Shown here one piece after another: positions 1-32,000 of a DNA stretch of 32,000 bases. The DNA comes from Bellilinea caldifistulae. GTDB lineage: Bacteria; Chloroflexota; Anaerolineae; Anaerolineales; Anaerolineaceae. The stretch spans positions 90,001 to 122,000 of the forward strand of contig NZ_LGHJ01000010.1 of NCBI RefSeq assembly GCF_001306055.1, given 5' to 3'. Below the pieces are notes generated by a model. It was given only the letters and a program-made list of their open reading frames with translations, had not been told where the DNA came from and ran no database searches. The position numbers and the translations under genes were made by a program. The first letter of the stretch is position 1, and every line of letters begins with the position of its first letter.

Positions 1-1
1 A

Positions 2-637
2 CCGGCCGGGCTGGTAGTTCACCCGGCTGCCGGACATGAAAGCGGCACGCTGGTTAATGCGGTGATGGGATTGGTGCCCGACCTCCAGGGGATTGGAGGA
101 GAACTTCGCCCGGGGATCGTTCATCGTTTGGATAAAGATACTTCGGGTTTGATCTTGATTGCCAAGAACGAACGCGCTCACCGGTTTTTGCAGGATCAAT
201 TCCGTCTACGGCAGGTTAAAAAGGTTTATCTGGCGCTGGTGGACGGTAAACCGCCTACACCCAATGGCCGAATTGAAGCGTCCATTGGGCGCGATCCGGC
301 GCATCGAAAAAAAATGGCAATCGTGCCGGACGTCAAAGGGCGGGAATCTGTCACGGAATACTTCACTCGCGAATCGTTTTCCGAGCATACGCTTATCGAA
401 GCCCATCCTTTGACCGGCAGAACTCATCAAATCCGTTTGCATCTGGCGTTCATCGGCTGTCCCATTGCTGGTGATACGGTCTATGGCAGACGGAAGGTCA
501 GCCTGCCGTTGAATCGCCATTTTTTACATGCGGCGCAGCTGACCATCCGGCTTCCCGGTGAAAAACAGCCGCGCACATTTGAATCCCCTCTGCCTCCCGA
601 ACTGGAACAAATTCTGCAGCAATTGCGTAAATCTTGA
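2..637 (+). CDS. rluD: RluA-family 23S rRNA pseudouridine synthase (RluD-like), 5' end outside window
   Basis: Frame is open from nt 2 (PAGLVVHPAAGHESGTLVNA...). Catalytic HRLDKDTSGLILIAKN motif and GRTHQIRLHL motif present. Stop at 635-637. Confidence 0.85.
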   Translation, partial: PAGLVVHPAAGHESGTLVNAVMGLVPDLQGIGGELRPGIVHRLDKDTSGLILIAKNERAHRFLQDQFRLRQVKKVYLALVDGKPPTPNGRIEASIGRDPAHRKKMAIVPDVKGRESVTEYFTRESFSEHTLIEAHPLTGRTHQIRLHLAFIGCPIAGDTVYGRRKVSLPLNRHFLHAAQLTIRLPGEKQPRTFESPLPPELEQILQQLRKS

Positions 638-659
638 AATTTGTAAAAAGGTGAACCGC

Positions 660-1700
660 ATGGAAAAAATCATTGATTTGCGCTCCGACACTGTCACTCA
701 CCCAACCCCGGCAATGCGCGAGGCAATGGCACGCGCGGAAGTGGGCGACGATGTGTATGGTGAAGATCCGACGGTCAACCGGCTGGAAGAAATGGCAGCC
801 GAACGAATGGGCAAGGAAACCGGCTTGTTTGTTGCTTCGGGTACGATGGGAAATTTGATTGCAGTACTGGTACACTGTCAGCGCGGTGAAGAAGCCATTA
901 TGGGGCATTTGGGACATACCTTCCTTTTTGAGGCAGGTGGGGTTTCGGCATTGGGGGGAGTTTTTGTGAATACCCTGCCTAACCAACCGGATGGCAGCAT
1001 TGCCCTGAGCGATCTGGAAAACGCCATCCGTGGTGCCGATATTCATCAACCGATCAGCCGGTTAATCATTCTGGAGAACACCCATAATCGTTGCGGGGGG
1101 ACGGTGCTGGATGGGGAATATACCCGTCGGGTGGGGGAATTAGCCCACCGCCATGGGTTGAAACTCCACCTGGACGGGGCACGCATTTTCAATGCAGCGG
1201 CGGCTCTGCATGTGCCGCCCAGCGAGTTGAGCGATGCGGCCGACTCAGTCACCTTTTGCCTGAGCAAAGGGCTTTGCGCCCCGGTTGGGTCGGTATTGTG
1301 CGGTTCGAGGGACTTTATTGCCAGAGCGCGCCGGGTTCGGAAGATGCTGGGCGGCGGCATGAGACAAGCGGGTGTGCTGGCGGCTGCCGGCATTGTAGCG
1401 CTCGAACAGATGACCGCGCGCTTGGAGGAGGATCACCGCCGAGCGCGCCGACTGGCCGAAGGATTGTTCCAAATACCGGGCTTACAGCCCGCTTTTGGGA
1501 TGCCCCAAACCAACATGGTGTTTGTTTCCCTGCGGGAGGAGATTGCCAAAACCGCAAAAGAGGTTGCTGAAGAACTATCCCAACGGGGAATCCGGGTTGG
1601 AGTGACTGCTTCCAAAACTTTTCGGCTGGTTTTACACTACTGGATCAGCGATGAGGATGTTGAAGAGACCATTGCAGCGTTTCGGGCAGTGTTGAGTTAA
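660..1700 (+). CDS. ltaE: Low-specificity L-threonine aldolase (PLP-dependent, beta-eliminating lyase family)
   Basis: MEKIIDLRSDTVTHPTPAMREAMA...GDDVYGEDPTVNRLE...ASGTMGNL...CLSKGL (PLP-lysine context). The ATG at 660 sits just after the rluD stop; the 558 start on the ORF track would overlap rluD and adds non-homologous residues. Confidence 0.85.
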   Translation: MEKIIDLRSDTVTHPTPAMREAMARAEVGDDVYGEDPTVNRLEEMAAERMGKETGLFVASGTMGNLIAVLVHCQRGEEAIMGHLGHTFLFEAGGVSALGGVFVNTLPNQPDGSIALSDLENAIRGADIHQPISRLIILENTHNRCGGTVLDGEYTRRVGELAHRHGLKLHLDGARIFNAAAALHVPPSELSDAADSVTFCLSKGLCAPVGSVLCGSRDFIARARRVRKMLGGGMRQAGVLAAAGIVALEQMTARLEEDHRRARRLAEGLFQIPGLQPAFGMPQTNMVFVSLREEIAKTAKEVAEELSQRGIRVGVTASKTFRLVLHYWISDEDVEETIAAFRAVLS

Positions 1701-3256
1701 TTTTTTGAAACTAAAGAATCGTTGACCGTTGTGTGGGCTTGAATCTGATTGCGGCCCCGTTCTTTCGCAACATAAAGACGCTGATCGGCAATGTCAATCA
1801 ATTTTTCCAGCACGGTAGTATCCCTGGGAAGGCAGGCAATTCCCTGACTGATGGTGGGAGCCGGGATAACTTTCTTGTCCCGGTCTAAAATGATAATTTT
1901 TTGACAGGCGGCACGGATGCGTTCTGCCACCAGATAAGCCTGTTCGGGTTGGGTGTCTGGTAAAGCAATGATAAACTCTTCACCGCCCCAGCGCCCCACC
2001 AGATCATCCTTTTTTATGTGATGACGGATCGTTTGGGTCAGCTCGATCAGCACCCTATCACCCGTCAGGTGACCATAGGTGTCGTTGTATTGCTTGAAGT
2101 GGTCAATATCCAGCATAATCAGAGAGACAGGCTGACCGCAAACCTGCGTAGTTTGAACCATTTGCTCCAGACGGGCGAGAAACGTGTTGTGATTGAGTAC
2201 ACCTGTGAGACTGTCCATCTGGGAACGAGTCTCGACTTCAAGGTGATGGTAAGCGTTGTCCAGCGCCATTGCCGCCCGTTGGCCAATATTTTCAAGTAAT
2301 TCCTGATCGCGCTGATCGAATGCCGCTTTTTGATAAGAGGCAACCGCGATAATTCCCAAAACTTCCTTGCCGGAGATGAGCGGTACTCCCAACCAAGAAA
2401 GGCTGACCTTATTTTTGCCGACCAGTTTGAAGTCAATGTTTAGTTTTTTGCGTTCTTCGGGCAGGTCGACAATGAGCAAAGGTTGACGGGTCTGAATGAC
2501 CCGCCCTGCCAGCGTGCCCTCAATCGGTACATTCATGGATGGAAAAAATTCCCCATCGTCGTAGAACAATTCTAAATGGACGGTGTCCTCCTCAATTAAA
2601 CCGAAGTAGTAGGTATCCGCATCCAGCGCACTTTGGACGGCAGTGGTCACCATCGTGATGACCTGATGAATTTCCAGCGAGGAAGACAGGCTACGCGAGA
2701 CTTTATTAATGATTTGCTGGCGGTTGATCTCCCACTGGAGAGAACTTTGCAATTTGAGCAGAGTCTCAGTAGTGGCAATTCCCAACAAAGGTAAGAAGAA
2801 CAGATCCAGGAAAACCGAATCGGTGACATTTTGGCTGTTGAGTCCTAGGGTAACGATGTGGGCAAACGAGGCGCAGGCAAGAAACGCATAGGTATACCAG
2901 CGATTGAAGATGAGGGCAGAAACAGCGGTCATCAGAATGATACAGATGAATGAATACCCTAAGGGTAAAAGGTGACCGATAAATTCGATAAAAACGGCTA
3001 CGATTGTGTTGAAGACCAGAATCACCCAATCGCGCTTGGGGTACTGATCGAGTAAGGGGATGAGGTGGAGATAAAAAATAGTTAGATAGGCTATTTTCAG
3101 CAAAGCGGTTGCCAGGCTGACTTGATTCTCGATGAAATTGAGTCCCGCAATCGGAGAATACACCAGTAATAAAAGATTTAGAATGAAGGCAGTCAGGACG
3201 GCCGGAAAAACCAGCGCCTGTTTTTGTCTGGCGGGAATCGAAAGCAGAGTTCTCAT
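1697..3256 (-). CDS. Membrane-anchored GAF-GGDEF diguanylate cyclase
   Basis: About 5-6 hydrophobic helices in residues 1-165, then a GAF-like segment (res ~185-335). GGDEF domain has DIDHFKQYND and an intact GGEEF (res 424-428). Confidence 0.85.
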   Translation of the reverse strand: MRTLLSIPARQKQALVFPAVLTAFILNLLLLVYSPIAGLNFIENQVSLATALLKIAYLTIFYLHLIPLLDQYPKRDWVILVFNTIVAVFIEFIGHLLPLGYSFICIILMTAVSALIFNRWYTYAFLACASFAHIVTLGLNSQNVTDSVFLDLFFLPLLGIATTETLLKLQSSLQWEINRQQIINKVSRSLSSSLEIHQVITMVTTAVQSALDADTYYFGLIEEDTVHLELFYDDGEFFPSMNVPIEGTLAGRVIQTRQPLLIVDLPEERKKLNIDFKLVGKNKVSLSWLGVPLISGKEVLGIIAVASYQKAAFDQRDQELLENIGQRAAMALDNAYHHLEVETRSQMDSLTGVLNHNTFLARLEQMVQTTQVCGQPVSLIMLDIDHFKQYNDTYGHLTGDRVLIELTQTIRHHIKKDDLVGRWGGEEFIIALPDTQPEQAYLVAERIRAACQKIIILDRDKKVIPAPTISQGIACLPRDTTVLEKLIDIADQRLYVAKERGRNQIQAHTTVNDSLVSKN

Positions 3257-3489
3257 CGCTATATGTTGTATTTTCGCCTATTATAAAAATTTCTTGAGGA
3301 AACTCGCTATACAATTTGTTTACAGTTTATACACAGGCGTTTCAGGGTTCGATAAACGAGTGTTTTTGAAAACCCAGGGGCTCGGCTGCTCAAAACCTGA
3401 GGCTGTGGTGATTAAAGTGAAAGCATGCCAGCGCAAACTGCGGTTATAATACAGGAGGGAACCAATCCAGCTTCAACGGAGGTGCGAAA
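3257..3489. promoter_or_regulatory. Divergent promoter region between the GGDEF gene (-) and punA (+)
   Basis: 233-nt non-coding gap, AT-rich at its left end. TATAAT at 3445-3450 (+) lies ~40 nt before the punA start. TATAAT on the minus strand at 3285-3280. GGAGGTG Shine-Dalgarno at 3478-3484 precedes the TTG start at 3490. The -35 elements are poor. Confidence 0.35.
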
Positions 3490-4332
3490 TTGTCTGAATG
3501 GATCACACTGGCTGAAATTGACGAAGCCTCTGGCTTCATCGCAAAACACATCCATGTTCAGCCCAAAACCGGGATCATATTAGGATCAGGATTAGGAGAA
3601 CTGGCTGAACAGATTGAAGATGCGGCAGTTATTCCTTACGCCGAAATTCCGCATTGGCCGGTTTCAACCATCCATGGTCATGCCGGACGATTGATCGTGG
3701 GACGGCTCGAAAACCAACCGGTGATGGTAATGCAGGGCCGCGCTCATTTTTATGAAGGCTATCCAATCAGCAGGATTGGTTTTCCTATTCGGGTCATGCA
3801 GCGCCTGGGTGTGGATGGGCTGATCGTGACCAATGCAGCCGGAGCCATTCATCCAGATTATTTGCCGGGGGATGTGATGTTGATTGTAGATCACATCAAT
3901 CTGGTTGGCATGGCAGGCATGAATCCTCTGCGGGGGCCAAATCTGGATGAATTTGGCGAACGTTTTCCGGATATGAGCCAGCCGTATGATCGCAACTTAA
4001 TGGACTTTTGCCGGCAGGCAGCCAGCCAGGCCGGTATTCTCCTCCGTGAAGGTGTTTACGTCTGGCTGGCTGGTCCCTCGTTCGAGTCACCGGCCGAATT
4101 ACGCTTTTTGCGCACCATCGGAGCGGATGCAGTCGGCATGTCCACGGTTCCTGAGGTGATTGTTGCCCGCCACGGAAAAATGCGCGTTCTTGGCATTTCG
4201 GGCATCTCAAATAAGGCCAATTTAGACGGTAGCACCGTTACCACCCACGAAGAGGTTTTAGAAGCCGGTAAAATTCTGGTTCCCAAACTGTCTGCCCTGA
4301 TTCGGGGTGTTTTGCGGCAGATGAAGGCGTGA
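3490..4332 (+). CDS. punA: Purine nucleoside phosphorylase (PunA type, inosine/guanosine)
   Basis: GIILGSGLG, GRLIVGRL..PVMVMQGRAHFYEGY, VTNAAGA, GPSFESPAELRFLRTIGADAVGMSTVPEV. TTG start preceded by GGAGG. Confidence 0.88.
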   Translation: MSEWITLAEIDEASGFIAKHIHVQPKTGIILGSGLGELAEQIEDAAVIPYAEIPHWPVSTIHGHAGRLIVGRLENQPVMVMQGRAHFYEGYPISRIGFPIRVMQRLGVDGLIVTNAAGAIHPDYLPGDVMLIVDHINLVGMAGMNPLRGPNLDEFGERFPDMSQPYDRNLMDFCRQAASQAGILLREGVYVWLAGPSFESPAELRFLRTIGADAVGMSTVPEVIVARHGKMRVLGISGISNKANLDGSTVTTHEEVLEAGKILVPKLSALIRGVLRQMKA

Positions 4333-4378
4333 TTCCACGGATGAAGTCTTGAATCCTGCGGCTAGATAAAGTCGGAAT

Positions 4379-5080
4379 ATGGAGGAAGTTCTCCGCTTTT
4401 TAAAAACATACGAACCCTGGATTTATCTGCTTCTGGCAGGGACAGGCCTGTTCGCTGTGCGTCGAATGCTGGCAGCCTTGCAGGAATTGCGAACGGCGGT
4501 GTTTGGGTTGGAAAAAGAAAGCGCGCAGCGTCGTTTTCGCTCATCACTATCGGTGTTCATATTTGTCTTGCTGTTGGGGGTGTCGGAATTTGTGTTGACT
4601 GCGATTGTCTTCCCTGATTTTCCCAATGTTCAGGCGATGGCAACCCCCACGGCGGATCTGCTTTCGACCCCCACGGCTACCCTGCCGCCGATCCCGGTAG
4701 AAACGCCTCAACTTGAAGAAATTGGCATTCCAACTCTGAGTGTAACCGATCAGGATGGCTGTATACCGGGTGTCATTGAGTGGACTTTCCCGAAGGCAGG
4801 CGAAACGCTGAAGGGAGTGGTCACGCTGCGGGGAACGGTCAGCGTTCCCAACCTGGGGTTTTATAAATATGAATACAGTGAGCAGGCATCCAACCTGTGG
4901 GTAACTATCGCCGCAGGAGATCGGGTGATCGTGGATCAACCGCTGGGCGGAGAGGGCAGCGGACAGTGGGATACCTCGACACTGACCCCCGGTGATTACC
5001 GCCTGCGATTGGTTGTAACCGACAACGTCAATAATGTTTTTCCGGCCTGTGTTATTCCCGTGAGAATAGCTGCACCTTGA
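4379..5080 (+). CDS. Hypothetical membrane protein: two N-terminal TM helices, Pro/Thr linker, C-terminal beta-rich (Ig-like) domain
   Basis: Hydrophobic segments WIYLLLAGTGLFAV and LSVFIFVLLLGVSEFVLTAIVF. TPTA-rich linker. C-terminal GVVTLRGTVSV...YKYEYS...GDYRLRLVVTD pattern. Co-directional and tightly spaced with its neighbours. Confidence 0.6.
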   Translation: MEEVLRFLKTYEPWIYLLLAGTGLFAVRRMLAALQELRTAVFGLEKESAQRRFRSSLSVFIFVLLLGVSEFVLTAIVFPDFPNVQAMATPTADLLSTPTATLPPIPVETPQLEEIGIPTLSVTDQDGCIPGVIEWTFPKAGETLKGVVTLRGTVSVPNLGFYKYEYSEQASNLWVTIAAGDRVIVDQPLGGEGSGQWDTSTLTPGDYRLRLVVTDNVNNVFPACVIPVRIAAP

Positions 5081-5090
5081 TTGGAGGATT

Positions 5091-5630
5091 ATGCCTGAAA
5101 TTGAAGTAAGACCCGCACAGCTCACTGAAATACCGCTCTTAATTTCCCTTGAACATTATGGCAAGAGTGATTACGTCTGGCAAATGGAGCGAATGGTTGA
5201 GGAAACTCAACTCTCGGTTACTTTCCGCGAGGTGCGTTTACCGCGTTCGGTGAAGGTGGAATATCCGTACAGCATGGAAAGTCTGCCGGAACGCTTACGT
5301 CAGCAAACCATTTTACTGGCAGCGGTCTTAAGTGGTGAAGTGGTAGGATATATTGGTGTAGAGGAACGAATTGGAACGCGAACTGCCTGGGTGGCTCATC
5401 TGGCAGTGGCGGCACGCTGCCGGCGCGAAGGGATAGCCAGTGCTTTACTTCTGGCAGCGCAGGGATGGGCAAGCCGGCGGGGATTGCGGCGGATGATTCT
5501 GGAAACCCATTCTAAAAATGCGCCGGCGATCCGCATGGCACTTAAACTGGGCTTTGAGTTTAGCGGTTACAATGATCAATATTACGCCAATCAGGATATT
5601 GCGCTGTTTTTTAGCAATATGTTGAGATGA
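5091..5630 (+). CDS. GNAT family N-acetyltransferase
   Basis: Acetyl-CoA binding pattern RCRREGIASALL...A..WA...G and C-terminal NAPAIRMALKLGFEF. GGAGG lies 5 nt upstream of the ATG. Confidence 0.75.
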   Translation: MPEIEVRPAQLTEIPLLISLEHYGKSDYVWQMERMVEETQLSVTFREVRLPRSVKVEYPYSMESLPERLRQQTILLAAVLSGEVVGYIGVEERIGTRTAWVAHLAVAARCRREGIASALLLAAQGWASRRGLRRMILETHSKNAPAIRMALKLGFEFSGYNDQYYANQDIALFFSNMLR

Positions 5631-5649
5631 TGAGAGCGGTGGTGTCTTA

Positions 5650-7545
5650 ATGGGAGTCTTGATTACCATCAACCAGATTCTCATGGCGGGGGTAGCGATT
5701 ACAGCCTTTTCACTGCTGCTGTATTCGTTGACCTTCAACCTGCGGGAACGGGTGGCACGCTCGTTTGCGATGCTTTTGTTTTGCCTGGTAATCATTTACT
5801 CGGCCGAGTCACTTGCCAGTGTTGCGCCCCGCCCGGATGAATTGGAATTATGGCTGCGGTTGCAATGGGTAGGCGTTGTTTTCCTGCCTTCGGCTTACCT
5901 GCATTTTTCGGATGCGTTACTGGCAACCACCGGAAAACCCAGCCGGGGAAAACGGCGTTGGGCGATCCGGCTTTCGTATGCTTTAGCGGTTTTATTTTTA
6001 ATAATGCTGCCTTTGGGCTTGCTGGTGGGAGGTCTGGCAGCCGACTCTCAGCCTGCCCCTTACCTCAAACCGACCCTGGGTACCGATTTATTCATGCTGG
6101 TGTATTTTGTTTCGATTGGGATGGCGTGGTACAACTTTGTTCGGGCCTTTCGCCGTTCCACTACCAGTACCAGTAAACGCCGGATTGGATACTTGCTGGT
6201 CGGCTCGATTGCTCCTGTACTGGGGTCTTTCCCGTTTTTGCTCTTTTCATCCAATTTCGCCGCTCAGCACCGCCTGATCTTTTGGGTGATTTCTGTGCTG
6301 ACCAATTTTCTGGTGGGCGGGCTGGTGGTGATGATGGCTTACTCGGTGGCATTTTTCGGGGTTGCATTGCCCGACCGAACTGTGAAAAGCCGGCTTTTCA
6401 AGTGGATTTTACGCGGACCGGTGACGGCTTCGATCACGTTGGCTTTGACGACGATTGTCCGCCGGGCGGGCGAATTATATGGCCTTCCCTACAATGCGCT
6501 GGTGCCCATTGTCATGGTTGCCTCCATATTGACAGGGCAATATCTGGTCACGTTGACCTTCCCAATGCTGGAACGCTGGCTATTTTATGGGAATGATAAG
6601 GACGAGATCGAAATTCTGCGCAATCTGGAACAACGGTTGATCACCCGCAACGATTTACGCCAGTTTTTAGAGATGATCCTTGCGGCGGTGTGCGATCGGC
6701 TGCAGGTAAAGGGTGCTTATGTGGTTGCGCTCAAATCCGAAGGTCTTGAGATTGTCGTGCGGGTTGGGAAGACCTTTTTCGATGAAGATCAAAATCCTGC
6801 TGAACTGGAAAGTGTGATTCGTGCCAATCATCTTTCATTGGAAATGTTCAACTGGGGCGACGATCTTCTCATACCGCTGGTGGATCAAAACGAGGAGGGC
6901 GCTCCTGATTTGATCGGTTTACTTGGAATCAGCGGTGCAGCCGGCACGAGCCTGGATGAGGACCAGATTCAGGTGATTAACAGTTTTAGAGAAAGGGTCT
7001 TGCTGGCTCTCAAGGATCGCCGCTTACAGGAAGGGGTTTTCCGTTCGATCAGTGAATTGACTACTAAAACGGCTTACATTCAGCAATTGCAGGCCGCCGG
7101 GCGTTATGATCAATCCGGTCTGTTAAGGGATGAAATTCCGCTGGCAGCAGCCGATTTTTCCCAATGGGTGAAGGATGCCCTTACCCATTATTGGGGTGGC
7201 CCAAAATTAACCGAGAGCCCGTTAACGAAATTGAAAATTGTGCAGGCCATGCTGAATCGCTATGATGGCAATACTTCCAATGCGCTGCGAGCAATTTTAC
7301 GAGAAGCGATTGAACGCGTCCGACCGGAGGGAGAACGACGCTTCACAGGGGAATGGGTATTGTATAATATTTTAGAGATGAAATTTTTGGAGGGCAAAAA
7401 GGTACGAGAAATTGCTATGCGGCTGGCGATGTCCGAAGCAGATTTGTACCGCAAACAACGCGTAGCCATTGAGGCAGTTGCCAGGGCAATTCTGGAAATG
7501 GAATCCCAAAATGGGCACACGAACGAATTGCCAAAATCGGAGTGA
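5650..7545 (+). CDS. Polytopic membrane sensor (7TM, histidine-kinase-N-terminal-like) - GAF-like - C-terminal sigma70-region-4/LuxR-like HTH; no kinase or cyclase output
   Basis: About 7-9 hydrophobic helices in res 1-310. GAF-like block at res ~330-450 (LRQFLEMILAAVCDRLQVKGAYVV...LIGLLGI). C-terminal EGKKVREIAMRLAMSEADLYRKQRVAIEAVARAIL resembles an ECF-sigma region 4 HTH. Confidence 0.6.
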   Translation: MGVLITINQILMAGVAITAFSLLLYSLTFNLRERVARSFAMLLFCLVIIYSAESLASVAPRPDELELWLRLQWVGVVFLPSAYLHFSDALLATTGKPSRGKRRWAIRLSYALAVLFLIMLPLGLLVGGLAADSQPAPYLKPTLGTDLFMLVYFVSIGMAWYNFVRAFRRSTTSTSKRRIGYLLVGSIAPVLGSFPFLLFSSNFAAQHRLIFWVISVLTNFLVGGLVVMMAYSVAFFGVALPDRTVKSRLFKWILRGPVTASITLALTTIVRRAGELYGLPYNALVPIVMVASILTGQYLVTLTFPMLERWLFYGNDKDEIEILRNLEQRLITRNDLRQFLEMILAAVCDRLQVKGAYVVALKSEGLEIVVRVGKTFFDEDQNPAELESVIRANHLSLEMFNWGDDLLIPLVDQNEEGAPDLIGLLGISGAAGTSLDEDQIQVINSFRERVLLALKDRRLQEGVFRSISELTTKTAYIQQLQAAGRYDQSGLLRDEIPLAAADFSQWVKDALTHYWGGPKLTESPLTKLKIVQAMLNRYDGNTSNALRAILREAIERVRPEGERRFTGEWVLYNILEMKFLEGKKVREIAMRLAMSEADLYRKQRVAIEAVARAILEMESQNGHTNELPKSE

Positions 7546-7598
7546 TTGATATACAATAAATCAACCTTATTTGTATTTATTGCAGGGAGGTAAACAGG

Positions 7599-8549
7599 AT
7601 GGTTGCCAAAAAAACAGAAGTGGATCTGGGGGAACAGCAGGCAGATCCGATTGATGAGGGGTGGTGGGCGGCGGTCCTTGCGGAGGAGGAGATGTATGCA
7701 CCCTCCAAAAAAGGAGCAAATTCAGGCGGAGTAAACCAGGGAGTGGTTACTCCGACCGATTGGGGGTATGTCCAGCGGATTTTTGAACAGGATGAAATCA
7801 TTTCTCTGAAGGTGCATGGCTTCAACCGCGGGGGAGTGCTGGTTCAGGGTAAAGGCATCCAGGGATTTGTACCGATTTCCCATCTGGTGGAGATGCCGAC
7901 CGATGCAAGCGAAGAGGAACGGCGCAACATCCTGGCGGGTTATGTTAACCGCCTCATTCGCCTGAAGGTGATCGAGTGCGAGCCACGCTGTGAACGGGTT
8001 GTCCTCTCCGAACGAGCTGCCCTGGCTGGTGAGGGCCAACGTCGAGCTTTGTTTTCCACCTTGAAAGAGGGTGCGGTGGTCAATGGGCGGATTACCAACA
8101 TCACCGATTTTGGTGTGTTTGTGGATCTCGGCGGGGTGGAGGGGCTGATTCACGTTTCCGAGATTTCCTGGGGGCGGGTGCAGGACCCGGCCGATCTCTT
8201 GAGCATCAATCAGGAAGTTCAGGTGCTGGTTTTGCAGGTAAATGAAGATACCTCACGGATTGCTCTCAGCCTCAAGAGGCTGCAGCCCAACCCGTGGGAA
8301 ACGCTGGCGGTGCGGTACAAGCCCGGCGATGTCGTTCGGGGTTGGATCACTTCATTGACCAGATTCGGGGCTTTTGCCCGATTGGAGGAAGGGGTGGAGG
8401 GGTTGATTCACGTCTCCTCGATTCGGCTACCCCCTCATTGTAAAAATATCCATCATTACCTCACTGTTGGGCAGGAAGTGAATGTCCGCATCCTGCATCT
8501 GGATGCGGAGCGCCGCCGTCTGGGTCTGGGATTAGTGCAAACCGAATGA
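7599..8549 (+). CDS. S1 RNA-binding domain protein (three S1 repeats, ribosomal protein S1-like)
   Basis: Three repeats: GFNRGGVLVQGKGIQGFVPISHL, GRITNITDFGVFVDLGGVEGLIHVSEISW, GWITSLTRFGAFARLEEGVEGLIHVSSI. GGGAGG Shine-Dalgarno upstream. Confidence 0.8.
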   Translation: MVAKKTEVDLGEQQADPIDEGWWAAVLAEEEMYAPSKKGANSGGVNQGVVTPTDWGYVQRIFEQDEIISLKVHGFNRGGVLVQGKGIQGFVPISHLVEMPTDASEEERRNILAGYVNRLIRLKVIECEPRCERVVLSERAALAGEGQRRALFSTLKEGAVVNGRITNITDFGVFVDLGGVEGLIHVSEISWGRVQDPADLLSINQEVQVLVLQVNEDTSRIALSLKRLQPNPWETLAVRYKPGDVVRGWITSLTRFGAFARLEEGVEGLIHVSSIRLPPHCKNIHHYLTVGQEVNVRILHLDAERRRLGLGLVQTE

Positions 8550-10699
8550 GTTCCTCCCGAAAAAAGGCGGGCAAATCCGTCCAAAAGACTTATTCCGAAA
8601 ATCAACTGAGGGCTTCCTCCTTGTTAGAAGGGGTGGGGCGGGTTATGGTGCGTCTGGAACGCTACGGACGCGATATTACGGGTGTTTTGTTGATTGCCCT
8701 CGGTTTGCTCACCTTGATGGTGCTGGTGGGATGGACGAGTGGTTCCTTTATTTCCCCTTATGGAGATTGGCTGAGGCGCTGGCTGGGGATTGCCAGTTTT
8801 CCTCTGGCAATTTTAACCGCCTTGATCGGGGTATCTTTACTGCGAAGCAATCCAGCCGAAAACCGCCGTTTTCCGTTGGGCCGTATCCTTGCGCTGGAAG
8901 GGCTGATTTTTACCGGCATGGCGTTTTTGGCATTGCTGGGCGGGGTCTCGGTGGAGCGGGCCGAAGCCGGTTTGGATGGGGGGGTGATCGGCTGGGGGTT
9001 GGCTTATCTGATCACCCAATTTTTACCACTCCCGTGGAGCAGTCTTGTGCTGGTTTTGCTGGGAATCTGGTTTTTATCGAGCGCAACCGGATTTCACCGT
9101 TGGGTTGGCCGGCGTATTCAGGCGTGGATCGAATCCCTGCCGGTGGAGCAACTTCCTGAACCACCCCTGAGGCCAACCGATCGAAGCCAGAGCAACCCCG
9201 ATATTCCCCGTGAGGAAGGCGTTCCTGTTCCGGTGGTTGCCTATCGGCGCGAGGAAAACCTGCCGCCGCTTTCGTTGTTGGCTAACGAGGAAAGTAACGG
9301 TCTGGACGAGGAACGTATCCTGGCGATTGCCCGCCAGATCGAAAAAACCTTGGCAGAATTTGGGGTGCCCAGCCGGGTCGTCGGTTACCGCAAGGGCCCG
9401 ACCGTGACTCAGTTTGCGGTGGAGCCCGGTTATGTCGAAAAACCGGCTGCGGACGGGAAGATGATTCGCCAGAAGGTGCGGGTTGCCCAGATTTCCGCTC
9501 TTTCGCGGGATCTAGCGCTGGCACTGGCTGCAGAGCGTTTGCGCATCGAAGCCCCCGTGCCGGGGCATTCTTACGTGGGCGTCGAAGTGCCCAACAGCAG
9601 TACGACGCTGGTGAGGCTGCGTCCGATTCTTGAATCCCCCGAGTTTTTAAAATTGCAATCCCCTCTGGCAATCGCACTGGGGAGAGATGTTTCCGGTCAG
9701 CCGGTGGTAGCGGATCTGGCGCGGATGCCGCATTTGCTGGTGGCGGGTACGACCGGTTCGGGCAAGTCGGTTTGTCTGGCTTCGATCATCACCTGCCTGG
9801 TGATGAATAATTCACCGGCTACCCTGCGGCTGGTGGTGCTGGATCCAAAAATGGTCGAACTGGCTCGATTCTCCGGCTTGCCACACCTATTGGGCAAGGT
9901 GGAAACCGAAATCGAGCGGATGCTGGCGGTGCTGCGCTGGACACTGGTTGAGATGGAACAGCGTTACCGCTTGTTTGAAGCCAGTGCAGCCCGTGATTTA
10001 ACCGCCTACAACCGTAAGGCCGAGCGACGCGGAATGATGCCCCTTCCGCGTATCGTAGTGCTGATTGACGAATTGGCTGATTTAATGATGTCAGCCCCTG
10101 ATCAGACCGAGCACAGTCTGGTCAGGCTCGCCCAAATGGCACGGGCAACGGGCATTCATCTGGTTATTGCTACCCAGCGCCCGAGCACGGACGTGGTCAC
10201 CGGCTTGATTAAAGCCAATTTTCCAGCAAGAGTGGCATTCAGTGTAGCCTCGTCCATCGACTCGCGGGTCATTCTGGACGTCAATGGGGCTGAGTCGCTG
10301 CTTGGCAGGGGGGACATGCTTTTTCTCAATCCGGAAGCCGGCACACCCTTGCGGGCGCAGGGCGTTTTGCTGCAGGATCAAGAAATCGAACGGGTGATTG
10401 CTTTCTGGCAGGAAAGATTAACCGATCAGGTCGAGCAGACAGCCCCGTGGGAGGATCTGGTCAATCAAGATGACGACGGGGATGATTTAATTGAAAAAGC
10501 CATTGAACTGGTACGCCGTACTCAACGAGCCAGTGCCAGTTTGTTGCAGCGCCGCTTGAGGATTGGATTTCCACGTGCTGCCCGTCTGCTGGATGAATTG
10601 GAGGAAAGAGGAATTGTTGGACCGGCACAAGGGGGCGGAAAAGACCGCGAGGTGTTAATTGACCCGTTGGATGATGATCCTGCTGAGGATGATGATTAA
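8546..10699 (+). CDS. ftsK: DNA translocase FtsK/SpoIIIE
   Basis: N-terminal TM helices. Walker A GTTGSGKS, Walker B VVLIDELADL, ATQRPS motif. Gamma wHTH LLQRRLRIGFPRAARLLDELEERGIV. ATGA overlap with the S1 gene stop. Confidence 0.92.
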   Translation: MSSSRKKAGKSVQKTYSENQLRASSLLEGVGRVMVRLERYGRDITGVLLIALGLLTLMVLVGWTSGSFISPYGDWLRRWLGIASFPLAILTALIGVSLLRSNPAENRRFPLGRILALEGLIFTGMAFLALLGGVSVERAEAGLDGGVIGWGLAYLITQFLPLPWSSLVLVLLGIWFLSSATGFHRWVGRRIQAWIESLPVEQLPEPPLRPTDRSQSNPDIPREEGVPVPVVAYRREENLPPLSLLANEESNGLDEERILAIARQIEKTLAEFGVPSRVVGYRKGPTVTQFAVEPGYVEKPAADGKMIRQKVRVAQISALSRDLALALAAERLRIEAPVPGHSYVGVEVPNSSTTLVRLRPILESPEFLKLQSPLAIALGRDVSGQPVVADLARMPHLLVAGTTGSGKSVCLASIITCLVMNNSPATLRLVVLDPKMVELARFSGLPHLLGKVETEIERMLAVLRWTLVEMEQRYRLFEASAARDLTAYNRKAERRGMMPLPRIVVLIDELADLMMSAPDQTEHSLVRLAQMARATGIHLVIATQRPSTDVVTGLIKANFPARVAFSVASSIDSRVILDVNGAESLLGRGDMLFLNPEAGTPLRAQGVLLQDQEIERVIAFWQERLTDQVEQTAPWEDLVNQDDDGDDLIEKAIELVRRTQRASASLLQRRLRIGFPRAARLLDELEERGIVGPAQGGGKDREVLIDPLDDDPAEDDD

Positions 10700-10718
10700 T
10701 CTTTGGGCGGGGGATTGC

Positions 10719-10747
10719 TTGACAGTTTGCATCAGGTAAGATAGGAT
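10719..10747 (+). promoter_or_regulatory. Putative sigma70-type promoter for the phosphatidyltransferase-lgt operon
   Basis: TTGACA (10719-10724), 17-nt spacer, TAGGAT (10742-10747), about 60 nt upstream of the GTG at 10808. Confidence 0.4.
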
Positions 10748-10807
10748 ACAAACCAGAATGGTTGCGGAACAATTCCGCAACAGCAACCACTTTTATCATG
10801 GTGAAGT

Positions 10808-11440
10808 GTGGTTCGGACAGAAAAACAACCCCAAAAAGGAACTTTTACCGACTTCTTGCGCGCTCGTTTCAAGGGAGTGCTTGACCCCATTGGGGCTTTT
10901 CTCATACGGTTGGGGTTGACTCCGAATTGGGTTACCCTCCTGGGGCTGGTGGGAATAGGTGTTTCGGCAGTTTTCCTGGCGCGCGGACAATTTTTTTGGG
11001 GCGGGGTGGTGGTGCTGATCATGGCGCCGTTGGATGCGTTAGATGGCACGATGGCGCGTCTCATCGGAAACCCTACCCGATTTGGGGGTGTACTTGACTC
11101 GGTGGTTGACCGCTTTGCAGAGATTATCTTAATTGGCGGTCTGGTGTTTTATTATCTGCAGCAAAATGAATGGCTGCCGGTTTTTTTGGGTTATGCAGCG
11201 GCTGGCGGATCATTGATGGTTTCCTATGTCAAAGCGCGCGCTGAGGCAGCCCGGTTTGTTGTCAAAGGCGGGTTATTGACCCGTGTGGAGCGGTTTCTGG
11301 TTCTCATCCCGTTGCTCATTCTCGGTCAGCCGTTACTGGCGTTGTGGATTCTGGCAGTATTGGGAAACTTTACTGCTTTACAGCGGTTATGGCTGGTATA
11401 TCAGCAAAGCCGCAAAGAAGAAGATTTGCCAAAGGTATGA
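10808..11440 (+). CDS. CDP-alcohol phosphatidyltransferase family protein (PgsA / PIP-synthase-like)
   Basis: Signature D-G-x2-A-R-x8-G-x3-D-x3-D seen as LDALDGTMARLIGNPTRFGGVLDSVVDR. Multiple TM helices. GTG start. Confidence 0.82.
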   Translation: MVRTEKQPQKGTFTDFLRARFKGVLDPIGAFLIRLGLTPNWVTLLGLVGIGVSAVFLARGQFFWGGVVVLIMAPLDALDGTMARLIGNPTRFGGVLDSVVDRFAEIILIGGLVFYYLQQNEWLPVFLGYAAAGGSLMVSYVKARAEAARFVVKGGLLTRVERFLVLIPLLILGQPLLALWILAVLGNFTALQRLWLVYQQSRKEEDLPKV

Positions 11441-11463
11441 TTTCTTAATGAGGTGTAAAGAGG

Positions 11464-12282
11464 ATGCCGAATAGTTTTAGTATAGGCCCGATAACCATCC
11501 ATTTGTACGGTGTCATTATTATGTTCGGGGCGATCATGGCGGCATGGTTGTCCGCCCGCCAGGTCAAGCAGCGAAATTTGAACCCCGATTTGGTATGGGA
11601 TATGCTGCCGTGGTTGTTAATCGCCGGCGTAGTTGGTGCGCGTCTCTGGCACATCTTAACACCGCCGGCTTCGATGGTTGAACGCGGTATTACAACCTGG
11701 TACTATCTGACCCACCCTCTGGATGCGATTGCAATCTGGAACGGCGGGCTTGGCATTCCCGGCGCTGTGATGGGCGGCGCATTGGCATTGTACCTCTACT
11801 GCCGTAAAAAGGGATTGAGTTTTGCTGAGTGGACGGATATCATTGCCCCCGGTTTAGCGCTGGCGCAGGCAATTGGGCGGTGGGGTAACTTTGTCAATCA
11901 GGAATTGTACGGCGCACCGACCAATCTCCCCTGGGCAATTTTCATTGACCCGATTCACCGCCTGCCTGAGTTCAAGGATGTAGCCTACTACCACCCCTTG
12001 TTTTTGTATGAGTCAATTTATAACCTGCTCAATATGGCGTTCCTGCTGTGGGCAGGGCGAAAATTCAGCGACCGCCTGAAGAAGGGTGACATCTTTTTAC
12101 TTTACCTGATTATTTACCCGGTTGGGCGATTTTTCCTCGAATTTTTACGCTTGGACCCTTCTCCGTTGGCAGGTTTGAATGTCAATCAAACATTAATGGC
12201 AGTGATTGCGATCAGTTCGGCAGTGGGGCTGTTTTGGCGGCATCGTAAAGGCAGTAACTCTCCCCAAACTGTCAGCGGATAG
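11464..12282 (+). CDS. lgt: Prolipoprotein diacylglyceryl transferase
   Basis: IHLYGVIIMFG, WNGGLGIPGAV, GRWGNFVNQELYG, FLYESIYNL motifs. AAGAGG lies before the ATG. Confidence 0.92.
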   Translation: MPNSFSIGPITIHLYGVIIMFGAIMAAWLSARQVKQRNLNPDLVWDMLPWLLIAGVVGARLWHILTPPASMVERGITTWYYLTHPLDAIAIWNGGLGIPGAVMGGALALYLYCRKKGLSFAEWTDIIAPGLALAQAIGRWGNFVNQELYGAPTNLPWAIFIDPIHRLPEFKDVAYYHPLFLYESIYNLLNMAFLLWAGRKFSDRLKKGDIFLLYLIIYPVGRFFLEFLRLDPSPLAGLNVNQTLMAVIAISSAVGLFWRHRKGSNSPQTVSG

Positions 12283-12316
12283 CGGTTTTTTTTGTGGATT
12301 GAGCGGGTTTGAGGGG

Positions 12317-13261
12317 ATGAAGATGATTTACGCAGAAAATTTGACCAAGCACTTTGCCGATTTTGTGGCTGTGCAGGGGATCAATCTGGATGTGCAGGCC
12401 GGGCAAGTTTTGGCCTTATTGGGGCCAAATGGCGCCGGTAAAACGACGACCGTGCGCATGTTAACCTCGGTGCTGCGCCCTACCAGCGGAATTGCCAGAA
12501 TTGCCGGTTATGATGTGGTTGAAGAAGCCGAAAAGGTGCGCTCATCGGTGGGCGTTTTGACGGAACATCACGGTCTTTACAGCCGTATGAATGCCGATGA
12601 ATACCTGACTTTTTATGGACGCCTTTACCGAATGCCGGATTCGTTGATCGAGCGCCGCAAGAGGGAATTGTTGGAGCAATTTGGATTGGGGGAGGCGCGT
12701 AAAAAGAAACTGGGGGAATACTCCAAAGGAATGCGCCAAAAGCTGGCTCTGGTGCGCGCCTTACTGCACAACCCGCCAGTGCTCCTGCTGGATGAGCCAA
12801 CCTCGGCCATGGATCCGGAGAGTGCCAGAATTGTGCGGGATGCCATCCGTGCTCTGCGTTCGGACCAGCGGGCGGTGATTCTTTGCACCCACAATCTGGC
12901 CGAGGCTGAAATGCTCGCCGATCAGATTGCCATTATCCGCCGCGGCCGGATTATCTTGAATGATGTGCCGGAGCGGCTTAAGCAGTTGCTTCTCGGACCG
13001 GAAGAGTACGAAATCACCCTGCGGAATGGGGCGGGCGTTCCTCCTGAAGTCCTGCCGTTGGGGGTTGTGGTGAGCAGGCAGGAAAACGGCCGTTATGTTT
13101 TTCGGATTGATCAGCCGGAAGAAAAAATTCCGCTGCTGCTGAAACGGTTGCTGGACCAACAATTACCGGTACTTTCCTGCGCGCCTGTGCCACGCAGCCT
13201 GGAAGAGGCGTATTTGAGGGCTGTCAGCCTGCATGAGGAAAACGGCAATGGAAGCAATTGA
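12317..13261 (+). CDS. ABC transporter ATP-binding protein (ABC-2/NatA-like, with C-terminal DUF4162-like extension)
   Basis: Walker A GPNGAGKTT, Q-loop, signature YSKGMRQKL, Walker B LLLDEPTSAMD, H-loop CTHNL. Start moved to MKMIYAENL (12317) to avoid overlapping lgt. Confidence 0.88.
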   Translation: MKMIYAENLTKHFADFVAVQGINLDVQAGQVLALLGPNGAGKTTTVRMLTSVLRPTSGIARIAGYDVVEEAEKVRSSVGVLTEHHGLYSRMNADEYLTFYGRLYRMPDSLIERRKRELLEQFGLGEARKKKLGEYSKGMRQKLALVRALLHNPPVLLLDEPTSAMDPESARIVRDAIRALRSDQRAVILCTHNLAEAEMLADQIAIIRRGRIILNDVPERLKQLLLGPEEYEITLRNGAGVPPEVLPLGVVVSRQENGRYVFRIDQPEEKIPLLLKRLLDQQLPVLSCAPVPRSLEEAYLRAVSLHEENGNGSN

Positions 13262-14663
13262 CATTCGCCCAGCATTGATTATTGCTCAGCGAGAGGTACG
13301 CGATCAATTCCGCGACTGGCGGATCATCTTCCCGATTGTGTTTCTGACCCTGTTCTTCCCGTTCTTGATGAATTTCACGGCGCGTCAGCTGCTTAATTTT
13401 GTCAATCAATATGGAGCAGGACTGGTTGGTGAACGCTTGATCCCATTTCTGTTGCTGATTACGGGCTTTTTCCCGATCAGTGTTTCGCTGGTGATTGCGT
13501 TGGAAAGTTTTGTCGGAGAAAAAGAACGTGGCAGCATTGAACCCCTCTTAACTTCTCCGCTGGCTGACTGGCAGCTATATCTGGGTAAATTACTCTCTTC
13601 AACGGTGCCGCCGCTGGTGGGCAGTTTTCTGGGTATGTCGGTCTACATTAGTGGGTTGCTCATCAACCGCATCCCGTTGCCGGATGCAGAAACCCTGCTC
13701 CAAATCATCGTCCTGACGATTACCCAGGCGGTGGTGATGGTCAGTGGGGCGGTGGTGGTTTCCACCCAGGCGACTTCGGTGCGGGCTGCCAACCTGCTTG
13801 CCAGTTTTATCATCATCCCCATGGCGCTGCTGATTCAAGCCGAAGCGGTGGTGATGTTCTGGGGACGGGATACGCTTTCGTTGTGGTGGATTGTGTTTGG
13901 GCTGCTGGTTTTGGCGGTGCTTCTCATTCGGATTGGGCTGGCGCATTTTCAGCGCGAAGAACTGCTGGGTAGAGAGATTGATGTGCTCAATATCCGTTGG
14001 ATCTGGCGGATCTTGTGGGGTAGTTTTCACGGTGGGGCTCGCAATGTCTTGGATTGGTACCGGAATGTGCTGGGTAAGACTCTCCTTGATCTGCGCGGTA
14101 GCTTACTGGCTGCCGTCTTGCTGGCCGTGATTGTGATTATTCTGGGCGCCCAGCAAGCCGACCGTTTTCTTTTGATCTTGCCGGAGGGAGATTTTCAGCA
14201 ACGCGTTCGCGAATTGGGCTTCAACCTGCCGGTAGGTGGAATTGGGAGCGTTCAGCAAATCTTTTTCCAGAATGTGCGCGCGTTGGTGATTGGACTGTTG
14301 TTGGGCTTGTTTTCTTTCGGGGTATTGGGCACACTACCTCTGTTTGCAACCCTTGGTTTGTTGGGGTATTTCACCCGGATTATGGAAATTAATCAATTGC
14401 CTGCCGCTCAAATCATCCTTTCGGGAGTGGTGCCTCACGGAATTGTCGAGGTACCGGCAATCCTGCTTTCAACGGCGGCGGTGTTGAGAATTGGCTTTTT
14501 ACTGGCCACCCCGATGAAGGACAAGACGGTGGGTGAAGTATTTTTGATGGCGATTGCCGGTTGGATGCAGGTGATGGTTGGATTGGTTGTGCCTTTGCTG
14601 CTTTTGGCAGCCGTGATCGAATCCTGGATTACGCCGCTGATGATCTTACGCTTATTTGGCTGA
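13248..14663 (+). CDS. Fusion membrane protein: ABC-2 type permease (N-terminal half) + SpoIIM-like domain (C-terminal half)
   Basis: N-terminal half has ~6 TM helices typical of ABC-2 permeases next to their ATPase. C-terminal half carries FFQNVRALVIG...GVVPHGIVEVPAILLS, the PHGxxExPA signature of stage II sporulation protein M family proteins. GAGGA lies 8 nt before the ATG at 13248 (an alternative ATG is at 13233). Confidence 0.7.
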   Translation: MEAIDIRPALIIAQREVRDQFRDWRIIFPIVFLTLFFPFLMNFTARQLLNFVNQYGAGLVGERLIPFLLLITGFFPISVSLVIALESFVGEKERGSIEPLLTSPLADWQLYLGKLLSSTVPPLVGSFLGMSVYISGLLINRIPLPDAETLLQIIVLTITQAVVMVSGAVVVSTQATSVRAANLLASFIIIPMALLIQAEAVVMFWGRDTLSLWWIVFGLLVLAVLLIRIGLAHFQREELLGREIDVLNIRWIWRILWGSFHGGARNVLDWYRNVLGKTLLDLRGSLLAAVLLAVIVIILGAQQADRFLLILPEGDFQQRVRELGFNLPVGGIGSVQQIFFQNVRALVIGLLLGLFSFGVLGTLPLFATLGLLGYFTRIMEINQLPAAQIILSGVVPHGIVEVPAILLSTAAVLRIGFLLATPMKDKTVGEVFLMAIAGWMQVMVGLVVPLLLLAAVIESWITPLMILRLFG

Positions 14664-14700
14664 TTTACCTGCGAATCATTCTTTCTGGAAGGGCAAACGC

Positions 14701-15465
14701 ATGGATCAAATTGTTTTTCTGGGTACCGCAAACGCCATTCCCGCTATCGGTCGGGAGAATACCCATCTGCTCATCCGCCATGAACACGAAGCAATTCTGG
14801 TGGACTGCGCTGCCAATCCAATTGTGCACCTGCAGCGCGGAGGGGTCAATCTGGAACAGATCCATCATTTGATTTTGACTCATTTCCATCCCGATCATGT
14901 TTCAGGTGCCCCGCTGTTCTTGATGGATTTATGGCTTTTGGGGCGTACAAAACCGCTGTATATTTACGGCCTGGAACACACCCTTACTCGCCTGCAAGCC
15001 ATGATGGACTTATATGACTGGCGCAGCTGGCCGGGATTTTTCCCGCTCGAATACCGCATTATACCGGAGGTAGAAGGTGCGGCCCTTCTCGAAATGAATG
15101 GTCTGGAAATTATCTCCTCGCCGGTTAAGCATCTGCTGCCCACCATTGGTATACGGATTACCTTCACGGATATCCATAAGACAGTCGTCTATTCGAGCGA
15201 TACCGAACCTTATGAGGCAGTTGTCAGGCTGGCGAAGAAAGCGGATGTGTTGATTCACGAATCGGCCGGGCATTCGATTGGCCATTCTTCGGCGCGCCAG
15301 GCGGGGGAAGTTGCCCAAAAAGCCGGCGTGAAAAGTCTGTACCTGATTCACTATCCTGCCAATGTGACCAAAGAGGAACTCATCCGTGAAGCGCGGAGCG
15401 TCTTTGGGGGTTCCGTTTTTGTTTGTGAAGACTTTATGGGAATTGACCTGACAAAGGGTGATTAA
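14701..15465 (+). CDS. MBL-fold metallo-hydrolase (short RNase Z/BN-like)
   Basis: LTHFHPDH (HxHxDH) motif, MDQIVFLGTANAIP N-terminus, later HES/H residues. GGAAGGG lies upstream of the ATG at 14701; the 14656 start on the track is a TTG overlapping the previous gene. Confidence 0.8.
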   Translation: MDQIVFLGTANAIPAIGRENTHLLIRHEHEAILVDCAANPIVHLQRGGVNLEQIHHLILTHFHPDHVSGAPLFLMDLWLLGRTKPLYIYGLEHTLTRLQAMMDLYDWRSWPGFFPLEYRIIPEVEGAALLEMNGLEIISSPVKHLLPTIGIRITFTDIHKTVVYSSDTEPYEAVVRLAKKADVLIHESAGHSIGHSSARQAGEVAQKAGVKSLYLIHYPANVTKEELIREARSVFGGSVFVCEDFMGIDLTKGD

Positions 15466-15466
15466 A

Positions 15467-15970
15467 TCACCAGCCGAGCAGGAAAGGCTCCCATTCGGTA
15501 TATTCCGTCAGGTGGCGACCGAAAATATACAGGGCAGAAGCAGGCGGTTCAGCAGGCGGACGGAGTAACTGCATGCCGGCTTCGGCCAGCGTGCGGCCGC
15601 CTTTGCGGTGATTGCATTGCGGACAGGCGGTAACGACATTCGTCCAGATGTGCTGACCGCCTAAATGGCGCGGGATGACATGGTCAATGGTCAGGTCACC
15701 TGCACGCTTACCGCAATACTGGCAGGTGTAATTATCACGGCGGAACACCTCGCGGCGGGTCAGCTTTACCTTGGGGCGCGGACGATGCACCATGTGTTGC
15801 AGGCGGATGATCGAGGGGCGTGGGAAGGACGATCCAGCGGTGTGAATCTCCCCCCGTCCATTCATCACCATGGATGCTTTATGTGTCAAAATCAAACCAA
15901 CCGCACGGCGTAAGTCGCAGACATTGATTGGCTCGAAATTGGCGTTGAGTACCAGCACATTATCCGCCAT
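15467..15970 (-). CDS. HNH endonuclease family protein (stand-alone, COG1403-like)
   Basis: CQYCGK...DHVIPRHLGG...N.VTACPQCNHRKGGR: zinc-ribbon CxxC pairs flank the H-N-H residues. Confidence 0.85.
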   Translation of the reverse strand: MADNVLVLNANFEPINVCDLRRAVGLILTHKASMVMNGRGEIHTAGSSFPRPSIIRLQHMVHRPRPKVKLTRREVFRRDNYTCQYCGKRAGDLTIDHVIPRHLGGQHIWTNVVTACPQCNHRKGGRTLAEAGMQLLRPPAEPPASALYIFGRHLTEYTEWEPFLLGW

Positions 15971-16075
15971 TGCGACCTCACCTGCAAAATTATAGCACTA
16001 CCTTTCTACAATCGCTATGAGAAATGGGTTAAGAAGTGTTAATATTGTACAAAGATACGTTTTCGGAGGTGAACG

Positions 16076-16987
16076 GTGAAAATCCTGATTGCGGGCGGTT
16101 CCGGTCTGATTGGCTCTGCTTTGGCCCGTCATTATTTGGAAAAGGGGCAGGAAGTTTACATCCTCAGTCGGCGCGGATCGGCAGCGGTCTTACCGGCGGG
16201 TGCTAAAGGAGTAGAGTGGGATGCCCAATCAGCCAAGGGGTGGGGCGACCTGATGAATGAAATGGATGTGGTCATCAACCTGACCGGAGAGAACCTTGGA
16301 GCGGGGCGCTGGACAGAGCAGCGCAAACAACGTTTTTACACCAGCCGCATCCAATCCGGTAAGGCGTTAATTGAAGCCATGCGTCAGGCTGTGCGAAAAC
16401 CCGGTGTGCTGGTGCAGTCATCGGCGGTTGGTTATTACGGGGATGGCGGTGAGCAGGTGCTGGATGAATCCAGTCCGCCGGGTAAGGATTTTCTGGCGGG
16501 TTTGTGTGTGGATTGGGAAGATTCAACCCGCGAGGCCGAGTTCATGGGTGTGCGTCGGATTGTTCTGCGCACCGGTGTGGTGCTGGCTGAGGGAGCGGAG
16601 GTGTTGAACCGTTTGCTTTTGCCATTCCGCCTGTTTGTTGGAGGGCCATTGGGCAGTGGTAAGCAATGGCTGCCGTGGATTCACATGGCGGATGTGGTCG
16701 GAGCGGTGGATTTTCTGGTTGAAAATCCAAATCTTGCCGGGGTTTTCAACTTGAGTGCCCCCCAACCGGTTCAAAATGCCACCTTTGGGAAAACTCTGGC
16801 GCGTATTTTACGCCGGCCTTACTGGCTGCCGGTGCCTGCCTTTGCGTTGAAACTGCTCCTGGGCGAGATGAGTAAACTGGTGCTGGAAGGTCAACGAGCC
16901 ATCCCCAAACGGCTGATTGAGGCGGGTTATCCTTTTCGATTTTCGGAGCATGAAGCTGCACTGCGGGATTTACTGGTCAAGGTTTGA
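16076..16987 (+). CDS. TIGR01777-family NAD-dependent epimerase/dehydratase (YfcH-like, C-terminal DUF1731)
   Basis: Rossmann fold MKILIAGGSGLIGSAL. WIHMADVV and the C-terminal G.RA.PKRL.EAGY.F.F pattern. GTG start preceded by GGAGGTG. Confidence 0.85.
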   Translation: MKILIAGGSGLIGSALARHYLEKGQEVYILSRRGSAAVLPAGAKGVEWDAQSAKGWGDLMNEMDVVINLTGENLGAGRWTEQRKQRFYTSRIQSGKALIEAMRQAVRKPGVLVQSSAVGYYGDGGEQVLDESSPPGKDFLAGLCVDWEDSTREAEFMGVRRIVLRTGVVLAEGAEVLNRLLLPFRLFVGGPLGSGKQWLPWIHMADVVGAVDFLVENPNLAGVFNLSAPQPVQNATFGKTLARILRRPYWLPVPAFALKLLLGEMSKLVLEGQRAIPKRLIEAGYPFRFSEHEAALRDLLVKV

Positions 16988-19610
16988 GCGGCTGAAGAGC
17001 ATTTTGCAGCAGGGTTTCGCCGATGGTTTGCGCCAGTTGAGGGTTGTTTTCTTCCAATACGATGGCAACCGCCAGGGGTGTCCCGCCCCATTGGGGGAGT
17101 GTTCCGCCGATAAACCATGTGTAGGTGGTCGAGTCGTATTGCTGGGCCGAAACAGCCTGCCAGATAGGAAAATCCTGAGAAGCAAGGCGATTGACTGCAG
17201 CCGAGACGGACTGTTCATTCCCAAAAACTACCACCGGGCTGCCGGAGGGTAAAATGACCCGCCCCTGATGAGGAGTTTCCACCGATACGGCAAGGCGTGG
17301 ACTGGGACGGGAACCGTTGTTGGTCAATGCGGCGGCGGCCTGTGCCATTTGTAAAGGAGTTACTTTGACCGCGCTTTTCCCAATACTTGCCAATCGGCTG
17401 CTGGTCAATTGATCTGCCTGAGAAGGGGGGGCAACATCCAGCCGGATTTCCGGCGCGCTAAAGAAACCCAGAGCGGTGAAAAGTTCACGCATTTGGGCAG
17501 TGCTTATCGAGCGGCTCATTTCTACCAGGGCCGCCGGACAGCCGACTTCAATAGCCGTTTCCAGGCTGAGCGGTGTCCGCGGCGGACGGGCGCATGTCAG
17601 CATCTGATTGTCGTGAATATAAGAAAGGTTGAGCGGCAAGACCGGGAGACTGCCTTTTTCGCTTAAGTAGGCATACAGGAACGGTCCCACAATCGTTGCC
17701 GTGGGATACTGACCCTGCGTAGCGCGGTTGACAAAAGGTGCAGCCGGATTGTTGAGCCATTCAAGGTAGCGGTCATCGAGCTGATTGGGGTCGTAGGAAG
17801 GGTGAGAGGCAATTGTCAGGATCTCGCCGCTGCGGGCGTTTAGTAAAACAACTGCGCCGCGGTGATTTTCCATCAGACCGTCCGCAACCCGCTGTAATTC
17901 CAAATCGAGACTGAGGCGCACGTCCAGTCCGTCGGGTGGCTGGGAGTACATCAGTTCTGCCAGCCAGATGCGCGAAGCGGGGTTGCCCTGCAGTCCGCTC
18001 AGGTAACCATCGAGGGAGGCTTCCAGCCCGGCCTTTCCGAAGCGAGGATTGATGTAGCCAATCGTGTTTCCCAAAGGCGGGTAGAGCAGCACACGGTCAA
18101 GACTACCGCGTTCACCGGTTGTGGTGGCAATCCTCTCGCTGCGCCGGTCGAGCAGATCACCCCGCGGGACAAAGCGTAAATTGACCATCCAGCGGTTGTT
18201 ATCGGGGCGGGCCAGTAAGTTATCCGCACGGACGATACTCCACCAGCCAGCGATGGCGGCAAGTGCGGCAAAACCTGCCAGGAAGAGAGCAGTAACCCAG
18301 GTGTAAGCGCGCGGCTGTTGGATCGGCAACGGCGGCTGGGTGTGCGGCTGGCTGGCCCAAAGCAGCATTCCCACGGCAATGAAACTGGTAACCAGCGATG
18401 AGCCGCCGTAGGAAACGAATGGCAGGGTAACCCCGGTGAGGGGTAGAAGGCGCAGGTTGCCTCCCATAATCAAAATAGCCTGAATGGCGAAGTAAATCCC
18501 GATGCCTGCCGACAAGAAGCGCTGGAAGGTGGTGCGCGCCGCAAGTGAAATACCAATACAGCGGTAGGTCAGAAGGGCAAACAGTGCGATTAATCCCAGA
18601 ATCCCCGCCAAACCAGTTTCTTCGGCGATTGCCGCGGCAATGAAATCGGAGTGAGCGACCGGTACCAGCCCGGGACTGCCAAGCCCGATTCCCGTACCCA
18701 GCAATCGGCCGGCAGCAACCGAGATCAATGATTGCACAACCTGAAAAGAGCGGTTGACCGGGTCTGCCCAGGGGTTCAGCCAGGTTTCGATGCGCAGGCG
18801 GATAACGTCAAAGACCAGCGTTCCGGCAAGTGCGGCTGCCAGCAAGAACAAACCGCTGATGATCAAAATCCTTCTCCGTCCGGAAGCCAGAAAGATCACA
18901 AAAGTATAAATCCCTAAAATCAGGGTTGCAGCACCCAGATCACGCTGAAGGACCAGCATCAGGGCTGCCGAGGCGGTCATGATTAAGGTGGGGGCGAGGA
19001 GTTCGGGCAGCCGAAAGTGAAAAGGAATCCGCTCAGCCAGATAGGCAGCCAGATAAACCACCAGCAGCAGTTTTAATGGCTCGGAAGGCTGGAAATACAA
19101 CCCGCAACATCCCAGCCACAAGCGCGGACCTTCGCCTGCCGGGTATGTACCCAGTAAAAAAGTTAAACCGGTCAGCAGCAGGCCAATTGTCAACCAGAGA
19201 TATTTGTAACGCCGCAGCCAGATGAATACTCGCGGGTAGCGACTGATCAGAATCAGCAAGATGATTCCAACACTCAGCCAGAGGGTTTGGCGATAGCCCA
19301 GAGATTCATCCAACCGGTAAATGGTGACCAATCCCCAACCACTCAACAAGCTGGTGAGGGGCAAAAGATACGGATCGTGTTCTTCAAACTGGCGATTGAG
19401 AAGGCGGTAAGCCAGACTGAACAGCACCAGCCAGCCTGCCCAGCCAATCCAGTGCAGCCAGCGGTACCCTACCTGAAAAGTGTGCAATCTGACGGCGGGG
19501 GAGAGGGTCAGAATCAGGCTGGAGAGAGTTACCGCCAGCGCAGAAATCCCCATCAGCCGGCGCTCCAGTGAATTTTGCAAAGTGGCAGCCGGAGGGAAGA
19601 GAAAGTTCAC
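16977..19610 (-). CDS. Fusion of SEDS (FtsW/RodA) peptidoglycan polymerase with a class-B PBP pedestal + transpeptidase-fold domain (active-site motifs degenerate)
   Basis: Res 20-420 carry SEDS motifs FQPSEPLKL, RDLGAATL, VAHSDFIAAAIAEETGL, LPLTGVTLPFVSYGGSS. An extra TM lies at res ~437-460. Pedestal shows PRGDLLDRRSERIA and GKAGLEASLDGYL. Transpeptidase fold shows GAVVLLNARSGEILTIASHPSYDPN, NRATQGQYP, VTPLQMAQAAAALTNNG, YTWFIGG, PLAVAIVLE. Confidence 0.85.
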   Translation of the reverse strand: MNFLFPPAATLQNSLERRLMGISALAVTLSSLILTLSPAVRLHTFQVGYRWLHWIGWAGWLVLFSLAYRLLNRQFEEHDPYLLPLTSLLSGWGLVTIYRLDESLGYRQTLWLSVGIILLILISRYPRVFIWLRRYKYLWLTIGLLLTGLTFLLGTYPAGEGPRLWLGCCGLYFQPSEPLKLLLVVYLAAYLAERIPFHFRLPELLAPTLIMTASAALMLVLQRDLGAATLILGIYTFVIFLASGRRRILIISGLFLLAAALAGTLVFDVIRLRIETWLNPWADPVNRSFQVVQSLISVAAGRLLGTGIGLGSPGLVPVAHSDFIAAAIAEETGLAGILGLIALFALLTYRCIGISLAARTTFQRFLSAGIGIYFAIQAILIMGGNLRLLPLTGVTLPFVSYGGSSLVTSFIAVGMLLWASQPHTQPPLPIQQPRAYTWVTALFLAGFAALAAIAGWWSIVRADNLLARPDNNRWMVNLRFVPRGDLLDRRSERIATTTGERGSLDRVLLYPPLGNTIGYINPRFGKAGLEASLDGYLSGLQGNPASRIWLAELMYSQPPDGLDVRLSLDLELQRVADGLMENHRGAVVLLNARSGEILTIASHPSYDPNQLDDRYLEWLNNPAAPFVNRATQGQYPTATIVGPFLYAYLSEKGSLPVLPLNLSYIHDNQMLTCARPPRTPLSLETAIEVGCPAALVEMSRSISTAQMRELFTALGFFSAPEIRLDVAPPSQADQLTSSRLASIGKSAVKVTPLQMAQAAAALTNNGSRPSPRLAVSVETPHQGRVILPSGSPVVVFGNEQSVSAAVNRLASQDFPIWQAVSAQQYDSTTYTWFIGGTLPQWGGTPLAVAIVLEENNPQLAQTIGETLLQNALQPLKP

Positions 19611-20497
19611 GGTTTGAGGTATTTATCCACCAGCAAGGCCAGTTTTTGGCGGGTTTCCGGCGGGATGCGAGCGGGATCGGTGATCAGCGCTTTTTCCAGT
19701 GCGCGGCTACATTCGCAATCGGTATTTTCATCCAATCGGGCTGCCAGCGTGCGAATGGCCTGTTGGGCTGCTGCAGTATTTTGGGAGAGAGTGCGGATGA
19801 CCATTTCGACATTGACCGGTTCTTCAGCCAGATGCCAGACATCATAATCCGTAATGTGCGCCAGGCTGGCGTAGCACATTTCCGCTTCGCGTGCCAGAAA
19901 GATCTCCGGACAGGTGGTCATGCCGATGATCGAAATGCCCCACGCCCGGAAGAGATGCGATTCGGCGCGGGTTGAAAACCGCGGGCCTTCAATGGTGATG
20001 AACGTCCCGCCCTGATGAGTTTCAACGCCGGTGCTGAGAGCAGCTTCATACAGCTGACGGGAGAGACTGGCACAATACGGGTCTGCTGTGCTGATGTGAG
20101 CGACCAATCCCTCTCCGAAAAATGAACGTTTACGGTCACGGGTGAAGTCAATCACCTGATCGGGAATAACGAAATTGCCGGGTTTGTAATCGTGGCGCAG
20201 TGATCCGCAGGCGCTGACGCCGACCACAAAACGCACCCCCATCTGTTTCAGGGCGTAGATGTTGGCGCGGTAATTCACTTCTGATGGGAGAATGTGATGG
20301 CCAATCCCGTGGCGGGCGAGAAACGCAACCCGTGTGCCTTCCAGACTGCCAAGCAGGATCGGTGCGCTGGGTTTGCCAAAAGGCGTGGTGACTTCAACCG
20401 ATTGAACATCTTCCAGCCCTTCAAAATGATACAGGCCGGAGCCGCCGATGATTCCCAAAATGGCTTGTTGACTCATGCTAATCTCCCTTTGCTTCAA
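19607..20497 (-). CDS. mtnP: S-methyl-5'-thioadenosine phosphorylase (MTAP)
   Basis: GIIGGSGLY, FLARHG.GH...PSEVNYRANIYALK, GPRFSTRAES..FR.WG..IIGMTTCPE. 4-nt overlaps with both flanking genes. Confidence 0.88.
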   Translation of the reverse strand: MKQREISMSQQAILGIIGGSGLYHFEGLEDVQSVEVTTPFGKPSAPILLGSLEGTRVAFLARHGIGHHILPSEVNYRANIYALKQMGVRFVVGVSACGSLRHDYKPGNFVIPDQVIDFTRDRKRSFFGEGLVAHISTADPYCASLSRQLYEAALSTGVETHQGGTFITIEGPRFSTRAESHLFRAWGISIIGMTTCPEIFLAREAEMCYASLAHITDYDVWHLAEEPVNVEMVIRTLSQNTAAAQQAIRTLAARLDENTDCECSRALEKALITDPARIPPETRQKLALLVDKYLKP

Positions 20498-20931
20498 TTG
20501 GATTTTTTTGGTTCCATTTCAATTCGGAAAGTGAGCTGACCGCAGCGCAGTTCGTCACCGGGAACGAGCACTGCCCGGGCAGTCAAGCGCTCGCCGTTCA
20601 GGTAACTCCCGTTGGTCGAATTCAAATCCTCAACCCACCACTGGTTTTGTTGATAGGTAAAACGGGCATGACGGGCAGAAACTGTTTCATCTGGCACACT
20701 CAGGTGGCAAAGCGGATCGCGTCCCAGAATGACCTCACTGGTCTGAAAACGGGTTACTTCCTCGGCTGGCCCATCAAGCGGGGTGATCAATAAGGCGGGG
20801 ATGCTTTCGTGGGTAAGTTCCTGCGTTCTTCCGCGCAAGTCGCGCCAGATCACGCTGAACGCCCAGTACAAGAAAGCATATAACGCAAGGGTAAAAAGGA
20901 TGCGAAGGATGAGAACCAGAATACCGCTCAT
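20494..20931 (-). CDS. FhaB/FipA-like protein: N-terminal TM helix + C-terminal FHA domain
   Basis: TM helix MSGILVLILRILFTLALYAFLYWAF. FHA pattern VILGRD..C.L.V.D..VSARHARF......W.VEDLNSTNGSYLNGERL. Start set at the ATG at 20931 (after the upstream stop at 20939); the 21003 start on the track would overlap by 65 nt. Confidence 0.78.
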   Translation of the reverse strand: MSGILVLILRILFTLALYAFLYWAFSVIWRDLRGRTQELTHESIPALLITPLDGPAEEVTRFQTSEVILGRDPLCHLSVPDETVSARHARFTYQQNQWWVEDLNSTNGSYLNGERLTARAVLVPGDELRCGQLTFRIEMEPKKSN

Positions 20932-20938
20932 GCTGGCA

Positions 20939-21703
20939 TTATACTGGAGGTTGGGCAGGGGATGTACCGCCAACGGAGGTGGATTCTCCGCCATCTTCGC
21001 CATAAATCAGAGTGAAACCGGCCAAAGAGATGACATCACCCGGGAAAAGAGTGGTCTGGGTGATGCGCTTACCATTGACAAAAGTCCCTCCGGATGAGTT
21101 GAGATCGAAAAGGAGGGTCTGATTTTTCGTGCGGCGAATTTGAGCATGTGTGCGAGAAACCCGCAGGTCTTCGATGACCAGCTGGTTATCACTGCGCCTG
21201 CCGATGTTGATGACCGGTTGATCCAAGGGGAAAAACCGGCTGCCATGCAGAATCAAGTAAGCCCGGCTGGCGAATGTGGAAGGATCGGCTTCGCTTTCGA
21301 CTGGGAGGTGCAAGACAGCCGTGGAACCCGGCAGGGTATCCTGATAGGCAGCGGTGATGCGGGGTTTGCCGGGTGGTTGGCGTGGGTCGCCGACCACCTG
21401 AATCACGGGCGGTGCAGCAAAGGATGCGCCTGCTTCACGCACGGTTTCGAGCAAGGCCTGGTTCAACCAGTTCAGCCAGTCGGGGTTGTTTTGCCATGTG
21501 GCTGCTTCTTGTGGGTGCATGGCAAATACCAGTACATTTGGCAAGGGCTGGTTATCCTGATTTTCTACCAGCAGTTGTTCACGCAAAGCTTCGACGATTT
21601 GAACCGCAAGATTGGGGTGCTCCCTGCGCCAGGTCAATGCCGCAAGCCGGTTTTCGATCAGATCTTTCAGACGGGATTCGATTTCATCAAGGCGTGATTT
21701 CAT
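20939..21703 (-). CDS. FhaA-like protein: N-terminal DUF3662-type domain + C-terminal FHA domain
   Basis: N-terminus MKSRLDEIESRLKDLIENRL... with PNVLVFAMHPQE and PVIQVVGDP blocks. C-terminal FHA INIGRRSDNQLVIEDLRVSRTHAQI......L.DLNSSGGTFVNGKRI. Confidence 0.78.
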   Translation of the reverse strand: MKSRLDEIESRLKDLIENRLAALTWRREHPNLAVQIVEALREQLLVENQDNQPLPNVLVFAMHPQEAATWQNNPDWLNWLNQALLETVREAGASFAAPPVIQVVGDPRQPPGKPRITAAYQDTLPGSTAVLHLPVESEADPSTFASRAYLILHGSRFFPLDQPVINIGRRSDNQLVIEDLRVSRTHAQIRRTKNQTLLFDLNSSGGTFVNGKRITQTTLFPGDVISLAGFTLIYGEDGGESTSVGGTSPAQPPV

Positions 21704-21706
21704 ACT

Positions 21707-21718
21707 TTATAATTATAA
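21707..21718. promoter_or_regulatory. Palindromic double -10 element (TTATAATTATAA) in the 34-bp divergent gap
   Basis: Perfect 12-nt palindrome. TATAAT reads on the + strand at 21708-21713 and on the - strand at 21717-21712. It is the only non-coding DNA between the fhaA-like start (21703) and the archease start (21738). Confidence 0.45.
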
Positions 21719-21737
21719 GACCAGTCGAGGGAAGAAG

Positions 21738-22145
21738 ATGAATAAAGCGGGATTTGAGGAACTTCAACATACTGCAGATTGGGCATTGAGGGTTTGGGCG
21801 CCCGACCGGGCCGAGCTGTTCCGGCAGGCTGCGATGGGGATGAACACCCTGATGGGATTGAAGTTAGAAGGCCAACCCATTCGGCGGGTTGATCTTCAAC
21901 TGACCGCCGAGGACGATGAAAGTTTGCTGGTTGCTTTTTTGAATGAAATCCTGTTCTATCTGGAAATTGACCGAATCGGGTTCGAGGATTTTCCCTTAAA
22001 ATTAAATGGCAACAGGTTGGATGCCGAATTGTGGGGCAAACCAATCCGCAGCATCGAAAAACCGATCAAGGCAGTCACCTTTCACAATCTCGTCGTGCAA
22101 CATAGCGCAGAGGGATTGGAAGCCCGATTGGTGTTTGATGTGTAG
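21738..22145 (+). CDS. Archease (RtcB activator/chaperone)
   Basis: N-terminal [16 protein letters not shown] (H-T-A-D signature) and C-terminal [17 protein letters not shown] lies upstream. Sits immediately upstream of rtcB. Confidence 0.85.
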
Positions 22146-22156
22146 CGAGGTGCGCC

Positions 22157-23608
22157 ATGATTCGAATACAAGACCTGAACAAAATCAGCGATTATGAGTG
22201 GGAGATTCCAAAGTCGTATCGGCAAGATATGCGCGTAGCCGTGCGGTTGTTTGTTACCCGGCGGCTGCTGGAAGCCGCATTGCAAGATTTATCCATTGAA
22301 CAGGCGATTAATGCAGCAACCCTGCCGGGAGTAGTTGAACCGGTGGTGGTCATGCCGGACATGCATCAGGGGTATGGGTTTCCAATTGGGGGAGTTGCGG
22401 CAACCCGTTACCCAAACGGAGTCATTTCACCGGGGGCAATTGGTTATGACATCAACTGCGGCGTGCGTTTGCTGGCTTCGACTATTCCTTTAGAAGCAGC
22501 CGAAGAACGTTTGGATGATCTGGCCAATGCGCTCAATCATTATTGTCCCAGTGGTGTGGGCAGTGAGGGATCCATCCATCTGACCACTGCCGAACTGGAT
22601 GCGGTCTGCCGTCAGGGAGCGCGCTGGGCGTTGAAAAAGGGCATGGCCAGTGAGGAAGACTTACGCCGTACCGAGGAAAACGGCTGCCTGGAAGGGGCTG
22701 ATCCGGCTAAGGTCAGTCAGCGTGCAAAACAGCGCGGCATGGCTCAGCTGGGAACGCTTGGAGCGGGCAATCACTTCATCGAGGTGGATGTGGTTGATCA
22801 AATTTTTGACGGAGAGGCTGCCGCGGCAATGGGTTTGCAGGAAGGTATGTTGGCCCTGATGATTCACTGCGGTTCGCGCGGGTTTGGCCATCAAATCTGT
22901 ACGGATTATGTGCAGGACTTGCAATCGGCCGTGAGGCGGTATGGCATTCAGCTACCCGACCGCGAACTGGTTTGCGCGCCGTTAGATAGCCCGGAGGGTC
23001 AAAATTATCTGGCTGCCATGCGCTCGGCGGCAAATTACGCATTTTGCAACCGTCAGATACTGGCTTACCACGCCCGGCGTGCCTTTGAGGAGGTGTTTGC
23101 CGGAAGCGGTCTGCGCTGGCAGTTACATCAGGTGTACGACATTGCCCACAACATGGGCAAGGTGGAGACTCATGAAGTGAATGGCCGGAAATTGAAAGTT
23201 TGTGTGCATCGCAAAGGGGCTACCCGCGCATTTGGGCCGGGTCACCCGGAACTGCCGGATGCCTACAAACCCATCGGCCAGCCGGTATTGGTACCGGGCA
23301 GCATGGGTACGGCTTCCTGGGTGCTCATTGGAACGGAAGACAGCATGGCGCGTTCGTGGGGCTCAACCTGTCATGGGGCAGGGAGAGTGCTCAGCCGCAA
23401 TAAGGCGAAAAAAGATTTTCGTGGCGAGCGGTTGCGGAATGAATTAGAACAGTCCGGTATTCACGTGCGGGCTGGCTCGATGTCCGGTCTGGCAGAAGAA
23501 GCCCCAATGGCCTACAAGGATGTGGATGAGGTGGTCGAAACCGTCAGCGGGGCAGGGATTGCCCGAAAAGTTGCCCGGCTGCGTCCGGTAATTGTCATCA
23601 AGGGCTAA
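22157..23608 (+). CDS. rtcB: RNA 3'-phosphate/2',3'-cyclic phosphate ligase RtcB
   Basis: [56 protein letters not shown] motifs. At 483 aa there is no intein-sized insertion. Confidence 0.93.
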
Positions 23609-24102
23609 TCCTGATCGGTGCCTTCCGAGACGGGTGTGCTGATGGGGGCGGTTCGGGCACGGGTCAATTCAATCAGGGCTTTTACCGGCAGACGGATATT
23701 CAACCCGCGCTGTCCGCCGGAAATGTGAATTTTCTCATGCTGCAGGGCGGCCTCATCCAGGACTACCAGAAAACCACGCTGCAGTAAAGCCAGTGGTGAA
23801 ATGCCACCAGCCTGTAAGCCGGTCAGCTGCTCGGCTTCGCGCTGAGTAGGGAGTTTTAATTTTTTCTCCCCGATGAAGGCTGCCAGTGCCTTTAAGTCAA
23901 CTTGATGGGGGGCGGGAATGACTGCCAGGATAGGCTTGCCGCCTTTTTCTCGGGTGACGACAATCGTTTTGTAAATCCATTGCGGGTCAACGCCTAATAA
24001 TCGGGCGGTCTCCATCCCGCTGATTTTTTGATTGGGTAATTCAAAGGCTTCAAAGGGGATTTTTTTAGCGGTTAGAAGGCGGGTAACGTTGTTTGTGACC
24101 AT
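23605..24102 (-). CDS. ybaK: YbaK/EbsC-type Cys-tRNA(Pro) deacylase
   Basis: [23 protein letters not shown]........AVIP....VDLK, GGISPL, I.ISGGQRG. Start chosen at the ATG at 24102; the 24171 start on the track adds 23 non-homologous residues. Confidence 0.78.
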
Positions 24103-25199
24103 TGTGACCCCTTGAATGGGACGGTACGCCAACGTGGCGGGCGCAGGTAAATCGGGTTGCTGAAAATCCATCCGCGCCGCTTACCCAGATAGTTGAGGTA
24201 GCACTCCACCCGGTAAACCCCCGGCTCACGTGTGATATGGGTGCAAACCTCGTGGGTTGTCCAGGTCTTGATGACTTTTCCGTCTTTCAACAAGTTGCAC
24301 TCACTCTTCAGCGGTAATTTGATTTGGAGCGTGATAGCGCTGTCCATCATCAATTCATCACCCATGATCGCCCTGCCATTTTTTCCCTGAGCGGTAAATC
24401 GGAAACCCCGCGTCGAAGCCGGCAGGTCGTATCCTATAAAACAATGCCCTTGTTGAAATGCTTGATAAATCATTTTGCGGTCGGCGGTCAAATCACCGCT
24501 GAGTGGATGGGGTGTGAGGAGGTGAGTGTTGATGGCGCGGAAGTGAAATTCATATGGGTAAATCGTTTTGCGAATTGGCCCAACCCGAATATTCAGCGCG
24601 TGCGCATCCGAGCCGCCAATTGCAACAACCTTTTGGCCCTGTGCCAGCAGATCATCCCAGCGCGCCAATACCTCCGGGTGAGGTCCGTGTGCGAGGTATT
24701 GGGGGAAAAAGCCATAAAAAATAGCATCCGCCCAATTTTTGATATGAGTTTTGAGTTCACTCAACCCATTCCATAGTTCAAGACCGGTATAACCGGTTAC
24801 CTGCCAGTCCTCCCAGGAGATGTCATCCTCGTGGAAGAGTGTTAGCGCCGGGTCGCGGGGGTGAGCGATGAAGGAAAGCCCGCCGTTTTCACGGATGCGG
24901 TCAATCAGGCGCTGGGGGTCGTCTGCGAAACGGGCCATTTCGCGGTTGCAGCCCAGCACCATCAGGTGCGATTTTTGCGGCAGGCGGGCTTGATCGTGAA
25001 CTTCTTCGCCAATCAGCATCAACAGGGTTTTCCCGTTCTTTCGGTGATAGCCTTCAAAGCCATTGACCAGTACGTTGTGATCGGTTACGATGACCACATC
25101 TAAACCCGTTTCGAGGGCAGCCCGGGCAATATCCGCGTGAAGACCGCTGCCATCCGAATAACGCGTGTGCATGTGTAGATTGGTGACCAGTTCGTGCAT
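24072..25199 (-). CDS. PHP-domain metallo-phosphoesterase (CehA/McbA-like)
   Basis: N-terminal NLHMHTRYSDGSG, VVIVTDHN, FIAHP, GGSDAH metal-binding motifs. Confidence 0.8.
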   Translation of the reverse strand: MHELVTNLHMHTRYSDGSGLHADIARAALETGLDVVIVTDHNVLVNGFEGYHRKNGKTLLMLIGEEVHDQARLPQKSHLMVLGCNREMARFADDPQRLIDRIRENGGLSFIAHPRDPALTLFHEDDISWEDWQVTGYTGLELWNGLSELKTHIKNWADAIFYGFFPQYLAHGPHPEVLARWDDLLAQGQKVVAIGGSDAHALNIRVGPIRKTIYPYEFHFRAINTHLLTPHPLSGDLTADRKMIYQAFQQGHCFIGYDLPASTRGFRFTAQGKNGRAIMGDELMMDSAITLQIKLPLKSECNLLKDGKVIKTWTTHEVCTHITREPGVYRVECYLNYLGKRRGWIFSNPIYLRPPRWRTVPFKGSQWSQTTLPAF

Positions 25200-25204
25200 G
25201 ATGG

Positions 25205-25234
25205 TTGACGATTTCCACCCTGAAACGGTATAAT
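25205..25234 (+). promoter_or_regulatory. Putative sigma70-type promoter of secG
   Basis: TTGACG (25205-25210), 18-nt spacer, TATAAT (25229-25234). AAGGAGG (25251-25257) lies 7 nt before the GTG at 25265. Confidence 0.55.
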
Positions 25235-25264
25235 CGGGTCGTTCAAGATTAAGGAGGAACGAGC

Positions 25265-25489
25265 GTGGTAAATTACATTGACATTGCTTTGATTATAATC
25301 TCAATCGCGTTGATTGCGAGCGTGATCTTTCAAAACAAAGGTGTTGGTCTCGGTGGCTTGACCGGTGCAGACAGCAGTCAGGTGTTCACGGCTCGGCGCG
25401 GTTTGGAAAAAACCGTTTTCCTGATCACCATCGGGCTGGCGATTCTGTTTGTCATCCTCACCCTCCTTTCGGTAGCCATTGGTTCCTGA
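25265..25489 (+). CDS. secG: Preprotein translocase subunit SecG
   Basis: 74 aa with two TM helices joined by the Gly-rich loop QNKGVGLGGLTGADSS. Strong Shine-Dalgarno. GTG start. Confidence 0.85.
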   Translation: MVNYIDIALIIISIALIASVIFQNKGVGLGGLTGADSSQVFTARRGLEKTVFLITIGLAILFVILTLLSVAIGS

Positions 25490-25533
25490 ATTAAACAGCA
25501 GGGATTCACGATCAGGATATAGTCCATACAGTT

Positions 25534-25573
25534 AAGGGCGATTGGCACCTTTCTGGGGAGATCGCCCTTTTAG
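25534..25573 (+). terminator. Intrinsic-terminator-like hairpin after secG
   Basis: AAGGGCGAT (25534-25542) pairs with ATCGCCCTT (25561-25569) and is followed by TTAGGTTT. The 18-nt loop is larger than in a typical terminator. Confidence 0.45.
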
Positions 25574-25585
25574 GTTTACCTGAAA

Positions 25586-27265
25586 ATGAAAAAATTTCGC
25601 TGGCAAATTCTCATCATTCTTCTGACCGGCCTGGTGGTTGGCATTTTGCTGCTCAGTGAGCAGCCCGAAGGGGTAACCCAGATTGTGCCAGAACCGGTCA
25701 CGGGTGGATTTTATACCGAAGCGTTGATTGGGTCTCTGCAACGCTTAAACCCGTTACTTGATTTTTACAATCCGGCTGACCGTGACATTGACCGCCTCCT
25801 CTACAGCCGACTGCTTTCCTTTGATGAACGGGGTATTCCGGTGCCGGATTTGGCCGCTTCCTGGGGAATTTCTCAGGACGGTACTATCTACAACTTTGAA
25901 ATACGTCCCGATGTCAAGTGGCATGATGGCCAGCCACTGACTGCAGCGGACATTGTGTTTACCATTGAAATGTTACGCAACGGAGGGGAAATTGTGCCGG
26001 AAGACCTACAGCGCTTCTGGCGTGATGTGGAAGTTGTCCAATTGAGCGATACGCTGATCCAGTTCAAACTCCCGGAACCGTTTGCTCCCTTTCTGGACTA
26101 TCTGACGTTTGGGGTTGTTCCTCAGCATTTGTTAGGAAACCGAACGATTGACCAGATCAGAGATTTACAATTTAACATTGAGCCGGTTGGTTCCGGACCT
26201 TACCGTTTTGATCAGTTGATTGTTGAGGACGGTCAAATAGCGGGGGTTTCTCTGCTGGCCTTCGAGGATTATTACGGCAAAAAGCCGTTCATTCCGCAGG
26301 TCATCTTCCGCTATTTTCCAGATGCGGCATCGGCTTTGCAGGCCTATCAAGGTGACCGGGTAATGGGAATCAGCTCGATCAGTGAGGATGTGCTTTCCAC
26401 AGCGCTGGCCGAACGGGATTTAGCCATTTACACCGGTCGAAAACCGGAACTCGGTCTGATTCTTTTCAACCTAAAAAATCCTGAAGTTGGCTTTTTGCAA
26501 AAACCTGAAGTGCGGAGAGCGCTTTATCTGGGAATTAATCGTCAGTATCTGGTGGACCGGATACTGGGTGGGCAGGCCATTCTGGCAGACGGCCCAATCT
26601 TCCCGGGGACGTGGGCGTATTACGACGGTTTACCGCGAGTGAACTACGATCCGGAGCGAGCCCGTCAGATTTTGATTGACGCCGGTTACACTCTACCAGC
26701 CGAGGGTGGAGATGTGCGCATCGGCAAGGAGGGAGATGCGCTTCAATTCACCATGCTGGTGCCGGATACAGCCCGTTCCCGCGCTCTTGCCGAAGCGATC
26801 CAGCAGGACTGGGCAGCATTGAATGTCCAGGTTACAGTGGAGTATCTGCCTTACCCCGACTTAATTGAGCAGCATTTAACCCCGCGGGATTATCAGGCTG
26901 CTCTGGTAGATCTGAATTTTACCCGCTCCCCTGATCCAGACCCTTACCCCTTCTGGGACTCTGTTCAGGCGACCGGCGGGCAAAACTATGCTCAATGGGA
27001 TCACAAAATTGCCAGTGAGTATCTTGAAGAGGCCCGCATTACCATTGATCTGAATGAACGCGCGCGGCTTTACCGTAATTTTCAAGTGATCTTTGCCGAG
27101 GAGCTACCGGCTCTTCCACTGTTTTATCCCGTTTATAACTACGGGGTGGACCGTCAGGTGCAGGGAGTACGGATGGGGCCTCTGCTGGAAAGCAGTGATC
27201 GCTTTGCTACCGTGCTGGAATGGTACCTCTCCAGCCGTCCGGCAGCCGTGACCCCGACTCCGTAG
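25586..27265 (+). CDS. ABC transporter substrate-binding protein, family 5 (peptide/nickel type)
   Basis: N-terminal anchor/signal MKKFRWQILIILLTGLVVGILLL. Family-5 blocks LA.SW..S.DG..Y.F..R.DVKWHDG.PLTA.D..FT and YRF. Confidence 0.85.
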   Translation: MKKFRWQILIILLTGLVVGILLLSEQPEGVTQIVPEPVTGGFYTEALIGSLQRLNPLLDFYNPADRDIDRLLYSRLLSFDERGIPVPDLAASWGISQDGTIYNFEIRPDVKWHDGQPLTAADIVFTIEMLRNGGEIVPEDLQRFWRDVEVVQLSDTLIQFKLPEPFAPFLDYLTFGVVPQHLLGNRTIDQIRDLQFNIEPVGSGPYRFDQLIVEDGQIAGVSLLAFEDYYGKKPFIPQVIFRYFPDAASALQAYQGDRVMGISSISEDVLSTALAERDLAIYTGRKPELGLILFNLKNPEVGFLQKPEVRRALYLGINRQYLVDRILGGQAILADGPIFPGTWAYYDGLPRVNYDPERARQILIDAGYTLPAEGGDVRIGKEGDALQFTMLVPDTARSRALAEAIQQDWAALNVQVTVEYLPYPDLIEQHLTPRDYQAALVDLNFTRSPDPDPYPFWDSVQATGGQNYAQWDHKIASEYLEEARITIDLNERARLYRNFQVIFAEELPALPLFYPVYNYGVDRQVQGVRMGPLLESSDRFATVLEWYLSSRPAAVTPTP

Positions 27266-27282
27266 ATGCAGGACGGATCTTG

Positions 27283-27861
27283 ATGGATATTCTTTCGCAT
27301 GATGCGGCTTTTCTTCGCTCCGCTGCGGAGGTTCTGGAAGATTACCTGCTTTCAGATGTGTTGTTCTGGCCGTTACAGCGAGAAAAAGGAACAATGCTGG
27401 GGGGTGATTCCGATCAACTGACCCCCGGTAATTTACTGCTCAGTCGGGCTCGATTGGGTGATGCTGCCTCTGCTGATCCTTCACTGGCAGGTGCTTTGAG
27501 CCAGATTGAGAAAATACGCCGGGAATGGAAATCGGCCTGGCTGAATAAATGCGAGAAAGAATGGGATCAGCGGATGAGGCTCTGGATGCACTATCTGGAT
27601 GAGCTGAAAAGAGAATCCTCACCAATTCTGCCTGCGGATTTCGCTTTTCATGTGCGGCAGCGAGTGATCCTGCATCTGTTAGGTTTGGAAATGAGCGTTC
27701 TGCCCGCCGAGAAGAAAACGATGCTGCAAAATGCCGATGATCTCCTCCGTTCGATAAGTCAAGCCGGCGAGTTTGTCTGGCAAAAGAATCTACAGGGGCA
27801 CTTTCCTGTTTCGACTTTCTGGTATCTTTATCTGAAAACGGGAAAGGAAAAAAACGGATGA
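27283..27861 (+). CDS. Hypothetical protein (helical, no recognisable family)
   Basis: Long ORF, co-directional, with its stop overlapping the next gene's start (ATGA at 27858). The start is uncertain: ATG at 27283, or ATG at 27220 overlapping the SBP gene. Confidence 0.5.
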   Translation: MDILSHDAAFLRSAAEVLEDYLLSDVLFWPLQREKGTMLGGDSDQLTPGNLLLSRARLGDAASADPSLAGALSQIEKIRREWKSAWLNKCEKEWDQRMRLWMHYLDELKRESSPILPADFAFHVRQRVILHLLGLEMSVLPAEKKTMLQNADDLLRSISQAGEFVWQKNLQGHFPVSTFWYLYLKTGKEKNG

Positions 27862-28421
27862 GTAGAAAAAGATTTTTTACCGGGAATGGCGATAATGGCA
27901 CAACCGGTCTGCTGGGGGAAGGGCGCGTTTCGAAAAATCACCTGCGGATTGAAGTGCTCGGTTCCCTCGATGAAACAACGGCTGCATTGGGATTTGCACG
28001 AAGTCTGACGGGGGATCAAAAGATTGCCCAGGTAGTCCTTCAAATTCAGCGCGAGTTGTATCAATTGATGGCGGAAGTTGCAGCCACTCCCGAAAACGCC
28101 GGGCAGTTTCGGGTCATTTGTGCCGATCATGTGCGGTGGCTGGAACAGCAGGCCGATGAATTGAGCGAAGCCATCGAACTGCCGCGCGAATTCATTGTGC
28201 CGGGGGATACTCCAGCCGCGGGAGCGTTCAGTTTAGCGCGTACCATTTGCCGACGGGCAGAGAGACGGGTGGTAGAATTGAACGAACAGGACAGCCTGGG
28301 CAATCCTCATATTATTCCCTATCTTAACCGCCTGTCTTCGTTGTGTTTTGTGCTGGAATTATACGAAACTCAAATTCATGGAAATGCCCGCCCTACACTG
28401 GTAAAACACCATCAACCATGA
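27858..28421 (+). CDS. PduO-type ATP:cob(I)alamin adenosyltransferase
   Basis: N-terminal FTGNGDNGTTGLLGEGRVSKN..R.E.LGSLDE, LQ..L..L..E.A, FI.PG....A..LARTICRRAER. Confidence 0.88.
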   Translation: MSRKRFFTGNGDNGTTGLLGEGRVSKNHLRIEVLGSLDETTAALGFARSLTGDQKIAQVVLQIQRELYQLMAEVAATPENAGQFRVICADHVRWLEQQADELSEAIELPREFIVPGDTPAAGAFSLARTICRRAERRVVELNEQDSLGNPHIIPYLNRLSSLCFVLELYETQIHGNARPTLVKHHQP

Positions 28422-29128
28422 CCGGAACTTTGATTAACGTCGTGACCATTTTGATTGGCGGTCTGCTGGGTTTAGTCCTTGGCAGCCGGCTGCCGGAACG
28501 GCTGCGCCAGACGGTGATGGCCGGGCTGGGACTTTTCACTTTTGCATTTGGGCTAAAAATGTTTCTGGATACCCAAAATGCACTGGCGGTTTTGATCAGT
28601 TTACTGCTGGGGGCGGTGATTGGCGAGTGGCTGCGGATCGAGGATGGGTTGAGAAGCGTCGGGCGCTGGTTGGAAACGCGCTTTACCAGGAGCAGCGACC
28701 CGGCACAGGATAACCGCTTTGTGCGCGGGTTTCTGACCGCTTCGCTGGTTTTTTGTGTTGGCCCGATGGCCATTCTCGGCTCCATTCAGGATGGGTTGAC
28801 CGGTAATTTTCAAACCCTGGCGGTCAAGGCAATTCTGGATGGCTTTGGGGCGCTGGCATTTGCCTCAACCTTGGGAGTAGGGGTGCTGTTTTCAGCGGTT
28901 GTGCTGCTCGGTTACCAGGGCGGCATCAGTCTGATGGCAGCCCAGCTGCAAGCGCTGATTACTCCTGCCATGATGCAAGAATTGAACGCTACCGGCGGGG
29001 TCATTTTGCTGGCGATTGCGATTGGCAGTCTGCTGGAGATAAAGCCGATTCGCGCCGGCAACTTTCTGCCGGCGCTGGTCATTGCTCCATTGATGGTCGT
29101 TCTAATGCAAGCGTTGGGGGTTTATTGA
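28418..29128 (+). CDS. DUF554 family membrane protein (YqgA/YdfK-like)
   Basis: MTGTLINVVTILIGGLLG N-terminus, GPMAILGSIQDGLTG, KAILDGF block. ATGA overlap with the upstream stop. Confidence 0.8.
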   Translation: MTGTLINVVTILIGGLLGLVLGSRLPERLRQTVMAGLGLFTFAFGLKMFLDTQNALAVLISLLLGAVIGEWLRIEDGLRSVGRWLETRFTRSSDPAQDNRFVRGFLTASLVFCVGPMAILGSIQDGLTGNFQTLAVKAILDGFGALAFASTLGVGVLFSAVVLLGYQGGISLMAAQLQALITPAMMQELNATGGVILLAIAIGSLLEIKPIRAGNFLPALVIAPLMVVLMQALGVY

Positions 29129-29130
29129 AA

Positions 29131-29832
29131 TCAGGGATTCAGTTTGGCCAGTTCTTGTTCAATAGTGTCAAAGAGTTCTGCCTGACCGACTAATTGACCG
29201 TTGACATTGAAAGTGGGCGTACCGGTCACACCCAAGCCGCTGGCGTAACGGGCATCATCGAGTACCCGCTGCTGATACTGGCGGCTGTTATAGCAGCGGT
29301 CAAAGGCAGCCGTATCCAGACTCAACTGGCGGGCAATACCTTTGAGCATTGCATCGTTCAATTCTGCGCCAAAATTGGCAAAGACATAGTCATGATATTC
29401 CCAGAATTTGCCCTGATCGAGCGCGCAATAAGCCGCCTCGGCAGCCCGGTACGACTCCGGGCTGATAAAGCTGAGCGGCACATATTTGAAATAAACTTTA
29501 CCGGTAGCAACGTACTCTTCGACCAACCGTTTTTCAGACCTCTCCCAGAAATCCCGGCAGTGAATGCACTTAAAGTCCGAGTACTCTTCGATTTTGATGG
29601 GGGCGTTTGGGTCTCCAACGGCTTGACCGTCCATTTGTGGGCGGTTGATGATCTCCGGTTTGGCAATCCGGTCCGCGCTGGCAGGTTGATTGGATACAAT
29701 CAATAAAGCTGCAATGGCAATTGCCACAACCGAAATGACGCTGATCAGGATGATCCGGTTACGCTGTTCCTGTTTGCGGCGTTGTTCACGTAATGCGACC
29801 TTCCGGCTGGCTTCTTTCGCTTTCGCGGGCAT
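29131..29832 (-). CDS. DsbA-family thiol:disulfide oxidoreductase, membrane-anchored
   Basis: Basic N-terminus then TM helix (IILISVISVVAIAIAALLIV). Thioredoxin-fold active site FKCIHCRDF (CxxC). C-terminal GVTGTPTF. Start placed at the ATG at 29832, which has GGAGG 4 nt upstream; the 29853 start on the track lacks a Shine-Dalgarno. Confidence 0.8.
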   Translation of the reverse strand: MPAKAKEASRKVALREQRRKQEQRNRIILISVISVVAIAIAALLIVSNQPASADRIAKPEIINRPQMDGQAVGDPNAPIKIEEYSDFKCIHCRDFWERSEKRLVEEYVATGKVYFKYVPLSFISPESYRAAEAAYCALDQGKFWEYHDYVFANFGAELNDAMLKGIARQLSLDTAAFDRCYNSRQYQQRVLDDARYASGLGVTGTPTFNVNGQLVGQAELFDTIEQELAKLNP

Positions 29833-29906
29833 TTTTCCTCCGTACATCGGCAAAATTGTTTAATGTTGAACAAATTTTGCCATAAATGGTTTTATTTGTC
29901 CAGTTG

Positions 29907-30764
29907 TTATACAGCCGGTTGATACACCCAAACAGAAAAGCTTTGTCCACTCCGTTGAAAGCCGATTTTCTGGTAAAGGGATAAAGAGGCGTGATTATCA
30001 TCCTGGGTGTTGACGGATAATTCCCAACATTGATCGCGTTTGCAGCGCTGGATTAAATCGGCTACCAGTGCATAACCAATATTCCGGCGCATAAAAGAGG
30101 GATGGACTGCCAGCCTTGCCAGATGGATGGAAAAAAGGTTCGAGGTGCTGATTTGAAAACCGACGATTTTTTCGTCCATTTCGGCAACGGTGGCATACCG
30201 GGCGCGTTGAAAGGAAATCTCAATCTGAGAGAGCGAGTTTTGCCAAATCGGTTCAAAGGCTTGCTGGTCAATGGTGGCAACCTGTGGCAGGTCATCTTCC
30301 TCCATCGGGCGGATAAATACAAACGGGGGAATGGTTAAGTCCTTGTCGTCCCCTTCCAGCTCCCGGTAGAGGGTTATAATGGCTTGATGGTAGTGAAATC
30401 CGCCATCTTTCAAAAGCGGTATCAGCCATTCTTTCAATCCCAAGGCGGCAATGGTTGGAAGGGAATCGGGAGCAAAATCTCCTAAACTTTTAGTAAAGAG
30501 GGTTTTCCAGTGTTCATCTGGCGAAATTCCCCGCCGGCAGGCGTAAATCCGCAGCCATGCAATTCCGGGAGGGTCTTCAATCAGGGCAAGCGCTGCGCGA
30601 ATACCCTCTTTATCCTCTGCCACCCAAAAGGGTTGTTTGTCGAGCCAGTCTAATGGTGACGACCAGTCCAGATGGTAAAAGACATGATTGGCGTAATTGA
30701 GTTCAGCCGAAAGTTGTAGACGATCCTGTGGTGTGGCGCGGCGGATTTGAAAGTGCTCGGACAT
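29907..30764 (-). CDS. Two-domain GNAT-family acetyltransferase
   Basis: The C-terminal half has the canonical GNAT pattern (IVGFQ...LAVHPSFMRRNIGYALV...N..A..LY.K.GF). The N-terminal half is GNAT-like but degenerate. Confidence 0.7.
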   Translation of the reverse strand: MSEHFQIRRATPQDRLQLSAELNYANHVFYHLDWSSPLDWLDKQPFWVAEDKEGIRAALALIEDPPGIAWLRIYACRRGISPDEHWKTLFTKSLGDFAPDSLPTIAALGLKEWLIPLLKDGGFHYHQAIITLYRELEGDDKDLTIPPFVFIRPMEEDDLPQVATIDQQAFEPIWQNSLSQIEISFQRARYATVAEMDEKIVGFQISTSNLFSIHLARLAVHPSFMRRNIGYALVADLIQRCKRDQCWELSVNTQDDNHASLSLYQKIGFQRSGQSFSVWVYQPAV

Positions 30765-30787
30765 AAAAATTCGTCAAAAGGCAATGA

Positions 30788-31330
30788 CTATTCCACTCCG
30801 CTTAAGCGGCGGATGATACCCATCAAATTCCGCAATAAGCGGTCTTTGAAAGATAATTTCGTCTTTTGTTCCAGGGCAGCATCCATGCTGACGAGCGATT
30901 CAATGCGTTTCCCTTGGCGTAATTGAATGGCTGAAATGCGCTGCAAGACGTAGGCGCGCATCTCTTTTTCTTGAATTTGCTTGAACAGCGCCGCCGATTG
31001 GGTGAATAATTCCAGGGCTTCATCCAACCGTTTCAGATCTTCCAATGCGCTGGCCAGATTGGCGAGAGCCATTGCCTGCCGTTTGAGATCCCCGGCTTTT
31101 GCGAAAATTTGATCGGTACCAAGGGCTGCCTGATAGGCTTGCTGTGGTTTTCCGGCTTTGAGTAAGGCTACGGAGAGGTTGTTCTTCATTTCCGCCTGTT
31201 GAAGGATCTGGCTTTCGTCCGTCAGGGCTTCCACTGCTGCAGAAAAGGCAATCGCAGCCGTTTCGTAATCCTCGTTCTGATAGGACTCCCATGCTTTTTG
31301 AGTGATGTTCTGAACGTCAACCTCGGACAT
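30788..31330 (-). CDS. Tetratricopeptide (TPR) repeat protein
   Basis: Repeated ~34-aa A/L/Y-rich helical units (W..Y....Y..A...F..A; NL..ALLK.GK...A; LANLASALEDL.R.DEAL..F). Confidence 0.7.
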   Translation of the reverse strand: MSEVDVQNITQKAWESYQNEDYETAAIAFSAAVEALTDESQILQQAEMKNNLSVALLKAGKPQQAYQAALGTDQIFAKAGDLKRQAMALANLASALEDLKRLDEALELFTQSAALFKQIQEKEMRAYVLQRISAIQLRQGKRIESLVSMDAALEQKTKLSFKDRLLRNLMGIIRRLSGVE

Positions 31331-31353
31331 GATTTTCCCCTCGTGCCTAACTT

Positions 31354-32000
31354 CTAATAGGTGATTTCCAGCAATCCTTCGGCAACTGCTCGCAATTTTT
31401 CCACAGAAAGTTCACTCAGGCGCATGGCCAGTTTCAGGTAGGGCAGGTTCACCGGTTTGCAGATGAATTCGCGGACGTCTTCTGGCAATTCCATGAAGCG
31501 CTGCATGGCGAGTCTTTCCCTCCGCCACTGCCCAATCGGCCCACGCTGGTCAAACAATTCTTCCATGCGAATTTGGAGGTGGTCGGTGAGGATTTCCAAT
31601 TCGGGCAGGGGAATGGATTTTTCTCCCAATTCATAGGCTTCGATCCGTTCTTTGGGTAAAGCGGTCTTTTCCTCCATCTGCTGCAAGGTAAGATTTAGAG
31701 TCTGGCGTGCCATGCGCAAGCGAGCGCCAATGATTTTGTGACGCAAAGAAACGTACGCCGGGGCTTGTTCAAATGGCTCTTGCATGCCTTGCCCAAGCAG
31801 GGATTGGGCGCTCCAAAAATGCTCCAGGGGAATATCGAGGTAGTAGGCAAAGGCCTCCAATTGAGGAAGGGAAGGGGCAAGCAACCCGGCTTCAACCTGT
31901 TCGTATTGTTCAGGAGATATTCCCATCACTCTGGCGCATTGTTCGACACTGCGATTGCGGGAAATCCTGGCGTCGTAAATCAATAAACCCAGTTTTCGGG
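31354..32000 (-). CDS. XRE-family transcriptional regulator with two HTH domains; N-terminus probably just outside window
   Basis: Two Cro/C1-type HTH units (ARISRNRSVEQCARVMGISPEQYEQVEAG and LRMARQTLNLTLQQMEEKTALPKERIEAYELG). The frame stays open to nt 32000 (..RKLGLLIYDAR), so the TTG at 31983 on the track is probably not the real start. Confidence 0.75.
   Translation of the reverse strand, partial: RKLGLLIYDARISRNRSVEQCARVMGISPEQYEQVEAGLLAPSLPQLEAFAYYLDIPLEHFWSAQSLLGQGMQEPFEQAPAYVSLRHKIIGARLRMARQTLNLTLQQMEEKTALPKERIEAYELGEKSIPLPELEILTDHLQIRMEELFDQRGPIGQWRRERLAMQRFMELPEDVREFICKPVNLPYLKLAMRLSELSVEKLRAVAEGLLEITY

Follow-up and report, generated by a model that had tools for sequence, protein, structure and literature searches.

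A RodA-PbpA-type fusion in Bellilinea caldifistulae joins an apparently intact SEDS polymerase to a penicillin-binding protein half without its transpeptidase motifs

SEDS proteins and their cognate penicillin-binding proteins of class B (bPBPs) are normally separate polypeptides. In M. tuberculosis the pair is RodA (Rv0017c) and PbpA (Rv0016c), encoded in the cluster fhaA-fhaB-pstP-rodA-pbpA-pknA-pknB. The bPBPs activate their SEDS partners allosterically (PMC12713402), and catalytically dead PBP2b of B. subtilis and SpoVD of C. difficile keep their SEDS-dependent function (PMC12713402; PMC12516126). Fusions of the two are already known: 117 have been catalogued among InterPro proteins, mostly from Actinomycetes, as 'bifunctional class B' (PMC12516126), and structures exist for PBP halves of Coriobacteriia fusions (Eggerthella lenta 4MNR; Atopobium parvulum 4JBF, 4N1X and 4QJG among others), deposited in the PDB as 'peptidoglycan glycosyltransferase'. 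The main text of PMC12516126 contains no analysis of the SxxK, SxN and KTG motifs and does not mention Anaerolineae, and we found no prior report of a class-wide pseudo-transpeptidase in the literature.

The gene described here lies in a window of 32,000 nucleotides of the Bellilinea caldifistulae genome. A reading made from the sequence alone had proposed an 877-codon open reading frame fusing a SEDS polymerase to a bPBP whose catalytic motifs are replaced. This frame is present, starts with GTG and is identical at 877/877 residues to WP_061914685.1 (RefSeq, Bellilinea caldifistulae), which is annotated as an FtsW/RodA/SpoVE protein only. The GTG start is backed by a conserved N-terminus (F5, P6, R18 and L19 in the homologue alignment) and agrees with the gene calls of orthologues; the alternative ATG falls at position 20, where 43 homologues have Leu. 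The features of the locus are as follows.

16977..19610, minus strand: whole gene, SEDS::pseudo-bPBP fusion (RodA::PbpA-type), 877 aa
19371..19610, minus strand: N-terminal extension, residues 1-80, with two predicted extra helices (12-42 and 53-74; AF2/DSSP) before the canonical SEDS core
18336..19370, minus strand: SEDS glycosyltransferase core, residues 81-425 (PF01098, 233.6 bits, cut-off 26.4)
18645..18647, minus strand: codon of D322, which corresponds to the catalytic Asp essential in SEDS polymerases
18231..18335, minus strand: cytoplasmic linker and eleventh core TM helix, residues 426-460, the native bPBP membrane anchor (model helix 433-460)
17859..18230, minus strand: PbpA-type pedestal, or N-terminal domain, residues 461-584 (weak PF21922 match; Foldseek)
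16977..17858, minus strand: transpeptidase-like (penicillin-binding fold) predicted pseudoenzyme domain, residues 585-877, and stop codon (PF00905, 73.1 bits, cut-off 22.1)
17685..17696, minus strand: former SxxK, now T639-I-V-G642 (PDB alignments and homologue columns)
17592..17594, minus strand: codon of C673 in the beta-hairpin region, aligned to the second Cys of PbpA
17535..17543, minus strand: former SxN, now G690-C691-P692, aligned to S281-C282-N283 of M. tuberculosis PbpA
17148..17162, minus strand: former KTG strand (beta3), W817-Q-A-V-S821 (alignment of relatives)
19607..20497, minus strand: S-methyl-5'-thioadenosine (MTA) phosphorylase, upstream operon gene (TIGR01694, 307.8 bits, cut-off 274.85)
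20494..21003, minus strand: FHA-domain gene, FhaB/FipA-like, mechanical ORF of 169 aa (PF00498; best NCBIfam model FhaB_Rv0019c, below cut-off)
20939..21703, minus strand: 254-aa FHA-domain gene at the FhaA position, opening the cluster (PF00498)

The two N-terminal helices go beyond the architecture first claimed; the alignment of the NCBIfam RodA model begins only at residue 81, and R41, W54, W60 and D79 of the extension are invariant among homologues. Downstream of it, the FTSW_RODA_SPOVE profile matches residues 104-421 (Pfam, E 4e-69), and 320 residues of this half align with T. thermophilus RodA 6BAR (E 3e-33). The motifs quoted for the polymerase, QPSEPLK (174-180), RDLG (223-226), HSDFIAAAIAEE (320-331) and LPFVSYGGSS (396-405), were all found as described. 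The claim of an apparently intact polymerase holds as well, as the catalytic residues are unchanged throughout: P175, E177, K180, D224, S321, D322, E330, E331 and S400-S405 are invariant in 121/121 homologues. HSDF of the fusion aligns with HTDF of T. thermophilus RodA, which places D322 at the site of the D-to-A variant in 6BAS. The SEDS half is predicted to be an active glycosyltransferase that polymerises lipid II.

The helix thought to join the two halves as 'one extra TM helix' does exist (433-460), but it is the bPBP's own N-terminal anchor and not an addition, because in two-gene versions (L028, L035, P0334 and others) the PBP gene opens with Met and a short tail followed by the same helix. 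The pedestal that follows gives a weak match to PF21922 in the fusion itself, and this match is precomputed in many homologues. It measures 124 aa in all lineages compared, with R468, N471, R473, R483 and G484 among its invariant residues, and is the most rigidly conserved extracellular part of the protein; mean pairwise identity falls from 63% in the SEDS half to 56% in the pedestal and 44% in the transpeptidase-like domain. An AF2 model of the fusion (pLDDT 89.5, pTM 0.81; transpeptidase-like domain mostly above pLDDT 90) predicts a PbpA-like fold for the PBP half with high confidence. The top Foldseek matches of this half were M. tuberculosis PbpA and the Coriobacteriia fusion halves (TM 0.74-0.79), PbpA being the best over about 445 columns.

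The Transpeptidase profile PF00905 matches residues 585-779 (Pfam, E 3e-20) and covers only profile positions 1-191 of 299. In place of the canonical SxxK block, residues 628-642 read NRATQGQYPTATIVG, as had been noticed. In phmmer searches against the PDB, YPTATIVGPF of the fusion aligned with YPPASTVKPY of E. coli and Yersinia PBP2, and this alignment assigns the nucleophilic Ser to T639 and the Lys to G642. The Lys column was never K in 121 homologues and in the best 150 of 380 strong global cluster representatives, and the nucleophile column is occupied by T, A, S, P, G, N and further residues in the same sets. The replacement of SCN by GCP at 690-692 was likewise confirmed; only the structural Cys at the x-position of SxN is kept, and GCP occurs in 116/121 homologues. 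In PbpA a disulfide links this x-residue to the beta-hairpin region (PMC9974482); the position of C673 is Cys in 124/125 representatives, and from the alignment C673 is probably the partner of C691, as in PbpA. For the third motif, WQAVSAQ at 817-823 and the loss of KTG stand, but the register needed correction: in a MAFFT alignment with 47 intact relatives, K-T-G falls on A819-V820-S821 and not on Q818-A819-V820. This one-residue ambiguity is immaterial, since neither Lys nor Arg occurs within residues 809-835 and K[TS]G is absent from the PBP half; K[TS]G was found in 0/141 sequences. W817 is specific to the clade, with Trp in 121/121 close homologues and 110/135 representatives at a position held by a small residue (Ala or Gly) in intact PBPs. 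SIGK at 742 and SAVK at 746 are indeed the sole SxxK tetrads in the domain, and both align with the non-catalytic IGQG...TPLQ block. The general-base Lys, the Ser and Asn of SxN and the Lys of KTG are missing in every family member examined, in line with the proposal that the module is no longer an acyl-serine transpeptidase; with the serine nucleophile lost together with these residues, the PBP half is predicted to be unable to form an acyl-enzyme or to cross-link. By sequence, the C-terminal half belongs to the PbpA subfamily of class B PBPs and is a putative pseudoenzyme.

A survey of orthologues showed that substitutions of the TIVG/GCP/QAV type are family-wide and not peculiar to one sequence. 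Neither the SxxK Lys nor KTG was found in 120 close homologues (48-100% identity), in 26 genome loci of the Anaerolineae lineage or in the best 150 of 380 strong global cluster representatives. Among 47 relatives outside the pseudo-PBP clade, fused or not, S-x-x-K is present in 47/47, S-x-N in 46/47 and K-T/S-G in 44/47, and the few sequences lacking a motif appear truncated or misaligned at their ends. In an NJ tree of PBPs with the motif columns masked, the pseudo-PBPs were monophyletic in 100/100 bootstraps, a figure that long-branch attraction may exaggerate. The clade spans Anaerolineae, Caldilineae and Thermoflexia, and its nearest intact relatives are stand-alone Chloroflexota PbpAs. 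Six pairwise comparisons gave omega values of 0.04-0.09 for the transpeptidase-like domain, 0.03-0.09 for the pedestal and 0.05-0.07 for the SEDS half, which are approximate because dS (0.6-2.7) is near saturation. Together with the confidently predicted fold, these values agree with the view that the module is maintained despite its dead motifs. The central active-site region is reduced stepwise, with lengths of 202-226 aa, next 164-183 aa and finally 101-131 aa. As to the picture of a 'hard-wired SEDS-activator fusion', fusion is not the cause of the catalytic loss: there are intact fusions (L026, L037, L038, L053) as well as pseudo-PBPs without a fused SEDS half (L028, L035 and a further dozen or so stand-alone representatives), so the two events are separable.

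The MTA phosphorylase gene overlaps the start of the fusion by 4 nt, an adjacency kept in at least 22 loci. Orthologues of the FhaB/FipA-like gene are called at 144-145 aa, so its true start probably lies downstream of that of the 169-aa ORF. On the other side lies an oxidoreductase gene in convergent orientation that overlaps the fusion's stop codon, and no kinase genes lie downstream of the fusion at this locus. The order FHA-FHA-(X)-SEDS-PBP is kept across Chloroflexota, Actinomycetota and Clostridia, and the Bellilinea locus is an orthologue of the FhaA-FhaB-RodA-PbpA cluster.

With architecture, motif loss, clade-wide conservation, purifying selection, fold and synteny established directly, the explanation that we consider likely is that the gene encodes a RodA-PbpA-type peptidoglycan synthase, in which a SEDS polymerase is joined to a non-catalytic PbpA-type activator or scaffold while cross-linking takes place elsewhere. 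Three points are inferred: that the SEDS half acts as a glycosyltransferase, that the PBP half serves as activator or scaffold, and which enzymes cross-link. The N-terminal half would polymerise lipid II, and the C-terminal half would still have its anchor, its pedestal and a penicillin-binding core fold with the Cys-Cys staple known from PbpA. Strong conservation of a module without catalytic residues suggests a structural or activating role rather than cross-linking. Anchor and pedestal may be retained for SEDS assembly and allosteric activation, and probably also dock regulators, with the FHA proteins of the two upstream genes as candidates; the rigidity of the pedestal would match the published role of bPBPs as allosteric SEDS activators, whose catalysis is dispensable in engineered mutants (PMC12713402). 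New glycan strands would be cross-linked by other enzymes, most plausibly class A PBPs, which are candidates because such proteins with intact motifs are encoded in MAGs labelled Anaerolineae or Anaerolineales (loose taxon labels, and MAGs rather than the Bellilinea genome). A single loss of catalysis would have occurred in the ancestor shared by Anaerolineae, Caldilineae and Thermoflexia, independently of the fusion event. The transpeptidase-like domain may be more than passive ballast, for instance in binding a ligand or partner, given that its omega is as low as the pedestal's and that GCP, W817, W832 and E853 are highly conserved.

This last point leads to an alternative that we regard as unlikely, namely that the dead domain is a non-catalytic ligand-binding or sensor module that targets or gates the fused polymerase, with stem peptides, nascent glycan or a protein partner bound in or near the old cleft, and is not a mere pedestal-carrying scaffold. 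It overlaps the preferred explanation and differs solely in the role of the transpeptidase-like part. Purifying selection as strong as on the pedestal speaks for it, as do the NRAxQGxYPPG approach to the cleft, kept across homologues, and clade-specific invariants absent from intact PBPs (W817 on beta3, and G690 and P692 flanking the kept Cys). However, the canonical cleft positions (the former nucleophile, the x-x of SxxK and the former KTG) change at the median rate seen across the domain, and the central region, one wall of the cleft, is 30-50 aa shorter in most members and about 100 aa shorter in several lineages, which also lose the Cys pair yet keep the pedestal. The bulky invariant Trp at beta3 would fit cleft filling at least as well as ligand binding.

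Pseudoenzymes sometimes relocate their catalytic residues, the close family invariably has C691 and C673, and E853 and W832 are highly conserved, all of which could hint at a new mechanism, with Cys691 or Thr639 as nucleophile or with a different hydrolase or transferase chemistry on peptidoglycan. We judge this very improbable. C691 corresponds to the SxN x-residue that PbpA ties in a structural disulfide, its partner C673 is co-conserved, and both cysteines are gone together in most of the reduced lineages (L009, L012, L014, L021, L022, L025). Many members have Ala, Pro, Gly or Asn at position 639, the surroundings of beta3 are free of basic residues, and canonical PBPs conserve E853 and W832 equally well, which marks these two as fold residues. 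A single sequence without motifs, in which PF00905 covers only part of its profile, could also stem from faulty sequencing or assembly, or belong to a transpeptidase inactivated recently and drifting neutrally. This reading, which has practically no chance of being right, was rejected: the identical protein occurs in an independent RefSeq genome of a cultured strain, more than 250 independent isolate and metagenome sequences show the same substitutions, the frame is unbroken across class-level divergence, omega is far below 1 and the predicted fold is of high confidence.

Compared with known systems, the protein that we read as a polymerase with a non-catalytic partner resembles the catalogued chimeras in combining GTase (FtsW/RodA/SpoVE), pedestal/PBPA_dimer and TPase in one protein of about 900 aa, for which an elongation role was proposed; that survey (PMC12516126) assumed bifunctionality, whereas the Bellilinea protein fails in its transpeptidase half. 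The RodA::PbpA fusions of Coriobacteriia are likewise single polypeptides with SEDS, TM anchor, PbpA-type pedestal and penicillin-binding fold in this order and with FHA genes upstream; one of them (L037, 971 aa) matches 4MNR over its C-terminal half (E 2e-115), and the Bellilinea model finds some of its best fold matches in their structures (TM 0.75-0.79). In contrast, they keep STYK/STFK, SVN and KTG, and their PBP halves were crystallised with covalently bound penicillins and cephalosporins, according to the entry titles. They fall on a different branch of the PBP tree, so that fusion arose independently there. M. tuberculosis PbpA (3LO7, 3UN7) is the best structural match, its SCN and disulfide partner Cys align with GCP and C673, and its cluster has two FHA genes upstream in the same order, the second FhaB/FipA-like, with SEDS followed by PBP. 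It differs in having two separate genes and an active, beta-lactam-acylated transpeptidase, in the position of pstP, taken by the MTA phosphorylase in Bellilinea, and in the downstream kinase genes. The PBP half also matches the PBP2 chains of T. thermophilus (6PL5/6PL6) and E. coli (8TJ3) RodA-PBP2, which consist of two polypeptides, have an active transpeptidase and carry a head subdomain on a canonical PF03717 pedestal. Finally, B. subtilis PBP2b (S-to-A) and C. difficile SpoVD (S311A) also sustain SEDS-dependent wall synthesis without transpeptidase activity; another PBP supplies or bypasses cross-linking in these mutants, which has been read as allosteric SEDS activation (PMC12713402). 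Each of these carries one point mutation made in the laboratory in an otherwise canonical enzyme, whereas in the Bellilinea family all three motifs are replaced naturally and lineage-wide, and the active-site region is partly deleted.

The minus-strand ORF at 16977-19610, read from a GTG start, was identical over 877 of 877 residues to the RefSeq protein WP_061914685.1 of Bellilinea caldifistulae, a cultured member of the Chloroflexota (Anaerolineae; Anaerolineaceae), which carries the name 'FtsW/RodA/SpoVE family cell cycle protein'. Judged by the conservation of its first 19 residues in the family (F5, P6, R18, L19), the long GTG-start form is the true product of the fusion gene. The alternative start, Met20, is Leu in 43 homologues, and the orthologues have been called from the equivalent of the long start, with a 4-nt overlap with the upstream stop. 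The SEDS half belonged to its family by a profile match across the polytopic core (PF01098 FTSW_RODA_SPOVE, residues 104-421, 233.6 bits against a cut-off of 26.4, E 4e-69, profile positions 37-352 of 356). RodA/FtsW structures matched it at E values from 1e-29 to 3e-33; Thermus thermophilus RodA (6BAR) aligned across 320 residues (E 3e-33) with HSDF of the fusion on HTDF, so that D322 fell on the Asp of that motif, the position mutated in 6BAS. The catalytic Asp was accompanied by the extracellular-loop residues (QPxExxK, xDLG, PxxSYGGSS), and P175, E177, K180, D224, S321, D322, E330/E331 and S400-S405 were invariant in 121/121 family sequences (the fusion and 120 homologues). The SEDS half is predicted from these residues to be an active RodA-type polymerase, that is, a lipid II glycosyltransferase. 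Both NCBIfam equivalogs scored under their strict cut-offs (ftsW 241 vs 337, rodA 201 vs 337), and therefore score could not assign it to FtsW or RodA.

The rest of the protein has the architecture of a class B PBP (bPBP), with a transmembrane anchor, a non-catalytic pedestal and a penicillin-binding fold. The AlphaFold2 model, built on a 69-sequence alignment (mean pLDDT 89.5, pTM 0.81), showed two extra N-terminal helices (12-42 and 53-74) ahead of the SEDS core and a helix at 433-460 after it. This last helix is the bPBP's own membrane anchor, since the PBP genes of the two-gene versions begin with Met, a short tail and the same helix. Pfam Transpeptidase (PF00905) matched residues 585-779 with 73.1 bits (cut-off 22.1, E 3e-20), reaching only profile positions 1-191 of 299. 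The PbpA pedestal profile PF21922 (PBP_dimer_2/PBPA_dimer) scored 14.2 bits in the fusion, below its cut-off of 27, and is a precomputed match in many family members; the PF03717 pedestal gave no match in the fusion. Foldseek recovered bPBPs at E 1e-19 and TM 0.74-0.79 over about 445 columns, the best being Mycobacterium tuberculosis PbpA (3UPO, 3UN7; TM 0.74-0.78, about 445 columns) together with 4MNR (Eggerthella) and 4JBF (Atopobium). In PbpA 3UN7, the Cys at the x position of SxN is disulfide-bonded with the beta-hairpin region (PMC9974482). C691 of the fusion is the x residue of SxN and, with its invariant partner C673, aligned with both PbpA cysteines, which suggests that a fold-stabilising Cys pair has been retained while its catalytic neighbours were replaced. 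At a distance of about 10 kb from the fusion is a DsbA/thioredoxin-like gene (29131-29853, minus strand; the syntenic gene of locus L081 matches Pfam Thioredoxin_4/DSBA); it could be relevant to the conserved extracellular C673-C691 pair, or its proximity could be coincidental.

On this fold, none of the three transpeptidase motifs was found. The sequence-only reading had proposed that SxxK is replaced by TIVG, SCN by GCP and KTG by QAV. A phmmer alignment to PBP2, placing YPTATIVGPF on YPPASTVKPY, bore out the first replacement (Ser to T639, Lys to G642), and GCP at 690-692 indeed aligned with S281-C282-N283 of PbpA. For the third, the loss held and the exact register did not, because MAFFT with 47 intact relatives set K-T-G one residue away, on A819-V820-S821, Q-A-V belonging to the other register. 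The shift is immaterial, since residues 809-835 contain neither Lys nor Arg and no K[TS]G occurs anywhere in the PBP half. The only SxxK tetrads in that half, SIGK and SAVK, fell on the non-catalytic IGQG...TPLQ block, as had been noted from the sequence, and all nucleotide coordinates of that reading were correct. Thr639 was rejected as a substitute nucleophile, its column being A, P, G or N in many members and its Lys, SxN and KTG partners all being gone; Cys691 was likewise rejected as a nucleophile. Acylation of the fusion by beta-lactams is predicted to be negative. Since the SEDS and bPBP folds are both present and all three motifs absent, it would be a mistake to class the protein as a penicillin-binding transpeptidase or as a bifunctional synthase; it is almost certainly neither a bifunctional synthase nor a penicillin target. 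The observation of a SEDS::bPBP polypeptide with three replaced motifs is confirmed.

The loss extends across the family. In 120 full-length homologues (48-100% identity; source names Bellilinea and Anaerolineaceae), the nucleophile column was T, A, S, P, N or G and the SxxK Lys column was never Lys. The KTG column was also without Lys throughout the family, and GCP occupied SxN in 116/121 sequences, so that the orthologue survey proposed for TIVG/GCP/QAV returned no member with either catalytic Lys. When the PBP half was searched exhaustively with phmmer, 380 of 1.84 billion cluster representatives matched at E <= 1e-30. Among the best 150 of these 380 representatives, the Lys column was again never Lys and K[TS]G was found in 0/141, C673 was present in 124/125 and W817 in 110/135; these 150 comprised 50 full-length fusions and about 12 true stand-alone pseudo-PBPs.

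Among 185,579 species genomes scanned, 80 loci were recovered. The 24 fusions that Anaerolineales/Anaerolineaceae, Caldilineaceae and Thermoflexales encode as single ORFs were degenerate without exception, and two Anaerolineae-lineage loci with separate SEDS and PBP genes (L028 and L035) encode a degenerate PBP as well. Outside the Anaerolineae-lineage group, the motifs were retained (S-x-x-K in 47/47 loci, S-x-N in 46/47, K-T/S-G in 44/47), and the few departures resemble truncation or misalignment at the ends. These 47 loci were mainly adjacent rodA-pbpA pairs of Actinomycetota, Clostridia and some Chloroflexota, and four were intact independent fusions, from Actinomycetota (L026), Coriobacteriia (L037), Lachnospiraceae (L038) and Clostridiales (L053). 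Stand-alone pseudo-PBP genes follow the separate SEDS gene in L028 (5437-8390) and L035 (2308-5072), each beginning at a Met of its own and carrying a short cytoplasmic tail before its TM anchor, and twelve database proteins are of the same kind (P0334, P0342, P0348, P0357, P0367, P0373, P0375, P0376, P0381, P0386, P0389 and P0391). Such stand-alone forms reflect either catalytic loss before fusion or re-splitting of some fusions. Two contigs had labels at odds with their content. L078, a 5.8-kb contig labelled Anaerolineaceae in which a high-GC SEDS gene, an intact PbpA and two FHA genes are arranged differently, was rejected as an intact Anaerolineaceae paralogue, its GC being high and its SEDS and PBP closest to Actinomycetota/other loci; it is probably mis-binned. 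L020, a degenerate Anaerolineae-type fusion under a Cellvibrionaceae (gammaproteobacterial) label, also looks like a mis-binned contig.

A neighbour-joining tree in which the columns of the motifs were masked placed the 27 degenerate PBP halves in one clade in 100/100 bootstraps, a grouping to be read with the caveat that distance methods may artificially group fast-evolving sequences. In the same tree, the nearest intact relatives were stand-alone Chloroflexota PbpAs (L031, L024 and L041), and the intact fusions branched elsewhere, L026 together with L037, and L038 and L053 separately. This placement indicates that fusion arose several times and catalytic loss once, and that the two traits are separable.

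The comparison of selection on the two halves, suggested in the sequence-only reading, showed purifying selection on both. By the Nei-Gojobori method, dN/dS in comparisons of four orthologues that are 84-88% identical was 0.05-0.07 for the SEDS half, 0.03-0.09 for the pedestal (residues 461-584) and 0.04-0.09 for the transpeptidase-like domain (residues 585-877), values that are approximate given a dS of 0.6-2.7, yet far under 1. Across the 121 sequences, mean pairwise identity was highest in SEDS (63%), lower in the pedestal (56%) and lowest in the transpeptidase-like domain (44%); variability at the former nucleophile and KTG positions equalled the domain median, and G690, C691, P692 and W817 were among the most conserved positions. 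The pedestal (124 aa) and the first transpeptidase segment (54 aa) kept their lengths in essentially all lineages. From motif 1 to beta3, the central region measures 202-226 aa in PbpAs with intact motifs and 164-183 aa in the majority of pseudo-PBPs. It is down to 101-131 aa in seven loci (L009, L011, L012, L014, L021, L022 and L025), the Cys pair too being gone from most of them. On these lengths, the pedestal stands frozen as the former active-site region erodes. The low dN/dS, together with the clade-specific W817, still allows the transpeptidase-like domain a residual ligand- or partner-binding role.

The genes around the fusion are listed below.

Genes of the fusion locus and its surroundings
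3490-4332, plus strand: purine-nucleoside phosphorylase, a second PNP_UDP_1 family gene (NF006054 and TIGR01700 above cut-offs)
13233-14663, plus strand: 476-aa membrane protein with an unusual pairing of ABC2_membrane_2 and SpoIIM domains
14656-15465, plus strand: metallo-beta-lactamase-fold gene, weak Anti-Pycsar Apyc1 match
15467-15970, minus strand: HNH endonuclease, just beyond the oxidoreductase gene
16076-16987, plus strand: convergent TIGR01777/yfcH-like oxidoreductase, whose 3' end overlaps that of the fusion by 11 nt (16977-16987)
16977-19610, minus strand: fusion gene, last in the cluster, overlapping the MTA phosphorylase gene by 4 nt at its start codon
19607-20497, minus strand: S-methyl-5'-thioadenosine (MTA) phosphorylase, TIGR01694 above cut-off
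20494-21003, minus strand: FhaB/FipA-like FHA gene, best NCBIfam match FhaB_Rv0019c, below cut-off
20939-21703, minus strand: FHA gene, 254 aa, in the tightly packed minus-strand cluster
21612-22145 and 22157-23608, plus strand: archease-RtcB RNA ligase pair, adjoining the FHA genes and transcribed away from them

The order FHA-FHA-(X)-SEDS-PBP is common to Chloroflexota, Actinomycetota and Clostridia, and here too two same-strand FHA genes lie directly upstream of SEDS and then PBP. On the strength of this conserved order, we regard the locus as the orthologue of the actinobacterial cell-wall/division cluster fhaA-fhaB-pstP-rodA-pbpA. It departs from that cluster in having MTA phosphorylase in the pstP (PP2C) slot and the convergent oxidoreductase downstream, where the actinobacterial cluster has the Ser/Thr kinases PknA and PknB after pbpA; neither the window ORFs that were scanned nor the syntenic gene calls contained a kinase or a PP2C. 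The MTA phosphorylase adjacency is kept in at least 22 loci (L001-L018, L020, L021, L028, L029, L035 and L041), and in L041 the gene stands beside separate, catalytically intact rodA/pbpA. It places a methionine-salvage enzyme within a cell-wall synthase operon; the purine-nucleoside phosphorylase at 3490-4332 is a distinct gene. The 11-nt overlap of 3' ends, seen also in the orthologous loci L081, L083 and L084, leaves no intergenic room for a terminator, and searches around the operon for Rfam families and promoter- or terminator-like sites gave nothing over background. RtcB holds its position in many Anaerolineae-lineage loci, and the HNH endonuclease and metallo-beta-lactamase-fold genes are conserved in close orthologous loci. 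In a syntenic locus, an ABC ATPase gene adjoins the ABC2_membrane_2/SpoIIM gene.

Neither the window nor the 10 kb on either side of the fusion gene in about 25 Anaerolineae-lineage loci contained a second PBP. Candidate cross-linkers are known at the class level: the database proteins P0153 and P0180, named from Anaerolineae and Anaerolineales MAGs, are class A PBPs whose GT51 and SxxK/SxN/KTG motifs are intact. A Chloroflexota genomics paper said nothing on Anaerolineae PBPs. In L032, a Chloroflexota locus, FHA-FHA is followed by the closest unfused SEDS (11970-14528, minus strand; 46% identical to that of the fusion) with no PBP gene downstream, and some 5 kb away the other strand carries an intact class A PBP.

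By published accounts, a bPBP selectively and allosterically activates its SEDS partner (PMC12713402; also PMC12516126). Bacillus subtilis PBP2b is essential as a protein and dispensable as a catalyst, and Clostridioides difficile SpoVD(S311A) supports asymmetric division in dependence on its SEDS partner SpoVE (PMC12713402). By analogy, the fusion looks like a natural end-point of splitting bPBP activation from catalysis. An active RodA-type polymerase would be joined to a bPBP half that persists as anchor, pedestal and stripped core fold; the pedestal would activate the SEDS half, and cross-linking would be supplied by other enzymes, of which class A PBPs may be one. It stands an even chance that the filamentous Chloroflexota of the Anaerolineae, Caldilineae and Thermoflexia have paired a RodA-type wall synthase with a pseudoenzyme bPBP since their lineage's common ancestor.

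SEDS-bPBP pairs are at present modelled as machines in which polymerase and cross-linker are coupled, and engineered point mutants supply the prior evidence that activation is separable from catalysis. A naturally dead bPBP, fixed in a lineage and strongly conserved, would provide independent evidence from evolution that the two are separable; in it, anchor, 124-aa pedestal and core fold are kept without catalysis, and the residues of the cleft and a portion of the helical subdomain are dispensable. If this reading is true, evolution has already run the separation-of-function experiment on SEDS-bPBP; the conserved, indispensable job of the bPBP would be anchoring and pedestal-mediated polymerase activation, not cross-linking, the fusion machine would be intrinsically blind to beta-lactams, and glycan polymerisation and peptide cross-linking would fall to physically separate enzymes. 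For specialists, it would be a clean natural counterpart to the engineered dead-bPBP experiments, the underlying principle having been anticipated. Annotation is also corrected, as RefSeq says only FtsW/RodA/SpoVE and domain-based surveys would count a bifunctional synthase or penicillin target. As a covalently pre-assembled SEDS-activator complex from a cultured thermophile, the protein is an attractive single-chain target for structure and biochemistry, with the intact Coriobacteriia fusions as built-in positive controls.

Our literature search found no report of a bPBP, whether fused or separate, that is naturally a pseudo-transpeptidase throughout a lineage, only engineered mutants and one catalogue of chimeras (PMC12516126). 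That catalogue lists 117 InterPro proteins, mostly from Actinomycetes, as 'bifunctional bPBPs', and its main text contains no catalytic-motif analysis and does not mention Anaerolineae. The SEDS-activator interpretation of the sequence-only reading is supported with two corrections, namely that such fusions were known already and that the loss of catalysis is not mechanistically bound to them; as far as the literature found goes, the new part is the lineage-wide natural pseudo-transpeptidase bPBP. The Bellilinea protein shares with the catalogued chimeras, as described there, a SEDS GTase and a bPBP TPase domain in one polypeptide, and differs from them in the 'both activities' that define the group, its GTase residues being present and its TPase residues absent. 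The C-terminal half of the Coriobacteriia fusion L037 matched 4MNR at E 2e-115 and 4JBF at 1e-108, which identifies these solved structures, crystallised with bound beta-lactams, as the PBP halves of intact Coriobacteriia fusions.
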